From Minisyncoccota bacterium (lineage in GTDB: Bacteria; Patescibacteriota; Minisyncoccia; Phycocordibacterales; JABAAK01): DNA of 64,000 nucleotides. This document shows positions 1-64,000 of the stretch, piece after piece. The position numbers were made by a program, and so were the translations under genes. The DNA lies in contig OZ244939.1 in NCBI GenBank assembly GCA_965222235.1, positions 94,041 to 158,040 of the forward strand. Reading direction: 5' to 3'. The notes beneath the pieces were generated by a model, which was not told where the DNA came from, did not search any database, and saw nothing but the letters and a program-made list of their open reading frames with translations. Within the stretch, counting starts at the first letter, position 1, and every line of letters begins with the position of its first letter.

Positions 1-219
1 TGTTCCGGCGGCATGCCGTGCGTTTGTGCTTCCTCCCTGCCGATGCCGTGTATCGCTTCCGCTTCCAGATTCCAGGAAAATGTTTCCGGGATATAGTTTA
101 TATTCCATTCCTTTTTTTTAACCGGCTGCAGGCACTCGTCCAGGAAGATCATGCCGCACTGAATAACCTGCGATAACGCATAGTCAACCCCTGTTGTTTC
201 CGTGTCCAATGCGATAAAT

Positions 220-1497
220 CTATGCATGATGTATATTCGTGAATATTGTTTCCGGATCAACCGACAGCATCTTTTTTGTATCCTCTGTCCTGTTCACATA
301 TTCAACCTGTCCGGCAGCATGTGTGTTCTCCGAGATGATGAGGCGGCACGGCATACCGATCAAATCGCTGTCGGCAAACTTTTCTCCCGCGGAGACATCC
401 CGGTCGTCGTAGAGGATGTCGGCACCCCGCCGCCTAAGTTCATTGTACAGACTGTCCGCCCCCCCCCGCACTTCTTCCTGCTTGCCGAGCACCAGCAGGT
501 GGGCCGTAAATGGTGCGACTGACGGCGGCAGTATCATACTGTTTTCACCGCCGTACTTTTCCGTGATGACGCCGAGCAGTCGGGCGGGGCCGACACCGTA
601 TGAACCCATGAAGACGGGTTTTTCTGTGCCGTCTTCGTCGGTAAATCTCAGATCAAGCGCTTCTGAAAATCTGGTACCGAGCGTGAAGATATTGCCGACT
701 TCCGATGCGGGCTGCTCTTCCAGGTCCTCCCGGCGCATGTTCAGTCTGGCGAGCACTTCATTTGTGTATACCTCCTTGTTCAGCGCCATGCCCCGCTCTT
801 TATGAACATATATGGTGTCTTCTCCGACCGGCGTGACGGTCTGAAACTCATCGCTGAACTCCGAAAACGCACCGCCGCTTGCAAAGGTTCGGTAGGTCTC
901 GTCCCCGAGCCCAACCCGGGTGAAAATGCGTCTGTACGCTTCGCCGCATTGTTCATAGAATGTTTTATGCTGTTCCTCGTTTCTGCAGAAGGAATACATG
1001 TCCTTCATCACGAATTCGCGGGTACGCATGATACCGCTCTTCGCCCGTCCTTCATTCCTGAATTTCGTCTGAATCTGATAGATGTACAGGGGCAGGTCGC
1101 GGTATGAGTTGATGTGATGCCGCATCATTTCGGTAACCGGCTCCTCGTGCGTCCAGCCGAGACCGATCTCTCCTCCTGTGTTAAGACGGGATCGGAACCA
1201 CACTTCGTCCGTTTCCCCTTCCCAACGGCCCGACTTCTTCCACACTTCGGGGTTCTGCAGCCCGTTCATCACCACCTCCTGTCCGCCGATACCGTTCATT
1301 TCTTCACGAATGATGTCCACGATCCTGTTGTATGACCGCAGTCCGAGCGGCAACAGGCTGTATATGCCCGCCATGGTTTTGTGCACATAGCCGGCACGGA
1401 TGAGGAGGTTCGCGTTCCGTGCCGTTTCGTCAACGGGCGCTTCTTTTCGTGTTTTTGTCGCCAGCAGTGACTGTTTCATTGCTATGCAGTGTAGCAT
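220..1497 (-). CDS. proS: prolyl-tRNA synthetase, short form (no bacterial editing insertion)
   Basis: 425 aa. Class II motifs FRNEGRAKSGIMRTREFVMKDMYSF and the RAGYVHKTMAGIYSLLPLG N-region are typical of ProRS. TAG stop at 220-222. Confidence 0.88.
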   Translation of the reverse strand: MLHCIAMKQSLLATKTRKEAPVDETARNANLLIRAGYVHKTMAGIYSLLPLGLRSYNRIVDIIREEMNGIGGQEVVMNGLQNPEVWKKSGRWEGETDEVWFRSRLNTGGEIGLGWTHEEPVTEMMRHHINSYRDLPLYIYQIQTKFRNEGRAKSGIMRTREFVMKDMYSFCRNEEQHKTFYEQCGEAYRRIFTRVGLGDETYRTFASGGAFSEFSDEFQTVTPVGEDTIYVHKERGMALNKEVYTNEVLARLNMRREDLEEQPASEVGNIFTLGTRFSEALDLRFTDEDGTEKPVFMGSYGVGPARLLGVITEKYGGENSMILPPSVAPFTAHLLVLGKQEEVRGGADSLYNELRRRGADILYDDRDVSAGEKFADSDLIGMPCRLIISENTHAAGQVEYVNRTEDTKKMLSVDPETIFTNIHHA

Positions 1498-1556
1498 GTA
1501 TATGCAAAAAAAAGTGGCAGAACAATCGGTGACTGTTCTGCCGTAACGGGCTCCGT

Positions 1557-2201
1557 TCAGTTCTTCTGCGGAAGGTTCAGGTTGGAGTGCCGTTTCCGAA
1601 TCAGCTCATATATCTCAAGCGCCGCCGCCTTCAGTGTTGAGGGGCCGAGGTTTCTCACCTTAAGGTTGATGTTGAGCTCTTCCAGCTTCCCTCTCCACAG
1701 ATCGCCTCTGGCGTAGTTGCTGCTGCTGCCGAACACTTCAATCACATCGCCGCCGAGAGACCTGACAAACTCACATTCAACATGGTGCCGTAGGTCACTC
1801 AGAAGGATGATTTTTCTTCGGGATACGCGGATTTGTTCCGCGACGATGTCAACCCAGAAGTTTTCACCCAGATGTGTGTCAACAATTTCTTTGTGGAAGA
1901 CGTGCATCAGACCCGCCACATCCATGACTGAGCCGTCATATATCGTATCGCATTCGGCATACCGGTCATGTCCGACGATCGCCCTGATAATACTTCTCTG
2001 GCGTTCACCGAATGTCATGTGCTCCGCTGATCCGCCCGACGATTCAAACAGCATGTCGTACAGCATGTTGGCGATTGCATTCCTTCCCGACACCGGTTTG
2101 CCCGCGAGGGCGATGACCGTCTTGTCCCACGCGGCATTACAGGTGCGGTGGTATGAACCCCTGAATCTTTTGACGAGGACGTTCCTGTCTGTCGGTTTCA
2201 T
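1557..2201 (-). CDS. P-loop kinase-like protein, dNMP-kinase (phage T4 gp1-like) fold, degenerate Walker A (GKPVSGRN)
   Basis: 214 aa. N-terminal AGKPVSGRN resembles the G-x-K-x-SGKD P-loop of dNMP kinases. LGENFWVDIVAEQI and IILLSDLRHHVECEF resemble the dNMP-kinase core. Paralogous to 2374..3027. Confidence 0.4.
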   Translation of the reverse strand: MKPTDRNVLVKRFRGSYHRTCNAAWDKTVIALAGKPVSGRNAIANMLYDMLFESSGGSAEHMTFGERQRSIIRAIVGHDRYAECDTIYDGSVMDVAGLMHVFHKEIVDTHLGENFWVDIVAEQIRVSRRKIILLSDLRHHVECEFVRSLGGDVIEVFGSSSNYARGDLWRGKLEELNINLKVRNLGPSTLKAAALEIYELIRKRHSNLNLPQKN

Positions 2202-2373
2202 GGTGTGTACCTCTTCCGGATTGATTGTGTTACTTGTAAAAAAATGCTTGTATGCATTCTCCTAGATATTGTATATATATTTTGGGAAAAGGCAACGGAG
2301 CGGGTATGTATAGTTTTCAAAAAAGAAACGACACAGAGCAATACTGCACTCTGTGTCGTTAATGCTGTCCGGT

Positions 2374-3027
2374 TCAGCTCCATTCAAGCATAAGTGTCAG
2401 TCCCGGGTTATGTTTCTGCAGGAATTCAAATATACCGGTAACTTCATCCCGCATGTTTGTCCCGGACTGGTTGTTTTTTCGTGTGATCGTGATGTCAAAA
2501 TCATTCCCGCTCATCGGGCTGTTGTCCCGTGTGTCATCGTCAACGACCCGAATCGTCACTCCCCCGATATCCTTGATGAAGATGAACTCGTTCTGTCGCC
2601 GCAGGTCGTCTATGATGATCACGCCCCATCCGGATTGTTGTATCCGGTCGGCGATTATGTCAATGAAGAAATGTTCGCCCAGGCGCGGCTCAATGAATTT
2701 GCTTCTGAACTGCTCCGCCAGGGCTTCCATGTTCAGGAGGCCCGTGCCGTACAGCCGGTCACCCCCCTTCCACTGCACATTGCCGGCGAGTGCGCTCATG
2801 ACTTCCCGCAGGCGGTCACCGAACCCCATTCGTGTTACCCGAATCCCCCGCTCCATTTTGAGATAGGTGTAGAGCCAGGCGGCGGTGCAGTGCTGGCCAA
2901 TCTGCGGCTTTCCCGCAAATCCGACCACCAGTCGGTCGGACCGGGTAAGGGGGCTGTAGTCTCTTCTATAGCTGTGAATGTAGGGGGCCTTCTCTTCCTT
3001 CCGGTTTCTGTCGCCGGCATGATTCAT
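2374..3027 (-). CDS. P-loop kinase-like protein, dNMP-kinase-like, paralogue of 1557..2201
   Basis: 217 aa. It shares AGKP..G, LGEHFFIDIIADRI and VIIIDDLRRQNEFIF blocks with the neighbouring ORF. Same strand, tandem. Confidence 0.4.
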   Translation of the reverse strand: MNHAGDRNRKEEKAPYIHSYRRDYSPLTRSDRLVVGFAGKPQIGQHCTAAWLYTYLKMERGIRVTRMGFGDRLREVMSALAGNVQWKGGDRLYGTGLLNMEALAEQFRSKFIEPRLGEHFFIDIIADRIQQSGWGVIIIDDLRRQNEFIFIKDIGGVTIRVVDDDTRDNSPMSGNDFDITITRKNNQSGTNMRDEVTGIFEFLQKHNPGLTLMLEWS

Positions 3028-3091
3028 GGTAATGCTCCTTTCTGCGGCGGATGAGACTTCTACCGGACACTATACCACCGAATGCCCTGCG

Positions 3092-4300
3092 TTACCAGAG
3101 TATAAATATAGTGCGTCCGACCCGCAGGATGTGTTCTTTTCTCGTCGCCCTGTCTTTTTCGGTAATGGTATGTCGTATATCGGTCATCTTCTTTCCGTTC
3201 AGTGACACTGCGCCCTGCTCAAACTTTCTGCGTGCGTCTGCGTTGGATGCCGCCGCGTGTTCGGCAACGACGGTGAACAACAGTCCGTCTTCCGGTATGC
3301 CGATGCGTTCGGCATTGTCCGGCACTTCTTTTTCCCTGAACTGCTGTATATACCGCTCTTCGGCTTCCTGTGCCCGCTTCCCGCCCCAGAACATGGCAAC
3401 AATTTCCCGGGCGAGGTGCAGCTTGTGATCCCGCGTCTTCACGCCGCCCCCTGTGTCCATGTGTGTGATTTCTTCCATGGGCACGCGCGTGCAGCCGCAA
3501 AACAGCGGAATGATGAAACCGTCCGGTAGTGCCATGACACCTCCGAACATTCGGTCATTGCCGCCCGGCTCAATGTCAACGAAGACGCCGGTACCGGTAC
3601 TCTTTGACATCAACACACCGTTTGCCTGTATCAGGTTCATGGACACCACAAACTTTTCCTTGCCGAGATGCTTCTGCACCATCGTCCGCCCGAACAGCGC
3701 ATTGAAGGTCTGATCCGTGCCGCAGAGCTCCGCGTCCACCTTCATCGCGACGGAGTCGTACCCCTGCAGTATGGGATACACCATTTCATGCGCATGGAGC
3801 GGCTTGCCGTCCCGCAGCCGTTTCTGAAACATGTCCCGTTCCAGCAACTGCTGTACGGTGGTTTCACTCATGAGTTTCAGAAAATCTGCCAGCGAGAAGG
3901 AATCAAACCACCGATTGTTGTAGGTGATGGAGGCGTTACCGAACCGGGAAATCTGCAGAATCGGGGCAACCTGCTTTTTCCAGGTGCGCATGTTTTTCCG
4001 CACCTGTGCCGGCGTGAGCTGTGGCCGGGAAGATTCTTTTTCCGTCGGATCGCCGATGAGTCCGGTGAACGAGCCGAACAGGAGCGTCACCTTCGCGCCG
4101 AGTTTCCGCATATCCTCCAGAAACAGTATGTTCTGCACATGACCGAGGTGTATCTTTTCCGCGGTCGGGTCAATGCCGAGGTATATATGAAACGGTGTGC
4201 CCGAGAGCATGCGGGTTATAAATAAATCGCGGGAGGGTATGACCTCAACGATTGTTTCCCGCTCAAACAGCGCTTCAACATCCCTGCGTGTTGGCTTCAT
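3092..4300 (-). CDS. tyrS: tyrosyl-tRNA synthetase with C-terminal S4-like domain
   Basis: 402 aa. HIGH-type motif GIDPTAEKIHLGH, KMSKS-type LMSKSTG, class I fold. Confidence 0.9.
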   Translation of the reverse strand: MKPTRRDVEALFERETIVEVIPSRDLFITRMLSGTPFHIYLGIDPTAEKIHLGHVQNILFLEDMRKLGAKVTLLFGSFTGLIGDPTEKESSRPQLTPAQVRKNMRTWKKQVAPILQISRFGNASITYNNRWFDSFSLADFLKLMSETTVQQLLERDMFQKRLRDGKPLHAHEMVYPILQGYDSVAMKVDAELCGTDQTFNALFGRTMVQKHLGKEKFVVSMNLIQANGVLMSKSTGTGVFVDIEPGGNDRMFGGVMALPDGFIIPLFCGCTRVPMEEITHMDTGGGVKTRDHKLHLAREIVAMFWGGKRAQEAEERYIQQFREKEVPDNAERIGIPEDGLLFTVVAEHAAASNADARRKFEQGAVSLNGKKMTDIRHTITEKDRATRKEHILRVGRTIFILW

Positions 4301-4460
4301 ATGTCAGTAGTATATCATCTATTGAGAAATGATTTTGTGGCCGAGCTTCTGTGTGCTGCTGTCAATCATCCGCAACACCTCAAAGGCTGCGCGTCGCCGT
4401 GTCCGTTCCGAGGGATCCTCCTCCTCTTTGCCGAACAGGCGGGAGAGACGGTATGCGATT

Positions 4461-5360
4461 TCACTTTTTATCGTGTATTGATTTCCTCCATGCGTCATCA
4501 TTACGGTATAGTATACCACGGTCTATCTGGTATCTTTCTTTCCTTCTTCCGGAGATGAGTATTGTCAGTATGAGCAGCAGTTCAGCGACGATGACGGTGA
4601 GCAGCACCAGTATTCCCTTCATCAGCGGTGTATGATATTCCGGTATAGTATTCACCACTGTTATGGGCGGGGGCGGTATCGCCACCTCTTTTTCAATTAC
4701 CCGCTGTATGACGGTTTGCGGGACCGGAACAATTGTCTGAACGGCACTCACCGTATCGCTCACCCGCTGTTCCAGGGAGATGTCCGGCTCCGGCTCCTCC
4801 CGAACTGCCTCAGGGCCGCCTGCCGTGTTTTTGACTGTGATCGGATTCACTTCTATGCTCCCCGGCGTTGCGGGTCCCGAAACCTGTTCTCCGTCCGTGA
4901 TATGCAGTGTCGCACCGGTGCCGCTTGCATTTTCATCCGGGGTGTAGTGGAAGGAGGATATTGTCTCCTTCGTCCCCGGGTTATATATCCCTATCTCTTC
5001 TCCCTGACCGCCCCGCTGGCGAAGATTAAATATAGAAAGAAACATCGGTTCGTCATATGTCGGGTGGTCCTGAAGGAAGACATCTTCATCCTGTACGATG
5101 ACTCCCACACCTCCTGCAGCCAGCTCCCGCACGCCCGTGCTTGATTCTTTCAGATGGTGGTTTGTTTTTCCCTCCGCGAGGCGGTATGCAGTTACATCAA
5201 CAGATGTTTCATTGTCATTGAGGATCTCTATCCATTCGTGACCGGCATCCTTCTGCTGCTTCGGATCGTACATTATCTCGGTGATAACAATCTGTGCGAA
5301 TGCCTGAGGTGCAAGCAGCATGGTCAGCGTGCCGAATTGTACTGCCCGCAGCAAGTTCAT
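4461..5360 (-). CDS. secreted lamin-tail-domain (LTD) protein with C-terminal membrane anchor
   Basis: Signal peptide MNLLRAVQFGTLTMLLAPQAFA. LTD signature VITEIMYDP...EWIEILN. Hydrophobic helix LVLLTVIVAELLLILTILI near the C-terminus. Confidence 0.6.
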   Translation of the reverse strand: MNLLRAVQFGTLTMLLAPQAFAQIVITEIMYDPKQQKDAGHEWIEILNDNETSVDVTAYRLAEGKTNHHLKESSTGVRELAAGGVGVIVQDEDVFLQDHPTYDEPMFLSIFNLRQRGGQGEEIGIYNPGTKETISSFHYTPDENASGTGATLHITDGEQVSGPATPGSIEVNPITVKNTAGGPEAVREEPEPDISLEQRVSDTVSAVQTIVPVPQTVIQRVIEKEVAIPPPPITVVNTIPEYHTPLMKGILVLLTVIVAELLLILTILISGRRKERYQIDRGILYRNDDAWRKSIHDKK

Positions 5361-5366
5361 GTTCTA

Positions 5367-7775
5367 TTACTGTCGCCCGAGGATGAGTTTTGGAAGGGAG
5401 AGCGGTTGGCTTTGGTTCCCCGCGCTGTCCGACACCGTCACCGTACAGCCTACGTATTCCCTGCCGGCGATCAGCTCATACGGTATACCGTATCCGCTGT
5501 TCTGTGTCATGAAGCCGAGGCTGCCGTTTCCGCAGGGACCGTCGTAGGCAATCCGCAGCCAGTCGGCCGGCTGTATACCTCCCGCTGTCACCGGAACAAT
5601 AGCACTGTCGGCATCATCAGCGGCAAAGCCGAGCACGGTCGCGGAAGTTCCCGATGTCAATGTCGGAGCATCTGTTTCGCGGACTATGGTGATGACATTT
5701 CTCGCACTGCTTTTTGTGCCGCTGTTGTCGCTGACGGTGAACTTGAACTTCACACGCTTATCATCCTGCTCGCCCACATTGTCTGTGTTTGAACCGGCAA
5801 AGTTAACGGTATAGGTGACGTGCAGGTTGCCGCTGCTGGTGCCGGTGGTGCTGCCCTGAAGATAGTTTATGTGGTTTGTACCGCCCGATGTCACCTCAAT
5901 ATCCACTTTCTCATCATAGTTTGAACTGTTGTACCTGGTATCGTCATCGCTGATCTTTACTCTGAAACTTACCGAGTTTTTCTTCGTGAAAAATATGTTC
6001 TGACCGGGAGCGATTGCGCGCGATTCGTCAAAATGTATCACGCTCACAACCGGTCTGTTTCTGTCTATTGTCGTCGTCTGCACCGCTATTTCCTGCTTCT
6101 GCGGCTCGTGTGTTCGTTCAGAAGCGACTGCGGCAATGCCGGGCGTCGGATTGCCCTCAAATATACTTCCGGTTCCGAGGATGTGAAGCGTGTATCCGTT
6201 ATTATGTGCGCCGTCACTCTTCGTATAGGTAACGGTATCAACGGCGATTCCGTTGGATTTGAGCACCACGGTGTCGCCGGTATTTGTCAGCGATAGGGAG
6301 GCGACGAACAGTTGGCCGGCAAATGACGGATTCTCTATTCTGAATTTCTCCGCGCTGTCGGTGATAACGGCGACATCACCGTGTTCAAGCGCCGTTTCGC
6401 CCGCACCGCCCGAGTCGTACGCAATACTTTTCAGTCCGCCGTCGTCAATAACTAATCCGGAGACTGTGACCGGCACCGTGCCGCTGTTCACTATTTCAAC
6501 CCACTCACTCTCGCCTGATCCGCTGTACTTTATCTCACTTATCTCAACGGTGAGATCGGTGATGCCGGTGATTTGACCGAACGAAGCATAAGCTGTCTGC
6601 TCAAGAAGGTCCGTCACCTTAACACATACATACTTGTCATTGTTCTCAGTCCCGAACAGCACTATTGTTGCGGTGTGTTTCCCGCCGTCAGCCGCGGTTA
6701 CTTTCACCGTTTGTTCCGTTTCCGTTGCCGCGGTATATACCTCTTCCGTTCCGCACGCCGCATCGTGCATTTTGTACGATATATTTTCGGGAGGGGCGCT
6801 CTCGGTGATCCCCACCGTTATCTGTTTTCTTGATGTGTTATCGGTCGGTGATGTAATTGCAAATGCGATAACCGGCGCGACGCGGTCAATATATACCCGT
6901 TTCCCCTGATCGATCAGTGTGCCGTTTTTCAGTTCCTCATCGCCGTTCCTGACGGTATAGGTGATGTTCCCTGACGGGTCGTCCGCAGTGACGGTATAAG
7001 TGAAGGATTTGCTTGTATCAGTTCCGCCGTTCCCGGCAACCATCTCTCTTTGAGAGTTGCCGATGTGCAGCTTGACTGCCGTGCCGCTCGGCAGGTCTCT
7101 CGTGCGGAAGACGTGGAGTGTAATTACAGCATCCGTGTTCAGGAATACCGCGTCGTTAATCTCCTGTTTATTTTTCTGTCCCACCGATGAGGCGACGGCG
7201 ATAGTCGGTTCAACGGCAGTGTATGATTTAATCGGATTCACTTCCACTCTTCCGGGTGTCGCCGGCGCGACGACGAGCTCACCGTCCAGTCCGACATGAA
7301 GTGAAACATCCGTTTTCCCCGTTTGTATTGCGGTATATACGACGCTGTTTATTTCCGTCGTTCCCGTTGCGTCAAACAGCGCAACAGTGCCGTTCGTGTC
7401 AGGAAGATCAAACGCCGCGGTATATATCAAACCGGCATGCCCCGCGTGTCCGGATATAAATACGGAAGCATCTTTGGCAATGATCGCAACCGTCCCGGTT
7501 GTGAGCGTGTTTGCCGTACCGCTGTGTGCGGTTATGGCCAGCTTCTCACCGTCGCCAACCCCGATCTTCAGGGTGGTCAGGTCAATATCACCGCCCGTGT
7601 TAATGATTTCAATATATTCTCCGCCACTTCTCGGATTGTACGCTATCTCCGTTATCTCCACATCACCCGCGCTCTGCGCGTGAGCCGGCGAAGAAAGGTA
7701 TGCGCCGCATACCGCTGTGACCATCACACCTATTGCATATGCGAATCTTGTATGTTTGTTCGGATATTTGTTCAT
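5367..7775 (-). CDS. large secreted surface protein with two LTD domains and Ig-like beta-rich repeats
   Basis: 802 aa. N-terminal signal peptide. LTD motifs VEITEIAYNP...EYIEIIN and VEISEIKYSGSGESEWVEIVN. T/S/G/V-rich beta repeats. Confidence 0.62.
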   Translation of the reverse strand: MNKYPNKHTRFAYAIGVMVTAVCGAYLSSPAHAQSAGDVEITEIAYNPRSGGEYIEIINTGGDIDLTTLKIGVGDGEKLAITAHSGTANTLTTGTVAIIAKDASVFISGHAGHAGLIYTAAFDLPDTNGTVALFDATGTTEINSVVYTAIQTGKTDVSLHVGLDGELVVAPATPGRVEVNPIKSYTAVEPTIAVASSVGQKNKQEINDAVFLNTDAVITLHVFRTRDLPSGTAVKLHIGNSQREMVAGNGGTDTSKSFTYTVTADDPSGNITYTVRNGDEELKNGTLIDQGKRVYIDRVAPVIAFAITSPTDNTSRKQITVGITESAPPENISYKMHDAACGTEEVYTAATETEQTVKVTAADGGKHTATIVLFGTENNDKYVCVKVTDLLEQTAYASFGQITGITDLTVEISEIKYSGSGESEWVEIVNSGTVPVTVSGLVIDDGGLKSIAYDSGGAGETALEHGDVAVITDSAEKFRIENPSFAGQLFVASLSLTNTGDTVVLKSNGIAVDTVTYTKSDGAHNNGYTLHILGTGSIFEGNPTPGIAAVASERTHEPQKQEIAVQTTTIDRNRPVVSVIHFDESRAIAPGQNIFFTKKNSVSFRVKISDDDTRYNSSNYDEKVDIEVTSGGTNHINYLQGSTTGTSSGNLHVTYTVNFAGSNTDNVGEQDDKRVKFKFTVSDNSGTKSSARNVITIVRETDAPTLTSGTSATVLGFAADDADSAIVPVTAGGIQPADWLRIAYDGPCGNGSLGFMTQNSGYGIPYELIAGREYVGCTVTVSDSAGNQSQPLSLPKLILGRQ

Positions 7776-8383
7776 ATTTTTTGAAAAGAGTTTTTTAATT
7801 TCTGCGCGACGAACACTTTTTCATGATAAAGCAAAAACATACGGTATATTCATAAAACATGTTTTCAGTGGAAAACTTTTCACCGGGTTTTTATAAAACT
7901 ACAGGTGTGACGGATTTTTACTTTAAGTTTGGTATGTATAAATCTTATACGAAACGACTTATCTAGTCGTTACTTCATCTCATAGCATTCTACTGTAAGG
8001 GAGGGGGTATGGGCGGTAAGTGTATTTTGGTAGTACAGGGTCACCGTGGAATAATAACTCTTCTCTAAAAATTAACGAAATGAGCATTGCTAACACAGCA
8101 GAGAAAATAATATTCAAAAGTACGGTGATGATTTTCTTGTAAGGTACATCCTTTGTATTTTCTTCTTCTTTGTATCGCCCCTTGATACAAAAAACAGTAG
8201 ACCGGCAATAAGTCTGAGGAGCACCGCGAGTATACCGAGCCATACCCATATATTTCCCTGTTCGCTTTCGTGCGCTCCGCTCCCGCGCCATCTCGCCCAC
8301 CACCTTCCCGCTTACCCGCTTTGCGGGAAGTGGCGGGTTTCATTATTCCAACCATCATTTGGTATACTGTCTATACAAAAGGT

Positions 8384-9142
8384 ATGGAGAAGATTGTAAC
8401 AAAAAAGAAACTGTTAGACACTATCGTGTGTGGGGATGTGTTGGAAATTATGAAAGAAATACCAGATTCCTCCGTTGATTTAGTGATTACATCACCACCA
8501 TATAATATTAAAAATTCTACAGGAAATGGATTAAAAAATGGAAACGGCGGAAAATGGGCGAATGCGGAACTGCAAAACGGCTACTCACATTATGACGACT
8601 GTATGCCGCATGACGAGTATGTGGAGTGGCAGCGAGATTGCCTGCAAGAGATGATGCGCCTTATTCCGGAAGATGGAGCAATTTTCTACAACCACAAGTG
8701 GAGAGTACAAGCCGGGTTGTTGCAAGATCGTCAGGATATTGTGGAAGGGTTTCCGGTGCGACAAATCATTATTTGGCGAAGAAAGGGCGGTTTTAATTTT
8801 AATCCTGGGTATTTTTTGCCCACCTACGAAGTAATTTACTTAATCGCCAAACCAAAGTTTCTGCTGTTACCAAAGGCGAATGCCTGTGGCGATGTATGGG
8901 AGTTTACACAAGAAATGAAAAACAAGCATCCGGCAGCATTTCCTGTTGACCTTATAGACCGTATTATATCCTCAACCAACGCAAAGATTGTTTTAGATCC
9001 GTTTATGGGCTCAGGGACGGTGGCAGTATCAGCAAAAAATCTGAAAAGAAACTATATCGGTATTGATAAATCTCCGGAGTATTGTGAAATGGCGGAACAG
9101 AGGATACAGCAGTGTGAATCTCAACCAGCACTACCTCTATAA
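8384..9142 (+). CDS. beta-class amino-DNA methyltransferase (N4-cytosine or N6-adenine), SPPY then FxGxG order
   Basis: Motif IV DLVITSPPYN precedes motif I VLDPFMGSGTVAVSA, which is the beta permutation as in M.MvaI/M.BcnI-type N4mC MTases. Likely start at ATG 8384 (MEKIVTKKK). The longer ORF from 8270 is a GC-rich read-through. Confidence 0.75.
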   Translation: MEKIVTKKKLLDTIVCGDVLEIMKEIPDSSVDLVITSPPYNIKNSTGNGLKNGNGGKWANAELQNGYSHYDDCMPHDEYVEWQRDCLQEMMRLIPEDGAIFYNHKWRVQAGLLQDRQDIVEGFPVRQIIIWRRKGGFNFNPGYFLPTYEVIYLIAKPKFLLLPKANACGDVWEFTQEMKNKHPAAFPVDLIDRIISSTNAKIVLDPFMGSGTVAVSAKNLKRNYIGIDKSPEYCEMAEQRIQQCESQPALPL

Positions 9143-9143
9143 C

Positions 9144-9947
9144 ATGGTGACAAGAAAGAAAGCAAAAATATACACTAAGAAGGAATTACTACAGAAACTC
9201 AAGGAAATAGCAGACATGGGATGGGTGTCGAATACCAGGCATGGTAATGATGGTGGTGTGGGCAATACTCTTGAAGATTTACTCGGCATTGAAGAAAACA
9301 ACCTGCCGATACCAAACGCCGCCGAGTGGGAACTAAAGACACAGAGAATTAACACAGCATCACTTACTACATTATTTCACAGTGAACCCTCACCCCGCGC
9401 AATTCATTTTGTGCCACAGATATTACTTCCTCTGTACGGCTGGGTACACCAAGAGAGCGGTAAAAAGTACCCAAAAGGTGAAATGAGTTTCAGACAAACG
9501 ATACATGGACAAACAAGAAGTGACCGTGGGTTTATGGTAGTAATTGACCGCAGAAAAAAGAAAGTTTTGATTTCTTTTAATTCCGGCAGTGTTGATGTTC
9601 GGCATAAAAAATGGCTATCGTCTGTCAAAAGGCATGTGGGTCTTGGCGAAATTGATCCGCAGCCATACTGGGGATTTGATGATTTAGAACACAAAGCGGG
9701 TACAAAACTGCTCAATACATTCTATGTGCAGGCAGAGGCAAAAAGGGTTCGTGGCAAAGAGTATTACCGATACACAAAAGTAACAATGTTACAGAAATTT
9801 AGCTTTGACGGTTTTCTCAAAGCACTTGAGGAGGGAAAAATACTTGTTGATTTTGATGCCCGTACCGGACATAATCACGGTACAAAATTTCGCATGAAAC
9901 AAGGTACGCTCCCTACACTGTATGAGAAAAGTAAAATCATTTATTGA
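9144..9947 (+). CDS. putative type II restriction endonuclease partner of the upstream MTase (candidate MvaI/BcnI-like)
   Basis: ATG lies 1 nt after the MTase TAA stop. About 268 aa, AT-rich, no recognisable housekeeping motif. The assignment rests on context plus a weak resemblance (GGVGNTLEDLLGIEENNLPIP...EWELK); it is not proven. Confidence 0.4.
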   Translation: MVTRKKAKIYTKKELLQKLKEIADMGWVSNTRHGNDGGVGNTLEDLLGIEENNLPIPNAAEWELKTQRINTASLTTLFHSEPSPRAIHFVPQILLPLYGWVHQESGKKYPKGEMSFRQTIHGQTRSDRGFMVVIDRRKKKVLISFNSGSVDVRHKKWLSSVKRHVGLGEIDPQPYWGFDDLEHKAGTKLLNTFYVQAEAKRVRGKEYYRYTKVTMLQKFSFDGFLKALEEGKILVDFDARTGHNHGTKFRMKQGTLPTLYEKSKIIY

Positions 9948-10077
9948 TATATAAATCTTTTACAAACAAAGTTTGAGAGTAAATTACCTGTCTTAGTCGA
10001 AAGGACTTTTAGGTGGACTTTTATATAATTTTATTATCTCCGCCTTTTCTTTATTTAATGTTGACTCGTCAATTTGA

Positions 10078-11412
10078 TTGACACGATCGTCCACTTCGCT
10101 AATATCAATAAATCCTCATAAATTGGCAGAAAAAATCGCTAATTCAATAAAGAACCTTGATAGTGACGATAGTCTGGCCATTGGTATTGAAAGTAAGTGG
10201 GGTTCTGGAAAAACATCCTTCGTGAATCTGACACTTGAGAGCTTAAAGGAATCGGATCTTTTAATTATAAAGTTTAATCCTTGGAATTTTTCAGATCAAA
10301 ATGAACTCATCAAAGATTTTTTTAACTCAATTGCAAGAGAGCTGAGTCAGTGTGATGAGGATATAAAAAACAAAAATACTAATAAGTATACCGCAAACCC
10401 CGTTGATTTGATAAGAAGATATTATGTCAAATTACTAAAACGATCAGAAATAACAGTAACGGGATTTAGTTTTTTGTGGTTTAATTTTAGTTTTGGTAAA
10501 AAATCTGAATTTCATGATAGTACTCCATTAGAGAAACAGAAAGAGGAGATTAACGGGACTCTAAAAAACGCAGGGAAACGAATAGTGATTGTTATTGATG
10601 ACATTGACAGATTAGATAAAGAAGAAACGAAGACTGTTTTTAAATTGGTAAAAAATACTGCAAGGTTTAGTAATATAACCTTTCTTCTGACTTATGATAG
10701 AAGAAGAGTGTGTAAGCAAGTGAGTGATGAAGAAGTTGATGGGGAGGAGTACTTGAAGAAAATTATACAAATGAGATTTCCTTTGCCAAAGCCGGAGAAA
10801 CAATACCTGTTCAATATTCTTTTTGCAAGAATTGATTCTGTTATAGATGTGGACAAAAATGATATAGTGCGGTTGCAGCGTCTTTTTCATTCCGGTTTCA
10901 AAAATCTTTTCCCCACCGTTCGTGATATAAAGAGATATATAAACAGCATAAGACTTGATTTGGCGGCGATAGGGAGAGAAGAGATAAATCCTGTTGATTT
11001 TTTGGGTGTTGGAGCCATCAGAGTATTCGCCCCTGCCATCTATCAATCCATGGTTGATGAAAAAGATGCTTTTATCGGCCTTGATAGTGGTTTTATAAAT
11101 GATCCTAACCGAAGTGAAGAGCGGGAAAAGAGAAAAAATATCTGTGAAAACATAATAGCGGAAAAATCTCCCGAAGGATTATCTGATATTGTCAAAACAA
11201 TAATTCATGAACTTTTTCCTCAATGCAGATCTCTTTACTCCAACACACATTATGGTCCTGATTGGGAGTCAGAATGGAGAAAGGAGTTGAGAGTTTGTTC
11301 CAAACATTTTTTTGATAGATATTTCTCACTTTCTGTCCCTTCAACATCTGTCTCAGAAAATACCATAAATGATCTTTTAAGGAATATCAACAGTAGGGGG
11401 AAGATTCACTAA
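10078..11412 (+). CDS. KAP-family P-loop NTPase (N-terminal part)
   Basis: Walker A GIESKWGSGKTSF and the KAP signature IKFNPWNF. Walker B VIVIDDIDRL. Confidence 0.6.
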   Translation: MTRSSTSLISINPHKLAEKIANSIKNLDSDDSLAIGIESKWGSGKTSFVNLTLESLKESDLLIIKFNPWNFSDQNELIKDFFNSIARELSQCDEDIKNKNTNKYTANPVDLIRRYYVKLLKRSEITVTGFSFLWFNFSFGKKSEFHDSTPLEKQKEEINGTLKNAGKRIVIVIDDIDRLDKEETKTVFKLVKNTARFSNITFLLTYDRRRVCKQVSDEEVDGEEYLKKIIQMRFPLPKPEKQYLFNILFARIDSVIDVDKNDIVRLQRLFHSGFKNLFPTVRDIKRYINSIRLDLAAIGREEINPVDFLGVGAIRVFAPAIYQSMVDEKDAFIGLDSGFINDPNRSEEREKRKNICENIIAEKSPEGLSDIVKTIIHELFPQCRSLYSNTHYGPDWESEWRKELRVCSKHFFDRYFSLSVPSTSVSENTINDLLRNINSRGKIH

Positions 11413-11416
11413 AAAA

Positions 11417-12163
11417 TTGAAAGAGTTTGAAGAGGACAAGATGTACTCTGTATTTGATCGCCTTTCTGATCACACAGATAGTTTAGACGATCAGGAGCTT
11501 CAAAATTTAATTTTGGGAATATTTGATGCTGCCGATCATGTGGAAGATTTGGGAGAAATAAGATTTGATTTTCAGAATATTGATACAAAAGCAATGCTGA
11601 TTGCCCATGAAACCTTGAAAAAGGTTCAGAAAGAAAAAAGATTTGATTTGATTTCCAAAATCCTTAATGTACAAGAAATATATTTTTCTTGCGCATTATT
11701 AATATTTCACTTGAACAAGGAGTTTGAGGATTCTAAGGGAAGAAATTCAGGAGAATCTCCAACATTAACAGGGGATGAGGTTAATAATCTGAAAAGCGTT
11801 TTTATTAAAAAAATAAAAGAGCAGGCAAAAAATGGTTCGTTGGCTAACAGCAAAAATCTTCCATATTTCCTTTACAGATGGAAAGAATGGGGTTTAGAGA
11901 AAGAGGTAAGAAAGTATGTAAAAGAATTATCACAAACAGATGAAGGGTTGTTGATTCTGCTTGAGAAGTTTGAGTCAGTTTCAACTGAAACAAGCAATGA
12001 GGGGACAAAAACGATCAAGAGAGTCGACAAAGAGTCAATCGGACGACCTAATAGATCCTCTTTCTTTGTTTCTATTGGATTGTCTGAAATCATAATTTCC
12101 ATGATACTAGATTATCCTTATCAAGGCACAACATTCCCACCTTTGTTCTTTTTGCTCCGCTAA
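11417..12163 (+). CDS. hypothetical protein. It may be the C-terminal remainder of a split KAP NTPase.
   Basis: It starts 4 nt after the 10078..11412 stop, in the +1 frame, with a TTG start. KAP NTPases are normally 600-900 aa, so 444+248 aa would fit a disrupted single gene. Confidence 0.3.
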   Translation: MKEFEEDKMYSVFDRLSDHTDSLDDQELQNLILGIFDAADHVEDLGEIRFDFQNIDTKAMLIAHETLKKVQKEKRFDLISKILNVQEIYFSCALLIFHLNKEFEDSKGRNSGESPTLTGDEVNNLKSVFIKKIKEQAKNGSLANSKNLPYFLYRWKEWGLEKEVRKYVKELSQTDEGLLILLEKFESVSTETSNEGTKTIKRVDKESIGRPNRSSFFVSIGLSEIIISMILDYPYQGTTFPPLFFLLR

Positions 12164-12441
12164 TGCTCCGCAAAAAGTCTAAAGGTGGGAAAACGAAGCG
12201 AAACAGACACACCGAGCCAAAAAGTGAAAAAATAAAATGGTGGTGCGTAAGCACGCCCGTCTTATTTTTGAACGAGCGAGGTGTTGTCTGTGAAGCGAAG
12301 TGGTACTCGTTATACTACTGAGCGCGTCTCGCGCCTTTCTGAGCGCACGGAGGATTGACACGCAACAGGGTGGAGTGCGGATCCGGAGTAAGCAGAGCGA
12401 TAGGGCGCTGTGGTGTTTGGAGCGTACGAGGTATCTTCATG

Positions 12442-12515
12442 TGCTGAGGGTGGGACTCGAACCCACGACCCTTCGCTCTTCAGGCGAATGCTCTAGCCAA
12501 CTGAGCTACCTCAGC
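12442..12515 (-). tRNA. tRNA-Phe (GAA)
   Basis: Reverse complement GCTGAGGTAGCTCAGTTGGCTAGAGCATTCGCCTGAAGAGCGAAGGGTCGTGGGTTCGAGTCCCACCCTCAGCA. Cloverleaf with anticodon loop CTGAAGA. Confidence 0.85.
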
Positions 12516-12544
12516 GATATCGGGCAGTATACACTATTCCGCAT

Positions 12545-12835
12545 TCAGTTAATAGTCTCTTTTAACTTATCAAACGCATCAATCGTGTTTTTGACTTCTG
12601 ATATAAGTATCGTTGTTTTGTCCCTAATTTCAATTACCGTCTCTTTGTATTCTGTATACAGATAGTATCCGAATCCGGAAACGAACAGAGTTACACACAG
12701 AAATACGAATGTTTTCATATGACGCATGGCTCTCTCGGAGCGGAGCATGCGGTTATTCTCTTTCGTGAGACGCGTCAGCTTATCAACTTTCCTTTCCAGG
12801 CGGTCAATGTCGTTATTATTCTCTTCCATGTGCAT
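12545..12835 (-). CDS. hypothetical small membrane protein
   Basis: 96 aa. Coiled N-terminal part, then one TM helix FVFLCVTLFVSGFGYYLY. Confidence 0.3.
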   Translation of the reverse strand: MHMEENNNDIDRLERKVDKLTRLTKENNRMLRSERAMRHMKTFVFLCVTLFVSGFGYYLYTEYKETVIEIRDKTTILISEVKNTIDAFDKLKETIN

Positions 12836-12853
12836 AGTATACCTGTCTCAGGG

Positions 12854-12926
12854 CCTCCCCGTCAGGATTTGAACCTGAATCTGATCCTTAGGAGGGACCC
12901 GTTCTATCCTATTGAACTACGGGGAG
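12854..12926 (-). tRNA. tRNA-Arg (CCT)
   Basis: Reverse complement CTCCCCGTAGTTCAATAGGATAGAACGGGTCCCTCCTAAGGATCAGATTCAGGTTCAAATCCTGACGGGGAGG. Anticodon loop CTCCTAA. Confidence 0.8.
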
Positions 12927-12932
12927 AGGCGG

Positions 12933-13178
12933 TTATTCAGTTATACCGAGCGCCTCCATCACCTTCTGCTTATCAAAGCCGACAATCATTTCAGTATTAT
13001 CTATGAACATAACCGGCACACCGAGCTGCTGGCTTCGTTCGGTCAACTCCTTCCTCTTTTCTTCATCAGCAGTAACATCGTACTCGGTGTATGCGATTGA
13101 CCGCTCGTCCAGAAAGTTTTTCAGATCCTTGCAGAAATGACAGCCTGGGGATGTGTATATTTCTATTTTTTTATCCAT
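12933..13178 (-). CDS. glutaredoxin-like protein (NrdH/Grx family)
   Basis: 81 aa. CxxC active site SPGCHFCKD near the N-terminus. Thioredoxin-fold length. Confidence 0.7.
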   Translation of the reverse strand: MDKKIEIYTSPGCHFCKDLKNFLDERSIAYTEYDVTADEEKRKELTERSQQLGVPVMFIDNTEMIVGFDKQKVMEALGITE

Positions 13179-13230
13179 GTCTCTTTGTTGTATTTTTTAA
13201 TACACCTGTACTATACCACACCGAACAGGG

Positions 13231-13563
13231 TCACTGTTCAATCACTTTGAAGTCCTCATTTTCGGTGTACACCTTGTTTTTTACTCCCGGCGCATGCGAT
13301 CCGACTATCGCAATGCTGTGTATGGGTACGGTTTCGGATGCTTCGCCGGCAATATTTCCGGCGTATTGTTTCCGCAGATTTATCTCTTCCAGCTTCCGTT
13401 TCCACTCCTTTTGATTCTCAAATACCCGCCACGTATTATGCAGATGTTCCCCGCTTATCTTCCATGCGTAGATGGAGGTACTGAGATTAAACACACTGAA
13501 CACCAAAAAGAAAACGACGAAGATGCTGATTATCCATATGCCTTTTATATTCTTTCTGTGCAT
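13231..13563 (-). CDS. hypothetical membrane protein
   Basis: 110 aa. N-terminal TM helix IWIISIFVVFFLVFSVF. Confidence 0.3.
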   Translation of the reverse strand: MHRKNIKGIWIISIFVVFFLVFSVFNLSTSIYAWKISGEHLHNTWRVFENQKEWKRKLEEINLRKQYAGNIAGEASETVPIHSIAIVGSHAPGVKNKVYTENEDFKVIEQ

Positions 13564-13704
13564 ACACCCTATGGTATAGTATATACCTATATGAGAAACC
13601 TTCGTGATGTTTTCAAAAAAACCGTCGTGTGGGGTATTGTTTCTCTGGTCATCATTGCCTTCGTGGTGACATCAATGCCGGGAATTATATAGACAATGCG
13701 CCGG

Positions 13705-15507
13705 CTACCCCGATCTCTTCTGAATGACCTTTAGGAATGTGTCATGCGGAACAGTGACCTTACCGACGGCGCCCATTTTCTGTTTCCCCTTCTTCTGCTT
13801 CTCCCGCAGCTTCATTTTTCTGGTAATATCACCGCCGTAGAGTTTTGCAGTAACATCTTTTCTCAGCGCCGGCAGCGTTTTTGAGGCGATAATCTTGCCG
13901 TCTATTTTCGCCTGTATCTTCACCGTGAACAGTGTTCTTGGCACGGTCTCGTGGAGAATGCCGACAAATTCACGCGCTTCCCGTTCGGCATGTGTTCGGG
14001 AAACAATACTGGAAAACGCGGGGAACAGTTCCTCGGCGAGCAGAATATCCAGGCGGGCGACGTCGGACGGACGGTTTTCAATTCTTCTGTACGACAGCGA
14101 CGCATAGCCGGAACTGATGCTTTTCAGCCGATCAAAAAAACGGCGCATGAGTTCCCGGAGCGGCATCTCGCCCTCCATAACACAGCGGTTATTGTTAAAG
14201 TCCCGCACACTGTTGATGTATCCTTCGTATTCGGAAAATAGGCGCGATACCGCGGATACATACTCCCCGGGCATGATAATTGACACGACAACCCACGGCT
14301 CTGTCACTGATTGAATGTCATTACGATCAGGAAATTTTGCCGCCGTGGTCACCGTGCGGACCTCCCCTTTTCTGTCCGTTATGATATAGTCGGTGCTCGG
14401 CGAGGTAATGATGAGATCCACATGCGCCTCCCTGCGAATCCGTTCGGTGATAATTTCAAGATGCAGCATACCCAAAAATCCGCAGCGGAATCCCTTGCCG
14501 AGCGCGGTTGACTGTTCTTCTTCGTAGGTGAACGCGGCGTCAGACAGGCGCATCTGTTTCAGTGTATGAAGCAGCGCGGTGTGGTTATCGGCCGACTGCG
14601 GATACAGCGACGCCCAGACAACCGGCTTCATCTCCCGGTATCCGGGAAATGACGCAACGGCTGCATGTACATGGGCTATGGTATCACCGACTACGGCAAT
14701 CCCCGGTTCCTTGATGCCGGTCGTGAAATAGCCGATCATTCCTCCGTGCAGTTCGCCGGTCGGGGTGATGTCCGGCTTGAATATGCCGATGCTCTTGAGA
14801 ATAAATGGCGCCCGCACCTCACGCATCACGAGGCGATCACCCTCTTTGAATGAACCGCTGAATATCCGTGCATATGCGTTTATCCCCGTGTGGGTGGTAT
14901 AGGAGAAGTCAAAGACCAGCGCCCGGGCTTCTGTTCCCTCTTCCGGCTGCGGGGGCCTGATACCGTCCACCACCGCATTAAGCAGATCATGCACCCCCTC
15001 GCCTGTTTTTCCCGACACCAGATGTATATCCTCCTTAGCACACCCAAGCAGATCCGTCACCTCCCTGGAAATGTCGCCGACGCGCGCGTGATCCATATCT
15101 ATTTTTGAGAGCACGGGTATAACGGTGAGGTCAAGGTCCCGTGCCATATCCAGCACCGCCACGGTCTGCGCCTGCACGCCCTGGGTCGCGTCAACGAGCA
15201 GAATGACCCCCTCCACCGCCCGCAGCGAACGGGACACTTCGTATGAAAAATCAATATGACCGGGTGTGTCTATGATATTGAGGGTATATGCCGTACCGTC
15301 CTTTGTATGCGTGACGGACACCGGCTGCATCTTTATCGTAATTCCCCGCTCGCGTTCCAGCTCCATTCGGTCAAGCACCTGCTCTTTCATCTGCCGCTTG
15401 TCTATCGTCCCGGTGTATTCAAGTATTCTGTCGGCAAGTGTTGATTTTCCGTGGTCAACATGGGCGATGATTGAGATATTCCGTATAGTGTTCATGTATG
15501 TCATCAT
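13705..15507 (-). CDS. lepA: translation elongation factor 4 (LepA)
   Basis: 600 aa. G1 AHVDHGKST, G3 DTPGH. Characteristic LepA C-terminal region. Confidence 0.9.
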   Translation of the reverse strand: MMTYMNTIRNISIIAHVDHGKSTLADRILEYTGTIDKRQMKEQVLDRMELERERGITIKMQPVSVTHTKDGTAYTLNIIDTPGHIDFSYEVSRSLRAVEGVILLVDATQGVQAQTVAVLDMARDLDLTVIPVLSKIDMDHARVGDISREVTDLLGCAKEDIHLVSGKTGEGVHDLLNAVVDGIRPPQPEEGTEARALVFDFSYTTHTGINAYARIFSGSFKEGDRLVMREVRAPFILKSIGIFKPDITPTGELHGGMIGYFTTGIKEPGIAVVGDTIAHVHAAVASFPGYREMKPVVWASLYPQSADNHTALLHTLKQMRLSDAAFTYEEEQSTALGKGFRCGFLGMLHLEIITERIRREAHVDLIITSPSTDYIITDRKGEVRTVTTAAKFPDRNDIQSVTEPWVVVSIIMPGEYVSAVSRLFSEYEGYINSVRDFNNNRCVMEGEMPLRELMRRFFDRLKSISSGYASLSYRRIENRPSDVARLDILLAEELFPAFSSIVSRTHAEREAREFVGILHETVPRTLFTVKIQAKIDGKIIASKTLPALRKDVTAKLYGGDITRKMKLREKQKKGKQKMGAVGKVTVPHDTFLKVIQKRSG

Positions 15508-15534
15508 ACCGCACCCCGCGGTTCCCGGATATCC

Positions 15535-15906
15535 CTACCACACCCTGAGCAGCATGCCGAGTATCTCAACGATGCCGTATAAGAAGATGATATAGAAGGC
15601 GGTGCCGACAATGAACGCCAGGGCGATGATATTGATAATCTCATTCTTCCGTTTCTTCGCATCATCCAGCGTGCAGATGTTCTTTTTCCTTCTGAGATAC
15701 GAGATGATAAAGACAAGCAGAGCGATCGCGCCGGCACCGCGAAACAGCCACTTGTACTCGCCGTAAAGCACATCGGCAATCTCACCGGCAACGCTGACCG
15801 ACACAACGCCAAGTGACAAAAGGATAATCGGGGACAGGCAGCAGAGCGACGCGATAATAGCGGGCACTGTGCCCAGTTTCACAATGTCCCGTATATCCCG
15901 CTTCAT
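15535..15906 (-). CDS. hypothetical integral membrane protein
   Basis: 123 aa. Three predicted TM helices. Confidence 0.35.
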   Translation of the reverse strand: MKRDIRDIVKLGTVPAIIASLCCLSPIILLSLGVVSVSVAGEIADVLYGEYKWLFRGAGAIALLVFIISYLRRKKNICTLDDAKKRKNEIINIIALAFIVGTAFYIIFLYGIVEILGMLLRVW

Positions 15907-15927
15907 ATCGTATCAGTATACCCCGCC

Positions 15928-16242
15928 TTATACCGTGTTAATCCGTACCCTGCAGAACGGCTGCCGGTGTCCGTAGTGGCGCCGGTAGTTTGATTTTGAC
16001 CGGAACCGGATGACCGGAATCTTTTTTTTCCTGCCGACTTTTTCAATAACACCGCTCACCTTCTTCCCTTTGATGTACGGCGCGCCGATATCCGTCTTAG
16101 TGCCGTCATCAAATAAAAGCACCCTGTCAAAATCAACGGAGCCCCCCTCTTTACAGGAATCCATAATTTCAATATCAATAACCGTGTTTGTGCTGACGCA
16201 GTACTGCTTTCCGCCCGTCTCTATGACTGCAAAATTACTCAT
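15928..16242 (-). CDS. rplU: 50S ribosomal protein L21
   Basis: 104 aa. MSNFAVIETGGKQY N-terminal signature of bL21. Confidence 0.85.
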   Translation of the reverse strand: MSNFAVIETGGKQYCVSTNTVIDIEIMDSCKEGGSVDFDRVLLFDDGTKTDIGAPYIKGKKVSGVIEKVGRKKKIPVIRFRSKSNYRRHYGHRQPFCRVRINTV

Positions 16243-16273
16243 GTCTCTATGGTACTACGACCATGTTCCTTTT

Positions 16274-17524
16274 TCAAGACCCCCAGTGTTTTTCCTGCCG
16301 GACGAGCAGGCGGGCATCCCCGGGCTGCGCGAGCAGCTGTTTTACCACCCGCTCAATATGCGCAACCTGTGATCCTTTGCAGAGAAACACCGTATCCGCA
16401 TCGGCAATGTCCCTGCTCGCCGCCGCCGCCTCATGTGCGGATGCGCAGTGCGCCATATTCGGTCCGTCTCCGTAGCCGGCAGTACCGACTTCAATAACGG
16501 TATCGGCGATATCCCGCGCCCGCACTCCGACATCCCGGTGCAGATCGGATGAGTGTTTCCCGATTTGTGCCATTACACCGAGCACCGCCACCTTCTTCGG
16601 CATATTCAGTTGTTTCAGTGTATGCAGCGCCTCTTCCATGGCGACAGGAGAAGCGTTATAACTGTCGTCAAGGATGACGCTGCCGTTAAGGCCTCTGAGG
16701 ATGCGCATTCTTCCGGGTGTCGGCGGCCGTGAAGCGATCCCCTTGCGCATGTCCGAAACGGCTATGCCGGGAAGTACACAGCGTGCGGCCGCAACGGCCG
16801 CCGCCATGGACTGCACCACGCCGGTGCCGAGCACCTCGGGGATGTAGAACGGTTCGCGGACTCCGTCAAGCACAAGCACCGCATCGGTGCCCGTCGGACG
16901 ATTGGTGTCATAGTGAATGCCTGTTTCAGCAACGGATACTGTGTTGCCGTTGAAATCTGTCAGTTTAATATTCTTCGGCAGATCGTTACAGTATCTTTTC
17001 TGCACCGCATCCTCTGCGTTGTACACCGCGCATCCGCCCGGTTTTGTCGCCCGCAGAACGGACATCTTTTCCCGGTATATTTCGTCTTTGTTTGAAAAAT
17101 GTTCCAGATGGACCGGATGTTCCGGCAATCGTGTCATCACGCTCACATCGGGCTTCAGCCATGCGGTGATGGTGGCTATATCTCCCGGATATTCAAGTCC
17201 GACCTCAAGTACAATATATTTCGGCAGGCCGATGACTGTTTTAACCATGGCGGCACCCATGATATATATCCATGTGAACGGATTATGCATGCCGGTCGGC
17301 AGATCAAATATACTCAGCGGCACACCGATGTCGCTGTTATAGCTCTTGCGGCTGGCACGCACCGGCACCCCCGTCTCGCGAAGCATCGCCGCCAGCATAT
17401 CCTTGGTTGTCGTCTTTCCCACGCTCCCGGTGACGGCTATGACGGTCGGTCGGTGCAGCGTAATTGCCGCGCGCGCCAGTGCGGTAAGTGCGGCTATGAC
17501 GATTCGCCTGAGTACCTTTTTCAT
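16274..17524 (-). CDS. murF: Mur ligase family protein, MurF-like, lacking the usual N-terminal domain
   Basis: P-loop VIAVTGSVGKTTT lies only about 30 aa from the likely start (ATG at 17524, MKKVLRR). MurF-type DDSYNASP motif. Mur ligase C-terminal domain. The longer ORF to 17584 runs into tRNA-Thr. Confidence 0.65.
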   Translation of the reverse strand: MKKVLRRIVIAALTALARAAITLHRPTVIAVTGSVGKTTTKDMLAAMLRETGVPVRASRKSYNSDIGVPLSIFDLPTGMHNPFTWIYIMGAAMVKTVIGLPKYIVLEVGLEYPGDIATITAWLKPDVSVMTRLPEHPVHLEHFSNKDEIYREKMSVLRATKPGGCAVYNAEDAVQKRYCNDLPKNIKLTDFNGNTVSVAETGIHYDTNRPTGTDAVLVLDGVREPFYIPEVLGTGVVQSMAAAVAAARCVLPGIAVSDMRKGIASRPPTPGRMRILRGLNGSVILDDSYNASPVAMEEALHTLKQLNMPKKVAVLGVMAQIGKHSSDLHRDVGVRARDIADTVIEVGTAGYGDGPNMAHCASAHEAAAASRDIADADTVFLCKGSQVAHIERVVKQLLAQPGDARLLVRQEKHWGS

Positions 17525-17546
17525 ATATGCCCAGTGTATAGTATGC

Positions 17547-17621
17547 GGAGCCACCTGTCGGATTTGAACCGACGACCTACGCATTACAAGTGCGTTGCTC
17601 TACCAACTGAGCTAAGGTGGC
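17547..17621 (-). tRNA. tRNA-Thr (TGT)
   Basis: Reverse complement GCCACCTTAGCTCAGTTGGTAGAGCAACGCACTTGTAATGCGTAGGTCGTCGGTTCAAATCCGACAGGTGGCTCC. Confidence 0.8.
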
Positions 17622-17641
17622 ACACCACAATATTACCACAC

Positions 17642-18094
17642 CTACACTAACAGTTCACCGACAATTTTCGCTACTTTTGAGCCGTCCGCCTGTCCCTGCA
17701 GTTTGGACATAACACCCTTCATCAGCAGTCCCTGATTCTTTTTCTCCGATACGCCGAGTTCCTGTTTCGTTTCCTCAACAATGCGCCGGATGTCTTCTTC
17801 GGCCGTCTCCGGCGGGAGATATGTTTCAAGCACCGCACGTTCGGCTTCCTCGGCGGCGGCCTGTTTCTCCTGACCGGCGACGCGGTACTGTTCGGCCGCC
17901 TCGTTCCGCTGCTTCACCTGGCGTTTGAGCACCGCGATGACCTCGGTGTCATCTAATGCCTCCGTCGGTTTCATTTTTTTCTCAACCAGTGCATTTGTGC
18001 AGGCGGCGACCGCCAGCCGCAGCGTCTGCAGACGGACTGCATCCCGGGCCCTCATCGCTTCCCGCATGTCCGATTTCAGTGTGTCGTACAGCAT
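17642..18094 (-). CDS. yqeY: GatB/YqeY-domain protein
   Basis: 150 aa. Yqey-like pattern (AMRARD..RL.TLRL, KRQVKQRNEAAEQY, GLLMKGVMSKL). Confidence 0.75.
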   Translation of the reverse strand: MLYDTLKSDMREAMRARDAVRLQTLRLAVAACTNALVEKKMKPTEALDDTEVIAVLKRQVKQRNEAAEQYRVAGQEKQAAAEEAERAVLETYLPPETAEEDIRRIVEETKQELGVSEKKNQGLLMKGVMSKLQGQADGSKVAKIVGELLV

Positions 18095-18117
18095 ATATAC
18101 GGAGTATACCAGAGAAA

Positions 18118-19137
18118 TTACCCCCCCTCTTCGGTGTGCGGCCTGTCAATCGGTTCCTTGACATATGCGCCCCCTTCTCCCGTGATCTTGTACACATCCT
18201 TGTCAATCAGCGCGTACTGCTGCTCCGCCCTGTTGTAATGGTTCACGGCGGTGCCGAGTGACTTGCCGACACCGTGAAACGCTTTGGTGTATGTCTCAAG
18301 ATGTTTTTTCAGTGACTGCACCTGCGTGATGATTTCTTGCGCATGTTTTTCCACCCTGAACGACCTGAGACCGAGACTGACGGTCTGCAGGTACGCCAGC
18401 AGTGTCGTCGGCGAGACGATGATAACTTTGTGGGCGTTAAAGGCGAACTCAAGCATGTTCTGCCCGTCCCCGCCGATTTTCTGTGTGAGCAGATCGTAGT
18501 ACAGGGCTTCGGACGGTATGAACATAAAGGCATAATCCAGCGTCCCCTCTTCGGGGATGATGTACTTTGCCGTTTCTTTGATGCGCGCCTTGAGATCCTC
18601 CCTCAGCCGCCGCTCAATACTGTCCGGATTGTTCGATTCGCCGCAGAGCAGTTTTGTATAGTTATCAAGAGAGAATTTGGCGTCCATGCTGATAATTTTG
18701 TCGTCCTGCAGGAATATAACCGCGTCCGCCCGGACACCGTTTTTGAATGTGTACTGTGTCGCGTAGCTGTCGGGCGGCAGGACATTGGCGATGACCCGCT
18801 CAAGTATATATTCGCCGACTGCTCCCCGGCGCTGCGGATTCTTCAGCGTCTGTTCCAGCGACTGCAGCTGTTCGGTGAATGAGAGCATTTCCCTGCCCGT
18901 TGACTTTATCTCCGTCAGCTCTCTGGTGAAGGACCGTATTTGTTCCTGCAGTTGTTTCTGCATTGATTCTGTATTCTGATGCAGCCTGGTGTCCAGTGTT
19001 TTCCTCATCTCCTCCAGCCTGGTGTTGACACCTTTCCCGTCACTCTCCGCATCCTCACGCTTTTTCAATGAACGGAGAAACACGGGAGTCACCAGGATAA
19101 TCAGGACGGTGAGCAGCGCGATGATGATACCTTCCAT
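18118..19137 (-). CDS. rmuC: DNA recombination protein RmuC homologue
   Basis: N-terminal TM helix, coiled coil, then the RmuC core (RGAVGEYILE, MDAKFSLDNY, FMFIPSEALYYDLL). Start taken at ATG 19137 (MEGIIIAL). Confidence 0.7.
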   Translation of the reverse strand: MEGIIIALLTVLIILVTPVFLRSLKKREDAESDGKGVNTRLEEMRKTLDTRLHQNTESMQKQLQEQIRSFTRELTEIKSTGREMLSFTEQLQSLEQTLKNPQRRGAVGEYILERVIANVLPPDSYATQYTFKNGVRADAVIFLQDDKIISMDAKFSLDNYTKLLCGESNNPDSIERRLREDLKARIKETAKYIIPEEGTLDYAFMFIPSEALYYDLLTQKIGGDGQNMLEFAFNAHKVIIVSPTTLLAYLQTVSLGLRSFRVEKHAQEIITQVQSLKKHLETYTKAFHGVGKSLGTAVNHYNRAEQQYALIDKDVYKITGEGGAYVKEPIDRPHTEEGG

Positions 19138-19424
19138 GTATGCAGTATATCTGAAAATATTACTCCGAACTGCTGTGTCGCTTGTTATATCATTCAGTTG
19201 CCGTGGTATGATACAAAATACGATGCATGATCGCCTTCCACTCGCACTGCTTCCGCTCCTTTCTTTAAATTTGATTAAAAATCCCAAAGCCGCTGTCGGT
19301 CTGTCCATCATTCTCCTGGCACTATATTTCGTGATATATGCAACTCTTATTCCTGATATTGCAGTTTTCTCCGTCTAACAAGAAAAGTGGATGGGGGTAT
19401 GGAGACAGTGCTTGAATTAAAGCA

Positions 19425-20123
19425 TTACTTTGAAAACAATTCGCACGCTTCGCCCACATCAAACAGGTTTCCTCCGTGTCTGTTTGTTTCCACAAAGTAG
19501 TGTCCTTTCAGGTTTGGTAAATTGAAACACAGTACTTCACTGTGGAACAAGATGCCATCAAATACATCTTTCGGAAGGGAAACAATACTTGTTATCTCCG
19601 GATACTCACCGCGTGCAAACTTCATCCATCTCTTACTTACTTCGGTTTGGTTTAATCTAAATCCGTATGGTGTGAACATAACTATCGGCATGTTTTTACC
19701 GAATAACTCTATTGCTTTTTGTAACCATATTTCTGGCAACAATGGTCTGCCACCATAATTTTCTTTTATACACTGTTTCGTCTTTCCATCTATGTTAAAA
19801 GGTGGATTCATAATTACAAGAGAAACATCTTCCTCAACTTTATCACTCGTTAATTCTAAATAATTTAACACTTTTGTTTCTGGGAAACCTTGATCCTCTA
19901 TGTCAACGCCGACAACATCATACCCGCTCTTCTCCCATGGCAATAGGAGTGATCCTCCGCCAACACAAGGATCAAAAATCACTCCATTTTCTTTTTTTAT
20001 GCTTGGTTCCAAAATGTTAAAGAGAAAATCACTCACCTCTATTGGTGTATAGATAGTCGCCTTCTTTTGGGTAGTGTAGAAGTTGTTTCTGTCCACTCGG
20101 TACATACTTGAAGTATACCCCAC
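19425..20123 (-). CDS. gamma-class N6-adenine DNA methyltransferase, small, orphan
   Basis: Motif I FDPCVGGGSLL followed by motif IV NPPF. 232 aa. AT-rich local composition. No nuclease gene adjacent. Confidence 0.65.
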   Translation of the reverse strand: MGYTSSMYRVDRNNFYTTQKKATIYTPIEVSDFLFNILEPSIKKENGVIFDPCVGGGSLLLPWEKSGYDVVGVDIEDQGFPETKVLNYLELTSDKVEEDVSLVIMNPPFNIDGKTKQCIKENYGGRPLLPEIWLQKAIELFGKNMPIVMFTPYGFRLNQTEVSKRWMKFARGEYPEITSIVSLPKDVFDGILFHSEVLCFNLPNLKGHYFVETNRHGGNLFDVGEACELFSK

Positions 20124-20413
20124 TTCAAATATTGTTGCTATAATATCGGTATGATTTTTAAGGTACTCGTAATCTTATTGTTGGTGGCAATACTTGCTGC
20201 AATCACTGCTCCAGTATGGTTCTCAGTGTTGCTGCTGTTCTTATTCACCTCAACACCTGTATAGATACTGCAAATAGTTGCGATTTGTCAATTATCTCTT
20301 TGGAAAACAATAACATCAAACCTATTATTGAATACAAAAAGTAAGAAGGACTCCCAACGCACAAACACGTTTCGGACCCCCTCTCATATTGATACACCAT
20401 CTTTACCTTCCGG

Positions 20414-20504
20414 CGGAGGGGGAGGGATTCGAACCCTCGATACGGGTATGAAACCGTATACCAGTTTTCGAAACCGGCGCTTTCAACCACTCAGCCACCC
20501 CTCC
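20414..20504 (-). tRNA. tRNA-Ser (CGA), long variable arm
   Basis: Reverse complement GGAGGGGTGGCTGAGTGGTTGAAAGCGCCGGTTTCGAAAACTGGTATACGGTTTCATACCCGTATCGAGGGTTCGAATCCCTCCCCCTCCG. Confidence 0.8.
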
Positions 20505-20528
20505 TGTATCCCCTACAGTACCACACAG

Positions 20529-22280
20529 TTACCGGTCCGGCGGTATCGCATAGTATGAGATGAGGAATTTTGTCAGAGCACTGAACGGGCGAGCGAGCGT
20601 ATCCGAGGCAAACTGCGCCTGCGGATCAACGGCATACAGGAAGATAATATACTCCGGATTCCGGGCCGGGAAATATCCGACGAATGAATGAAGGAACTTC
20701 CCTTCCGCATATTTACCGGTCTTCGGATCCACTAGCTGTGCCGTTCCCGTCTTCGCGGCAATGCTGTATCTGGTATTGCGCAGTGAGCCGCCGAGCACGC
20801 CGCGGTCATATGCCCGAATGAGATATTCAGTCACCTGATCCACAGTTGACTCCTTGAATACCCGCTTCCGCTCCCTGATATTCGCGGTGTCAGTGTTTGT
20901 CGGCGCAGTGATGATACCGCCGACATGCGACTGCTGAATATCAGAGACCACATACGGCTGGATAATGAGACCGCCGTTCGCTAACGAGGCAAAGGCCCTG
21001 ATCGCCGCTATCGGTGTCACAGCGATGCCGTGACCGTATGACGCGGTCGCAAATTCTATCGTTCTGCTGCTGTTCAGGTTGCTGACAAGTCCCGGGACTT
21101 CCTTGGGCAGGTCAATACGGGTCACATCATTGAACCGGAAACGCTGGATATAGTCCTTGTAGATGCCGACCGTTGTTTTTTCCAGCAGGAAAACGGCGCC
21201 GGTGTTCAGCGACTGGGAGATAATGGTCTGGATAGGCGTGTTCGGTCCGCGTCCCCGCTTATCGTAGTTTGAAATTTTCCGACCGTCGATAACGACACTG
21301 CCGGTATCGTTATACGTGTCTTCCGGTGAAACCCGTCCGGAATCCAACGCTATCGCCAGTGTCAATGCCTTGAACACGGATCCCATTTCATACACATCCT
21401 CAATATTCGGATTATTGAACAGCGAATAGTCGCTGACCGTGTTAAAGGTGTTCGGATTGAACGTCGGCACGGCGCCCATGGCGACCACCATCCCGTTATA
21501 TGGATTCATGATAATACCGCCCACCTTTTTCGCCTCCCATCTTTTCTGTATATCCTTCAGCTGCACTTCAAGCTCCCGCTGCGCGTTAATGTCAATGCTC
21601 AAAAAGACACTGCCGCCTCCGGAAGACTTTGTTCGCGGTACTTCATTGAGCTGCTCTTTCAGCACCGTACCCGTACTCTTCACCGTCTTATTGGAAACAC
21701 TGAGTACATCGTCAAAAATATTTTCAATACCGTACTGCCCTCTCGTCGCATCATTACTGTCAACCGATACGAAGCCGACCACGTGCGCGCCGAGTGAGCC
21801 GTGGATATATTCCCGTTTCTTGAAAGATTCAAGCCACACCCCCGTTAAACCGTAGTTTGTGATTCTCTTCTGAATGCCGTCCCGGACCGACTTTGACAGA
21901 TCTTTTGTGATAACTTCATACTCGTCGTTATTCGGCTTCCGCGCCCGCGCCAGAAAATCCTCGCGATCAATGTCTATTTCCTCGTTCAGGTGTTCATATA
22001 TTTCCTCAAGATCGTCCTGACGCAGCTCAAGCGGTGATATATTCAGATTGTATCCGAAGTGGGTTGACGCGACGAGATGCGGTGCCCCCTCCTTGTCGGT
22101 AAAGAAAATGTGGCCCCGGTCGCCGACGCTTCTGAACGGCAGATGCGCACCGACCACTCCTTTTATGCTTTTATTGAACTGATTATCATAGAGCAGGTAT
22201 ATGGTGAGCAAAGCGATGATGAGTATGCAGTAGAGCGGAACATATGCACTTTCCAGCACCTTGTTATATATACGATTCAT
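20529..22280 (-). CDS. ftsI: peptidoglycan D,D-transpeptidase FtsI (PBP3-type)
   Basis: 583 aa. N-terminal TM anchor. SxxK (MGSVFKA), SxN, KTG (AAKTGTAQL). Sits directly after rsmH-ftsL. Confidence 0.8.
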   Translation of the reverse strand: MNRIYNKVLESAYVPLYCILIIALLTIYLLYDNQFNKSIKGVVGAHLPFRSVGDRGHIFFTDKEGAPHLVASTHFGYNLNISPLELRQDDLEEIYEHLNEEIDIDREDFLARARKPNNDEYEVITKDLSKSVRDGIQKRITNYGLTGVWLESFKKREYIHGSLGAHVVGFVSVDSNDATRGQYGIENIFDDVLSVSNKTVKSTGTVLKEQLNEVPRTKSSGGGSVFLSIDINAQRELEVQLKDIQKRWEAKKVGGIIMNPYNGMVVAMGAVPTFNPNTFNTVSDYSLFNNPNIEDVYEMGSVFKALTLAIALDSGRVSPEDTYNDTGSVVIDGRKISNYDKRGRGPNTPIQTIISQSLNTGAVFLLEKTTVGIYKDYIQRFRFNDVTRIDLPKEVPGLVSNLNSSRTIEFATASYGHGIAVTPIAAIRAFASLANGGLIIQPYVVSDIQQSHVGGIITAPTNTDTANIRERKRVFKESTVDQVTEYLIRAYDRGVLGGSLRNTRYSIAAKTGTAQLVDPKTGKYAEGKFLHSFVGYFPARNPEYIIFLYAVDPQAQFASDTLARPFSALTKFLISYYAIPPDR

Positions 22281-22313
22281 ACATGTGGGTAGTGTCAGTA
22301 TACGGCATGACAG

Positions 22314-22580
22314 CTACTGCGAAACGGAAACGGTAACCGGTTCGGCTATGACGAGGTGTGTTGCCGTGAGGTCCGTATCTCTCCACATGGTAACGCTGTG
22401 CCCCGATGCGGCCATAATCTCAATTTGCAGCGTCTGTATATCTTTTTCAATATCCCAGGCGATCGTGTTGTTGTGCGTTGCCATATATACAAAATACATG
22501 TTGGCCGCTATGGCGACGATGCTCAGTGTCGCCAGTGCCGGCACCAGCCGATGTATGTAGATTGTCAAAGTATTCTTCAT
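22314..22580 (-). CDS. ftsL: FtsL-like small bitopic cell-division protein
   Basis: 88 aa with a single TM helix. Position between rsmH and ftsI matches conserved dcw order. Confidence 0.35.
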   Translation of the reverse strand: MKNTLTIYIHRLVPALATLSIVAIAANMYFVYMATHNNTIAWDIEKDIQTLQIEIMAASGHSVTMWRDTDLTATHLVIAEPVTVSVSQ

Positions 22581-22581
22581 G

Positions 22582-23475
22582 TTATATATGTGTAAAGGTT
22601 CGTAATACGGCGCTTCGGGACCGGGGATTGGCTGACTGCTCTTCCGAAGAAGCCCGCACCGCCTTTTTTCCGTTCCGGTGTCCGATACCCCCGTTCTCCC
22701 ACGCTCTGAATGTTTGTTTCACTATCCTGTCCTCCAGGCTGTGAAATGAAAGCATCACTGTTCGTGATCCGCGGTGCATGAGTGCCGGTAGCGCACCGAG
22801 AAAATCCCGCAGTGCTTCCAGCTCATCGTTGACGGCAATTCGTATCGCCTGAAATGTTCTGGTTGCCGCATGCACGTTGCGCGGATGCATCTTTCTCGGA
22901 ATCGCCCCCGAAACAATGTCCGCGAGCTGCCGCGATGTTGTGATATATTTTTCCGCACGGGCGGTGACAATGTGATCCGCTATTCTGTCCGCCCATCGCT
23001 CTTCACCGTATTCCCGAATGATATCCGCGATCTTTTCCTTCTCAAAGGTGTTCACTATCTCCGTTGCCGTAAGGGAACATCCGTTTTTCCGTGTGCTGTA
23101 GCACATGATAAGCGGTTCATCGCCCCGGAAAGAAAATCCCCTTCCGCTTTGTATCTGGTGAACGCCCCACCCAAAATCAGCAAGGATTGCATCATACGTT
23201 TGTATACCTAGGTCAGATGATATGTCTGCAATATGCCTGAAATTACCTTCAACAACATGAGCGGTGACGTGTTCCGGCACTATGAGGCGGGCTTTTGCTC
23301 CGCCGAGTGCCGTGCTGTCGGCATCTATACCGACAAATGTTCCGCGTTTCAGTTCGTTGAGCATGCACTGCGCATGTCCGGCGGTACCGATCGTTGCATC
23401 AAGAACCGTGTCGCCCGGTGCGATACTGAGTGCCGCTATCGTTTCCCGAAGCAGTACTGGCGTATGTGTCTCCAT
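22582..23475 (-). CDS. rsmH: 16S rRNA (cytosine1402-N4)-methyltransferase RsmH (MraW)
   Basis: 297 aa. N-terminal PVLLRETIAAL...DATIGTAGHA SAM motif. Conserved dcw position after mraZ. Confidence 0.9.
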   Translation of the reverse strand: METHTPVLLRETIAALSIAPGDTVLDATIGTAGHAQCMLNELKRGTFVGIDADSTALGGAKARLIVPEHVTAHVVEGNFRHIADISSDLGIQTYDAILADFGWGVHQIQSGRGFSFRGDEPLIMCYSTRKNGCSLTATEIVNTFEKEKIADIIREYGEERWADRIADHIVTARAEKYITTSRQLADIVSGAIPRKMHPRNVHAATRTFQAIRIAVNDELEALRDFLGALPALMHRGSRTVMLSFHSLEDRIVKQTFRAWENGGIGHRNGKKAVRASSEEQSANPRSRSAVLRTFTHI

Positions 23476-23480
23476 ACCCG

Positions 23481-23927
23481 CTACTGCTCGTCGCTGAGCC
23501 GCTGAAACTCCTCGCTTTCCGCAAGTTTTCTCACTTCATCCATGTCCGGCATACCGTCGGATACCCATCGCTTGGAGCTCCAAATCTGAAACCCTTCGTC
23601 CGTGCCGATGAATACGACGGTGTCGCCGAGTTCGGCGAATGACGCCAGGTGATCCGGTATGACAATTCTTCCTGAGGAATCAAGATCAACCTGATCACCC
23701 ACTGTGAGAAACCGGGAAATCTTCCGGTGTTTTTCATTAATTGACAGCCGCCTGTTCAGCTGCTGCGCTTTTGTTTTTCCGCCTTCCCACAGTTTCGCCG
23801 AATATACACTGAGACAACCGTCAAGGTGTCTCGTTATAACCACAGCCCCGCCAATCTCCTGCCGATACCGGGTTGGGATGGAGATCCTTCGCTTTGTATC
23901 CATTGTTAAATGTATTTCCGAGAGCAT
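23481..23927 (-). CDS. mraZ: transcriptional regulator MraZ
   Basis: Two MraZ half-domains with DxxxR-type motifs (TKRRISIPTRYRQE, DSSGRIVIPDHL). Start chosen at ATG 23927. Confidence 0.8.
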   Translation of the reverse strand: MLSEIHLTMDTKRRISIPTRYRQEIGGAVVITRHLDGCLSVYSAKLWEGGKTKAQQLNRRLSINEKHRKISRFLTVGDQVDLDSSGRIVIPDHLASFAELGDTVVFIGTDEGFQIWSSKRWVSDGMPDMDEVRKLAESEEFQRLSDEQ

Positions 23928-23942
23928 AGGGTATGGTCTTAT

Positions 23943-24010
23943 TCCCCACCACAATTCTACTGTATCCCACTTCATTCCACTGTATTCCACAAAACCCCAC
24001 AGTTTTCCAC
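23943..24010 (-). promoter_or_regulatory. MraZ operator: six direct GTGG(G/A)A repeats with 10-bp phasing upstream of mraZ
   Basis: On the + strand, TCCCAC/TTCCAC repeats end at 23949, 23970, 23980, 23990, 24000 and 24010. MraZ proteins bind phased GTGGG-type direct repeats in their own promoter. Confidence 0.5.
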
Positions 24011-24141
24011 ATTTGAGTATTTATATTCCCAAAAACCCTTATTTACCAAGCTTTTTTGTTGACTCTTTTTTCTGCCCTATGTGGAAAAACACCGAGATCC
24101 GCTATTGACAACAGTACTACGGATGCTACACTTAACAAACA

Positions 24142-24594
24142 GTGAGCGAAGAAACTTTTATCACCACCAAAGAAAAACAGGAGTTTGAGCGGGAGCTTGA
24201 ACATCTGAAAAAGGTGGAGCGGGTTAAGATTCTTGAGCAGTTAAAAGTTGCCCGTTCGTACGGTGATCTGCGGGAAAACAGCGAGTATGACGCAGCACGA
24301 AAAAAACAGGCGGCGGTTGAAGGCCGCATCGGTGAGATTGAAAATATATTAAAGTCCACGCGGGTGGTCAACGAAGATCACGAGATAGAAACGGTGACGA
24401 TCGGCAATACCGTTGATGTTGAAATATCCGGTCAGGGAAAGAAAATATTTGATATAGGCACTAAGGGAAAAAATATTGCGATTTCCCCCCACTCTCCCAT
24501 AGCCAAGGGGCTGCTCGGCAAGCGGGTCGGTGAAATTGTCACCCTTACCATACCGAAGGGACCGGTGACGATGAAAATTGCCGATATCAGCTGA
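24142..24594 (+). CDS. greA: transcription elongation factor GreA
   Basis: 150 aa. GTG start. Coiled-coil N-domain with DLRENSEYDAA and a FKBP-like C-domain. Confidence 0.85.
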   Translation: MSEETFITTKEKQEFERELEHLKKVERVKILEQLKVARSYGDLRENSEYDAARKKQAAVEGRIGEIENILKSTRVVNEDHEIETVTIGNTVDVEISGQGKKIFDIGTKGKNIAISPHSPIAKGLLGKRVGEIVTLTIPKGPVTMKIADIS

Positions 24595-26322
24595 TTACTG
24601 CTGCATATATGACGGCGCATACAGCCGCATGCTGTCGAAAAATAGTTTGGCCGCGCTGATTGCGCCGCCCCCCCGTTTTCCGTATTCCATGACAATGGCG
24701 AATGTATACTGCGGATTTTCATACGGGAAAAAACCGATGAGAAGCGAATGGACAAAACCGCCCCTGCCCACCTGCGCGGTACCGGTTTTCACCGCAAGGT
24801 TATACGCATCGTTCGCAAGCTCCTTCGCCGTTCCCTCGGTAATTGTTTTCCGCATGCCGCGACGTACGATACTCAGCGTTTCCTCGGAAATGGCGAGCGA
24901 AATCTTCTCCCCTTCCTCATGCGCGATGAGATGGGGTTCAACCAGATAGCCCCCGTTCACTAACGCGGCCGATGCGCGCGCCATCTGCAGCGGCGTTACC
25001 TGAAACGCATACTGGCCGATAACGGTGTTGTATGTGTCTCCCACACGCCAATCTTCGTCATAGACACTTTCTTTCCACTCCCGGCTCGGCACCAGCCCCG
25101 CCGGCTCGTGGAATATACCGAGCCGCGTCGGCGCACCGTATCCGAAGATGCTCGCGTAAGTTTTCAGGCGGTCAATGCCGAGGCCTGCCTGCCGCTCATA
25201 CCCGCCGCCGACATGATAGAAATACACATTTGATGAATGTGCCAGTGCGCCGTATATATCCAGCGGTCCGTGCACCTTCCAATCTTTGTAGGTGTAGACG
25301 ATGGACGAATCATACGGGTTCTGTACGGTGATATATCCGTTGCTGACAATAATAGTGTGCGGAGAAACAACATTCTCCTCCAGTGCAGCGACGGCAAAAA
25401 ATGGTTTTATGGTTGATCCCGGGCTGTACAGGCCCGATACGGCTCTGCTGACAAATATGCCGTTCTCCCCACCTTCTCCGGCGCTTTCAGGGGTGTTTGT
25501 CAGCAGATTGTTGTCAAACTCGGGGTATGAGGTAAGTGCTATGATCTCTCCGGTGTTGCTGTTCAGCAGCACGCCGGAACCCGCCCGGAATCCGACCTGA
25601 TTCACTGTCTTTTTGATTGATTGGTACAAAAATTTTTGCACATCGGCATCAATGGACGTAACGATATCCTCACCGTCGGATGCTTCCTCAATAAATCGTT
25701 CAGAAACGGTCTCCCCCTTTGCGTCCTTTTCAAGAATGAACGACCCGTTTTTTCCCGAAAGCTCCAGATCATACATTTCTTCAAGCCCCCCTTCCCCTTC
25801 GGTTTTCTGCCGGTAATAGTTATCGGAACTGTCCTTCTTCGGATACCGCACAAAGCCGAGCAGTGTACTGAATCCCGGCGCCAGATAGTTTCGCGCCGGT
25901 ATATCATTGATAATGTCGCCGGTATTCCATGCGAGTGCCGTGCCGTTTCTGTCATGAATGTCACCACGGACCGCCAGCACCGGCACCCGTATGAATGTAT
26001 TATTCTCGCTGATATACCGATAGGTATCCCCCGCGGCTATCTGCAGCATCCCGACACGGAAAATGGTGTATATGACGGCGAGCATAAGAATGGCCGCAAG
26101 CAGATATATGTGGCGTCTGGTGACCGCATACCGCAGTCGTCCTTCACCGTGGCTGACAAGGAAATTTTTCGCACCGCTGTCCGTAAATGTTTCATGCAGG
26201 TTTAATCTCAGCCTGGGCTGTCTTTTTTTTCTGAATAGGTGTCTGATCATATTCTGCTGATATGTTTGAGAAATGCATAAAAGAGCAGTCCCGGTATCGT
26301 ATAGAATGTCAGCGATGTCCAT
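24595..26322 (-). CDS. mrdA: peptidoglycan D,D-transpeptidase MrdA (PBP2-type)
   Basis: 575 aa. TM anchor. STIK (SxxK), HSSN (SxN), KTGTAQV. Directly downstream of mreBCD. Confidence 0.8.
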   Translation of the reverse strand: MDIADILYDTGTALLCISQTYQQNMIRHLFRKKRQPRLRLNLHETFTDSGAKNFLVSHGEGRLRYAVTRRHIYLLAAILMLAVIYTIFRVGMLQIAAGDTYRYISENNTFIRVPVLAVRGDIHDRNGTALAWNTGDIINDIPARNYLAPGFSTLLGFVRYPKKDSSDNYYRQKTEGEGGLEEMYDLELSGKNGSFILEKDAKGETVSERFIEEASDGEDIVTSIDADVQKFLYQSIKKTVNQVGFRAGSGVLLNSNTGEIIALTSYPEFDNNLLTNTPESAGEGGENGIFVSRAVSGLYSPGSTIKPFFAVAALEENVVSPHTIIVSNGYITVQNPYDSSIVYTYKDWKVHGPLDIYGALAHSSNVYFYHVGGGYERQAGLGIDRLKTYASIFGYGAPTRLGIFHEPAGLVPSREWKESVYDEDWRVGDTYNTVIGQYAFQVTPLQMARASAALVNGGYLVEPHLIAHEEGEKISLAISEETLSIVRRGMRKTITEGTAKELANDAYNLAVKTGTAQVGRGGFVHSLLIGFFPYENPQYTFAIVMEYGKRGGGAISAAKLFFDSMRLYAPSYMQQ

Positions 26323-26510
26323 ATAGACGCTCCTGAAGGCAGAAATAATGAATCAACGAGCACGGAAAACACAATCGCGGCCACGTGCGCGCCGCAGGCG
26401 ACCGCAATCAAAGGAAAGGCCGCCAGCCCGGCAAACGGCAAAAGCGGCGCGAGCACCATACCGCTCACCAGGACACCGTATCCGATAGTTTTCTTTCGCA
26501 TGTCATTCAT
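26247..26510 (-). CDS. mreD: MreD-like small polytopic membrane protein
   Basis: 87 aa and hydrophobic. Position between mreC and mrdA. Confidence 0.35.
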   Translation of the reverse strand: MNDMRKKTIGYGVLVSGMVLAPLLPFAGLAAFPLIAVACGAHVAAIVFSVLVDSLFLPSGASIWTSLTFYTIPGLLFYAFLKHISRI

Positions 26511-26513
26511 ATA

Positions 26514-27221
26514 TTATTCCGTTTCTTTATCTTCATACTTCCGCCTGATCTCCTCCTCCTGTTCCCTGATCGCCTGTTCCTTTTTAGACTCGTCCACGCT
26601 TATACCTCCGTCGTGCCGCAGATACAGCACGGACATACCGGCGGGATTCTCGGCAATGACGCTGCCGATTCGCTGTATGTTTCTCTCCGAGATTTCATCA
26701 ACGGTGATGACGGAACCCGCAACCGCTCCCGTTGTCTGATGGATAATGGATTTTCCGTACCGTATGCTCCGGTCTATCGGTGTAATGAGATGAAAACCGC
26801 CGCCGCCGACTCCCTTTCCCTCCGCCACATGTCCGTCCACCGAGAAGATTTCCTTGCTGAGAGCGGAACTGAACAGCACAACGGTATAGAGCGAACCGCG
26901 CTGTTTATCAATGTATCCGACCGGCATTCCTTTTTCAGTGTAGACATACGGGGATCCGGTATACGGTCTGCCGGTTCTCTCGGTCACCAGCACGCTGTCA
27001 TACGGCGTCTGCGGCGGGCGGGCGATGACATACAGCGGAACTGTGCCCGGCTCATCCGCCGCCGCAGGCTGAATCTCCGGATGTGACGGATACCGATATA
27101 TAGCTGAAAACAACGCGCTTGATACCGTAACATACAGGGACGGAAACAGCAGGTAGCTGACCAGTACGCCGCTTATAAGAAGGTAGGATATATAAATGCC
27201 CGCCATTTGTTCTTTTCGCAT
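26514..27221 (-). CDS. mreC: MreC-like rod-shape protein
   Basis: 235 aa. N-terminal TM, beta-rich periplasmic body, charged C-terminal tail. Position after mreB. Confidence 0.45.
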   Translation of the reverse strand: MRKEQMAGIYISYLLISGVLVSYLLFPSLYVTVSSALFSAIYRYPSHPEIQPAAADEPGTVPLYVIARPPQTPYDSVLVTERTGRPYTGSPYVYTEKGMPVGYIDKQRGSLYTVVLFSSALSKEIFSVDGHVAEGKGVGGGGFHLITPIDRSIRYGKSIIHQTTGAVAGSVITVDEISERNIQRIGSVIAENPAGMSVLYLRHDGGISVDESKKEQAIREQEEEIRRKYEDKETE

Positions 27222-27239
27222 GTATACATACTACTACAC

Positions 27240-28379
27240 CTATAAGAAATATTTTTCATACCGGGATGAGTGTCGCGCTATCATCACCGTGCCCCGCGCA
27301 ACCACGGTTGTCGGACCGTCCGGTATAACAATGTTAAGATTGAGAGAATCTTTTATCCGATCTGAAAAACTGTGAATGAGCGGTCCGCCGCCCACAAACA
27401 AAATCCCGTTATTCTGCAGATCAGCGAGCACTTCGGGCGAGGCGTGTTTCGTAAATGCGTTAATGTGCGTCACTATCTCTTCAACGCACGGAGTGATGAA
27501 GTGAAGCACCTCGTCAAAGGTTACATCAATTTCCATCGGCAGATCATTGGACACGTTTCTTCCCTGTACCCTGAACATTTTTCTCTCAATTGCCGACTGC
27601 ATAATAGCCACCTTTAAATCTTCCGCCGTCCGTATACCGACGGCCATCTGCCGCTTCTCCCTGAGCCCGTTCATAATAGCACGGTCAAATGCATTTCCGG
27701 CGACGCGAATGCTGTCGGAGGCGATGATCTCTCCGCCCACCAAAATCATAGCATCGCTGGTGCCGCCGCCGACGTCAACAACCATGCTTGATGTTTCCTC
27801 CTTCAACGACAGGCCCAGTCCGACCGCAGCGGCCAACGGCTCATAGACAATATGAATTCGCCGGGCACCGGCATCAATTGCGGCATCCCTGACGGCGTTG
27901 ATTTCCGTCTGCGTCGTGCAGCACGGAACGCCCACGACGACCTCGGGGCCGAGAATTTTCGGGGACATATCCTGCACACTGCGGAATATATATTCAAATA
28001 ACTGTTCGGTCACCTCATAGTCATACACAACACCCTTCTGTACCGGCTGTACCACTTCTATATGCTCCGGCGTGCGCCCTATCATCACCCGGGCCCGTTT
28101 GCCGACCGCAATGACCTGTTCTGTTTTTTTGTTCACCGCAACCAGCGTCGGCTCCGACAGCACAATCCCCTTGTCCTCAAGATACACGACGGTGGTGGCT
28201 GTTCCCAGATCAACACCGACACGATTTGAGAAGAAATCAATCAACGAAGAGTTTTTTTCCGAACGGACCGGCTCTTCAGCCGCCCTGTCACCGTCTTTCT
28301 TCCGAAAGAACGCGCCCATCTTCGGCAGCACCTTTCTGATCCCGGTCATTGCAGTGCTGGTTGTCTCTTTCTTCTCCAT
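27240..28379 (-). CDS. mreB: rod-shape actin homologue MreB, with a ~45-aa basic N-terminal extension
   Basis: VGVDLGTATTVVY phosphate-1 motif, DVGGGTSD phosphate-2 motif, actin fold length. Confidence 0.85.
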   Translation of the reverse strand: MEKKETTSTAMTGIRKVLPKMGAFFRKKDGDRAAEEPVRSEKNSSLIDFFSNRVGVDLGTATTVVYLEDKGIVLSEPTLVAVNKKTEQVIAVGKRARVMIGRTPEHIEVVQPVQKGVVYDYEVTEQLFEYIFRSVQDMSPKILGPEVVVGVPCCTTQTEINAVRDAAIDAGARRIHIVYEPLAAAVGLGLSLKEETSSMVVDVGGGTSDAMILVGGEIIASDSIRVAGNAFDRAIMNGLREKRQMAVGIRTAEDLKVAIMQSAIERKMFRVQGRNVSNDLPMEIDVTFDEVLHFITPCVEEIVTHINAFTKHASPEVLADLQNNGILFVGGGPLIHSFSDRIKDSLNLNIVIPDGPTTVVARGTVMIARHSSRYEKYFL

Positions 28380-28381
28380 AG

Positions 28382-28933
28382 CTATGCCTGTATGCCGGCC
28401 ATTTTGCTTTTACACATATCATCTATCTCCGCATTTGCTCCGTCAACTTCCTCCTGTATCTGTTTCTTCAGCATAAATTCTTCATCCTCCGATATGCTGT
28501 CTCCCGTTTTTCTTTTCCGTATGTCGCCGATCAGTTTTTCCCGTACCCCGCGAATTGATTTCTTCGCTTCCTCAGCCCGCTCTTTCACGACTCTGGCGAG
28601 CATATCCCTGCGCTCAGCGGTCAACTCATGCGCCGTTATTCTGATACCCGTATCATTGACTGACACTGTTGCGGACGGCACCTGCTCCCGCAGCGCCGTT
28701 TCCATTTCCTGCGTCAATGTCTGATCATACGGAACAACCAGCAGCACTCTCGGTTCTTCTGAGGTGACGGAGGCGGCGTAATGCAAAGCCGTCTTCGCGC
28801 CGTACGCAGATATCGTCACGCCGTTCAGCAATGACGGCAACATGGCGCCGGACTGTATACCGGCAAACTCCTCACTCAGCCAGCCCGTTATCTCCCTTTT
28901 TCTCTCTAAAAATAGTCTTCGGTCATCGCTCAT
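28382..28933 (-). CDS. frr: ribosome recycling factor
   Basis: RRF motifs LLNGVTISAYG, LTAERRDMLARVVKERAEEAKKSIRGVRE. Start at ATG 28933. Confidence 0.85.
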   Translation of the reverse strand: MSDDRRLFLERKREITGWLSEEFAGIQSGAMLPSLLNGVTISAYGAKTALHYAASVTSEEPRVLLVVPYDQTLTQEMETALREQVPSATVSVNDTGIRITAHELTAERRDMLARVVKERAEEAKKSIRGVREKLIGDIRKRKTGDSISEDEEFMLKKQIQEEVDGANAEIDDMCKSKMAGIQA

Positions 28934-28983
28934 AGGTATATAGTAGCACAGGGCCGTTTTCAAGCAAAAGATGCCCGCGGGAA

Positions 28984-29622
28984 TCAGATAAATGCGAATA
29001 TCTGAAGTGTTCCTTTGTGCAGCGCACCGTGGTCAACGGCATCGCGCAGGTGCTCAACCGCCCTGCGGCACCGATCAACCGTATCGGCATCACCCGATGT
29101 CCTGATGGCGGTATGAAGATATATTTCGGCATCCCGGAGCAGTGCGAGAATTGCGGTGTGGCGAACACCTTCCCCCCGATCCCACAGTGTGTCAATCATG
29201 GCAAGCCGCTTTTTCGGCGCAGCACCGATGAACTCGGTGAAGTGCTCTGAAAGCGCGTTTCCGTCTTCCCCGTTGTTTTCAACAACATAGCAACGGGAGA
29301 GGAGTGTTTCCAGAACGGCGGTACCGGGCGGAAAGACGATAAAAAAGTATACTCCCTGCTGCATTTCTTCAAGTATTTTAAGCAGCGCATTCTGTGCCTG
29401 CACCGATGCACCGGTCGCCTCAAGAATTACCCGGCGCATCGGCGCATCTGTTGAATGGTGTGCGTACTCATGGAGCCAGCGCACATCCTCAACGCTGAGA
29501 TGTTTCCCGATTCGTATGACATATCGTTCCTCATGCACATTCGTCTCCACATGTTCGGGAACCGTGCCGAATATGATATATGCATGGTGCTGCGGACGCT
29601 CGCAGATGTCTTCAAAATTCAT
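28984..29622 (-). CDS. holB: DNA polymerase III clamp-loader delta-prime-like subunit (no intact Walker A)
   Basis: 212 aa. Sensor-1-like VQAQNALLKILEE is characteristic of clamp-loader AAA+ subunits. The N-terminal HAYIIFG lacks a GKT P-loop. Confidence 0.5.
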   Translation of the reverse strand: MNFEDICERPQHHAYIIFGTVPEHVETNVHEERYVIRIGKHLSVEDVRWLHEYAHHSTDAPMRRVILEATGASVQAQNALLKILEEMQQGVYFFIVFPPGTAVLETLLSRCYVVENNGEDGNALSEHFTEFIGAAPKKRLAMIDTLWDRGEGVRHTAILALLRDAEIYLHTAIRTSGDADTVDRCRRAVEHLRDAVDHGALHKGTLQIFAFI

Positions 29623-29655
29623 GTAGGTATAGTAACATCCGGGGTGTGCCGTACG

Positions 29656-30288
29656 CTATTCCTCCCCCCCGCACCGGTTGAGGACAAACGAAACGGTGTC
29701 CAACAGATGCCCTATATCCTCAGTCTCATCCAAGGATGTGCCGTAACGCAGCTTCAGCACACTGCTGACGGCATCGCGCGCGGTTTTCATCTCCTCCTGT
29801 TTTTCCTGCTCTGTCGCTCCGGTTCTGTTCAGGTGCCGCTCCAGCGTTTCTTCAACCAATTCGGTGTACAGAGCAGCGATGGTCGGCTGCTCGGCGCGCG
29901 CGGGCAGTGCACAACCGGAGAGATGCGCGAGCACTTCGGGAGATATAGAGCCGGTGCACCGCATACCGCCGGGAAATGTCCATGTCGGATACCGTTGTAT
30001 GTTCTCATCCCCGCACACCTGTTTCTGACTTTTTCGGTCGGGTTCCGAACATTCAACATACGGAAGGGCATCGTCAACCGGGGAAAATTCGCTCTTCTGC
30101 TGCGCGCACAGCGGACACCAAAAGGCACCGTAGAATACGGCATTGTTCTCCGTCAGACACTGTGCAAGTTCCGAGAGCGCGGCGCGGCGCGGCGCTTCAG
30201 ATCGATCCGCGTACCACAAGCCGGCGACAACCAGTGCCGCTATCACCACAGCCGCCGTGCCGTAGAGTAGACAGATCCTCTGTTCCAT
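29656..30288 (-). CDS. membrane-anchored thioredoxin-fold thiol-disulfide oxidoreductase
   Basis: N-terminal TM helix. FYGAFWCPLCAQQK CxxC motif. A second cysteine pair lies downstream. Confidence 0.5.
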   Translation of the reverse strand: MEQRICLLYGTAAVVIAALVVAGLWYADRSEAPRRAALSELAQCLTENNAVFYGAFWCPLCAQQKSEFSPVDDALPYVECSEPDRKSQKQVCGDENIQRYPTWTFPGGMRCTGSISPEVLAHLSGCALPARAEQPTIAALYTELVEETLERHLNRTGATEQEKQEEMKTARDAVSSVLKLRYGTSLDETEDIGHLLDTVSFVLNRCGGEE

Positions 30289-30306
30289 ATACCGCTGAGT
30301 ATACCA

Positions 30307-31335
30307 TTATTTCGACAGCAGTGCGCGGCGATGAAAATCCAGATGTCCCGTCTGAATGCTTCTGCCGATACCTCTGATGACGGCATACTCCGGTTCGTCC
30401 GCGACGTACACCGGCACATTAATCTGACGCTCAATAACTTGTGCGATATTGTTGAGCTTCGCGACACCGCCGGTTAGGATAATACCCCCTTCAATAATAT
30501 CGGAAGCGAGTTCGGGGGCGGTGTTCTGAAACAGATTCACAATAGTCTCCAGTATCTTCTGTATCTCACCCTGAACCGCCTCGGCGATATCGTTGGATGT
30601 AATGCGAATAATGCGGGGGAGTCGGGAGTTAACATCACTCCCTTTCACCTTTACCTCCGACGGCGATTCGGAAAGCGTGGCGGAACCGATGGTTTCTTTC
30701 ACCTGCCTGGCGACATCCTCGCTGATGAGCAGATGGTGCTGGCGCTGTATGTGCCGGACGACAGATGCATCCATATCATTTCCGCCGATTTTCGTTGAGC
30801 TGTAGCCGCTCATACCTCCCAGAGATATGACGGCGGCTTCGGTCAGACCCGCACCGATGTCGGTAATCATACGGCCGTGCAGTTCATCGCGGTCCATGCC
30901 GACACCGAACGCGGCAAGAATGACTTTTTGCTCGGTGAAAACATTTCTGGCGCCGGTGCGCTTGCAGGTCTGAATCACCGCACGCTCTTCCATGCTGGTG
31001 ACTTCGGTCGGGGTGCTGATTAAAATGTCGTTTCTGATAACCTGAAACATACCCCGAACTTTTTTCAGCGCTTCATACAGGTATTGCTCGGCGATGCGTT
31101 CATCCTGAATGACGCCGTGAGAAACAATGTTATGTATTGATATACTGTCCGGCGCCCTGCCGACCATTTCATGCGCGCAGTCGCCGACACATACCAGCTT
31201 CTTATGCTTCTCTTCTCCCTCAAACGCAAGTGCGCTCGGCTCGTCAAAAACGATACCGTTGTACGGAAGATATATCCTGGTGCGTGAGGTACCCAAATCA
31301 ATGCCGACATCGCGGGAAAAGGAGAATAGTGCCAT
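30307..31335 (-). CDS. second MreB/Mbl-like actin homologue (divergent)
   Basis: DVGIDLGTSRTRIY and DIGAGLTEAAVISLGGM (MreB-type phosphate motifs). Start at ATG 31335. The upstream 60 codons of the annotated ORF are probably untranslated. Confidence 0.7.
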   Translation of the reverse strand: MALFSFSRDVGIDLGTSRTRIYLPYNGIVFDEPSALAFEGEEKHKKLVCVGDCAHEMVGRAPDSISIHNIVSHGVIQDERIAEQYLYEALKKVRGMFQVIRNDILISTPTEVTSMEERAVIQTCKRTGARNVFTEQKVILAAFGVGMDRDELHGRMITDIGAGLTEAAVISLGGMSGYSSTKIGGNDMDASVVRHIQRQHHLLISEDVARQVKETIGSATLSESPSEVKVKGSDVNSRLPRIIRITSNDIAEAVQGEIQKILETIVNLFQNTAPELASDIIEGGIILTGGVAKLNNIAQVIERQINVPVYVADEPEYAVIRGIGRSIQTGHLDFHRRALLSK

Positions 31336-31665
31336 GTACGGAGTATACCACAGCGGTATTTTAGCATCCCCTTCCCTGCTACACTGGGTATGTATGGACT
31401 CAATCGGCAGACATATTCCGTCTTTTTTGAAGGATAAAAAAAACCCGACCTCGGAGCGGGCCCATGTAATACAGACAATATGCGACACGCTGTTTGACGA
31501 TACACAGTTCAAAAAAATACTCGGTCAGACGCGGCAATTTACGGTGAGTGAAATCAGATCAATTTTTGACCAGTCAAAGGGCTGGGAGAAAAACCCTCAG
31601 GCGCTTTTCTGGAAACTGTTGCGGGAAAAACAGGTACTGATCCGCGATCAGATCGATCCGGACAG

Positions 31666-31899
31666 CTAAGCCGCCGCCGATTTTAGATACGCAATGATGT
31701 CATCGCTTTCATACATCGTGATATTTTTTTCTTCGTCTATGAGAAACGGCACCTGGCGCTTTCCGCCGCGCTTCATCAACAGGTCACTGTGTTCCTGCTC
31801 CGCTATATCCTTCAGTGTCACCGGTATGTTGTGCTCGTTGGTGAACGCGAGAACTTTCTGGCAGAACGGACAGTTCGGTTTGTATAGCAGTGTGTACAT
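31666..31899 (-). CDS. glutaredoxin
   Basis: MYTLLYKPNCPFCQKV CPFC active site. 77 aa from ATG 31899. Confidence 0.7.
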   Translation of the reverse strand: MYTLLYKPNCPFCQKVLAFTNEHNIPVTLKDIAEQEHSDLLMKRGGKRQVPFLIDEEKNITMYESDDIIAYLKSAAA

Positions 31900-32017
31900 A
31901 AATATATTTCTTTTAAAATAGTAATGGTCACATTGTATCATATCCGCCGTGTGGTACCATGTGGAAGGATGTACGCTGTGCACCTGTCTTCAACAATCAA
32001 AAGAGGAGTATCCCTCA

Positions 32018-33466
32018 ATGATTACCCTTCCGACACGACCGAGCATTCACCGGATACGGCGGGAAACCGTCCGTGTCTACAAACATCTGGCCGACTTTTC
32101 CATAACCGCGAAAGTGTCGGGCAACGCGGAGAGAGACGCCGCCATCGGCGCCGCTCAATCCAGAAACCCCGCCACTCTGCTGGAGCGCATGCTGGAGCTC
32201 ACCCTCCAGGCGGTGAAGCGCATCATCGGTCGATATTTCCGTAACTACGGTCATTCATCGGTTGGCGAAATGGGCAACCTCTATCTTTCCTTTGAGGGAA
32301 TTTCAATGATCGGCGCACTGCGCACGATTAATTTCCCGCTCTTCAGGGGACAAGAAGCGTCAACCCGATATCTTGACTTCAGCGAGCCGCGGTACAGACT
32401 CCCTCAGTCCCTGTCCGTAAATCAGCATCTCCTTACCACCGTTGAACATGCGGTGCATGAGTGGTTTGGTCTGTACCGCGATGTGCTGGATATATGCCGA
32501 AATGCGTTCCGCAAAGACGGCATGCCGGAGAGTGAGATTGAGCCGCGCGCATTTGACATCGCGGGGGCATTTCTGCCCGTCGCCGCGAAAACAAGTGTAG
32601 TCATGACCTGCGATATACGGAACGCAATTGAGCAGGCGTGGCGCCTGCAGTCACATCTGGATGAAGAGGAGACACGCTGCATCGGCGAACACATGCTCGC
32701 GATAATTGACAATCTGTGCCCCAACTCGGTGAAGGAGCGTACGGAACAGGACTTGGCGGACTTACACTATGTCAGAACGATGCTGTGGGTGCTGAGCCGG
32801 GAGGACTCCGATGTATCGGCGGCACGTCAGCACAATCTCTGCTTCGCTGCAAGCACGGCCGACGCGGAAGACAATGACGGTCAGCTGAGCGACAATGAGG
32901 GGGGGGTTGCGGCTCGGATGGACTACGGGAATTTCAATTCGCAGGCATTATTCAAGGATGTCATCATGAATCCCGGTCGGGACGTCGTCCTTCGTCGCCC
33001 CGACAGCATTCTCGGACGATACGGTTCCATCACCGGCACCGGTGAGCTGTCATTCCGCTCCATGCGGGACATGTGGCGGCACCGTCCGTACGCCAAGGAG
33101 TTCCATCTCCTCCCGTACACCTTCGCCGACTGGTACATCCGGCAGCTGCCAATCGAACACCGATCACGGATTGAGGAACGAATAGACGCTATCTACAGCA
33201 CGCTGAAGCCCGTTGGGATACAACTGAGAAAAGACCTGCTCTACGCGATGCCGATGGGAATAATGAGCCGGTTTGAAATGACCGGGCCGCTGGACAAGTG
33301 GCTGTATCTCCTCAGACTTCGTTCCGGCGTGAAGGTGCATCCCGAAGTTCGGGGCATCGTACACAGCTGGATTCGCGATCTGGCGGAACACCTGTCATGC
33401 TCTGAAGACCTCTTCGGAGATATGACCCCGTCCGCGGATTACCGCAAGCGGTCCGGCGACAAATGA
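32018..33466 (+). CDS. divergent ThyX-family (flavin-dependent thymidylate synthase-like) protein, enlarged
   Basis: YGHSSVGEMGNLYLSFEGISMIGALRTINFPLFRGQEASTRY aligns with the ThyX core H.SV.EH....F...ISR....E..RHR..S.SQ.SQRY, but RHR is replaced by RTI. About 480 aa versus about 230-250 for ThyX. Confidence 0.4.
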   Translation: MITLPTRPSIHRIRRETVRVYKHLADFSITAKVSGNAERDAAIGAAQSRNPATLLERMLELTLQAVKRIIGRYFRNYGHSSVGEMGNLYLSFEGISMIGALRTINFPLFRGQEASTRYLDFSEPRYRLPQSLSVNQHLLTTVEHAVHEWFGLYRDVLDICRNAFRKDGMPESEIEPRAFDIAGAFLPVAAKTSVVMTCDIRNAIEQAWRLQSHLDEEETRCIGEHMLAIIDNLCPNSVKERTEQDLADLHYVRTMLWVLSREDSDVSAARQHNLCFAASTADAEDNDGQLSDNEGGVAARMDYGNFNSQALFKDVIMNPGRDVVLRRPDSILGRYGSITGTGELSFRSMRDMWRHRPYAKEFHLLPYTFADWYIRQLPIEHRSRIEERIDAIYSTLKPVGIQLRKDLLYAMPMGIMSRFEMTGPLDKWLYLLRLRSGVKVHPEVRGIVHSWIRDLAEHLSCSEDLFGDMTPSADYRKRSGDK

Positions 33467-33571
33467 AACTTCACCCCCTCCGAACCGGGCATCCGGTTCG
33501 GAGGGGTTTCCTTATATCAACGTGTGTATTCCACTTGTCACTTCCCCGCCGTCATATATACTGTTATATAT

Positions 33572-33644
33572 TCCGCGGTAGCTCAGCGGTAGAGCAACCG
33601 GCTGTTAACCGGTAGGTCGCAGGTTCGAATCCCGCCCGCGGAGC
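33572..33644 (+). tRNA. tRNA-Asn (GTT)
   Basis: TCCGCGGTAGCTCAGCGGTAGAGCAACCGGCTGTTAACCGGTAGGTCGCAGGTTCGAATCCCGCCCGCGGAG. Anticodon loop CTGTTAA. CCA follows. Confidence 0.8.
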
Positions 33645-33698
33645 CCAATAGTACAAAGAGAAGAAAAGTATCTTTCTATCCGCGACTTTACCGACAAT

Positions 33699-33902
33699 AT
33701 GAAACGCGAAGCCTACGAAAGACAGAAGGGTTTCTGTGTGAAATGTGAAGATTATTTTGAGATTGAAGAAATGGAGGCTGATCACACTGACCCTTGATAT
33801 GAGGGCGGTAAAACAATTACAGAAAATTGCCAGATGTTGTGTAAAAAGACAGCCGGATTAAAACTAGAAAGTAAAATGAAAAGATTGTTCCCTAGTGTCT
33901 AA
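33699..33902 (+). pseudogene. HNH endonuclease remnant with an in-frame TGA inside the HNH motif
   Basis: MKREAYERQKGFCVKCEDYFEIEEMEADHTDP-(TGA at 33795)-YEGGKTITENCQMLCKK matches C..C...(E)ADHI.P.S.GG.T..N.Q.LC..CN of HNH nucleases. It lies directly after tRNA-Asn. Confidence 0.45.
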
Positions 33903-34284
33903 TACACGAGACATATGACGATGTGTGCAATGGGTTAGAAGTGTATTCAGAAGCGATACATTACGGGAAAATTATTAATGGTGGAATAAAGCATTGTCGC
34001 CATATTTATTATGAAGATATAATGAAAGTTTTGAGTACAGGAAAATATTGGAAAAATATATAACAATATTTTTTATTATTTATCCACCCCTGGTTATGGT
34101 TTCCCCTGGATTTGGTTTGGGTAATGTTTGGGGATTTTGAGGATCACGCCCCTTGGTTATAGTTTCCCCTTGATTTGGTCTTGGTAATACAGAAGAATCA
34201 TCCTTTGACGGTTTTGACGGTTGTGGTTGGGCTGATTTATTATCTTTGGACATAATTAAATAATAGCAGTATATCACAAAAAAT

Positions 34285-34773
34285 CTAAATTATTAAGGAC
34301 AGTATAAATGGAAGTACCAGTAGGAATGAAGCAGCGATGAAAAAATATACTGCCCAACGATATAATAAAACTTTTTTCTCTAAAATACTGTTATTATTAG
34401 TAAAAGCATGTTGAGCGTCACTTATGAGTTGTAAAAGTAAATCTTTTTCAGGCTTTTCTAAATATTCAGGGTATTTCTTAAGATTTACAGAAATTGTTAA
34501 GTATTTTTTAGGGTGAGTTACAATAAGAAGGAAAATCACTGAAACTATAAGTAGCAATAAACCAGACATGCTTGCACAAAGACTTTTTCCACCAAGATTG
34601 TCAATAATAATGGGTACTGAAATAAATGCTGAATATCCAGTCATTAGAGCAATCTCAATTCCTATTAAAGTTGCAGCTTTTCCATCCAAACAATTATCGG
34701 CACTTGATAGGTGATCAATCTTGTTTTTCACTGATTCAAATAAAATTTTAAGCCCGTTATTTTCTTCTTTCAT
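34285..34773 (-). CDS. hypothetical three-TM membrane protein (island 3)
   Basis: 162 aa. Soluble N-terminal about 30 aa, then three hydrophobic helices. AT-rich. Divergent from the ParB-like gene. Confidence 0.4.
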   Translation of the reverse strand: MKEENNGLKILFESVKNKIDHLSSADNCLDGKAATLIGIEIALMTGYSAFISVPIIIDNLGGKSLCASMSGLLLLIVSVIFLLIVTHPKKYLTISVNLKKYPEYLEKPEKDLLLQLISDAQHAFTNNNSILEKKVLLYRWAVYFFIAASFLLVLPFILSLII

Positions 34774-34842
34774 TTAATTTTCACACTTTTATAATGTACA
34801 GTTTAACATAATATTTTTATCCTCTGTTATAATAATACCTAT

Positions 34843-36138
34843 ATGAATACACGGAATAGATGGCCTAAGCAGGATGTGAAACATGATGATATCGTTTTTG
34901 ATACCTATAATCCTCGATTACCTCTCGAGCAGATAGGAATGCTGAATCAGGAAAAACTTTATAATTTCTTGATAGAAAGCGGGGCTGACAGGATAGCGTA
35001 TCAGATGCGTATTGATGGCTTTCATAACAGTGAAATACTAATCGTAGTGAAAGAGGGTAGCAAATTTGTGGTTGTTGACGGCAACAGACGCCTGGCAGCT
35101 TTTCGGTATGCATGTAAAAAAGAATGGGTAGACGGTATTATCACCTTATTGCCCATCACTATCGCTCCGTCCCGGGAAGAAGCCGATCAGGAGATAGTAA
35201 CTAAACATGTCGGCAATCTAAAATCTAATTGGAATTCATTGAATCAATTAAATAAGTTGCAGGAAATTGTTTCAAGATCAAAAGTATCATTGGTTGAAAT
35301 TAGCAGACAACATCCAGCGCTAGGAAAAGAAAAAGGAATAAAAAGAAGATTAAAAAATCTTGCGATATATAATATTATTACTCGGCAACCATGGTTGACT
35401 GAGAAAGAAAAGAACATCCTCAAACAGCGCGGTATTAACATGATTAATCGTTTTTTCACCTCGAAATCCAGCAATGTATTTTTTGATTGGGATGCTATGG
35501 ATTATCCGTTTGATGAATTAGAATTGGAACGAAAAATTAATGACCCCGCGAGCAAGCGTATTATTAAACGGTATATCTTAAACAGGAACACATCAGCACA
35601 AATTAAAGCTTCGGAGGTAGAGAAGATATATCAATCCACAACATCTTCATCAGAATCCGACAAACAAGGCAGAAAGGTTTCTACTCAAAAGAAAACTACA
35701 GAGCGAACAGTTTTGGTGCCGAATGACTGCACCATTACCATAATAAAGCAAGGGAGAATAAAAAATATATACTTGGAACTTAAAAATGATCTACGGGTGG
35801 ATAAAACACCGAATGCGGCTGCAGTACTTTTCAGAGTTTTTATTGAGTTGAGCTTAGATCACTACCTGGAGAAAAAGATGAGGTATATTCCCGGAAGAAA
35901 CGAGAACATTTCTGGAAAGATCACTAAAGTTACGAACTATATGGAAAAAGAAGAAATTGCCAATAAAAACCAACTGAACAATATCAGGGGCGTTGGATCT
36001 GGAAACACTTACTTAAGTATAGAGAATTTTCACGCATATGTACACTCAACAAGAACTTCACCGACGCCGGAGGATATCAAACTGAAGTGGGACAATCTGC
36101 AGGAGTTTTTTGAGATGTTGTGGGATGATGTATCATAA
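34843..36138 (+). CDS. ParB/Sulfiredoxin-fold N-terminal domain protein with large unknown C-terminal region
   Basis: 431 aa. SKFVVVDGNRRLAAFRYA matches the ParB-nuclease DGxxR core. The C-terminal about 300 aa has no recognisable motif. The Dam-like MTase starts 8 nt after its stop. Confidence 0.55.
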   Translation: MNTRNRWPKQDVKHDDIVFDTYNPRLPLEQIGMLNQEKLYNFLIESGADRIAYQMRIDGFHNSEILIVVKEGSKFVVVDGNRRLAAFRYACKKEWVDGIITLLPITIAPSREEADQEIVTKHVGNLKSNWNSLNQLNKLQEIVSRSKVSLVEISRQHPALGKEKGIKRRLKNLAIYNIITRQPWLTEKEKNILKQRGINMINRFFTSKSSNVFFDWDAMDYPFDELELERKINDPASKRIIKRYILNRNTSAQIKASEVEKIYQSTTSSSESDKQGRKVSTQKKTTERTVLVPNDCTITIIKQGRIKNIYLELKNDLRVDKTPNAAAVLFRVFIELSLDHYLEKKMRYIPGRNENISGKITKVTNYMEKEEIANKNQLNNIRGVGSGNTYLSIENFHAYVHSTRTSPTPEDIKLKWDNLQEFFEMLWDDVS

Positions 36139-36145
36139 AAGTAGT

Positions 36146-36955
36146 ATGAAAACACCGCTTAGGTATCCTGGAGGGAAGGCGAAATTCGCTCCATATTTTT
36201 CTAATTTCATAGACGAGATGGGTATTAAAGATGCTATTTTTGTTGAGCCATTCTGCGGTGGTGCGGGTGCGGCGATAAAATTGTTGTTAGCAAGGAAGGT
36301 AAAAAAAATTTATATCAATGATTTTGACAGAAGTATTTATGCATTTTGGCATACCATCCTTAATGATTCAGAAAAAATAATTAAAAAAATCAGAAGGGCC
36401 CCTGTAACCATAGAGCAATTTGATAAGCAGCGACTTATACAAAAAAGGAAAGATTCCGTTGATTTATTTACCTTGGGATTTTCCACCTTTTTTTTGAATC
36501 GTACCGCTTTTTCAGGTATTTTGACCGGTGGTCCGATAGGCGGCAGAGCGCAAAACGGTCCGTATATGTTAGGGTGTCGTTTTAACAAAGAAGATTTGAT
36601 ACAGAGAATACAACTATTGTTCCGTCATAAGAATCAAATAAAGATTTTTAATAAAGATGCGGTTGATTTTTTGGCGATGCTTGTTATAAAAAAACTGCCG
36701 AAATCAAGAACAATATTTTACATCGATCCTCCTTATTTTGAAAAAGGTGTGTACTTGTATAAAAACAGCTATTTAACAGAAGATCATAAAGTGCTGGAAA
36801 ACACACTAAGAAAAACAAAAAAAGCAATTTTTGTTTCTTACGATAATAGAAAAGAAATTAAAGAGATATACTCCTCATGGCAATCTCACATGGTTGATGT
36901 CTCCCATTTTGCCAGGAAATATAAACCAGCTAAGGAAATTATTTTTTACAAATAG
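36146..36955 (+). CDS. Dam-family (D12 class) N6-adenine DNA methyltransferase
   Basis: PLRYPGGK, EPFCGGAGAA (motif I), NRTAFSG, IDPPY (motif IV) in the alpha-class order. Start at ATG 36146 (MKTPLRYPGGK). Confidence 0.8.
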   Translation: MKTPLRYPGGKAKFAPYFSNFIDEMGIKDAIFVEPFCGGAGAAIKLLLARKVKKIYINDFDRSIYAFWHTILNDSEKIIKKIRRAPVTIEQFDKQRLIQKRKDSVDLFTLGFSTFFLNRTAFSGILTGGPIGGRAQNGPYMLGCRFNKEDLIQRIQLLFRHKNQIKIFNKDAVDFLAMLVIKKLPKSRTIFYIDPPYFEKGVYLYKNSYLTEDHKVLENTLRKTKKAIFVSYDNRKEIKEIYSSWQSHMVDVSHFARKYKPAKEIIFYK

Positions 36956-37183
36956 TCATTTCAAAAGATATATAGTGGAAATCTCTATGCTCAAATGGCT
37001 ATTTCTGTACAGGTAATACAGTAATTGGAAAAATCTTCCAACTTATTTTTCATTTTTCGTATTGAGGTGGTGTTGCCGCTTACAATGTATTCCTTGCAAT
37101 TTTACTCTTCAAAAATATCATCAATGGTCATAGTAATACCATTTTTGATTTCAGATAGAACAATTTCTAAAATGTCCCCTCTT

Positions 37184-37999
37184 TTATTTGTTTATTTTCC
37201 ATATATTTTCTTTTAAACTTATTTTACCCTGTTTCTTCAAATTCTGCTGCGCACCTCTAACTAAATGTTTCCATTTTTTACCAAAGTGTTGACCATTTAT
37301 AATCCGATCTATTGTGTCATCACAAATATCCGGATGCGCCCTTCTGATATGTTTATTTAAACTGTCGGTTGACAATCCTTCGTGCTTATCAAGTAGGTAC
37401 AATATAGTATCTGAGAATATTCCATTTACTGTCTTACCCCCTTTTACACGATTTTTCATAAGCAACTCATTGAGTGCGCTATGTTTTCCGTCATCTTTTT
37501 CAATGATCTGCTCAATCCTTTCTGTCATTTCTAAGATCTCACTTAAAAAATTTCTGTCAAAGATATTTCCAAGAGAAAAATATTTCCGCAAATCACCCTG
37601 GATTAATTCAACAGTCTCCGTATCGCTAAACAGCACTCCGTATTCAAGATTGTTATATATCCCGCCACTTGTCAGATTTGCTGATGTAACTATTGCTTTT
37701 GTATTGTCTGTTATATAGATTTTGGCGTGTAAATTTTCCACACTTGATACTTTCACATTTTTAAATTTTTTGAAAATATCGACCATTGAATTTGGATCAG
37801 TAATACCTCTAACGATATTACTACAACTCAAATTTGCAAGAATTGTAACCGTGCAGTTTTTATTACCTGAATTCAATAAAAAATCAACGCCGACCTTGTT
37901 TATGAATGGAGAGCTTATTATTATTTCCTTCCTTGCTCCACTGAGAAAATTCCTAAAATCAGAGGCCCAATTTTTTGCTAATAACCTCGCTTCTGCCAT
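37184..37999 (-). CDS. PLD-family (single HKD) nuclease with C-terminal putative DNA-binding domain
   Basis: NLHAKIYITDNTKAIVTSANLTSGG is the HxK(x)4D(x)6GSxN motif of PLD/Nuc/BfiI-type nucleases. About 110-aa basic C-terminal extension. Convergent with the Dam-like MTase. Confidence 0.65.
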   Translation of the reverse strand: MAEARLLAKNWASDFRNFLSGARKEIIISSPFINKVGVDFLLNSGNKNCTVTILANLSCSNIVRGITDPNSMVDIFKKFKNVKVSSVENLHAKIYITDNTKAIVTSANLTSGGIYNNLEYGVLFSDTETVELIQGDLRKYFSLGNIFDRNFLSEILEMTERIEQIIEKDDGKHSALNELLMKNRVKGGKTVNGIFSDTILYLLDKHEGLSTDSLNKHIRRAHPDICDDTIDRIINGQHFGKKWKHLVRGAQQNLKKQGKISLKENIWKINK

Positions 38000-38320
38000 A
38001 AATGAATTTAATAGTCGTTTTCCCCAACCTTAGCTTTTATTATCACAATCGGGAAAAGTGTACCGTATTCCATTACATTTAGTATACCTTACAATATTAA
38101 ACAACAACCGCAAAAAATAAGGAAATCCGTCCACATATAACCCTGAACAGGAAGATATATGGGCAGATTACTGAAGTCCTCCCCCACCATCACAACCCAT
38201 ATTTTCTTTTTCAATTTGTCCGTCGCCTCACCCATTCAAAAACAGGAAATTCCTGGTGTTATACTAAACTTTATACAAAGGCTATAGATATACAAAATAC
38301 GAAAGCGGTGAAAAATATCT

Positions 38321-38569
38321 CTATTTCTCTATATTTACTCTTCCTCCACCCAAAAAAACAATACACAAATATACCCATAGCCAACCGCCAAGAATCCAAA
38401 ATGTCAACAGGGTTAATATGATGTGGAGTGCGTGGTTAATTGGTTTTTTTACTGAGACAAAATGCTCCGTTTCAGCCGTAATAATATAACCTCTCCGCAG
38501 ATAAGATTGCACTGTTTCCCTTGTATAGGTTTTTTTATTTTTGGCTGGCATATGTAAATAGTATATCAC
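38321..38569 (-). CDS. hypothetical small membrane protein
   Basis: 82 aa with two hydrophobic helices. AT-rich. Weak call. Confidence 0.2.
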   Translation of the reverse strand: MIYYLHMPAKNKKTYTRETVQSYLRRGYIITAETEHFVSVKKPINHALHIILTLLTFWILGGWLWVYLCIVFLGGGRVNIEK

Positions 38570-39284
38570 CTTTTATAACTTAACACGAAAGGAAATCCGA
38601 CTTTGTCCTCAAAACAATACACGAACAAATTTCTTGATATTCCCAAACCTTTCACCACCATTTTCTTTTTCAATCTCTTTTCGCCGCCGTTTTGCGCTTC
38701 ACGCGATTTTAATCGGCAAAAGAAAATGGATACTCACAACAACAATGTTATGTGTGTTGCTCTCTGCCACGGGGAGCGGAGCGCACGGATGGGTTGGTAT
38801 GAGCGGAGCGAATACGAGCCCACATTGAGGCGAGACGATTATCTGGCGACACTTTTGGGTTGGGGTTAAAGCTCTGGGGCGGATTGAGCGTGCGAGGTGT
38901 CGTCGGTGCATTGTCGCTCAAATTTCAACACTATCCCACCCTGAGAGCCCAATGGTAAAAGACGACACACCCCCGCCCTGCTTCCGCAGATATTGCTGAT
39001 AGTATTCCTCCGCTTTTAAAACTCGATCACGGGCAGTATCTCCGTTACAGAGGAATCCAATGTTTACAAAAGAAGATATTGGCGGAATACACCGCCTCGC
39101 GCCAGAGCAAGAAATGCGGTATCTTTGAAATCAGTGTGGAGGTGTGCGTACCGATCATTAAATCTCTTTCCATCTCGTTATCAAAAAGGGATCCCTATGG
39201 TCATCTCTGGAATCTGATCAAGGAATCTCAAATTGATGATGAATCCGTTGAAAACATACCCCTCTATGATTGACGAGATATTGT

Positions 39285-39311
39285 GACCCCGCTGAAAAGC
39301 GGGGTCCTTTT
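39285..39311 (+). terminator. rho-independent terminator
   Basis: GACCCCGC-tgaaaa-GCGGGGTC followed by CTTTTG. Confidence 0.6.
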
Positions 39312-39426
39312 GCACCGGTTGCCGACTTGGCGGTTTATTTTTGATAGTATCAGAATTTCTTGATTTTTTTTAAAATTCACAGTATTATATATATGCATTT
39401 ACTTTATTCAAAGAGGAGGCGGACAA

Positions 39427-39912
39427 ATGCGTAAGAAAGTTTTTGCGGTTATTGCGTCGGTCGGTATCGCGATGGTGATTGCGGGATGTCAAACAACCCC
39501 GAACGAACCCGCCGGCGGAATCGTCGGCGGCATCATTGGCGGTGTGGTCGGCAACCAATTTGGCAGCGGCGGCGGAAAGATTGTCGCCACCGCGGTTGGT
39601 GCTGGCATCGGCGCGCTGGTCGGATCAAACATCGCGCGGGAGCTTGATCAGGAATCCAGGGCACGAGCGTCCGGTGCGATGACACAGGCACTGAACAGTT
39701 CCCATGCCGGCGGGCGGGAAGTTACCTGGAGCAATCCGGGGAACCCTTCCGGACTGGCAAGCGGTACGGTGCGTATCACCCGTAACGGGCGTGACAACAT
39801 CGGCAGGGCCTGTCGGGAATACCATCAGACTGTCAACATCGCCGGCAAAACTCAACAGGCGTACGGAATCGCCTGTCAAGACGGGAACGGCGATTGGGAA
39901 ATCGTCAACTGA
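39427..39912 (+). CDS. glycine-zipper lipoprotein (17-kDa surface antigen / SlyB-like)
   Basis: Signal peptide plus lipobox VIAGC. GxxxG glycine-zipper stretch GGIVGGIIGGVVGNQFGSGGGKIVATAVGAGIGALVGS. Cys-containing C-terminal domain. Confidence 0.65.
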   Translation: MRKKVFAVIASVGIAMVIAGCQTTPNEPAGGIVGGIIGGVVGNQFGSGGGKIVATAVGAGIGALVGSNIARELDQESRARASGAMTQALNSSHAGGREVTWSNPGNPSGLASGTVRITRNGRDNIGRACREYHQTVNIAGKTQQAYGIACQDGNGDWEIVN

Positions 39913-39937
39913 AACAGTAATCGTCGCTCAACTTTGA

Positions 39938-39970
39938 TACCCCCACCAATTGGTGGGGGTATGTTTTTTG
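39938..39970 (+). terminator. rho-independent terminator of the lipoprotein gene
   Basis: TACCCCCACC-aatt-GGTGGGGGTA followed by TGTTTTTTG. Confidence 0.7.
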
Positions 39971-40206
39971 ATATCGTGCCGCAACCATCGCTTCCCGCAT
40001 ATGACCGGCAACGTGCCGATGTCGAAACAATACCATCAGCAATATCTGCTGAAGCAGGGCGGGGTGTGGGGTGTGCGAAATCCCCCCTTTCTCCTATGTA
40101 TACCAAAGTTTAGACGCTATCCCGATCTCAGTGGCCGGAAAGTGAGTGCGTACAACACTTTTCTTTTTGTGGTATATACTGAAAGTATTAGCAATTAAAA
40201 TAAATT

Positions 40207-40509
40207 ATGAACATCATCACAAAATATATTTGTTGGGGCGCAGCAATAATGTTTGCTATAAGCGCGATTGGTTTGATACTCGGACCCTCACCGCTTGGTC
40301 TTATTTTCGCACCCATACTGGGCATCACATTCCCCCTGTTGAAAATAATAAGCACGCCGTTCGCATCGATACAGGCAATACTTTCCGGAGGCTTTTACGG
40401 CTCCCCCCACGGATTTTTCACGGTCTTTATCCTGCTGACCGGATGGAACACACTGCTCGGTGCTCTGGGAGGATGGATCGTGGGAACGATTGTCAGGCGG
40501 AAACAATAG
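40207..40509 (+). CDS. hypothetical polytopic membrane protein
   Basis: 100 aa with three hydrophobic helices. Confidence 0.35.
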   Translation: MNIITKYICWGAAIMFAISAIGLILGPSPLGLIFAPILGITFPLLKIISTPFASIQAILSGGFYGSPHGFFTVFILLTGWNTLLGALGGWIVGTIVRRKQ

Positions 40510-40630
40510 CAAAGAGCAGCAAGGAAAATAGGAGGTGGAGATTGGGGCGGCAGAGTGAAGCACACAGACACCATCCCGCCCGAAGAGGACAAACGGTACA
40601 CACTCGCTATTATATAACAGCATACCTTTA

Positions 40631-41311
40631 TCATCTATTTCTAGGATAAGGATACCAGGGCCAAATATCAAATTTGCTACGGTGTTCTTTGAGAATAATA
40701 CTCGCTAGGTGATTTCTGTTTTCTGAAATAAATGACTCATTACCATTTGCATTTCCCTTCTCACAAATTAATCCAGTGACTATGTCAGTCAACTGCATCA
40801 AGGAGTTTATACGAGAATCACAAGGCTGAAAATGTTCTATTTCACAATCCAAATACCGTTCAATATAACTCCTGGTCTTCTGCCTCCACTTTTCATCCCT
40901 TGATTGTCTGCTTTCCTGAAATTGGTCAAATAAAATATGCAACTTACTTGGATTCACTTCCTTCCGTAACTCTCCTCTAACAGCATTTCTGCTAATAAGT
41001 AAATACATAAATTTTAATTGTAGCTCCTCAGTAACCTTTTGTTCATCCAATTTCTTTGTATCTATAACAATGAAACGGAAAAATGCATTCATATCAGAGA
41101 TTGCTTTTATAAATTCCTTATAAAAACACATAATATCATCCGAGGTATGATCACTGACTTTTTCCCATTTTACCTCTCCCCAACACTTAAAACGCAATCG
41201 CAATTCAGAAACATGCCTTTCAAAATCTGAAACACATTCCTTCGGAGCCCAAACAGAACCCAACACAAAGAAACGCTTGTTAATACCAGATTCATCACAG
41301 GTAACAAACAT
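40631..41311 (-). CDS. DUF3800-like hypothetical protein (island 4)
   Basis: 226 aa. N-terminal TCDESG...FVLGSVW resembles the start of the DUF3800 family. AT-rich. Confidence 0.3.
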   Translation of the reverse strand: MFVTCDESGINKRFFVLGSVWAPKECVSDFERHVSELRLRFKCWGEVKWEKVSDHTSDDIMCFYKEFIKAISDMNAFFRFIVIDTKKLDEQKVTEELQLKFMYLLISRNAVRGELRKEVNPSKLHILFDQFQESRQSRDEKWRQKTRSYIERYLDCEIEHFQPCDSRINSLMQLTDIVTGLICEKGNANGNESFISENRNHLASIILKEHRSKFDIWPWYPYPRNR

Positions 41312-42151
41312 ACCAATACATATACATAAAAACTAAGAAAGCTTGCCCTTCAGACTATTTATGTTTTTTTGATAGGAATCCTCTGCGGGACCAAATATCT
41401 TAATGTTCTCAATTTCCCTGTCAACAAAGTCCCGTAATATTCTCTTTTCTCTTTCAGAAACCTCAAGATTCCCTCTTTTAGAAAACCATTTTTTCATATA
41501 CAAAACATGACTTATTAATAGTATAAGTATGCCATCACCATATGTCAATGAGACATATCCACAACACAAAACTATACTGGTCAACCCTAAATGACGAAGC
41601 AAATACTATTGATGCCCATACCTTAAGTAGTGAGGAGACAACAAGCGGAAAATTATCCTCACTTCAGAACTCTTTTTTAAATATTGATAACGTTGATTCT
41701 CATATAAAAAGAAGTATACTGACTATAACGAAGTAGAATTATGTTTGGAATAAAACACATACTCCGTATGGGCAGCACCCAGAAAAACGTTTCCGAAAGG
41801 ATGCAGGATGATTTGATGTATAAATTTATTCACATGTCTTCGCGGGAGCACAAAAAATTTATGAAAAAAATTATAAGAGGCGCTACAAAGAGACAAATAG
41901 AAACTCTCAAGAAAGCAGCGGGTATGAAAAAGATGTAAGCACTTCATCTAGACATCTCTACACCGTGTCATAGACAGCGCAACAACTTCTTCCGGAGCGG
42001 GAAGATTCCCGTCATTCTTAAAAAAATCTTTCTTATCCACCCGGACTCGTTTTTCATTACCGCTGCGCAATGTCTCCCCATGTTGTTGTCAGAAGAACAT
42101 TGAAAATGGTATATTGTCCGTGGGCTTCCCGCCACACAACAGGAGAGTGCT

Positions 42152-42424
42152 ATGACACCGGATCATGTTATTGCCGTTGCGAAGCAGTACCGCGCCGCCT
42201 TTATCAAAAAAGGCATCGCGGCCGAAAAGCATCCGACCGGAGAATTCCCCCATGATTCCATAAGTGCTTTAGAGCACTGCCATCGGATGCTTGACAATAT
42301 AATCACATTCGCTTCGGAGGGGCGCACGGGCAAGGCGTACCGATGGCTTGGTTTTGTTCAGGGAGTCTGCTGGAGCTCCGGCATGTATACCATAGACGAC
42401 ATGCGGGACCACAACCGGGGATAG
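42152..42424 (+). CDS. hypothetical protein
   Basis: 90 aa. GC-typical codon usage. AGGAGAG Shine-Dalgarno 7 nt before the ATG. Confidence 0.35.
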   Translation: MTPDHVIAVAKQYRAAFIKKGIAAEKHPTGEFPHDSISALEHCHRMLDNIITFASEGRTGKAYRWLGFVQGVCWSSGMYTIDDMRDHNRG

Positions 42425-42581
42425 CGTCAGGAGGCGGTGTGTACATCATCTGCACACCGCCTTTTTCAACCCGATGCACCGGAAATCGGTGCACGGTATA
42501 CATACTATATATTCCATATCTCCGGATATGTACAAACAGGAAAAGTTGACATCACCGCATATATCGTATATACCGTCATAC

Positions 42582-44735
42582 ATGCGACACCTTGTCATTG
42601 TTGAATCACCCACTAAAGTAAAAACGATAGGAAAGTATCTCGGTAAGGAATATCAGGTGGTAGCCTCCGTCGGACACATCAGGGACCTGCCGAAAAGTGA
42701 AAAAGAAGCCGTTGACATTGAACACGGTTTCACGCCGAACTATGTCGTCAACGCCGATAAGAAGAAAGTTGTCATGGATATAGCGAAAAAAGCGAAAGAT
42801 GCCGACACGGTCATTCTCGCGACCGACCCGGACCGCGAAGGAGAGGCCATAGCGTGGCATATACAACAGGCGGTCAACCTGAAAAATCCGGACCGGATTG
42901 TATTCCATGAAATCACCAAAGATGCCGTGCATGAGGCACTCAAACATCCGAGAAAAATAGATCAGTCCCTCCGAAAATCGCAGGAGGCGCGGCGGGTGCT
43001 TGACCGGCTGTTCGGCTACACGCTCAGCAAACTCATCTGGACCAAAGTCAGGTACGGACTCTCCGCCGGACGTGTCCAGTCGCCCGCGCTCCGCATTCTC
43101 ATGGAACGGGAGCGGGAAATACGGGCGTTCACGCCGGAAACTTACTTTGAACTGAACGGCACCTTCACGAGAAAAGACGGAAACGAATATATCGCGGAAT
43201 GCGAGAAAACATTCAGTGACAAAGAAACGGTCGGTACAATTCTTAAACGGGCAAAACAGGAACAGTGGCGCGTCGGCAATATACAGGAGAGAAATCAAAA
43301 ACGAAATCCCCGCCCCCCGTTTATCACCTCCACGCTGCAGCAGGCGGCAAACAGCGTGTTCGGGTGGTCACCGTCATATACCATGCGCAGTGCCCAGAAA
43401 CTCTACGAAGCGGGACATATCACCTATATGCGCACTGACTCAACTGCCCTGTCGGCGGCGGCCCACGATATGATCCGAAAACGGATAACGAAAGAATACG
43501 GCGCAAAGATGTATCAACGCACTGATTATAAAACTAAAAGTAAGTCGGCCCAGGAGGCGCATGAAGCCATACGCCCGAGCAATGTCAGCAACCCGTTCTG
43601 CGGCAGCACGAAGCAGGAAAAGATGCTCTACACGCTCATCCACCGAAGAACCGTCGCAAGCCAGATGATTGCCGCCGAAATGATACGCACGGTCGTTTCA
43701 TTCACCGCAGACAACATGCCCGCCTTCATCATCCGCGGCGTCATTATCACTAATGAAGGATGGTTCCTTGCCGATCCGGATGCCCGAAACGAAGATGTAT
43801 CCCTGCCGACCTTTACGGAAGGAGAGCACATGACCTGCACTGACATTCAGTCGGCGGAAAAACAGACGACTCCTCCTCCCCGATATTCGGAAGCCGGACT
43901 GGTGAAAGAGCTTGAGGCTCGCGGCATCGGCAGGCCGTCCACCTACGCATCAACTATTCAGACGATTATTGAACGAAAATATGTGGAAAAAGATAACCGT
44001 TCGCTCCGTCCGACCGACCTCGGCGATGTCGTCAGCACCTTTATCGAAAATAACTTCACGCCATATATCAGTGATTCATTTACGGCAGATATGGAGGAAC
44101 AGCTCGATGCCATCGCCAACGGAAACAAGGAGTACGAAGAGACCCTCACCTCATTCTATCGGCCGTTCAAAAAAAGTGTCGACGAAAAAAAAGATATTCC
44201 GAAGATCACATCGCTCGGTCCGGTGCCCGAAATGTACTCCTGCCCGGAATGCGGAGCGGTGATGGAATACAAACTGTCAAAATCAGGCACCTTCATGAGC
44301 TGCACGAAATACCCGGACTGCCGGGGAGCCAGAACACATGAAGGAAAAGAAATTCAGCCGCCGAAGCCGATCGGCAAACCATGTCCGACATGCGGTGAGC
44401 CGCTGGTGCAGCGGACCGGCAGATTCGGCGATTTCGTCAGCTGCGCCAACTATCCGAAGTGCAAATATGTGGAGGAAGATCCGGAGGAAAAAAAGCGGAG
44501 AGATACCGGCGTGCGATGCACCGTCTGCAAGGAAGGAACCATCATTGAGCGGCAGGGACGTTTCGGTCCGTTTTTCGGCTGCTCAGCATATCCGACATGT
44601 AATAATACGATGAATGCGCGACCGACCGGAGAAACCTGCACCGAGTGCGGCGCGCTCATGATGGAAGGGACAAAAACTATACCGAACCGGTGCTCCGTGA
44701 AATCGTGCCCCATGCACAATCCGCACAAAATGTAA
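42582..44735 (+). CDS. topA: DNA topoisomerase I with C-terminal zinc ribbons
   Basis: Toprim N-terminus HLVIVESPTKVKTIGKYLG. Catalytic region. Three C4 zinc ribbons (CPECG...C..C). Start at ATG 42582. Confidence 0.9.
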   Translation: MRHLVIVESPTKVKTIGKYLGKEYQVVASVGHIRDLPKSEKEAVDIEHGFTPNYVVNADKKKVVMDIAKKAKDADTVILATDPDREGEAIAWHIQQAVNLKNPDRIVFHEITKDAVHEALKHPRKIDQSLRKSQEARRVLDRLFGYTLSKLIWTKVRYGLSAGRVQSPALRILMEREREIRAFTPETYFELNGTFTRKDGNEYIAECEKTFSDKETVGTILKRAKQEQWRVGNIQERNQKRNPRPPFITSTLQQAANSVFGWSPSYTMRSAQKLYEAGHITYMRTDSTALSAAAHDMIRKRITKEYGAKMYQRTDYKTKSKSAQEAHEAIRPSNVSNPFCGSTKQEKMLYTLIHRRTVASQMIAAEMIRTVVSFTADNMPAFIIRGVIITNEGWFLADPDARNEDVSLPTFTEGEHMTCTDIQSAEKQTTPPPRYSEAGLVKELEARGIGRPSTYASTIQTIIERKYVEKDNRSLRPTDLGDVVSTFIENNFTPYISDSFTADMEEQLDAIANGNKEYEETLTSFYRPFKKSVDEKKDIPKITSLGPVPEMYSCPECGAVMEYKLSKSGTFMSCTKYPDCRGARTHEGKEIQPPKPIGKPCPTCGEPLVQRTGRFGDFVSCANYPKCKYVEEDPEEKKRRDTGVRCTVCKEGTIIERQGRFGPFFGCSAYPTCNNTMNARPTGETCTECGALMMEGTKTIPNRCSVKSCPMHNPHKM

Positions 44736-44739
44736 CCCG

Positions 44740-46227
44740 CTAGAGCGATCCCCGGTTATCAGAACCCCGAAAACCCGAATAGACGGATGACGGAACACCG
44801 TCATATATCATATGAGCACTGTTCAGTGTTAATATATCAAGTGTACCGTCACCTCCCCAATCCGCGAGCACGGAGGTTGCAAAAGAGATATCACTCGGCA
44901 TCGTTGTATCAACAGATCCGTCCGCGCCTTTCAGGAAATAGAGCAGACTGGATGCGGCTGATACATCAGCGGCGGACACAATGACGGTGGAAAGTGTTCT
45001 TCTTGCGAACAGACCCTTCTTCGTGAATACAACCGGGTTTGCAATGACCATTCCGGTGATACGACTCTCCCACAACACACCTCCGCTCCGTCCGTCCACA
45101 GCAATAATCGCACTTTCAATCTCTGAACTCTTAAGAATGTCAAGAAAGAGATGCTCATTTTTGGAACCGTCACCCTCTTCAAAAGATTCATTCTCAGCAC
45201 CGTCTGAAGCGACCGTTTCATCGTTCAACGCGGAGAGAATGATGAAATTTCTGACAAAGATAAGATCCGGATATCCGTCCGCATTCATATCCGTCATGAC
45301 GGGCGAGGCATATGAAAATATTTTTTCTCCTTCCGCTTCCCGCGCTTCAAGCACCGAAAGACGCTCTCCGGTAAAAGCGTCAAGGGTAATGAGATTGCCG
45401 CAGAGATCGGGAATATACACCTTCCCGGCGACACTGTCTGCAAACGGAGAGGCTATGGTCCCGTATTCGCACAGGTCATCGGTATATTTCCAGAGCATTG
45501 CTGCGCCGCCGCTGTCGGTGTACCGAAACGCATAGACCCCGCCGGGTTCATCATACGATCCGAAACCGAAATACATATACTCGCCGGCACCCTGCCTGAA
45601 AACGGCAAGTGAAGAGTACAGCGCTTCCCGCAGGGTATGCCGTTCCCGCAGCACAAAGTGTTCATCAAAGAACAGCAGCGCTGAAAACGGATCTCCCGTT
45701 CTTTTTTCAGGCACGGGAACATCCATTTCGTTGCGTAAAAAATCAACCTGCTCATCATCGTAGCTCATCAGCACCGCGTAACCGCCGTCAATGGACACCG
45801 CGGACACGGTATTAATGTAATATTCAAGATCATCATCAATGACAACACTCCAGTCAAATGAATCAAGATTGAGTAGGATGATTTTCCCGAGAAACGGTGC
45901 CAGCACCGCGGTATCGCCGATACACACCGCTGTTGCATTGCCGGGATTTTGAATCAGGCCGTCTTCTTCAGTGATGCGAAATACGGTTTCGCCGGGGAGT
46001 ATGTCAGAAACCGTGAGCAGTGAATCATGATCGCGATATATTCTGATAATGCGGTCCCCGCACTGCGACACATTTCCGACAAGACTGTCCAGATCGGACG
46101 AATCGTCGTCACTTTCCTGCCACGAAATCTCTTTCACGTCTTCAAAACTGCCCGCCGACACGACAATATATATAATGCAGGTAAGGATTATGACGTTAAT
46201 GATAAGAAGTTTTTTGAACACAATCAC
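44740..46227 (-). CDS. membrane-anchored FG-GAP-repeat beta-propeller protein
   Basis: N-terminal TM. Repeats containing DMNADGYPDLIFV and DWGGDGTLDILTL (FG-GAP Ca-binding-like). Confidence 0.5.
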   Translation of the reverse strand: MIVFKKLLIINVIILTCIIYIVVSAGSFEDVKEISWQESDDDSSDLDSLVGNVSQCGDRIIRIYRDHDSLLTVSDILPGETVFRITEEDGLIQNPGNATAVCIGDTAVLAPFLGKIILLNLDSFDWSVVIDDDLEYYINTVSAVSIDGGYAVLMSYDDEQVDFLRNEMDVPVPEKRTGDPFSALLFFDEHFVLRERHTLREALYSSLAVFRQGAGEYMYFGFGSYDEPGGVYAFRYTDSGGAAMLWKYTDDLCEYGTIASPFADSVAGKVYIPDLCGNLITLDAFTGERLSVLEAREAEGEKIFSYASPVMTDMNADGYPDLIFVRNFIILSALNDETVASDGAENESFEEGDGSKNEHLFLDILKSSEIESAIIAVDGRSGGVLWESRITGMVIANPVVFTKKGLFARRTLSTVIVSAADVSAASSLLYFLKGADGSVDTTMPSDISFATSVLADWGGDGTLDILTLNSAHMIYDGVPSSVYSGFRGSDNRGSL

Positions 46228-46278
46228 AGTATACAGCTATATGCATCTGACAGCAAAAGGTTGAGTATAGCGCCTCAC

Positions 46279-47775
46279 ATGCGGTATAGTGCGGTAATGA
46301 ACAAGACTGGGCATATCACCGTACAGGACATCCTCAGTGCCGTACAGTATCGCATATCAAACGCGGATAAAATGATCATAGAGCGGGCCTGCGCGTATGC
46401 GCAGGAAAAACATGCGGGGCAGAAACGATACTCCGGCCTCCCCTACTACACGCACACGTTTGAAGTGGGAAAACTCCTTGCGGAATATAACATGCCGGTC
46501 AACGTCATCGCTGCGGGCATCCTGCACGACACCCTTGAAGACACCGACACCCACGAGGAAGACCTGAGGCGGGATTTCAACGATGAAATCGCCTTTTTCG
46601 TTGAAAGCGTCAGCAATCTCGGCGAAGTGCGGTATCGCGGCCTGGATGTCAGAATTAAATCACTTCAGAAACTCTTCGTCGCCACCTCAAAGGATGTACG
46701 GGTTATCATCATCAAACTGATGGACCGGCTGCATAACATGCGGACAATTGACTCCGTGCCGAAAGAAAAGCAGAAGCGCATCTCAAAGGAAACCCAGCGG
46801 GTGTATGTGCCGATCGCCGACCGGCTCGGTATGGGAACAATCAAAAAAGAAATGGAGGATCTTGCGTTTAAAAATATTGACCCGAAAAACTACCGGGAAG
46901 TGAAAAAGAAAATTGACGAGTGGATCGGCACCATTTCAATACAGAACATTGAGCGGAAGGTCAGTTCCCTGCTCTCAAAAACGGGAGTGAAACACTTTGA
47001 AACCTCATCCCGGATAAAAAGTGTGTACAGCACCCATATGAAGATGGGGTTCAAGAAGTACACCTTTGAACAGATCAATGACATCATCGCGCTCAGGATT
47101 GTTGTTCGGGACACAGGCACTGCATACAATATACTCGGTATCATTCACGCAAACTGGTATCCGATTCCCGGCACATTCAAAGACTACATCTCCCTGCCGA
47201 AGCCGAACGGGTATCAGGCGCTGCATACCCGCATCATCATAGACAAGCATATTCTTGAAATCCAAATCCTTACTCATGCTATGTACCGGCATGCACAGAT
47301 CGGTATCGCCGCGCATTTCAACTACAAGGAAAAGAGGGCCGGAATCGCCGGCATTGAGGAGAAGTGGTTCAATAAGCTGCTCAGCCCGCACGGCATGCAT
47401 GCTATGCCGCGGCAGGAACAGAATCTGTCGCCCAGTGAAAAAAAGAAGGCCATGCGGAATTTCGCGGAAGATGTGGAGGCAGATTTTCTGCAGGAGCGAA
47501 TGTTTGTTTTCACGCCGAAAGGCGAGGTGGTTGATCTGCCGGTGCTGGCGACTGTCGTTGATTTTGCCTTTGCCATTCACAGCGATATCGGCATTCACGC
47601 GGAAGGTGCATTGGTGAACGGCACCTACACTTCGCTTAAACATGAACTTAAGAACGGGGACATTGTCAATGTGAAAACGGCAAAGAAACCGACCGTTACA
47701 AAAAAATGGCTTGACTGGGTGAAGACCGCGGAAGCGCGGTCACGCATCCGGCGGTTTATAAAGAAAAATTCCTGA
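46279..47775 (+). CDS. rel: RelA/SpoT-family (p)ppGpp synthetase/hydrolase, short form (HD + synthetase + TGS, no ACT)
   Basis: HD motif ILHDTLEDT. Synthetase region RIKSVYSTHMKM..IIALRIVV. TGS VFTPKGEVVDLP. Starts at the first ATG beyond the overlap with the upstream gene. TGA stop. Confidence 0.85.
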   Translation: MRYSAVMNKTGHITVQDILSAVQYRISNADKMIIERACAYAQEKHAGQKRYSGLPYYTHTFEVGKLLAEYNMPVNVIAAGILHDTLEDTDTHEEDLRRDFNDEIAFFVESVSNLGEVRYRGLDVRIKSLQKLFVATSKDVRVIIIKLMDRLHNMRTIDSVPKEKQKRISKETQRVYVPIADRLGMGTIKKEMEDLAFKNIDPKNYREVKKKIDEWIGTISIQNIERKVSSLLSKTGVKHFETSSRIKSVYSTHMKMGFKKYTFEQINDIIALRIVVRDTGTAYNILGIIHANWYPIPGTFKDYISLPKPNGYQALHTRIIIDKHILEIQILTHAMYRHAQIGIAAHFNYKEKRAGIAGIEEKWFNKLLSPHGMHAMPRQEQNLSPSEKKKAMRNFAEDVEADFLQERMFVFTPKGEVVDLPVLATVVDFAFAIHSDIGIHAEGALVNGTYTSLKHELKNGDIVNVKTAKKPTVTKKWLDWVKTAEARSRIRRFIKKNS

Positions 47776-48694
47776 AGTTATACACTTCTTCCTCGGCATC
47801 ATCAGGAGTATCATGTGCCGGGGCAGCTTTCTCCGTTGCGGCGGTCTGAGATGCCTGATGTTTTTCCTGTAGGCGGTCAATGATGCCTTTCAGGTCATCA
47901 TCGGAGAAATAATCAATGACGATTTTGCCGCCCGAAGCACCCTGTTTCTGAATGGACACCCGGGTATCAAGCATTCCCTCAATCATCATCTGCGCCTCCC
48001 GAACATACGGATCGGCATCAGGACGGCGCACCCGGTCAACCGCATGCCGCCGGGCGATGATCTCTGATTCCCGCACGGTTATCCTCCGCAGCACCATCTC
48101 ATCAAACAGCGCGCGCTGTTTCTGAACATCGTCTGAGAGCATCAGCAGCGGGCGGGTATGCCCTTCGGATATATTGCCCTCAACAACCGCCTGAATCATA
48201 TCCTCAGGGAGTGTCAAAAGCCGCAGACTGTTAGAGATATATTCCCTGCTCCGGCCCATGCGCCGCGCAACCTCGGTATGGGTCAGGGTAAACTCATCAA
48301 TCAGCCGCCTGAAAGCGCGTGCCCGGTCAATGGGGTTCAAATCCTCACGCTGTAGATTTTCAATAATGGCAAGCTCCAGACGGACATTGTTATCCTTAAT
48401 ATCCGAACGAATGACCACCGGCACCTGCCGGAGACCGGCGATTTTTGAGGCACGCAGGCGGCGCTCACCGGCAATCAGCTCGTAGCGCGCGGACATATCG
48501 CCGTCATCGGTAACCGCCTCCTTTTTTGTCACCACCAGCGGCTGCAGCACGCCGTACCGGCGGATGGATTGCGCCAAATTCCCTAATTTTTCATCAGAAA
48601 ACTCTTTGCGCGGCTGAAACGGATTCGGGTCAATTTTGTCAACCGCGACAAAAAAAACAGACAGTGGGGCGTGTGAATAATCCTCCATACTCAC
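47756..48694 (-). CDS. parB: chromosome partitioning protein ParB
   Basis: LQPLVV, ELIAGERRLRAS ParB box, HTH region, C-terminal extension. Confidence 0.85.
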   Translation of the reverse strand: MSMEDYSHAPLSVFFVAVDKIDPNPFQPRKEFSDEKLGNLAQSIRRYGVLQPLVVTKKEAVTDDGDMSARYELIAGERRLRASKIAGLRQVPVVIRSDIKDNNVRLELAIIENLQREDLNPIDRARAFRRLIDEFTLTHTEVARRMGRSREYISNSLRLLTLPEDMIQAVVEGNISEGHTRPLLMLSDDVQKQRALFDEMVLRRITVRESEIIARRHAVDRVRRPDADPYVREAQMMIEGMLDTRVSIQKQGASGGKIVIDYFSDDDLKGIIDRLQEKHQASQTAATEKAAPAHDTPDDAEEEVYNFRNFSL

Positions 48695-48768
48695 AGTATA
48701 CAGGACATATATTCGCTATACACGGCACGATTGATTGTGCAGGTCTCGGGATATACAATACCTGTACA

Positions 48769-48842
48769 GGGTCTGTAGTTTAATCGGTAAAACAGCGGTC
48801 TCCAAAACCGCCGTTCCAGGTTCAAGTCCTGGCGGACCCGCC
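48769..48842 (+). tRNA. tRNA-Trp (CCA)
   Basis: GGGTCTGTAGTTTAATCGGTAAAACAGCGGTCTCCAAAACCGCCGTTCCAGGTTCAAGTCCTGGCGGACCCG. All four stems pair. Confidence 0.8.
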
Positions 48843-49736
48843 GTATTCCCCGTCAAGCAGGCGATACAGCGCGGAAAACTCATGCTCATAAAACCAGCGT
48901 GCCTCGGGGTACCGGCGCCACCAAGTTTCCTGCCGCTTCGCGTATGCCGTAATCGCTCTGAACAGATTCTCCCGTGTCTCCTCTTTAGAAATGCGGCGGA
49001 CAAGCATACGGGACAGGTGCCGACATTCAAGACCGAGACTGTCAAACCACATCGGATCCGTACCCGCATTGAGCAACACCCGCATTTCCTCGGTCATCGC
49101 CTCAAAGCGTTCATCAAGGCGCCGGGCGATACGCCTGTACAGGTGTTCCCTGTTGTGCCTGATGCCGATCATCATATATGAAAAACGCTTCGTCCGTTTC
49201 CTGCGGAACGGAGTGCCGCCGCGGATAATTTCAAGGGCGCGGATTATCCGCCGTGGATTATCCGCATCTATCGTTGCATACGCATCCGGATCGCGTTCCT
49301 GCAGTTCCTGTCGGAGTGCCTGTATGTTTTTTCGCTCCGCATTGCGGCGGTACACGGGATCGGGAGGCACCTCGCTGAGTGCCCCCTCAAACAGCACTGC
49401 GTCGATATAAAAGCCGGTGCCGCCGGTGATAATCGGCAGTGCGCCGCGGGAACGGATATCCGACACCAGCGGAACGGCGCGTTCGGCGAACGCATGCGCG
49501 CTGTAATAGTCGCCGACAGACACCTCGCTGAGCATGTAATGCGGCACCCCCCGCATCTCCTCCTCGGACACCTTTCCGACCGTATGCACCAGTGAAGCGT
49601 ACACCTGCCGTGAATCTGCGGAGATGATTTCACCGCCGTACCGTAGCGCGATGTCAACTGCTAATGCGCTCTTTCCGCTTGCGGTTGATCCGACAATGAC
49701 GAGAACCGGAGCAGTATATATAGCATCGGTGTTCAT
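48822..49736 (-). CDS. miaA: tRNA dimethylallyltransferase MiaA
   Basis: P-loop LVIVGSTASGKSALA, ITGGTGFY. Start ATG 49736 right after tRNA-Leu. The annotated 3' end overlaps the tRNA-Trp 3' end by about 20 nt. Confidence 0.85.
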   Translation of the reverse strand: MNTDAIYTAPVLVIVGSTASGKSALAVDIALRYGGEIISADSRQVYASLVHTVGKVSEEEMRGVPHYMLSEVSVGDYYSAHAFAERAVPLVSDIRSRGALPIITGGTGFYIDAVLFEGALSEVPPDPVYRRNAERKNIQALRQELQERDPDAYATIDADNPRRIIRALEIIRGGTPFRRKRTKRFSYMMIGIRHNREHLYRRIARRLDERFEAMTEEMRVLLNAGTDPMWFDSLGLECRHLSRMLVRRISKEETRENLFRAITAYAKRQETWWRRYPEARWFYEHEFSALYRLLDGEYGGSART

Positions 49737-49738
49737 AG

Positions 49739-49823
49739 TGTGTGCCGGAGGAGGGACTTGAACCCTCACACCCGAAGGTACACGATTTTGAGTCGTGCGC
49801 GTCTGCCAATTCCGCCACTCCGG
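49739..49823 (-). tRNA. tRNA-Leu (CAA), CCA encoded
   Basis: Reverse complement GCCGGAGTGGCGGAATTGGCAGACGCGCACGACTCAAAATCGTGTACCTTCGGGTGTGAGGGTTCAAGTCCCTCCTCCGGCACCA. Confidence 0.85.
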
Positions 49824-50061
49824 CCTTGTGATACATACAGTATATACCCCGTTTACATTGATGCTGCACACATGAAAAGAATTCTTCTCCACAACGATGT
49901 ACGAAGGGAGGTTGTGTCGGGTGTGAGACTCACCTGCCCGGCGGCGGCGGAAGAGGGAGACAGCACTCCCGCCGTATGTCCGCTGAACGACAGCACACCG
50001 ACAAGTATACCCCGCCTGTCCGTTTCGTCAAAAAATACACCGATATGATGCAAGTAATACG

Positions 50062-50144
50062 GTGCCGGAGGAGGGATTCGAACCCTCACACCCGAAGGTA
50101 CACGATTTTAAGTCGTGCGCGTATACCAATTCCGCCACTCCGGC
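50062..50144 (-). tRNA. tRNA-Leu (TAA)
   Basis: Reverse complement GCCGGAGTGGCGGAATTGGTATACGCGCACGACTTAAAATCGTGTACCTTCGGGTGTGAGGGTTCGAATCCCTCCTCCGGCAC. Near-duplicate of the CAA isoacceptor. Confidence 0.85.
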
Positions 50145-50183
50145 CTTCTACAAACAGTATATATGCAGTTCCGGCTGCAAAAC

Positions 50184-52478
50184 CTACCGCACCTCAAATC
50201 CTTTCTCCTGCAGCACCCGATACAGCCGTTCCGTCTGTTCATTGACAATACCGTCATCAAGTGTCTGAGAATCCGATTGAAATACCAGACGGAACGCATA
50301 TGATGTCCGTCCGTCTTTGACAAATGTGTCAAATAGATTGGTGCGGTATAGATAGCTGCCGCCGTGATCGTGCAGCAGCCGTTCCGCATCTTCTGCAGAA
50401 ACACCCGGGGGAACGAACATCGCAACATCGCGGAGCGCGAACGGATACGGCGAAGGAATACGATACTGCACATCCCCGATCGCCGGAGGAAGCATGTAGG
50501 TGTCAGCGGTAAGATCAATATCGTCAAGCACCACCTCCAATACCGAACCGTCAAAACTGCCGGGCAGGTCAATGCGGGAACGTACCGCCTCCTCAATCTC
50601 TTTCATATTCACCTTCGGCCTGCCGACCGTTTCAGTTACGCCGAGCGCAAGATGAACCTTTTCACCGTCTTCAGTGAAAACACTGCCGATTTCCATAATC
50701 CGGATATCACGCAGGCCGAGCAGCTCGCCGTTGTGCGCATTGCGCACAAGTGCCTCCTCAATCCCCTGCCGGAGATTCGGGCGGAGACACCCTTTGTCTT
50801 TCGCCACCGGATGTGCAACACAGATATCCCCCCTGTCACGGAATGAATAGGTGATGACTTCGGAAAAACCGAGCTCCCCGAGCTCCCGAATGAGCGCCAA
50901 ACGCTTCGCGAATGTTTTCGTGACCGTTCGTGCCGGTACATCGCCCGCCGGATCGGCTGCCGGTACGGCATCATAACCTGACATCCTGCCGATCTCCTCA
51001 ATGACATCGGCTTCGTGCTGTATATCAGGCCGCTCAACAGGAACGGTAATAATGAATCGCCGCTCGCCCCCGGACCATATCTCAGATGCATACACCATCC
51101 GACTGCGCTGAAACGGACGGCGCACGACGGCACGTTCGCCGGTGTCCCCTTCCGCCTCAATGACGGTATCGGCATCCAACAGAACCCCCGCATGATTGAT
51201 ACCCCGTTCGAGCGTGCCGGGAGACACCGGATACCCCGCCTCATATACCTGTTTTGTATGCAACGGCAATTTCGGATCGGCGGACACCATAAACACGAGG
51301 TCACCGGGTTTCGGATCAATCACCGGATTTGTTGAAAGATACTGATTAACAGACATACGGGGAAGTGAGGTGCCCGCCTGCGCCGCGGCAAAACATATGA
51401 GCGAGGAGCAGTCAAACATATCCGGCGCGTCTTTGGTGACTGATGCCCCCCAGGCATATGGTTTGCCGATCTGTAACTGCAGCACATCAAGGAAATATGC
51501 CCGGGGATCGCCGTACTCAAACGGCAGCTGCAGCCGCTCCAGTACATTCCGTATATCCTTCTCCGTGTATGATGACCCGAGATACTGATTCACACCGGCG
51601 ACTGACATGCCTGTTTTCCGCTGCCGTCCGAGCGGTACGCGCCGGCAGTCATATGACCCGGTGACGGTGCCGTACTGACCGAACACTTCCGCGACGCGAT
51701 GCATGGTATAGTCAATGAGCTCGGCGGGAAGATTCTGAGAAAAACGCAGACCGGCATCGGAGGTAAGATTAAGGCGGCGCATCGTTGCACGCACCGCGGC
51801 GCCCTGAAAGGTTGCCACTTCTACATATATATCTTTTGTGTCCGCATCAACTCCGGCATCCTCGCCCCCCTTAATGCCGGCCAGCCCCACGGCGCGGTCG
51901 TTGTCAACAATGACCGTATCCTCGGGTGTCAGCGTGATCGTGTCGCCGCCGAGAAGTGTCAGTGTTTCACCCTCCTTTGCCTGCCGTACACCGAACATTC
52001 CTGTAGTTTTTGCCGCATCAAATACGTGCGTCGGCTGGCCGATATCAAAAAGCAGGTAGTTAGATAAGTCAACAAGCGGACTGATGCTCCGCTGTCCGAG
52101 CGCCTCCAGCCGCTTCTGTATTTCAGCGGGCGTTTCGCGCAGATTAATATCTGACACGTTCAGCACGGTGTACCGGTCGCACCGGTCGGTATAAATATAT
52201 TCCTTTTTCTCCGCGAATGAAAACGGTGTATCAAAATACCGCCGGTTCATGGCAAGCGAGAAAATGGCCGCGATCTCTTTCGCGATGCCGTAGTGCGCAA
52301 GACAATCCGCGGAACGGTTCGGCAGAATATCAAGTTCATAGACCGTGTCACCGTTCTGTTCCGCTGCCGACTCAACCTCAAACGAATGCCGCATCAGCCC
52401 TTCACGAATATCTTCCGGAGGCGGCAGCGGTATATCAAAGAATGATTGTAACCAGGCATGGCTGTATATTCTTTTCAT
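50184..52478 (-). CDS. pheT: phenylalanyl-tRNA synthetase beta subunit with an embedded NlpC/P60-like domain
   Basis: B3/B4 editing domain (LVDLSNYLLFDIGQPTHVFD). B5. B6/7 start FIITVPVERPDIQHEADVIEEIGRMSGYD. C-terminal anticodon-binding domain. Residues about 325-472 form an extra domain (see findings). Confidence 0.85.
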   Translation of the reverse strand: MKRIYSHAWLQSFFDIPLPPPEDIREGLMRHSFEVESAAEQNGDTVYELDILPNRSADCLAHYGIAKEIAAIFSLAMNRRYFDTPFSFAEKKEYIYTDRCDRYTVLNVSDINLRETPAEIQKRLEALGQRSISPLVDLSNYLLFDIGQPTHVFDAAKTTGMFGVRQAKEGETLTLLGGDTITLTPEDTVIVDNDRAVGLAGIKGGEDAGVDADTKDIYVEVATFQGAAVRATMRRLNLTSDAGLRFSQNLPAELIDYTMHRVAEVFGQYGTVTGSYDCRRVPLGRQRKTGMSVAGVNQYLGSSYTEKDIRNVLERLQLPFEYGDPRAYFLDVLQLQIGKPYAWGASVTKDAPDMFDCSSLICFAAAQAGTSLPRMSVNQYLSTNPVIDPKPGDLVFMVSADPKLPLHTKQVYEAGYPVSPGTLERGINHAGVLLDADTVIEAEGDTGERAVVRRPFQRSRMVYASEIWSGGERRFIITVPVERPDIQHEADVIEEIGRMSGYDAVPAADPAGDVPARTVTKTFAKRLALIRELGELGFSEVITYSFRDRGDICVAHPVAKDKGCLRPNLRQGIEEALVRNAHNGELLGLRDIRIMEIGSVFTEDGEKVHLALGVTETVGRPKVNMKEIEEAVRSRIDLPGSFDGSVLEVVLDDIDLTADTYMLPPAIGDVQYRIPSPYPFALRDVAMFVPPGVSAEDAERLLHDHGGSYLYRTNLFDTFVKDGRTSYAFRLVFQSDSQTLDDGIVNEQTERLYRVLQEKGFEVR

Positions 52479-52479
52479 G

Positions 52480-53184
52480 TTAAAACTGGTTGATCAGACG
52501 GAGATCCGCTTTGTAGAGCAGGCGTACATCATCAAACTGGTAGCGCAGCATTGCAATGCGGTCAATCCCTATCCCGAACGCAAATCCACGGTACCGGCGC
52601 GGATCAATGCCCACCCGCGAGAGCACCTGCCGGTGCACCATACCGCACCCGAGTATTTCTATCCATTGATCATCCCCGTTCCGTTTCATGTCCACCTCCA
52701 GACTCGGTTCGGTGAACGGAAAAAAACTCGGGCGGTACCGGATTAAAACAGTACTGCCGAACAGGCGGCGCAGCACGGCTTCAAGCACCCCTTTCATGTC
52801 GGCAAGTGAGGTATCTTCGGTGATACACAGTCCCTCAAGCTGGTGAAACTGTGCTTCATGCGTTGCATCAGTCGCCTCATTCCTGAATACTTTGCCCGGA
52901 ATGATAATGCGGATGGGAGGCTGGTGGGTTTCCATATGCCGTATCTGCACCGGCGAGGTGTGCGTCCGCATTACCTGTCCCGGGGTGTCTTTAATCCAAA
53001 AGGTGTCCTGCATGTCCCGGGCCGGATGATCTGCGGGGATATTCAGCGCGTCAAAATTGTGGTACTCATCCTCAAGCTCGGGGCCGACGGCGATTGTGTA
53101 GCCGAATTCATCAAAAATACCGGTCATCTCGCCGATGATCGCAGTGAGGGGGTGCGTGCTTCCCCGTCGTATCCCCGATTCCAT
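52480..53184 (-). CDS. pheS: phenylalanyl-tRNA synthetase alpha subunit, catalytic core only
   Basis: 234 aa. Class II motifs HPARDMQDTFWI, RPSFFPFTEPSLEVDM. Lacks the N-terminal coiled-coil arm. Confidence 0.85.
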   Translation of the reverse strand: MESGIRRGSTHPLTAIIGEMTGIFDEFGYTIAVGPELEDEYHNFDALNIPADHPARDMQDTFWIKDTPGQVMRTHTSPVQIRHMETHQPPIRIIIPGKVFRNEATDATHEAQFHQLEGLCITEDTSLADMKGVLEAVLRRLFGSTVLIRYRPSFFPFTEPSLEVDMKRNGDDQWIEILGCGMVHRQVLSRVGIDPRRYRGFAFGIGIDRIAMLRYQFDDVRLLYKADLRLINQF

Positions 53185-53205
53185 ATGTATGTCAGTATAT
53201 CATAC

Positions 53206-53676
53206 ATGACCGGTATTCTTCTTGAAAATATACGGAGTGTGTTCAATGTCGGCAGTATATTCAGAACGGCCGATGCGGTCGGCGCCTCATTTGTACTGCT
53301 GTGCGGGTATACGCCGTGCCCGATTGACCGCATGGGACGCGTCAATGTAAAGATGCATAAAACGGCTCTCGGAGCGGAGATGAGCGTTCCGTGGAAGCGG
53401 TTTGAAAGCACACGGAAGGCGCTGAATGCCTATCCCGATCTGATGCCGGTTGCTGTTGAACAGACACCGTCCGCGGTACCCTACACGGAATGCGCCGTCG
53501 AACACCCCCTGTTCATATTCGGTAACGAAGTGGACGGCATCAGCCGGGACATTCGTGCGCAGGCACAGCGGCATATTTGCCTGCCTATGCGGGGATCAAA
53601 GGAATCGCTCAATGTCTCCATGTGCGCCGCGGTGGTGCTCTACCATCATTACTCCCGGGCGGCTGTCGCACCTTAA
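53206..53676 (+). CDS. SpoU-family tRNA 2'-O-methyltransferase (TrmL-like size)
   Basis: 156 aa from ATG 53206. SPOUT motifs FIFGNEVDGIS, LNVSMCAAVVLY. The longer annotated ORF overlaps pheS on the opposite strand. Confidence 0.6.
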   Translation: MTGILLENIRSVFNVGSIFRTADAVGASFVLLCGYTPCPIDRMGRVNVKMHKTALGAEMSVPWKRFESTRKALNAYPDLMPVAVEQTPSAVPYTECAVEHPLFIFGNEVDGISRDIRAQAQRHICLPMRGSKESLNVSMCAAVVLYHHYSRAAVAP

Positions 53677-54060
53677 TCAGCGGGAAGAGCGCTTTTTAAC
53701 TGATGATTTTTTCTCAAACAGCGTGCGCAGGTGCGGAGATATTTTTTTGATAGATTTTTTCTTAACGCGCACCTTGCCGGTTTTCATTTCATCATATTTC
53801 TTGTGTGTTTCAATGATCGGCTCAGCAATGGGATCAATGAGATCATGCTCAACCGCATCGCTTCCCTTTTTATACACATTAGTCATATATGCGATGCCTA
53901 TTTCAAGTTTTCTCACGGCAGCAAGTGCCCTGTCGTCAATATATTTCCGGAATCCGGAAGCGATGCGCACGCCGAAGTGATGTTCACAGAGAATCAGCGC
54001 GAGATACAGCAGTGCTGACAGGGACACGATGACTGTGATGTGCCCGAAATACTGCTCCAT
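53677..54060 (-). CDS. hypothetical membrane-anchored protein
   Basis: 127 aa. N-terminal TM helix. Lys-rich C-terminal tail. Confidence 0.3.
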   Translation of the reverse strand: MEQYFGHITVIVSLSALLYLALILCEHHFGVRIASGFRKYIDDRALAAVRKLEIGIAYMTNVYKKGSDAVEHDLIDPIAEPIIETHKKYDEMKTGKVRVKKKSIKKISPHLRTLFEKKSSVKKRSSR

Positions 54061-54079
54061 ACCATTAAGTATACCGCTG

Positions 54080-54661
54080 TTATATAACCCAGACGGTATA
54101 TTTCCCCACCTCTATCCGTTCGCCGAATTTTTGCACCGCCTCATCAATCATATTTTTCACCGTGCGGAAGTCGTCTTTCAAAAATGCCTGTTCAAGCAGA
54201 ATGACCTCCCGCATCTTCGCATCCACCATACCCTGCAGTATCTTTTCCTGAATATCCGCGGGCTTACCGGCATCTATGCCCTCTTTCAGTTCCGCAAGAA
54301 CCGTGTCCATCACATCCTGCGGCACCTGATCGCGGGAACAATACTGCGGCTGGTACGCCGCGCAGTGCATCGCGACATCACGCGCAAGCGCAATGAACCC
54401 CTCATTGCGGGCAACGAAATCAGTTTCGCAGAACATCTCAACCATCGCGCCGATGCGGTTCGTGGTATGAATGTATGACTGAATGACACCGGCGCCGAGA
54501 TTACGCTCTGACTTTTTCTGCGCGGCAAGAGCGCCACGCTCACGCAGCACCTCTCTCGCCCGCTCAATATCGCCGTCAGACATCTCCAGCGCCTCTTTGC
54601 ACTTCGAAATGGAATGTCCTGTCTCATCCCGCAATGTTTTAATTACCGTAATATCCACCAT
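54080..54661 (-). CDS. tsf: elongation factor Ts (short form)
   Basis: 193 aa. UBA-like N-terminus IKTLRDETGHSISKCKEAL. EF-Ts core TDFVARNEGF. Confidence 0.85.
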   Translation of the reverse strand: MVDITVIKTLRDETGHSISKCKEALEMSDGDIERAREVLRERGALAAQKKSERNLGAGVIQSYIHTTNRIGAMVEMFCETDFVARNEGFIALARDVAMHCAAYQPQYCSRDQVPQDVMDTVLAELKEGIDAGKPADIQEKILQGMVDAKMREVILLEQAFLKDDFRTVKNMIDEAVQKFGERIEVGKYTVWVI

Positions 54662-54666
54662 ATATA

Positions 54667-55404
54667 TTACTCCGTATCGTCGGTCGTATCGTCATTTTTC
54701 CCTTTTTTCCTCACTCCGGTGAGATATGCCTCTTCAATGAGAGAGAGAATGTATTGCACCGCATCACGCGACTGAATGTTCGCGATGATGGGATGCTGAA
54801 TGAGATTCCTGTCGGCATCGGCATTTGAAAAACCGATGACGGAAACACCGAGGCGGTTCGCCTCGGTGACGGCATTGTGCTCCTTCCGTGTGTCAAGTAC
54901 GAATACGGCGGACGGCATCTCTTCAAGAGAGATAATGCCTAAAAATTTACTCTCCAACTTGGTCAGTTCCCGATTCATCAATACTTTTTCTTTTTTGGTA
55001 AAGCGGGTCCATTTCCCCTCTTTCTTTTCCCGGCGCAGACGTTCCATATATTCAACCCGACCGCGGATGTTTTTGAAATTAGACAGTGCACCGCCGATCC
55101 ATCGGTTCAGCATGTACGGCATGGAAAGCGCCTGCGCGGTTTTTTCAACGAGATCAATTGTTTCCTTCCTCGTTGAAACGAAAAGGATAATCTGCCCCTT
55201 ATTCCCACACTGTTCAATATATGACAATGTTGACTGAAGCATATCAGTTATCTTTTCAACATCAAACATATTTCTTCCGACGGTAACGGAAGACAGCGAT
55301 GGATGGCGATACCGCCCCGTCACGGCATACTGGCCCCCGACTTCCCGTATCTTTTCTGCAATATCCTGATTACTCGGCATATATACAGGCATCATACCAC
55401 GCAT
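54667..55404 (-). CDS. rpsB: 30S ribosomal protein S2
   Basis: NRWIGGALSNFKNI, RELTKLESKFLGI, VFVLDTRKEHNAVTEANRLGVSVIGFSNADAD match uS2. The N-terminal about 45 aa are divergent. Confidence 0.8.
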   Translation of the reverse strand: MRGMMPVYMPSNQDIAEKIREVGGQYAVTGRYRHPSLSSVTVGRNMFDVEKITDMLQSTLSYIEQCGNKGQIILFVSTRKETIDLVEKTAQALSMPYMLNRWIGGALSNFKNIRGRVEYMERLRREKKEGKWTRFTKKEKVLMNRELTKLESKFLGIISLEEMPSAVFVLDTRKEHNAVTEANRLGVSVIGFSNADADRNLIQHPIIANIQSRDAVQYILSLIEEAYLTGVRKKGKNDDTTDDTE

Positions 55405-55438
55405 ACTGCGCTGATGGCAAGGAAGTTTCCGGCCGATG

Positions 55439-56179
55439 TTATGCCGCCTTCAGGCCCGCATCATCATCCGACAATGTAGCCAGTTCCCGGAATACCCGCT
55501 CTTTCTCCTTATCGACGTACACGGCAAAACCGGTATCGGCGATATACCGCAACGCATCCAATGAGCAGGAAAAAATACCGGGCATCTGCATCACTTCTTC
55601 ACGGTATCCCCGATCAAGAAGGGATCCGGCTTCAAATACGGAAAGAGATTGTTTCGGAAAATGATGAAGGTGCTGCACAAGCACATCGGAGGAGCCGTTT
55701 TCAATGAGCGCACGCGCCAGCGCAGACCGCTCAACCTCGGCAAAGGTATCATTGAGGTGCGCGAATACGAATGCGGCATCTCCCCGTGCGGCGAGCAGCA
55801 GCGCCACATCAACGCGGGAGACAATATCGGTGGAATCAACCAGCGGAATGACTTCGGAGATGATCCGATCAATCGGAACAAATTCAATGCTGTCAAATAG
55901 TTCCCGCCCGGTCACGGCAATGCTCTCAACCGTTTCAATTTCCTTCCGCATTTCCCCAGATTCCCTTCGCCGCCGCCCCTTGGTTGTCGTATCTTCAAAC
56001 CTGATATCCTGTTTATCATTCCTGCGAGGCTCGGCGCCGTCACGGATTCCTTTCGTATGATCACTTTTTCTTTTTGTTATCCTGTTGTTCTGCCGCTCAA
56101 CAAATTGACGGTCGCCCTTGCTCCGCTGCGCCGTTGTGCGCTTCTTTTCCCTTTTCGCATCAAAACCGAATAACTTCAT
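55439..56179 (-). CDS. hypothetical protein with highly basic N-terminal region
   Basis: About 246 aa from ATG 56179. K/R-rich first 90 aa, then an acidic/alpha-helical body. No recognisable motif. Confidence 0.3.
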   Translation of the reverse strand: MKLFGFDAKREKKRTTAQRSKGDRQFVERQNNRITKRKSDHTKGIRDGAEPRRNDKQDIRFEDTTTKGRRRRESGEMRKEIETVESIAVTGRELFDSIEFVPIDRIISEVIPLVDSTDIVSRVDVALLLAARGDAAFVFAHLNDTFAEVERSALARALIENGSSDVLVQHLHHFPKQSLSVFEAGSLLDRGYREEVMQMPGIFSCSLDALRYIADTGFAVYVDKEKERVFRELATLSDDDAGLKAA

Positions 56180-56314
56180 ATATATCTGCAGTATATACCC
56201 TCTCTCCGTGTGCCTGGTACGTATCACCATATTTTCCACATGAACCGGAACAGGTGCCCGTATCCGGGATGTATACTGAAGAGTAGAAATCATTACCACC
56301 GGAAGGAGAAAAAC

Positions 56315-56878
56315 ATGGACATCGGTTTGGATTTTGACGGCGTCATTGCTGACTGCAATGTGGTAAAGTCAATTGCCGCAGAAAAAATTTACGGTGAGCA
56401 CATTTCTCCCCGGGCATTCGCCATGAAGGAGATCGCGGAAGTGCTTACAGACGATCAATACCGGAACCTGAAACGCAGAATATATAACACGCGGGAATTT
56501 GAATCCGCAATGCGGCTTATCTGCGGAGCGGAGCGGACCATCAACGCACTGCTCGCCGAGGGACATGTAGTCCGGGTCATCACATCGCGGTTTGACACCA
56601 GTCTCACCATCGCCCGGCAATTCCTGCTCCGGCATGCCCTGCCGCTGCAGATCACAGGAGTCGGTATCAATACCAGCAAAAAAGAAGCTGCTGACGGTCT
56701 TGATGTGTTCATAGACGACGATGTTGAAAAGCTGGAACCGCTTGTCACGACCGTCAAACATCTGTATGTTTTCTCGTATCGGGATTGTGATGCGGATGAA
56801 CAAAATCTGCGCATCCGACGGGTATCTTCCTGGGAAGACATACATAACCGCATTCGTGCGCTTACCAAAGACACCTGA
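56315..56878 (+). CDS. HAD-superfamily hydrolase, possibly 5'(3')-deoxyribonucleotidase-like
   Basis: GGAAGGAG Shine-Dalgarno. HAD motif I IGLDFDGVIADC. Motif III/IV region FIDDDVEK. 187 aa. Confidence 0.55.
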   Translation: MDIGLDFDGVIADCNVVKSIAAEKIYGEHISPRAFAMKEIAEVLTDDQYRNLKRRIYNTREFESAMRLICGAERTINALLAEGHVVRVITSRFDTSLTIARQFLLRHALPLQITGVGINTSKKEAADGLDVFIDDDVEKLEPLVTTVKHLYVFSYRDCDADEQNLRIRRVSSWEDIHNRIRALTKDT

Positions 56879-56920
56879 CCCGGGTGTCTTTTCTTGCCCC
56901 CGGTGTATTCCTCCATAAAG

Positions 56921-57898
56921 CTACATTCTCTTTTCAACGATGAAACCCTTCTCCGTGCCGATAATGCCGATGCCGTACACCTCCTGTGCGATGCCCTGAT
57001 GTAGCAGTTTTTTGGCAATCTGATTGACAGTCGCTCCGGATCCGATCATATCGTCAATAATGAGAACCCGGGTGAACTTCTCTTCATACAGCGGGATATG
57101 GAATGTGAGGTCGGCATATTTCAGCCGCTCCGCATCAGTTGACAGATATTTCTGCTGCTGCGGAACCTCTCCCCCCTGTTTCTCTATCGGTATGACCGGC
57201 AGTGAAAAAGCACCTCCAAAGCTCCGGGAAAACGAGTGCATAATCTGAAAATCCCTTGAGGCAGAGTGAGGAACAATCACCACCGCCTCAATGTCTTTGT
57301 CGCGGATATACGCGCGAAGGACGGGGAGAAAATCTGACAGCAGCTGCCTGCCGTACCTCTCTGCCTGCGGTGTGTTGTCCTTGGCGATGCCGAGAAAAAT
57401 TGATTCTTTGGTTTTTCCGAAATCAGGCAGCGCATACGGAAATGCAAACACGGCCTCCTGCAAAAACATTTTTTCTCCGGTTTTTTCAGAAAAAGACCGT
57501 ATTTTTTCCGTTGAAGAAAAAATGTTTCCCTGTACCGCGCTGACAGCCTCCTCATACAGGCTGACTTTTTCCTGCAGAGAATGTTTTTTTAAACTGCCGT
57601 CAGACCACCGTAAAAAGGCTTCGGCACCCGTGTACATATCACCGATGGTGTCCCTGTAGATAAAGTGTTTTTCAATAAGGGGGCTTCGTATGGTCGGGTC
57701 GGGTCGGCGCACCATGCGGTAGCGAACGCGCGGTGCTCTGCCTAATTTCTCCACATGCCCGCTCTCGGTCAGCTCCTTCAGATACCTATGCACCAACTGC
57801 GGACTGACATTCAGCAGGCGCACCAAATCACGCGGCGCACAGTCCTGCTTCTCCAGCATATCCACCAATGCCTGCCTTTTACTGGTTGTATGTTTCAT
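56921..57898 (-). CDS. winged-HTH + phosphoribosyltransferase-domain regulator (PurR-like architecture)
   Basis: N-terminal wHTH (LVRLLNVSPQLVHRYLKELTESGHVEK). C-terminal PRPP-binding motif VLIIDDMIGSGATV. Confidence 0.55.
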   Translation of the reverse strand: MKHTTSKRQALVDMLEKQDCAPRDLVRLLNVSPQLVHRYLKELTESGHVEKLGRAPRVRYRMVRRPDPTIRSPLIEKHFIYRDTIGDMYTGAEAFLRWSDGSLKKHSLQEKVSLYEEAVSAVQGNIFSSTEKIRSFSEKTGEKMFLQEAVFAFPYALPDFGKTKESIFLGIAKDNTPQAERYGRQLLSDFLPVLRAYIRDKDIEAVVIVPHSASRDFQIMHSFSRSFGGAFSLPVIPIEKQGGEVPQQQKYLSTDAERLKYADLTFHIPLYEEKFTRVLIIDDMIGSGATVNQIAKKLLHQGIAQEVYGIGIIGTEKGFIVEKRM

Positions 57899-57935
57899 GA
57901 TGGTATGGTATCACATATATAAACAAATATACAGA

Positions 57936-58195
57936 CTATGGAATAAGGATATTAAGATAAAAGTCCACTATATACAGGATATTTTTTAGTTTATAGCACA
58001 CCATGTACTATAAACAACCATAGAGCCTATGAAATAAGGATATTGAGATAAAAGTCCACTATATACAGGATATTTTTTGGTTTATAGCACACCGTGTACT
58101 ATAAACAACCATAGAGCCTATGAAATAAGGATATTGAGATAAAAGTCCACTATATACAGGATATTTTTTGGTTGTATGGCACATCATACATGCTA
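57936..58195. repeat. tandem repeat, 91-bp unit x about 2.8 copies, each with a 25-bp near-palindrome TTTATAGCACAC-C-GTGTACTATAAA
   Basis: Units start at 57936, 58027 and 58118 with 2-4 mismatches between copies. The third copy degenerates after about 70 bp. Confidence 0.85.
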
Positions 58196-58284
58196 CACCG
58201 TCATATACTCCAGTATCGTAAAGAATGGTGAGAGAGATCTGCACACGACCGGGGTACATCCCGATCGTGTGTACACATAACATC

Positions 58285-58300
58285 TTTCTCTTGCTCCGAC
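58285..58300 (-). other. 16S precursor trailer half of a 16-bp leader/trailer processing stem (partner at 59883..59898)
   Basis: The + strand 58285-58300 TTTCTCTTGCTCCGAC is the exact reverse complement of + strand 59883-59898 GTCGGAGCAAGAGAAA. Confidence 0.6.
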
Positions 58301-58399
58301 TGCCTCCGGTTACGCATATCCGGAAAAGCGGGTACATGTTTCGGACGAGGTACCATTGTCCTGCTCACAAATAAATGAGAGCAATTGACTTCCTCCTTG

Positions 58400-59875
58400 C
58401 GGAGGCAGTTTCCTTGAATTATTCCACGAACAGCTTCCGCTACCCGTGCCTTGTTACGCCTTAGCCCTTGTTATTGAATTTACCTTAGACCCGTATGAAA
58501 CGGGGCGTCGGGTACCCTCAACTTCCTTGACTTGGCGGGCGGTGAGTACAAGACTCGAGAACGTATTCACCGCAGCGTGCTGATCTGCGATTACTAGCGA
58601 TTTCAACTTCATGAGGTCAAATTGCAGACCTCAATCCGGACTGAGACTACTTTTATGAGGATTTGCTCCGGCTTGCGCCTTGGCTTCCCGTTGTAGCAGC
58701 CATTGTATCATGCGTGCAGCCCGAGGCATCGAGGGACATGCGGACCTGGCGTCATCCTCTCCTTCCTCCCTCGTGAGAGGGCAGTCTCGTCTGACAACGT
58801 ATAACAGACGACGAGGGTTGCGTTCGTTACCCCACTTAAGGGAACAGTTCAAACCACGAACTGACGACGGCCATGCATCACCTGCCTACCCGCCCGAAGG
58901 AAATACCCCTTTCAGGGTATCGTCGTGTAGGTTTCTAGCCTCGGTAAGGTTTGTCGCTTAGCATCGAATTAAGCCGCGTGATCCACCGCTTGTGCGAGTC
59001 CCCGTCTATTCCTTTGAGTTTTAAGCTTGCGCTCGTACTACCCAGGCGGCTTGCTTAACGCGTTAGCTTCGCCTCATGAGGGTCAATGCCTCAAAAAGCT
59101 AGCAAGCATCGTTTAGGGCGTGGACTACTGGGGTATCTAATCCCATTCGCTACCCACGCTTTCGTCTCTGAGTGTCAGGAGCAGACCAGTGTGCTGCCTT
59201 CGCATTTGGTGTTCCCCACAGTATCAACGGATTTCACCCCTACTCTGTGAGTTCCACACACCTCTTCTGTCCTCAAGCACTGCCGTTTCGTATGCGGTTT
59301 TCCGGTTGAGCCGGAAGATTTAACATACGACTAACAGCGCCACCTACAGACGCTTTACGCCCAGTGATTCCGGGTAACGCTCGGGGCTTCTGTATTACCG
59401 CTCCTGCTGGCACAGAATTAGGAGCCCCTTATTCATACGGTACCGTCAATAAACTTCTTCCCGTATAAAAGGTGTTTACGCGCCGAAACGCTTCATCCAC
59501 CACGCGGCGTCGCTCCGTCAGGCTTTCGCCCATTGCGGAATATTCTCGACTGCGGCCTCCCGTAGGAGTATGGCCCGTGTCTCAGTGCCATCGGTGGGGG
59601 TCAGGCTCTCACCTCCCCTACGCGTCATAGCCTTGGTACGCCATTACCGTACCAACAAGCTGATGCGAAGCAGGCCCATCCCTAAGCGATAAATCTTTAC
59701 TCCGTAGAGACTATCGGGAATTAGCACATCTTTCGATGCGTTATGCCCGACTTAGGGGTAGATTCCTACCTGTTACTACCTCGTTTGCCACTGGGTCCGA
59801 AGACCCCGTTCGACTTGCATGCCCTATCCACGCCGCCAGCGTTCACCCTGAGCTAGGATCAAACTCTAAAAAAAG
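58400..59875 (-). rRNA. rrs: 16S ribosomal RNA, not linked to a 23S gene
   Basis: 5' end: reverse complement AGAGTTTGATCCTAGCTCAGGGTGAACGCTGGCGGCGTGG at about 59867. 515F/806R/1390-type conserved blocks. The 3' end is ...GTAACAAGG...GGAAACTGCCTCC near 58401. Confidence 0.9.
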
Positions 59876-60142
59876 AAAAACGGTCGGAGCAAGAGAAACA
59901 TGTCATATGTCTCCCCTGCCGTTCCTTACTCTATAGTGTACATAGGTTATGTATATATGTATACATAATAATTGTAAAAGATCATACGCCAACGCGTACT
60001 TAATCAGTATACGCTGAAACAGTGCCTTAGGTCAACTGTTTGATAGAATTGTGTGGGGATAAAATCAAAAGACCGCGGGTGTTAGTTGAAGTGTTTCATC
60101 ATATCTTCCGCAGAAGTAAACCCCCAGAGACATCCCTCCCCA

Positions 60143-63100
60143 TCAAAACGCATCCTGTATGAAGCTGGGACGGACGGACGGAAGGACTGCCGGAGGGGTG
60201 AGCAGGACGGAGCCGGTGTCTGAAGTGGGGAAGGTGTAGCCGCGGGGTTCAGCAGGCGGTGTGTACTCTTCTATGACCTCTACGGTCGGGATGATGACCC
60301 TCGGTGTTTCAGGAGGGGTGAGGATGAAGACCGGGGCGGTGCGTCTGGTTACGGCGGGGACGGGGAAACGGATCTCCTGCTGTACAACGGTCGGCGGTGT
60401 TTCTTCCTCCGGGGGTGCCTGCCGTTTGGCGAGGAGTTCCTGAATACGGGCACTGATGACTGCTATCTGCTGTTTGATGGCGGCGATGAGTTTTCGGCGC
60501 ACGGTGTCGGCAACGATGTCCACGGATTCTCCCACCGGTTCAATGACGGGGACGAGGATGCCGGTTTCGCTCTGAGGGTCGGCGGTGTCAGTGTTGAATC
60601 TGAAGAGTCCGATACCTCCGCCTCCTCCTCCGCCGCCACCTCCGCCTCCTCCGCCGCCGCTTCTGACACCGGTGATGGGTACGTGGACGGAGGTGTTCTC
60701 ATCCTCCTTCTGAGCGTTGCCCACGGCATCAACGGCGATGAGATCACATGTTGATGCGTCGTAGGTTTCCTGAGGAATGGTGATGTCATATGTATACCGT
60801 ACATCGTCCTTCTGTGCACTGTCTGTGAATGCCGGCGAACGGGGGAATGCGGCACAGGCTCCTGTGAAGGACAGGTATATCGCCTCATTGCCCTTCATGG
60901 TCGGGTGGTTGTTGCGGTCGACAAATGCCGACACTTTTACTATTGTCCCCTGTGTGCTGATGAGGAACCGTTTCACCGCCGGCGCCGCACTGTCCACAAA
61001 GAAGAGGTAGGAGGTGCTGCCTGCGGTGCTGTTGCCTGCGGGATCTGCAACCGTCGGCAGGGTGATGTTGCGGATACCGGAGGAAGCACCGTCAGGTACC
61101 GCATGATTGATAGTTGCGGGGAAGGTGCTGAGATCATGATTGGTGGTGCCGATGGTTGCTCGCAGCGGGTTTGCCTCACTCACCGCTTTCCCGTTCACCC
61201 ATACCGGGTTAGCGTCTGTCAGGGCAAGATTGACCTGTACCGTGCCGCCGGGTCTCGCCGCATTCTGTTTCGGTGTGACGGTATATATCGGAGCTGTACG
61301 GTCTACGGTGATGGGTGTGTTCGTCACAGGACCGCTGAGAGAGACGGTGAACTCTTCGCCGACGGTGAAGATGCGCGTCAACAGTGCGCTGTTGCCAGCA
61401 GCAGGACTATGGTCCACATCAAAACTCAGGTACTCCCTGTTGAGCCCTTGACGTGCGTCATCAATAGCGGTGGTGAAGGTATCCGCCCCCTTGCGCAGGG
61501 TAATGTCATACCCCGCAAGGACTGCCTTCTCCTCCACGTTGTTGCCGTTTTCATCCGTGATACGGAGGAAAAGGTCAAGATTAGTATTGTCATAATACAA
61601 ATCAGCGAGGGTATATGTTGTGCCGCCTGCCGTGAAGGTGGCGGGGGCGACGGATCCCACCGCCGATATGAGATTTAATCCGTAAAATGTTTCTGCGTAT
61701 ATTCCTTCACCTTCAATGAACTGCCCACTCGCCGCCACTCCGGTATATATTGTCTCCCTTCCCTGCACTACCAGGGTGGTCTCAATGGTGATGGGGTTGC
61801 CTGCTCTGTCGGTCGCGGAAAAGGACAGGGTGCCGGTTCCCTCCTCAGCGGTGTCAGTCAGGGTCAGAATATCACAGCTCAGTGCGTTGTCTGTATCGGT
61901 CATGCAGTTTGTAAATGATTCACCGGCGAAGGTGAGGGTGATGTCTGTGAGTGTTTCGCTTGCGGTGAGAGCACCGAGGGTGAGTGTGTCTCCTTCTGTG
62001 GCATATGCCGGGTTGGTGTTGCCTGAGGTGAGCATGAGGGTGCCGAGGAGTGCCGGGGCGGTGTCGTCAACCGTCACCGTGCCGATCCTGACTACTGAGC
62101 CGTGTGTGCCGGAGCGGTCAATGTCTATGGATGCGTAGAGGTGGAGATCGTCGGTTGTTTCGGGGACGGAGAGTGTGGTGCTGAGTGTACCGGTCCCGTC
62201 GGCTATTGTTGTCAGGGGGGTGATTCCTTCACGTTCCGTGTCACTTAACTGACCGTCGCTGTCTGCGTCAACCGTGCTTTCAACGAGGTAGAAGGCGATC
62301 TCGGCTTCCGGTGCTGACTGAGCGGTGAGTGCGCGGGAGCCTGAACGGACAATGTGGTTCATACCGTCTGAGGTGCCGTCGGTGAATCGGAGGCCTCCCG
62401 CCGTTTCAATGGCGTCTTCGGTGTGTTTCGCCGCCCTGTTCCCCGCCTCGTCAGTGAAGATGAAACAGATGCCGATTGCGGTATCGGCTGGTGTAGCACC
62501 CGTGCCCGGGGTGTAGGCGGTGCCGGTTGTGCCGGTTGAGCAGGATGCCTGTGCGGTGTTGTCCGCCCACAGAGCGGTGGCGGCCTCATCAGCGACTGCA
62601 CGGTAGTCAGATCCTGACTTAATGATGATGATGGTCGGTGCTTCGGTGTCCAGCGTGTAGGGTACCGCCTCGGAGCAGACTCTGTTGCCTGCGGTGTCTT
62701 CCGCACTGCCGTAGAATGTATATGCCCCGTCGGTGTCAAGGGTGTGTGCGGTGATGTCCGTTGCTGTGTCAGATGACCCCAGTGTCACCTCGGTGCCTGC
62801 CTCAACGGAGCAGGTATTGTCGGTGTAAAGACCGATGAGAGCGTTTGTTTCCGTACTCATCGTGAAGACTGGCTCTTCAACATTGCCGGGGGTGCCGGTC
62901 GGTGTCTTCAGCACAAATGCTGTCGTCGGATTACTCACATCAACCGTCACCTGTGTCATGCTGACCGGTGTACTCAATTCACTGTCGCCCAGTGCAGTGT
63001 TGGTGATGTATCCGCGGAGATCAACAGCGGTTGGTTCCTGCGGCGGGGCTATGATGGAGGCGGTGAACTGTCCGCCGACGGTGAAGATATTTTGGAAGAG

Positions 63101-63997
63101 TGACGACATATCACCAGTAGGATAAAAGCCGATATATGGGATTGAGCTAAAGAATGTAGTACCATCGTCAACATTCAGTGTGACGGTGTCGTCCCCCTTG
63201 GTCAACACGAGCGTGTGCCCGGCAAAGACCGTTTTCTCTTTTATGTCAGCACCGTCGGCTGTGTCAATCTGTATATGAAATTCATTTGGAGATTCATTCG
63301 TATTGAAATACAAGTTCTTAATCGTGTAGGCAGTGCCGTCTGCGGTGAATGTTACGGGGCTGATTGATCCGCCGGTGGCAATGATACCACTGGTTACTGA
63401 AGAAAATCCCATGGCTTCCCCTGCATTACCAGATGTCACCGTCCCGGTATATATCGTTGACGTCTCAGAAGCAGCCACCGGTGAACTCAATATTTTTGAA
63501 GTGGTGAACTGTCCGTTCCCGTCGGTGGTGACGGTCTCTTCATATGCGTTATCCCACGATTCACCGGCCTGTTTACCCTGCACCCGCACGGTTGAGTCCG
63601 GCAGCGTCATACCCGCATAACGGGGGTTTGGATTGTTGGTGATACTGTCTGTTTCGCTTCTGCCGGCATCGTCTTCGGTGAGCACACCGCTGTCGGTGAT
63701 GAGATCGGTTGCCTCATTCTTCACATGCACGGCGGAGCGGTTGCCGTAGCCGTCAGTCGCCATGACACAGGCATTGATGTTGTTGGTGCGCTGCACGATT
63801 GACAGAGGCGTGTAGTCAACGCCCGCATCAACAGGAACACAGGTGCCGCTGTTGGGATAGTCAAACTGTTTATAGGGCTCGGCGATCGGTCCGTCGTTAC
63901 GCGAGACCGCCGTCACCAGATAGGTGTCGCCTGACACCGATCCCCTGAGAGAGAGAGTGAATTGCGTGTCGGCGGTGGAGAAGAAATTATGAAACAA
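60143..63997 (-). CDS. giant extracellular surface protein (N-terminus beyond window) with Ig-like repeats, 15-Gly linker and Pro-rich C-terminal tail
   Basis: At least 1284 aa in one frame. T/S/G/A-rich beta repeats. GGGGGGGGGGGGGGG at 60615-60660. Coiled segment and PPxxP tail. Confidence 0.5.
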   Translation of the reverse strand: MFHNFFSTADTQFTLSLRGSVSGDTYLVTAVSRNDGPIAEPYKQFDYPNSGTCVPVDAGVDYTPLSIVQRTNNINACVMATDGYGNRSAVHVKNEATDLITDSGVLTEDDAGRSETDSITNNPNPRYAGMTLPDSTVRVQGKQAGESWDNAYEETVTTDGNGQFTTSKILSSPVAASETSTIYTGTVTSGNAGEAMGFSSVTSGIIATGGSISPVTFTADGTAYTIKNLYFNTNESPNEFHIQIDTADGADIKEKTVFAGHTLVLTKGDDTVTLNVDDGTTFFSSIPYIGFYPTGDMSSLFQNIFTVGGQFTASIIAPPQEPTAVDLRGYITNTALGDSELSTPVSMTQVTVDVSNPTTAFVLKTPTGTPGNVEEPVFTMSTETNALIGLYTDNTCSVEAGTEVTLGSSDTATDITAHTLDTDGAYTFYGSAEDTAGNRVCSEAVPYTLDTEAPTIIIIKSGSDYRAVADEAATALWADNTAQASCSTGTTGTAYTPGTGATPADTAIGICFIFTDEAGNRAAKHTEDAIETAGGLRFTDGTSDGMNHIVRSGSRALTAQSAPEAEIAFYLVESTVDADSDGQLSDTEREGITPLTTIADGTGTLSTTLSVPETTDDLHLYASIDIDRSGTHGSVVRIGTVTVDDTAPALLGTLMLTSGNTNPAYATEGDTLTLGALTASETLTDITLTFAGESFTNCMTDTDNALSCDILTLTDTAEEGTGTLSFSATDRAGNPITIETTLVVQGRETIYTGVAASGQFIEGEGIYAETFYGLNLISAVGSVAPATFTAGGTTYTLADLYYDNTNLDLFLRITDENGNNVEEKAVLAGYDITLRKGADTFTTAIDDARQGLNREYLSFDVDHSPAAGNSALLTRIFTVGEEFTVSLSGPVTNTPITVDRTAPIYTVTPKQNAARPGGTVQVNLALTDANPVWVNGKAVSEANPLRATIGTTNHDLSTFPATINHAVPDGASSGIRNITLPTVADPAGNSTAGSTSYLFFVDSAAPAVKRFLISTQGTIVKVSAFVDRNNHPTMKGNEAIYLSFTGACAAFPRSPAFTDSAQKDDVRYTYDITIPQETYDASTCDLIAVDAVGNAQKEDENTSVHVPITGVRSGGGGGGGGGGGGGGGIGLFRFNTDTADPQSETGILVPVIEPVGESVDIVADTVRRKLIAAIKQQIAVISARIQELLAKRQAPPEEETPPTVVQQEIRFPVPAVTRRTAPVFILTPPETPRVIIPTVEVIEEYTPPAEPRGYTFPTSDTGSVLLTPPAVLPSVRPSFIQDAF
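60615..60660 (-). repeat. (GGN)15 simple-sequence repeat encoding a poly-Gly linker
   Basis: + strand cctccgcctcctcctccgccgccacctccgcctcctccgccgccgc. Confidence 0.8.
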
Positions 63998-64000
63998 AAA

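Follow-up and report, generated by a model that had tools for sequence, protein, structure and literature searches.

Tandem 91-bp units upstream of a wHTH-PRTase gene as a probable operator-promoter array of that gene

An AT-rich tandem repeat lies between a 16S rRNA gene and a gene encoding a protein with winged helix-turn-helix (wHTH) and phosphoribosyltransferase (PRTase) domains, which raises the question of which neighbor it serves and how. A preliminary description offered three answers: an operator array for autoregulation, a terminator or roadblock region against rRNA read-through, or a small mobile repeat. No published description of the repeat or of the wHTH-PRTase family was found in the literature. 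Within the window, i.e. the whole 64,000-nucleotide stretch of DNA analyzed here, Tandem Repeats Finder (TRF) reported a tandem array at 57918-58187 with a period of 91, 3.0 copies, 93% matches, no indels, and a score of 461, confirming the 91-bp repeat as real and as by far the strongest array present. The array has a GC content of ∼30% compared with ∼52% for the genome, and its presumed sense strand is the minus strand. The elements of the locus are as follows.

56921-57898, minus strand: gene for a 325-residue protein with a wHTH (residues ∼6-62), a middle domain, and a ComF-like type I PRTase domain
57918-58190, minus strand: array of three 91-bp units, head-to-tail (TRF, repeat finding, composition, and unit HMM)
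57918-58008, minus strand: U1, the gene-proximal unit (reference copy, 100% identity)
58009-58099, minus strand: U2 (91% identity to the reference copy)
58100-58190, minus strand: U3 (75% identity to the reference copy), its last ∼19 nt diverged
58191-58411, minus strand: non-repeated 16S trailer, outside the repeat
58412-59874, minus strand: 16S rRNA gene (Rfam, 1366 bits)

The unit starts given previously (57936, 58027, and 58118) describe this array with an 18-nt phase shift relative to TRF. The earlier count of 2.8 copies agrees with an end at about 58190, but the earlier end at 58310 takes in 120 nt of non-repeated 16S trailer, and the distance from the array to the ATG at 57898 is 19 nt in the TRF phase rather than 38 bp. 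The units adjoin head-to-tail without spacers and, as had been recognized, are not a CRISPR array. Logan contigs L001 and L002, from two other sequencing runs, both start at the first 31-mer holding a base specific to the proximal copy; because these starts fit a de Bruijn branch between repeat variants, the array is not an assembly artifact. Two minus-strand open reading frames over the array and trailer (58059-58337 and 58201-58368) had no family match and were taken as spurious.

The protein encoded downstream gave Pfam matches to HTH models at residues 6-53 and to Pribosyltran at residues 233-304, and its AlphaFold model had a pLDDT of 87. The PRPP-loop motif DDxxGSGA (Asp-282, Asp-283, Gly-286, Ser-287, Gly-288, and Ala-289) is invariant in the family. 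The top full-length Foldseek matches (1o57, 1p4a, and 7rmw), PurR among them, had probabilities of 0.97-1.0 with high root mean square deviations, and the best domain-level structural match was Helicobacter pylori ComF (7p0h; 3.6 Å over 175 columns). The PurR-like architecture proposed at the outset is thus borne out in domain order and in these full-length matches, but the protein does not belong to the PurR family: no PurR model was among the 25 NCBIfam matches listed of 33, PurR chains in the Protein Data Bank were matched by sequence with E values of only 0.076-0.079 over residues 235-322 (the PRTase domain), and the PRTase part is nearer to ComF, PsyrT, and ShosT. The best PADLOC profiles for that part were PsyrT (E = 1.8e-11), retron PRTase_III-A (8e-6), and ShosT (2e-5).

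Close relatives of the gene were taken from ENA and Logan contigs because a protein-guided scan of JGI metagenomes gave only distant homologues (30% identity or less). Together with the window gene, 14 genes in loci L083-L089, L122-L124, and L126 from Kaiserbacteria-like CPR bacteria formed a clade of 15, with proteins 39-50% identical. Two to three tandem units were present upstream of all 15 genes, side-by-side paralogs included. The period was 87-91 bp in the ten arrays of relatives reported by TRF and 101 bp in the array of a paralog group, and copy number ranged from 1.9 to 2.9. The order within the unit was constant: a palindrome (O), an A/T run, box A, box B, and a T-run. An HMM of the unit, searched against the window and 126 loci, matched essentially only the upstream regions of the clade; its other matches (E values of 0.01-0.7) fell on O-like sites immediately preceding three distant homologues. 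The repeat is therefore strictly associated with this gene clade. Aligning the 15 upstream regions gave a clade consensus for O, the 27-bp palindrome GTTTAyAGTA-N7-TACTrTAAAC, and located the corresponding sites in the window.

58080-58106: operator O3, the 27-bp palindrome GTTTATAGTACACGGTGTGCTATAAAC (read on the minus strand), with 10-nt arms, one G.T mismatch, and a 7-nt center
57989-58015: operator O2, the O3 palindrome with one further transition (GTTTATAGTACATGGTGTGCTATAAAC)
57899-57924, minus strand: O1 remnant, a left half-site GTTTATATA (57924-57916) followed by GTGATACCATACCATC (from the alignment of the 15 upstream regions)
57926-57955, minus strand: best promoter candidate in the window (predicted), -35 TTAATA (57955-57950), an 18-nt spacer, and TG plus TATATT (57933-57926), with 9/12 matches in the promoter scan
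57965-57982, minus strand: box A, ATATCCTGTATATAGTGG, with copies at 58056-58073 and 58147-58164 (CCTGTAAATACAGG-like motifs in relatives)
57935-57952, minus strand: box B, ATATCCTTATTCCATAGT, with copies at 58026-58043 and 58117-58134 (ATATCCTTATTTCATAGG)

A 25-bp near-palindrome had been ascribed to every copy. It occurs twice, at 57990-58014 with one mismatch and exactly at 58081-58105 (chance expectation of 0.00 matches in 100 shuffles), and is degenerate at the third expected position, about 58172-58196. Likewise, the junction palindrome CATAGAGCCTATG is present at 58019-58031 and 58110-58122, but the proximal copy has TATACAGACTATG. Across the clade, the palindromic symmetry of O is under selection: 90.8% of the cells in its arms are paired, both sides have changed in 5 of 10 pairs, and the helix slid by 1-3 columns pairs in only 30-45% of cells. 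The covariation of the three-helix structure, tested as a whole, was reached by none of 500 shuffles. RNAalifold supported the O helix only; boxes A and B taken as hairpins were ∼70% paired with almost no covariation, and palindromic pairing in box A reached only 69% of cells with slight covariation. Box B, just upstream of the -35 element in relatives, is among the parts of the unit best conserved in sequence across species (CCTTATTTTATAGGG). Boxes A and B are conserved in sequence and are left unexplained by the operator-promoter model developed below.

The aligned arrays also revealed where the gene is likely to be transcribed from. Of the 14 relatives' loci, 12 had a single TATACT, TATAGT, or TATATT whose first base lies 12-16 nt ahead of the annotated start, nine of them with an upstream TG; the two loci without it have doubtful annotated starts. 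This -10 sits at the proximal end of the array, inside O1, so that in the relatives the operator overlaps the core promoter, and the gene-proximal partial unit is the promoter, with TGnTATACT 6-10 nt before the ATG. The O1 remnant in the window occupies the site where relatives have O1 overlapping TGnTATACT. No TATACT, TATAGT, or TATATT element was found there 12-16 nt before the ATG, the -10 at the O1 site having degraded to GATACC. The window promoter was placed ∼20 nt upstream of GATACC on consensus match alone, with only a half-site as its proximal operator; the candidate is confined to the proximal unit and was made by substitutions that set U1 apart from U2 and U3. Each unit acting as a promoter of its own was considered and rejected, as the upstream units lack the -35/-10 consensus present in the proximal one.

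Arrays are absent from distant homologues, which are ∼30% identical and come from Bacteroidota and other phyla. Among 80 genome loci whose upstream regions were run through TRF, the Kaiserbacteria locus alone had arrays, so the array is specific to the clade rather than family-wide. A palindrome with 9-nt arms and a 7-11-nt spacer was nevertheless present within 150 nt upstream of 76 of 87 distant homologues from Bacteroidota, WWE3, Leptospiraceae, Bdellovibrionales, and others, compared with 10.7% of 3324 control windows. Most of these palindromes were O-like (GTTTAyAGT or TTTGACTAT arms) and overlapped the promoter; relatives with a single operator have an O that extends across the spacer, the -10, and the start. 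O-class sites in 788 kb of related loci numbered 87 within -400 to +60 of the gene start and four elsewhere.

Two residues of the recognition helix, which reads SPQLVHRYL in the window protein, co-vary almost perfectly with two operator positions. In raw counts that ignore kinship, the residue after the conserved helix His was Arg or Lys in all 32 loci with a half-site starting with G and Ile, Leu, Val, or His in 28 of 29 loci with a half-site starting otherwise. Counted in the same way, again ignoring kinship, helix position 2 was Lys in 33 of 34 loci with TAT or TGT at half-site positions 7-9 and never Lys in the 27 loci with AGT or another triplet there. The two correlations are pulled apart by five hybrid loci, which combine Lys and Arg/Lys with GTTTAC-TAT/TGT. 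Given a palindrome at the gene's own promoter that is conserved with the gene and co-varies with the helix, the protein's own wHTH is predicted to bind O.

On this comparative sequence evidence, the array is probably the gene's own cis-regulatory region, consisting of three tandem operator-plus-promoter modules of ∼90 bp that would serve autoregulation. Of the three roles first suggested, the operator array is the one strongly supported by the comparison, with a palindrome conserved across phyla whose arms co-vary with each other and with the recognition helix. In the proposed mechanism, each complete unit would bind, at its 27-bp palindrome, a dimer of the product of the gene directly downstream. 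The working promoter would lie in the gene-proximal partial unit, where an O site or half-site covers the -10 and start region, and protein bound at this proximal O would occlude RNA polymerase, resulting in autorepression. O2 and O3, 91 and 182 bp away, could act as auxiliary high-affinity sites that load or stabilize protein at the weak proximal site through cooperative binding, looping, or wrapping. The 87-91-bp period corresponds to ∼8.5 helical turns (10.5 bp per turn) and does not favor simple in-phase looping. By analogy with Bacillus subtilis PurR, the conserved PRPP loop probably senses PRPP or a nucleotide and so may tune DNA binding. We infer binding, the direction of regulation, cooperativity between units, and the ligand from these patterns.

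The upstream copies might instead be by-products of neutral or nearly neutral tandem duplication, by slippage or unequal exchange in a ∼90-bp regulatory region, of which only the proximal copy matters even if the others may still bind the protein. U2 and U3 share the same first 72 nt, and within-array identity is 78-99% as against a mean column identity of 72% between species; because copies are so much more alike within arrays than between species, a recent duplication without selection for multiplicity could have produced them. The range of copy numbers and the sufficiency of a single operator in the distant homologues point the same way. This reading is unlikely, however, since every clade gene carries an array although the proteins have diverged so far, and the period has been held nearly constant. 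Moreover, the upstream copies of the clade have better palindromes than the proximal copy yet specifically lack its -35/-10 consensus, which argues for a division of labor rather than decay.

It is also quite improbable that the units are terminators or protein roadblocks insulating the gene from 16S read-through, although the setting invites the idea. The array has the same direction as a 16S gene ∼220 nt upstream of it, which is not followed by a 23S gene, a 5S gene, or a spacer tRNA (no tRNA was found in 57800-58450), box B and the T-run of relatives (CCCTTATTTTATAGGGTTTTATTTT) resemble a weak hairpin followed by a U-tract, and protein on three operators could block elongation incidentally. 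Against this, neither a 16S nor any other rRNA gene adjoins the gene at any of the 14 related loci, all of which have the array; their neighboring genes vary, and several relatives lie among Fic, YafQ, IS110, DUF3800, and PIF1 genes. A terminator scan detected no terminator-like site within 57918-58190, the T-run after box B is poor in the window (CTCTATGGTTGTTTAT), and RNAalifold yielded no consensus hairpin at box B. Termination or roadblocking as the primary role is therefore not upheld. The 16S gene is a neighbor only, and the repeat belongs to the wHTH-PRTase gene rather than to the rRNA. The 16S processing stem is real, with leader 59883-59902 pairing with trailer 58281-58300 at 19 of 20 positions, and lies ∼90 nt before the array. 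The trailer also contains a 12-bp GC-rich hairpin at 58242-58271 and a ∼110-nt segment from the Rfam 16S 3′ end to the stem.

PyrR and certain other proteins of the PRTase fold bind RNA, and the units might be transcribed, forming a long 5′ leader or a set of tandem small RNAs whose O hairpins the PRTase domain would bind, as in PyrR attenuation. Compared with shuffled sequence, the sense strand has the better fold (z = -3.4, against -2.2 for the antisense strand), and four independent arm mismatches are all G.T on the sense strand (G.U in RNA), a weak hint of an RNA hairpin. A role as RNA is nonetheless highly improbable. The promoter of the relatives is gene-proximal, 6-10 nt from the ATG, which would leave the array upstream of the start site; O covers the -10 and start in single-operator relatives, and the upstream units lack a promoter consensus. 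No Rfam match besides 16S was obtained in 57800-60200 at permissive thresholds, the palindromes have equal fold scores whether transcribed or not, and it is the wHTH recognition helix, not the PRTase domain, that co-varies with O. Finally, a dispersed mobile or generic (MITE-like) repeat or an iteron/origin-type element unrelated to the neighboring gene, to which the AT-rich, repetitive, and palindromic intergenic sequence might point, is barely credible: blastn and HMM searches found no second array copy in the 64-kb window (∼10% of the genome; 641-kb contig), no copy lies outside the gene's upstream region in the 788 kb of related loci, exact-match scans of JGI metagenome contigs with the conserved unit core, and of IMG/VR viral contigs with the palindrome, were empty, the array keeps its position beside one gene family, and gene orientation does not switch at the site.

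The favored autoregulatory operator-promoter array was compared with known systems. The window protein shares its domain order with B. subtilis PurR, in that a winged helix at the N terminus precedes a type I PRTase-fold effector domain whose PRPP loop is intact; PurR operators, too, are inverted repeats located over the promoter or a short distance upstream of it. Unlike PurR, it has an additional middle domain of ∼120 residues and falls outside the PurR family models. Its operator, GTTTAyAGT-N9-ACTrTAAAC, differs from the PurBox, which comprises two 14-bp inverted boxes with a central CGAA and a 16-17-bp spacer (PMC8789054). In the ∼10% of the genome scanned, candidate sites for the window protein were seen at its own gene only and no wider regulon came to light, and PurR sites are not arranged as ∼90-bp tandem modules. 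ComF/ComFC (GntX) provides the best domain-level structural match, and TIGR00201 comF was matched with E = 6e-7; the 29.5 bits obtained are, however, far below the family cut-off of 233.55, the N terminus is a wHTH, and neither comFA nor another competence gene is among the neighbors of the window gene, which are NT5C, rpsB, tsf, and 16S. To our knowledge, no self-operator is known for ComF.

The profile matches to ShosTA/PsyrTA and retron systems cover only the PRTase part of the protein. PsyrT and ShosT are among the best of these matches, but no conserved partner (ShosA/DprA-like or PsyrA) is present in any locus, and the adjacent genes differ everywhere. Retron III-A effectors also join PRTase-like and winged-helix domains (PMC7736814). 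Unlike type III-A retrons, no locus has a reverse transcriptase or noncoding RNA among its neighbors, and the domain order of the III-A3 to III-A5 effectors is the reverse of that in the window protein. Multi-operator autoregulated repressors, such as λ CI with OR1-3 and the type II antitoxins with their operators, have palindromes upstream of and over their own promoter, the weakest at the promoter. The window array resembles these in having several palindromes, the weakest at the promoter and stronger auxiliary sites upstream. It differs in repeating head-to-tail a whole ∼90-bp module, two further conserved boxes included, and in that modules of this type are homogenized within genomes and conserved in period across species.

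A broader reading, which we regard as doubtful, is that the locus represents an uncharacterized, cross-phylum family of self-operated wHTH-PRTase proteins with a two-residue/two-position recognition code, that one CPR clade has converted the entire ∼90-bp operator-promoter module into a maintained array of 2-3 units, which could assemble a wrapped, multi-dimer nucleoprotein switch, and that the protein may be an effector attacking the nucleotide pool. Because its PRTase domain comes closest to the toxins ShosT and PsyrT, a tightly self-repressed effector, i.e. a one-gene defense or addiction module, may be the right description, in which case the protein would not be a metabolic regulator. At least 427 genome loci were confirmed for the family. 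Its members are widely distributed among Bacteroidota and candidate-phyla bacteria, and their current annotation goes no further than “ComF family” or “wHTH regulator”; a Pedobacter homologue, for example, is named “ComF family protein” in RefSeq and UniRef. An anonymous repeat thereby becomes a testable model with a defined 27-bp operator, a cognate protein, and two predicted specificity residues. Should the ∼90-bp multiplicity have a function, concerted evolution would be maintaining an entire control region in tandem copies, which would be unusual.

CPR bacteria are not growable alone, and their promoters and regulators are almost unstudied, so that aligned arrays such as these offer a view of promoter structure. 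With TGnTATACT only 6-10 nt before the ATG, the mRNA of the relatives' gene is probably leaderless, and the position of this element near the start would imply leaderless mRNAs in a genome whose 16S rRNA lacks the usual anti-Shine-Dalgarno tail. TGTATACT-like motifs were also observed just upstream of many open reading frames in the genome of the window.

The region between the 16S rRNA gene and the gene for a winged-helix/phosphoribosyltransferase (wHTH-PRTase) protein contains the following features.

58412-59874, minus strand: 16S rRNA gene (Rfam, 1366 bits)
58281-58300: 3′ strand of the 16S processing stem, in the trailer, pairing with the leader at 59883-59902 at 19 of 20 positions (direct reading and pairing search)
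58242-58271: GC-rich hairpin in the 16S trailer
58100-58190: repeat copy U3 (repeat search)
58009-58099: repeat copy U2 (repeat search)
57918-58008: repeat copy U1, gene-proximal (repeat search)
57955-57926, minus strand: best promoter candidate, TTAATA-18-TATATT with TG before TATATT (consensus match)
56921-57898, minus strand, downstream of the 16S gene: 325-codon open reading frame, the wHTH-PRTase gene (ORF call)

Tandem Repeats Finder placed the strongest array of the window at 57918-58187 (period 91, 3.0 copies, 93% matches, no indels, score 461), with U2 and U3 identical over 72 nt and a GC content of ∼30% as against ∼52% in the surroundings. The 91-bp array of the preliminary description is therefore real, but its units had been set 18 nt out of phase and its end at 58310 took in 120 nt of unique 16S trailer. 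Similarly, the near-palindrome of 25 bp ascribed to each copy was recovered exactly at 58081-58105 and with one mismatch at 57990-58014, but at the third position it is degenerate; shuffled sequence would be expected to contain no match. The processing stem described there is genuine. The gene is identical in two Logan contigs from other sequencing runs, each beginning at the first 31-mer that carries a base specific to the proximal copy. This is the behavior of a de Bruijn graph at a repeat with variant copies, and the repeat is thus not an artefact of one assembly.

Relatives' contigs were fetched for eleven proteins of 39-50% identity, which with adjacent paralogs provided 14 further genes. 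Reading of the upstream regions revealed two or three tandem units before all 14, or 15 of 15 with the window gene. Tandem Repeats Finder called an array in 11 of the 14, with periods of 91, 90, 91, 87, 88, 89, 90, 88 and 90 bp, and of 101 bp in a distinct paralog group. None of these 14 genes adjoins a 16S gene and their neighbors all differ; the repeat belongs to the wHTH-PRTase gene, not to the rRNA. All loci align globally over the ∼200 nt that lead up to the start codon, in a fixed unit order: the 27-bp palindrome O (GTTTAyAGTA-N7-TACTrTAAAC), an A/T run, box A (CCTGTAAATACAGG-like), box B (CCTTATTTTATAGGG, one of the stretches of the unit most conserved in sequence), a T-run and the next O. 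A unit profile HMM run against the window and all 126 loci matched the upstream regions of this clade, and elsewhere gave only three weak matches (E 0.01-0.7), at O-like sites immediately ahead of three distant homologues. The search for further sites proposed earlier yielded no further O site, cluster of half-sites or box B within the 64-kb window; one more weak match to box A (48708, 4 mismatches) was taken as chance. No tandem array was found in ∼30%-identical homologues from Bacteroidota, WWE3, Shapirobacteria, Leptospiraceae, Bdellovibrionales and Proteobacteria. At two collected loci (L085, 3001-5237; L123, 699-4224), two or three wHTH-PRTase paralogs lie adjacent, including one divergent pair and one frameshifted copy, and each has its own array.

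The palindrome itself extends well beyond the clade. With 9-nt arms, ≤1 mismatch, a 7-11-nt spacer and a position within 150 nt before the start as the criterion, a palindrome was present upstream of 76 of 87 distant (∼30%-identical) homologues, compared with 10.7% of 3324 control windows from the same loci. Most are clearly related, having the form GTTTACAGT-N9-ACTGTAAAC, GTTTATAGT-N9-ACTATAAAC or TTTGACTAT-N9-ATAGTCAAA. Over 788 kb, 87 O-class sites fell within −400 to +60 of the start of a family gene, as against only 4 elsewhere. In the single-operator relatives that were read, O covers the promoter spacer, −10 element and start, ending 1-10 nt before the ATG, where an autorepressor site classically lies. 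In the CPR clade, 90.8% of O-arm cells are paired and 5 of 10 arm pairs have changed on both sides, whereas registers shifted by 1-3 columns pair only 30-45% of cells; 0 of 500 shuffles scored as high in covariation as the three-helix structure under test. Two Bacteroidota loci (L024, 2991-3017; L037, 4948-4974) carry O-class palindromes ∼950 nt past the family gene start, near its 3′ end, which may control a downstream gene.

Alignment of the wHTH regions, sorted by operator type, revealed a correspondence between recognition helix and operator. Loci whose half-site starts with G (GTTxA...) have R/K directly after the conserved His of the helix in 32 of 32 cases, and the others have I/L/V/H there in 28 of 29. 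At helix position 2, K accompanies TAT or TGT at half-site positions 7-9 in 33 of 34 loci, and a residue other than K accompanies AGT or another triplet in all 27. Five “hybrid” loci, combining K with R/K and GTTTAC-TAT or -TGT, allow the two correlations to be told apart. Fisher P is ∼1e-16 for these counts, uncorrected for phylogeny, so that independence is overstated. Such a pattern would be expected if each protein reads the palindrome ahead of its own gene, and the window protein (SPQLVHRYL with GTTTATAGT) agrees with the code.

Of the 14 relatives' loci, 12 have a single TATACT, TATAGT or TATATT that starts 12-16 nt before the annotated ATG, nine of these with an upstream TG; the two exceptional loci have doubtful annotated starts. 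This spacing implies leaderless or nearly leaderless mRNAs. In every case the −10 element belongs to the partial unit next to the gene and falls within the proximal O, often with TTGATT or TTGACA 17 nt upstream. The upstream units are better palindromes but lack both promoter hexamers. In the paralog group with the 101-bp unit, the promoter reads TTGACA-17-TATATT or TATACT. The window is an exception, its proximal site being reduced to the left half-site GTTTATATA (57924-57916) with GATACC at the −10 position. Its promoter candidate arises from substitutions that set U1 apart from U2 and U3, and the predicted start at ∼57919 would fall directly over the half-site. Motifs resembling Shine-Dalgarno sequences precede 5 of 49 crudely called ORFs in the window, against a background of 10.7%. 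In several of these ORFs the start is preceded, within ∼20 nt, by TATACT or a near variant, which suggests that leaderless mRNAs may be widespread.

At its N-terminus (residues 6-53) the protein matches winged-helix models (MarR_2, HTH_5 and HTH_24), and its C-terminal phosphoribosyltransferase domain bears the PRPP-loop motif DDxxGSGA, which is invariant across the family. Its nearest named relatives are from Candidatus Kaiserbacteria (Parcubacteria, CPR; 43% identity), from which the organism's affiliation is inferred, and members of the family are named “ComF family protein,” “DeoR/GlpR family transcriptional regulator” or “wHTH transcriptional regulator” in databases. A confident AlphaFold model (pLDDT 87), built from 15 sequences, had Bacillus subtilis PurR as the top full-length Foldseek match (1o57, 1p4a, 7rmw), and for the catalytic-type domain the closest rigid match was Helicobacter pylori ComF (7p0h, 3.6 Å over 175 columns). 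In profile searches the PRTase part was nearest to PsyrT (E = 1.8e-11), retron III-A PRTases, ShosT and comF, all far under family thresholds. The PurR-like architecture noted previously therefore holds for domain order, but the protein is not a PurR family member, differing in both sequence family and PurBox operator. ComF membership fails on score threshold and gene context, ShosTA and PsyrTA on the lack of a partner gene, and retron III-A on the lack of a reverse transcriptase or ncRNA and a reversed domain order (PMC7736814). Relatives' genes (L084, L086, L087, L122, L124) often lie amid mobile or defence-type genes, namely Fic, RusA, YafQ toxin, IS110 transposase, NYN, PIF1 helicase, DUF3800 and giant FG-GAP proteins; the window neighbors are the housekeeping genes rpsB, tsf and NT5C.

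The complete control module is a conserved, clade-specific tandem array, and selection to keep the palindrome symmetric, the placement of O on the relatives' core promoter and helix-operator covariation, together with an intact PRPP loop, favor the operator array for autoregulation first proposed in the preliminary description. Multi-operator autoregulation by the gene's own protein is, from these comparisons, the probable function. Dimers would bind O, and protein at the proximal site O1 would block RNA polymerase; the perfect upstream sites O2 and O3, 91 and 182 bp away, may serve as auxiliary operators, either increasing occupancy locally or building a looped or wrapped complex, and a phosphoribosyl ligand may tune binding. 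[quoted passage not shown] By analogy, the system is proposed to work as a PurR-type ligand-sensing autorepressor with multiple operators. Four features fit autoregulation poorly: the window's degraded proximal site; the 87-91-bp period, which at 10.5 bp per turn makes ∼8.5 turns; boxes A and B, conserved but unexplained and, as palindromes, only ∼70% paired with almost no covariation; and the homogenization of unit copies within genomes.

That homogenization, with the identity of U2 and U3, would suit tandem copies that are a by-product of slippage, an origin made unlikely by the array's presence at 15 of 15 genes, its fixed period and the division of labor between proximal and distal units. 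An insulator against rRNA read-through, the terminator or roadblock suggested earlier, is quite improbable given that rRNA genes are absent from all related loci and terminator-like sites are missing, although bound protein could block read-through here incidentally. Slightly more doubtful still is an RNA element, weakly favored by the sense-strand fold (z = −3.4 versus −2.2) and by four independent O-arm mismatches (57989-58106; L087; L126) that are all G·T (G·U) on the sense strand and never A·C (roughly P = 0.06), a weak hint that a sense-strand hairpin may be under selection; against such an element, relatives carry the promoter downstream of the array, and it is with the DNA-binding helix that O co-varies. 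The mobile repeat of the preliminary description, or an origin-type repeat, found no support in the window, in the 126 loci or in exact-match scans of viral and JGI metagenome contigs, and is scarcely credible.

Autoregulatory operator regions as such are well known, and the finding overturns no expectation. What is new is a whole ∼90-bp module held as a 2-3-unit array throughout a clade and a cross-phylum operator code; no description of the wHTH-PRTase family or of O was found in the literature. The gain is an immediately testable regulator-operator pair in organisms with almost no characterized regulation.

No 23S, 5S or spacer tRNA gene was found anywhere in the 64-kb window, indicating an unlinked 16S gene. 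Its 3′ tail (58390-58425, minus strand) reads GGAAUAAUUCAAGG in place of the bacterial-model GGAUCACCUCCUUU, so that no anti-Shine-Dalgarno sequence is present at the canonical place. A segment of ∼110 nt (58299-58411, minus strand) separates the Rfam 3′ end (58412) from the strand of the processing stem (58281-58300). It is enclosed by a perfect helix of 10 bp (58400-58409 with 58299-58308) and contains a CCUCC-GCAA-GGAGG hairpin at ∼58390-58405; it could be a 3′ extension, an intervening sequence or a displaced and sequestered anti-Shine-Dalgarno sequence. Just upstream of the 16S promoter region, the ORF at 60143-63997 (minus strand) encodes a 1284-aa Big_13-domain surface-type protein, within which a CCT/CCG triplet repeat (60614-60660) specifies a 16-residue poly-glycine run.

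Follow-up and report, generated by a model that had tools for sequence, protein, structure and literature searches.

Cleavage of the Escherichia coli rRNA precursor by RNase III leaves about 115 extra nucleotides at the 5' end of 16S rRNA and 33 at its 3' end. Bacteroidetes conserve the canonical 3' tail and make weak use of Shine-Dalgarno (SD) motifs, the anti-SD being masked by ribosomal proteins in the mature ribosome. Eukaryotic and archaeal pre-18S/16S rRNAs have no CCUCC tail, and a structured ITS1 spacer remains attached to them until a late Nob1 cut at site D, which acts as a maturation checkpoint. In Patescibacteria, rRNA genes are commonly unlinked (bioRxiv 10.1101/705046), a state that Brewer et al. 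define as a gap of more than 1500 bp from 16S to 23S or the absence of a 23S. A subgroup of Parcubacteria is missing the anti-SD motif, and the same study reports that uL1 and bS21 are frequently lost as well (Tsurumaki et al. 2022, PMC9297842). Era, which recognises GAUCACCUCC, is lost in most CPR bacteria, including most Paceibacteria (PMC10582724, PMC12641178), and rnc, rnj and pnp are retained in CPR (PMC12641178). Stand-alone 16S genes, the processing stem and missing anti-SD function were already known for this group or for bacteria. What the present locus adds to the searchable literature is a replacement for the lost tail: between helix 45 and the processing helix lies a conserved, structured RNA that includes a covarying pseudoknot.

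The locus lies in a 64-kb stretch of DNA, hereafter the window. An Rfam search identified a full-length bacterial 16S gene covering model positions 1-1533 of RF00177 at 1366 bits, an untruncated match (gathering score, 50). The gene is encoded on the minus strand and, once this is taken into account, all sequence facts of the original prediction were borne out, including a compact 16S of about 1475 nt: its length is 1463 nt by the Rfam limits and about 1474 nt when CCUCC is included. Helix 44 is short: 70 nt separate positions 1408 and 1492 (E. coli numbering), compared to 83 in E. coli. The core pseudoknot 505-507/524-526 is compensatory (UCC/GGA), as are pairs 1406-1495, a C-G replacing U.U, and 1409-1491, an A-U. 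That core helices are maintained in this way speaks for a functional rRNA gene and against a pseudogene. Among the public genomes scanned, the nearest relatives are labelled Candidatus Pacebacteria and Kaiserbacteria, and relatives are 91-96% identical over the full span from leader arm to trailer arm, trailer included. On the minus strand, a sigma-70-type promoter is followed by a small hairpin with a boxA-like element, a leader hairpin, the leader arm and the 16S gene, and then by a structured 3' extension of about 125 nt, the trailer arm and a terminator-like hairpin (Table 1). Very likely, the locus is a complete monocistronic 16S transcription unit of a Paceibacteria (Parcubacteria/OD1, CPR) bacterium, equipped with a leader-trailer helix and with a structured 3' extension that replaces the anti-SD tail.

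Table 1. Features of the 16S unit, from promoter to terminator-like hairpin (positions in the window)
Feature	Position	Strand	Remarks
16S promoter TTGACC, 18-nt spacer, TATACT	60006..60035	-	consensus scan, 10/12 matches; putative function
Leader 5' part: small hairpin (59999-59984) and boxA-like UGAUCUUUUACAAUU (59984-59970)	59966..59999	-	
Leader hairpin, upstream GCAGGGGAGACAU pairing with AUGUUUCUCUUGC (part of leader arm)	59889..59919	-	predicted fold
Leader arm, perfect core 59898-59883	59883..59910	-	ends 8 nt before 16S 5' end
16S rRNA, Rfam limits	58412..59874	-	RF00177; helix 45 ends at 58426
Mini-hairpin UUC-AAG-GAA (tentative), in tail replacing GGAUCACCUCCUUA	58410..58418	-	subclade-invariant
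Hairpin A, CCUCC-GCAA-GGAGG (the 'anti-SD' hairpin of the original prediction)	58392..58405	-	predicted, -9.1 kcal/mol
Conserved GUCAAUUG, then variable hairpin B (CUCUCA...UGAGCAG)	58362..58389	-	hairpin B predicted
H-type pseudoknot PK1	58331..58361	-	100% paired in subclade; covaries across clade
Second interleaved pairing PK2 (proposed)	58306..58330	-	100% paired in 6 sequences
Trailer arm, perfect core 58300-58285	58273..58300	-	pairs with leader arm
Terminator-like hairpin, 12 bp, G+C-rich, CACACGAUCGGG-AUGUA-CCCCGGUCGUGUG	58242..58271	-	directly after trailer arm; no U run

The 16S gene had been proposed to stand alone, and neither the window nor any relative examined offered a 23S partner. 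Rfam searches of the 64-kb window returned no 23S or 5S, whether at the gathering score or at E<=0.05, with no LSU match across the 58.4 kb downstream or the 4.1 kb upstream of 16S; there is thus no 23S within 1.5 kb downstream of the window gene. Likewise, 23S was not found near 16S in 17 related genome loci, in 46 related loci with at least 3.5 kb of downstream sequence, or in 13 related loci with 6-14 kb of it. The stand-alone 16S is a trait of the entire clade and not peculiar to the window. As had also been noted, a repeat region and a protein-coding gene lie downstream: on the strand of the 16S gene, three 91-nt tandem repeats (57918-58190) are followed by a gene at 56921-57898 (-) that encodes a winged-HTH domain and has a weak, sub-threshold phosphoribosyltransferase-domain match. 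Short-read contigs of the same organism (L001 and L002) break in these repeats, just downstream of the unit and 86 nt short of the neighbouring gene, and the region is therefore hard to assemble. These breaks are what could suggest an artefact, namely that mis-assembly parted 16S from 23S, or else that the gene is a decaying pseudogene with an accidental inverted repeat. However, the same unlinked architecture is present in the independently assembled complete chromosomes OY282360.1, OZ241963.1, OY764332.1 and OZ244141.1 and in dozens of metagenome contigs, while the 16S itself is full-length, carries the compensatory changes described above and has a promoter before the unit and terminator elements behind it, so that we give either form of this explanation almost no credence.

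The control elements around the gene are recognisable in relatives as well. Transcription of 16S would start near 59998. The TTGACC-N18-TATACT promoter is also found upstream of 16S in related loci L021 and L055, and GGTATACT is the corresponding upstream sequence in L025, L056, L037 and L024. Further downstream, the motif TCYTTWACAATT is kept in the leaders of the window, L021, L025, L056 and L037, and the leader element UGAUCUUUUACAAUU presumably resembles the E. coli rrn boxA (UGCUCUUUAACAA). A conserved leader TTACAA, considered as a -35 box, was dropped in view of the conserved promoter sequences further upstream and re-read as boxA-like. For the predicted leader hairpin, MFE and centroid folds agree (z = -2.75), and an equivalent hairpin (GCAAGAGA... 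with ...UCUCUUGC) is predicted in 7 of 7 subclade members (z from -2.3 to -4.4); relatives were judged by per-sequence folding, and a MAFFT alignment of the window hairpin was mis-registered. This hairpin is a pairing alternative to the leader-trailer helix for the leader arm. At the other end of the unit, the terminator-like hairpin went unreported by the default terminator scan because it has no T run, and canonical intrinsic terminators occur in many relatives at the same place, 10-50 nt past the trailer arm.

A perfect 16-bp complement had been reported to bracket the 16S gene in the manner of RNase III processing stems. The complement is exact, 58285-58300 (TTTCTCTTGCTCCGAC on the plus strand) being the reverse complement of 59883-59898, and a repeat search extended it to 28 nt at 89% (58273-58300 and 59883-59910). 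With G-U pairs and one mismatch allowed, 27 of the 28 positions pair, whereas shuffled trailers average 12.5 and never exceed 15; by our arithmetic, the chance expectation of a perfect 16-mer is about 1e-5 among some 6x10^4 leader x trailer position pairs. The duplex between the arms has an energy of -46.2 kcal/mol, the 16-bp core alone contributing -27.5. A leader-trailer helix was found in 34 of 44 related loci, with 19-36 paired positions compared to about 13 in shuffles and with differing arm sequences, as counted by an ungapped search with shuffles; RNAduplex (150-nt leader x 400-nt trailer) gave over-extended, huge-looped duplexes. In a 6-sequence alignment of the helix, 93.4% of cells are paired and 6 pairs are compensatory. 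The likeness to RNase III stems thereby holds: the helix lies far above shuffles, recurs among the related loci and has covarying arms. It is genuine, evolutionarily conserved and of the RNase III type, and from this we infer cleavage by RNase III itself. rnc is not among the genes of the 64-kb window, and we presume from the literature that the genome encodes it elsewhere.

The stretch from helix 45 to the trailer arm (58425-58301), about 125 nt long, is a structured and conserved 3' extension that occupies the place of the usual tail. The canonical tail GGAUCACCUCC is kept in only 2 of 134 clade members. In the window, helix 45 is followed by GGAAUAAUUCAAGGAAACUGCCUCC, and positions 58413-58392 of the minus-strand RNA read ...GGAAACUGCCUCC-GCAA-GGAGG, the end that the original prediction had described. 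The mini-hairpin has UCC/GGA, GUC/GAC and CUC/GAG variants in the wider clade, with a stem of at least 4 bp in 79% of clade tails and 48% of shuffles, a weak signal. Folding of the precursor flanks yielded both the leader hairpin and hairpin A, and the latter is well conserved as a structure, with 88.9% of cells paired and 4 of 6 pairs compensatory across 6 relatives. Its loop is of the GNRA type in 5 of 6 (GCAA, or GAAA in relatives) and larger in L037.

The original prediction had read CCUCC as the anti-SD, able in the precursor to pair with the adjacent GGAGG through a GNRA loop; on this model, a functional anti-SD would be masked until 3' processing removes GGAGG. The hairpin stands, as a predicted and conserved structure, but the anti-SD identity is not supported. 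In favour of the latter, the window shares CCUCC with L021, its closest relative, the predicted 5-bp GNRA hairpin is stable (-9.1 kcal/mol), and 6 of 47 genes have GGAG or GAGG 3-14 nt before the ATG. In addition, L055 reads AUCACCUUC, a sequence reminiscent of canonical AUCACCUCC, so that the old tail may be the origin of this strand. Against it, CCUCC begins 20 nt past helix 45, inside the predicted hairpin and about 11 nt further away than a canonical anti-SD, instead of lying in a single-stranded GAUCACCUCCUUA context directly after helix 45. Among relatives with 91-96% identical 16S loci, the 5' strand becomes CCUUC, UCUCCU or UCUCUC and the partner strand changes to match, and selection thus acts on the pairing, not on the CCUCC sequence. 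The canonical tail is missing from 132 of 134 clade members, and anti-SD loss in the group is already published (PMC9297842). SD-like motifs were not enriched before genes of the window (6 of 47 vs a 7.3% background, p=0.12), with starts crudely set at the first ATG in the longest ORFs, whereas 10 of 47 genes carry a -10 box 6-9 nt ahead of the ATG, compared to 3.8% of control ATGs (p ~1e-5), as for leaderless-type promoters. Translation here appears, from these motif counts, to be largely leaderless or SD-less. A masked anti-SD is not supported and we regard it as very unlikely; with the clade tail replaced by conserved structures, CCUCC is therefore a strand of a stem.

The partner of the CCUCC tract could also lie in the trailer. 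ACUGCCUCCG (58409-58400) and CGGAGGCAGU (58308-58299) form a perfect 10-bp complement in the window with a duplex energy of -20.1 kcal/mol, which would stack coaxially on the leader-trailer helix to give one RNase III substrate of about 26 bp from which the 16S body emerges, hairpin A being an alternative conformer adopted after cleavage. In 6 relatives, 82.8% of cells are paired, compared to 29-57% when the strands are slid, and 3 pairs are compensatory, a score reached by 8 of 500 shuffles. This pairing nevertheless excludes hairpin A, with its 4 compensatory pairs, and stem S4 of the extension, which is 100% paired, both of them better supported; some of the trailer positions that it uses are paired with the leader in relatives, its pyrimidine-rich and purine-rich strands easily pair through G-U, the co-fold MFE favours the combination of hairpin A and S4, and the wider clade shows no evident counterpart. 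Initially a candidate for the main structure, the 10-bp complement was demoted to an alternative that we find improbable, in favour of hairpin A and S4.

Downstream of hairpin A, GUCAAUUG is nearly invariant in the alignment with relatives, while hairpin B differs in sequence and length in each. The pseudoknot PK1 comprises S1, GGAC (58361-58358) with GUCC (58346-58343), and S2, GGUAC (58354-58350) with GUACC (58335-58331), and its loop 3, GAAACAU, is A-rich. The arrangement is that of an H-type pseudoknot, the 5' strand of S2 lying in the S1 loop and both stems covarying among sequences selected by the pseudoknot finder. PK1 and PK2 are invariant in the close subclade, which numbers only 6-7 sequences, and support therefore comes from more distant relatives. 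In a search restricted in geometry and calibrated on shuffles, the PK1 arrangement was found in 49% of 132 clade trailers compared to 4.3% of shuffles, and 77 loci carried 63 different S2 strands between them; the unrestricted finder was dominated by terminator hairpins. A gapless 10-sequence alignment, picked with the finder so that its percentage paired is set by construction, has 9 of 11 compensatory pairs and a covariation score of 0.99 vs 0.32, reached by 0 of 500 shuffles. The independent evidence for PK1 consists only of this covariation and of the shuffle-calibrated enrichment. For PK2 we propose a stem S3, CGC (58330-58328) with GCG (58315-58313), that would interleave with S4, CCGG (58323-58320) with CCGG (58309-58306); the S4 hairpin is part of the MFE fold, and the 6 sequences contain only one compensatory pair, U-A to C-G. 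Folded as a single sequence, the extension is unexceptional relative to shuffles (z = -1.2). The trailer matched no described RNA family (5S, tRNA-like, SRP or RNase P) when 58150-60050 was searched against Rfam 15 at E<=1, where the only matches were SSU rRNA and one chance snoRNA match inside the 16S body. It had no Rfam match in the whole window at E<=0.05 either, ARAGORN found no tRNA in it, and no description of its structure was found in the searchable literature. The original prediction had missed these roughly 110 nt of conserved, pseudoknotted RNA between hairpin A and the trailer arm.

A maturation pathway can be proposed from these elements. During transcription, the leader arm would first pair locally with a copy of the trailer-arm sequence that lies upstream of it, in the predicted and conserved leader hairpin. 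After a further 1.6 kb or so, with the trailer arm transcribed, the two arms would form the 27-28 bp duplex to which their complementarity and covariation point, and RNase III would cut this duplex to leave a pre-16S that is nearly mature at its 5' end. The clade has lost the single-stranded GGAUCACCUCCUUA tail, and hence both the anti-SD and the Era binding site, and this tail is replaced by the tentative mini-hairpin, the GNRA-capped hairpin A, hairpin B and the H-type pseudoknot with its A-rich loop, the proposed PK2 closing the extension and stacking on the processing helix. With moderate confidence, we favour a role of the extension as a cis-acting pre-rRNA element: in a lineage without Era, it would arrange or time the maturation of the 3' end and the late steps of 30S assembly, and would then be removed endonucleolytically.

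Alternatively, the extension might be kept in the mature small subunit, as a 3'-terminal expansion segment or a nicked-but-bound fragment. The ribosome would then initiate mostly on leaderless mRNAs, and the extension would take the place of the anti-SD tail on its platform. The PK1-PK2 segment is as conserved as the 16S body or more in genomes with about 91% identical 16S loci, and the processing helix directly adjoins the 16S 5' end on one side and the final module of the extension on the other, so that RNase III would leave the extension attached. In addition, pseudoknots resist 3' exonucleases, CPR bacteria reportedly have a minimal RNase set (PMC12641178), and bS21 and Era, the normal contacts of the tail, are commonly absent (PMC9297842, PMC10582724). 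However, anything between 98 and 206 nt separates helix 45 and the trailer arm among relatives, and hairpins A and B are freely variable, as in a spacer. A bulky RNA at the mRNA exit site could also hinder translation, and no bacterial 16S rRNA is known to us to carry a 3' extension of 100-200 nt. Retention strikes us as rather unlikely. More tentative still is its general form, in which Paceibacteria would have exchanged the anti-SD tail for a 3' domain of 100-200 nt, conserved and pseudoknotted, that stays in the mature small subunit or bound to it; if true, bacteria would have a 3'-terminal rRNA expansion segment, and this would be linked with leaderless initiation and with the absence of Era and bS21.

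Transient or retained, the structured extension spans a very large uncultured radiation and offers a handle on ribosome maturation in bacteria without Era and many other assembly factors, on translation initiation without SD/anti-SD pairing and on the position of the true 16S 3' end in these bacteria. In practice, annotation and RBS-prediction pipelines should not score the 3'-end CCUCC of such genes as an anti-SD.

Compared with known systems, the locus resembles Bacteroidetes in its weak SD usage and in a CCUCC tract kept from pairing with mRNA, but in the window this tract is unconserved and pairs with RNA in cis. Eukaryotic and archaeal pre-18S/16S rRNAs offer a parallel in working only, with no CCUCC tail and a structured spacer after the small-subunit rRNA; there is no homology, the organism is a bacterium, and no evidence of Nob1 or of a site D was found here. 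The locus shares with the Parcubacteria subgroup without anti-SD (Tsurumaki et al. 2022, PMC9297842) both the lineage and the loss of CCUCCU at the 3' end. Whereas that paper records only the absence of the motif, we describe a structured extension replacing the tail, and the window genome has a CCUCC inside hairpin A that could be mis-scored as an anti-SD. As with published unlinked rRNA genes, among which Patescibacteria are explicitly listed, 16S stands alone, with no 23S for many kb and throughout the clade, making the window a further example with no difference in kind, although the leader/trailer anatomy is not described in that paper. Finally, as in the rrn stem of E. coli and Bacillus subtilis, a long leader-trailer duplex surrounds 16S, its 27-28 bp suffice for RNase III, it is conserved through covariation, and a promoter and boxA-like leader element precede it. 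In contrast to these species, the geometry is inverted, the leader arm ending only 4-15 nt before the 5' end and the trailer arm lying about 125 nt past helix 45, the unit of the window stops just past the stem and does not run on into tRNA and 23S, and a conserved leader hairpin competes for the leader arm.

The 16S gene at 58412-59874 (-) is a complete bacterial small-subunit rRNA (Rfam, 1366 bits, model 1-1533). C1406-G1495 replaces the otherwise universal U.U pair, A1409-U1491 is also present, and the 530-loop pseudoknot shows a double compensatory change; judging from sequence, these features point to an rRNA that is divergent but still works. The decoding-site changes (U1406.U1495 to C-G, C1409-G1491 to A-U) fall in positions 1399-1505 (window 58449-58544), and the 530-loop change (GGC/GCC to UCC/GGA; positions 505-526, window ~59330-59370) creates a mismatch to the universal 515F primer site as well. 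A search pattern based on the 1406/1495 signature matched 54 loci in one-genome-per-species collections, and pattern searches of genome collections also found C1406/G1495 in Micrarchaeota archaea and in Clostridia of a Christensenellaceae-like group. By blastn, the nearest locus is OY282360.1 ("Candidatus Pacebacteria", 95.6% across the whole locus), followed by two Kaiserbacteria MAGs and two Paceibacterota chromosomes (~91%); OZ244141.1 reaches 89%. Among the related loci from public genomes and metagenomes (L numbers), L049, L005, L012 and L036 are titled Alphaproteobacteria or Saccharibacteria MAGs and carry 16S genes and trailers of the Paceibacteria-type clade, which suggests mis-binning or mislabelling. 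L062 has a group I intron (3982-4246) at the extreme 3′ end of its 16S gene, and in several further relatives the 16S gene is 2.2-3.8 kb long, presumably owing to insertions.

The gene content of the window (aminoacyl-tRNA synthetases, mraZ/rsmH, PBPs, two MreB, RRF, ParB, RelA/SpoT, TopA, LepA, rpsB-tsf, pheST and lamin-tail-domain proteins) is in keeping with a small bacterial chromosome. In the phenylalanyl-tRNA synthetase beta chain (50184-52478, (-)), an NlpC/P60 peptidase domain is inserted between B3/4 and B5, an architecture likewise recorded on two independent contigs. Low-G+C islands (8270-12163, 34000-38000 and 40000-42000; 0.34-0.42 vs. ~0.52) carry restriction-modification/defence-type genes (N4/N6 methylase with MvaI/BcnI endonuclease, KAP NTPase, Dam-type methylase, PLD nuclease, DUF3800) and were probably acquired.

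As originally predicted, the 16S stands alone: no LSU or 5S model match occurred anywhere in the 64-kb window (Rfam, gathering score and E<=0.05), and searches next to the 16S turned up no 23S in 17 related genome loci, in 46 loci whose downstream sequence spans 3.5 kb or more (median 6.8 kb) or in 13 loci with 6-14 kb downstream (Rfam scan). The prediction that repeats and then a protein gene follow the 16S also held. Upstream of the 16S, GGTATACT occurs in L025, L056, L037 and L024, and 3′ of the promoter lie a small hairpin and TCYTTWACAATT, a conserved element that we take to resemble rrn boxA. Many relatives carry a canonical intrinsic terminator 10-50 nt 3′ of the trailer arm. With a predicted promoter, a terminator-like hairpin and no 23S nearby, the window 16S thus forms a separate transcription unit. 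Previous work describes unlinked rRNA genes as typical for Patescibacteria (bioRxiv 10.1101/705046); the arrangement itself is therefore not new.

The downstream repeats are head-to-tail and A+T-rich (100/91/75% identity; AGGATATT twice per unit), sit between the terminator-like hairpin and the winged-HTH gene start at 57898, and may be operator or promoter repeats of this adjoining regulator gene. Same-organism short-read assemblies break within them, contigs L001 and L002 stopping 86 nt before the gene. In L069 (3068-3462), L170 (543-882) and L168 (5803-6188), the stand-alone 16S is followed 0.3-1 kb downstream by an RNase P RNA gene, one of the three loci having a tRNA in the interval; the window has no such arrangement. 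L031 (Dojkabacteria-labelled) and L040 (Saccharibacteria-labelled) retain the canonical GGAUYACCUCCUUU tail, and two tRNAs come after their 16S, with no 23S detected in the following 5.6 and 1.4 kb, respectively.

Features of the 16S locus and example translation starts
Feature	Position	Strand	Remarks
Promoter	60035-60006	(-)	TTGACC-18-TATACT; also upstream of 16S in L021, L055
Leader arm	59910-59883	(-)	ends 8 nt before 16S 5′ end
Hairpin A, window and L021	58392-58405	(-)	CCUCC-GCAA-GGAGG
Hairpin A, L055			CCUUC-GAAA-GAAGG
Hairpin A, L025			UCUCCU-GAAA-AGGAGA
Hairpin A, L056			UCUCUC-GAAA-GAGAGA
PK1 stem S1	58361-58358 with 58346-58343	(-)	GGAC with GUCC; H-type pseudoknot
PK1 stem S2	58354-58350 with 58335-58331	(-)	GGUAC with GUACC; H-type pseudoknot
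PK1 loop 3			GAAACAU, A-rich
PK2	58330-58306	(-)	CGC/GCG + CCGG/CCGG, interleaved; fully paired in subclade, one compensatory pair
Trailer arm	58300-58273	(-)	starts ~125 nt after helix 45
12-bp G+C hairpin	58271-58242		no U run; 3′ of trailer arm
91-nt tandem repeats, n=3	57918-58190		downstream on 16S strand
Winged-HTH protein gene			beyond repeats, downstream on 16S strand; phosphoribosyltransferase-domain match weak, below Pfam cutoff
Large Ig-like surface protein gene			upstream of 16S
Starts with (G)GTATACT box (examples)	18094, 20105, 31335, 48688, 54060	(-)

The predicted 16-bp complement bracketing the 16S was confirmed: the two flanking 16-mers are exact reverse complements, and a repeat search extended them to 28 nt at 89% (58273-58300 / 59883-59910). 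With G-U pairs and a single mismatch permitted, the arms pair at 27 positions (shuffled trailers: mean 12.5, maximum 15), and the predicted duplex energy is -46.2 kcal/mol. A leader-trailer helix of 19-36 paired positions was present in 34 of the 44 clade loci with both flanks available. Arm sequences vary by subclade (UUUCUCUUGCUCC/GGAGCAAGAGAAA in the window, UUUUCUUUUGUUCCGUU/AACGGAACAAAAGAAA elsewhere), and in a six-sequence leader-plus-trailer alignment 93.4% of cells pair, six pairs having changed on both sides. Furthermore, a local leader hairpin, in which the leader arm pairs with a copy of the trailer-arm motif located upstream of it (GCAAGAGA; GCAGGGGAGA in the window), was predicted in 7/7 subclade members (z -2.3 to -4.4); this hairpin may act as a placeholder, displaced upon trailer transcription.

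Immediately 3′ of helix 45, the window RNA reads GGAAUAAUUCAAGGAAACUG-CCUCC-GCAA-GGAGG, and the proposed pairing through a GNRA loop was recovered as a predicted hairpin of -9.1 kcal/mol (hairpin A). Compensatory changes affect 4/6 of its pairs, and selection thus keeps a GNRA-capped stem, not the CCUCC sequence. Among 134 tails (120 further loci retrieved by scanning metagenomes for the clade's helix-45 signature, plus the genome loci carrying it), only 2 contain GGAUCACCUCC and only 8 have CCUCC anywhere within 45 nt. This scarcity agrees with the anti-SD motif reported missing in a Parcubacteria subgroup (PMC9297842) and is consistent with most CPR having lost Era, which reads GAUCACCUCC (PMC10582724, PMC12641178). 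The identification of CCUCC as an anti-SD was wrong. SD-like tetramers were also not enriched before starts in the window (6/47 genes vs. 7.3%, p=0.12). At least 10/47 genes have a (G)GTATACT -10 box with its end 6-9 nt upstream of the ATG, vs. 3.8% of control ATGs (p ~1e-5), start figures being indicative only because gene start calls are crude; this points to putative leaderless mRNAs, widespread in the organism.

From leader arm to trailer arm, trailer included, relatives are 91-96% identical to the window, and segment 58361-58301 is nearly invariant within the subclade of close relatives. Because PK1 is invariant there, it was tested in the wider clade, where 49% of 132 trailers vs. 4.3% of shuffles gave an H-type pseudoknot scoring >=24 in a geometry-restricted search, with 63 distinct S2 strands among 77 loci. 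When ten diverse loci sharing the same spacing were aligned without gaps, 9/11 pseudoknot pairs were compensatory, and the covariation score (0.99 vs. 0.32) was reached by 0/500 shuffles; the percentage paired is set by construction since the finder chose these loci, which does not apply to the covariation. PK2, with a single compensatory pair, is treated as proposed, and a mini-hairpin directly 3′ of helix 45 is weakly indicated. The tail ACUGCCUCCG (58409-58400) could instead pair with CGGAGGCAGU (58308-58299), possibly as a transient conformer; the two are perfectly complementary in the window beside the trailer arm, and 82.8% of the pairing is kept in relatives with three compensatory pairs, but it clashes with the better-supported hairpin A and with S4 of PK2, as well as with leader pairing in relatives. 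Many clade trailers (e.g., L168, L035, L012) have, just 5′ of the trailer arm, a hairpin with the near-invariant loop motif GGAAAGAC(C), absent from the window's subclade; the L168 motif matched the 23S A2058-region probe GACGGAAAGACCCC with two substitutions allowed, probably by coincidence.

Alongside the observed anatomy of the locus, its conservation and its covariation, we propose that transcription would start at the mapped promoter, that the leader hairpin would give way to the leader-trailer helix, and that RNase III cleavage would then yield a near-mature 5′ end and leave the structured extension at the 3′ end. CPR genomes are reported to keep rnc, rnj and pnp (PMC12641178), and no rnc is among the genes of the 64-kb window. 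We consider it somewhat more probable that the extension acts in cis during maturation and is cut off late by an endonuclease; its retention in the ribosome as a 3′ expansion segment seems less likely. The trailer matched no Rfam family and is undescribed in the literature searched. The main addition is a variant of pre-rRNA architecture, in which a clade-wide pseudoknotted 3′ trailer takes the place of the canonical 16S tail.
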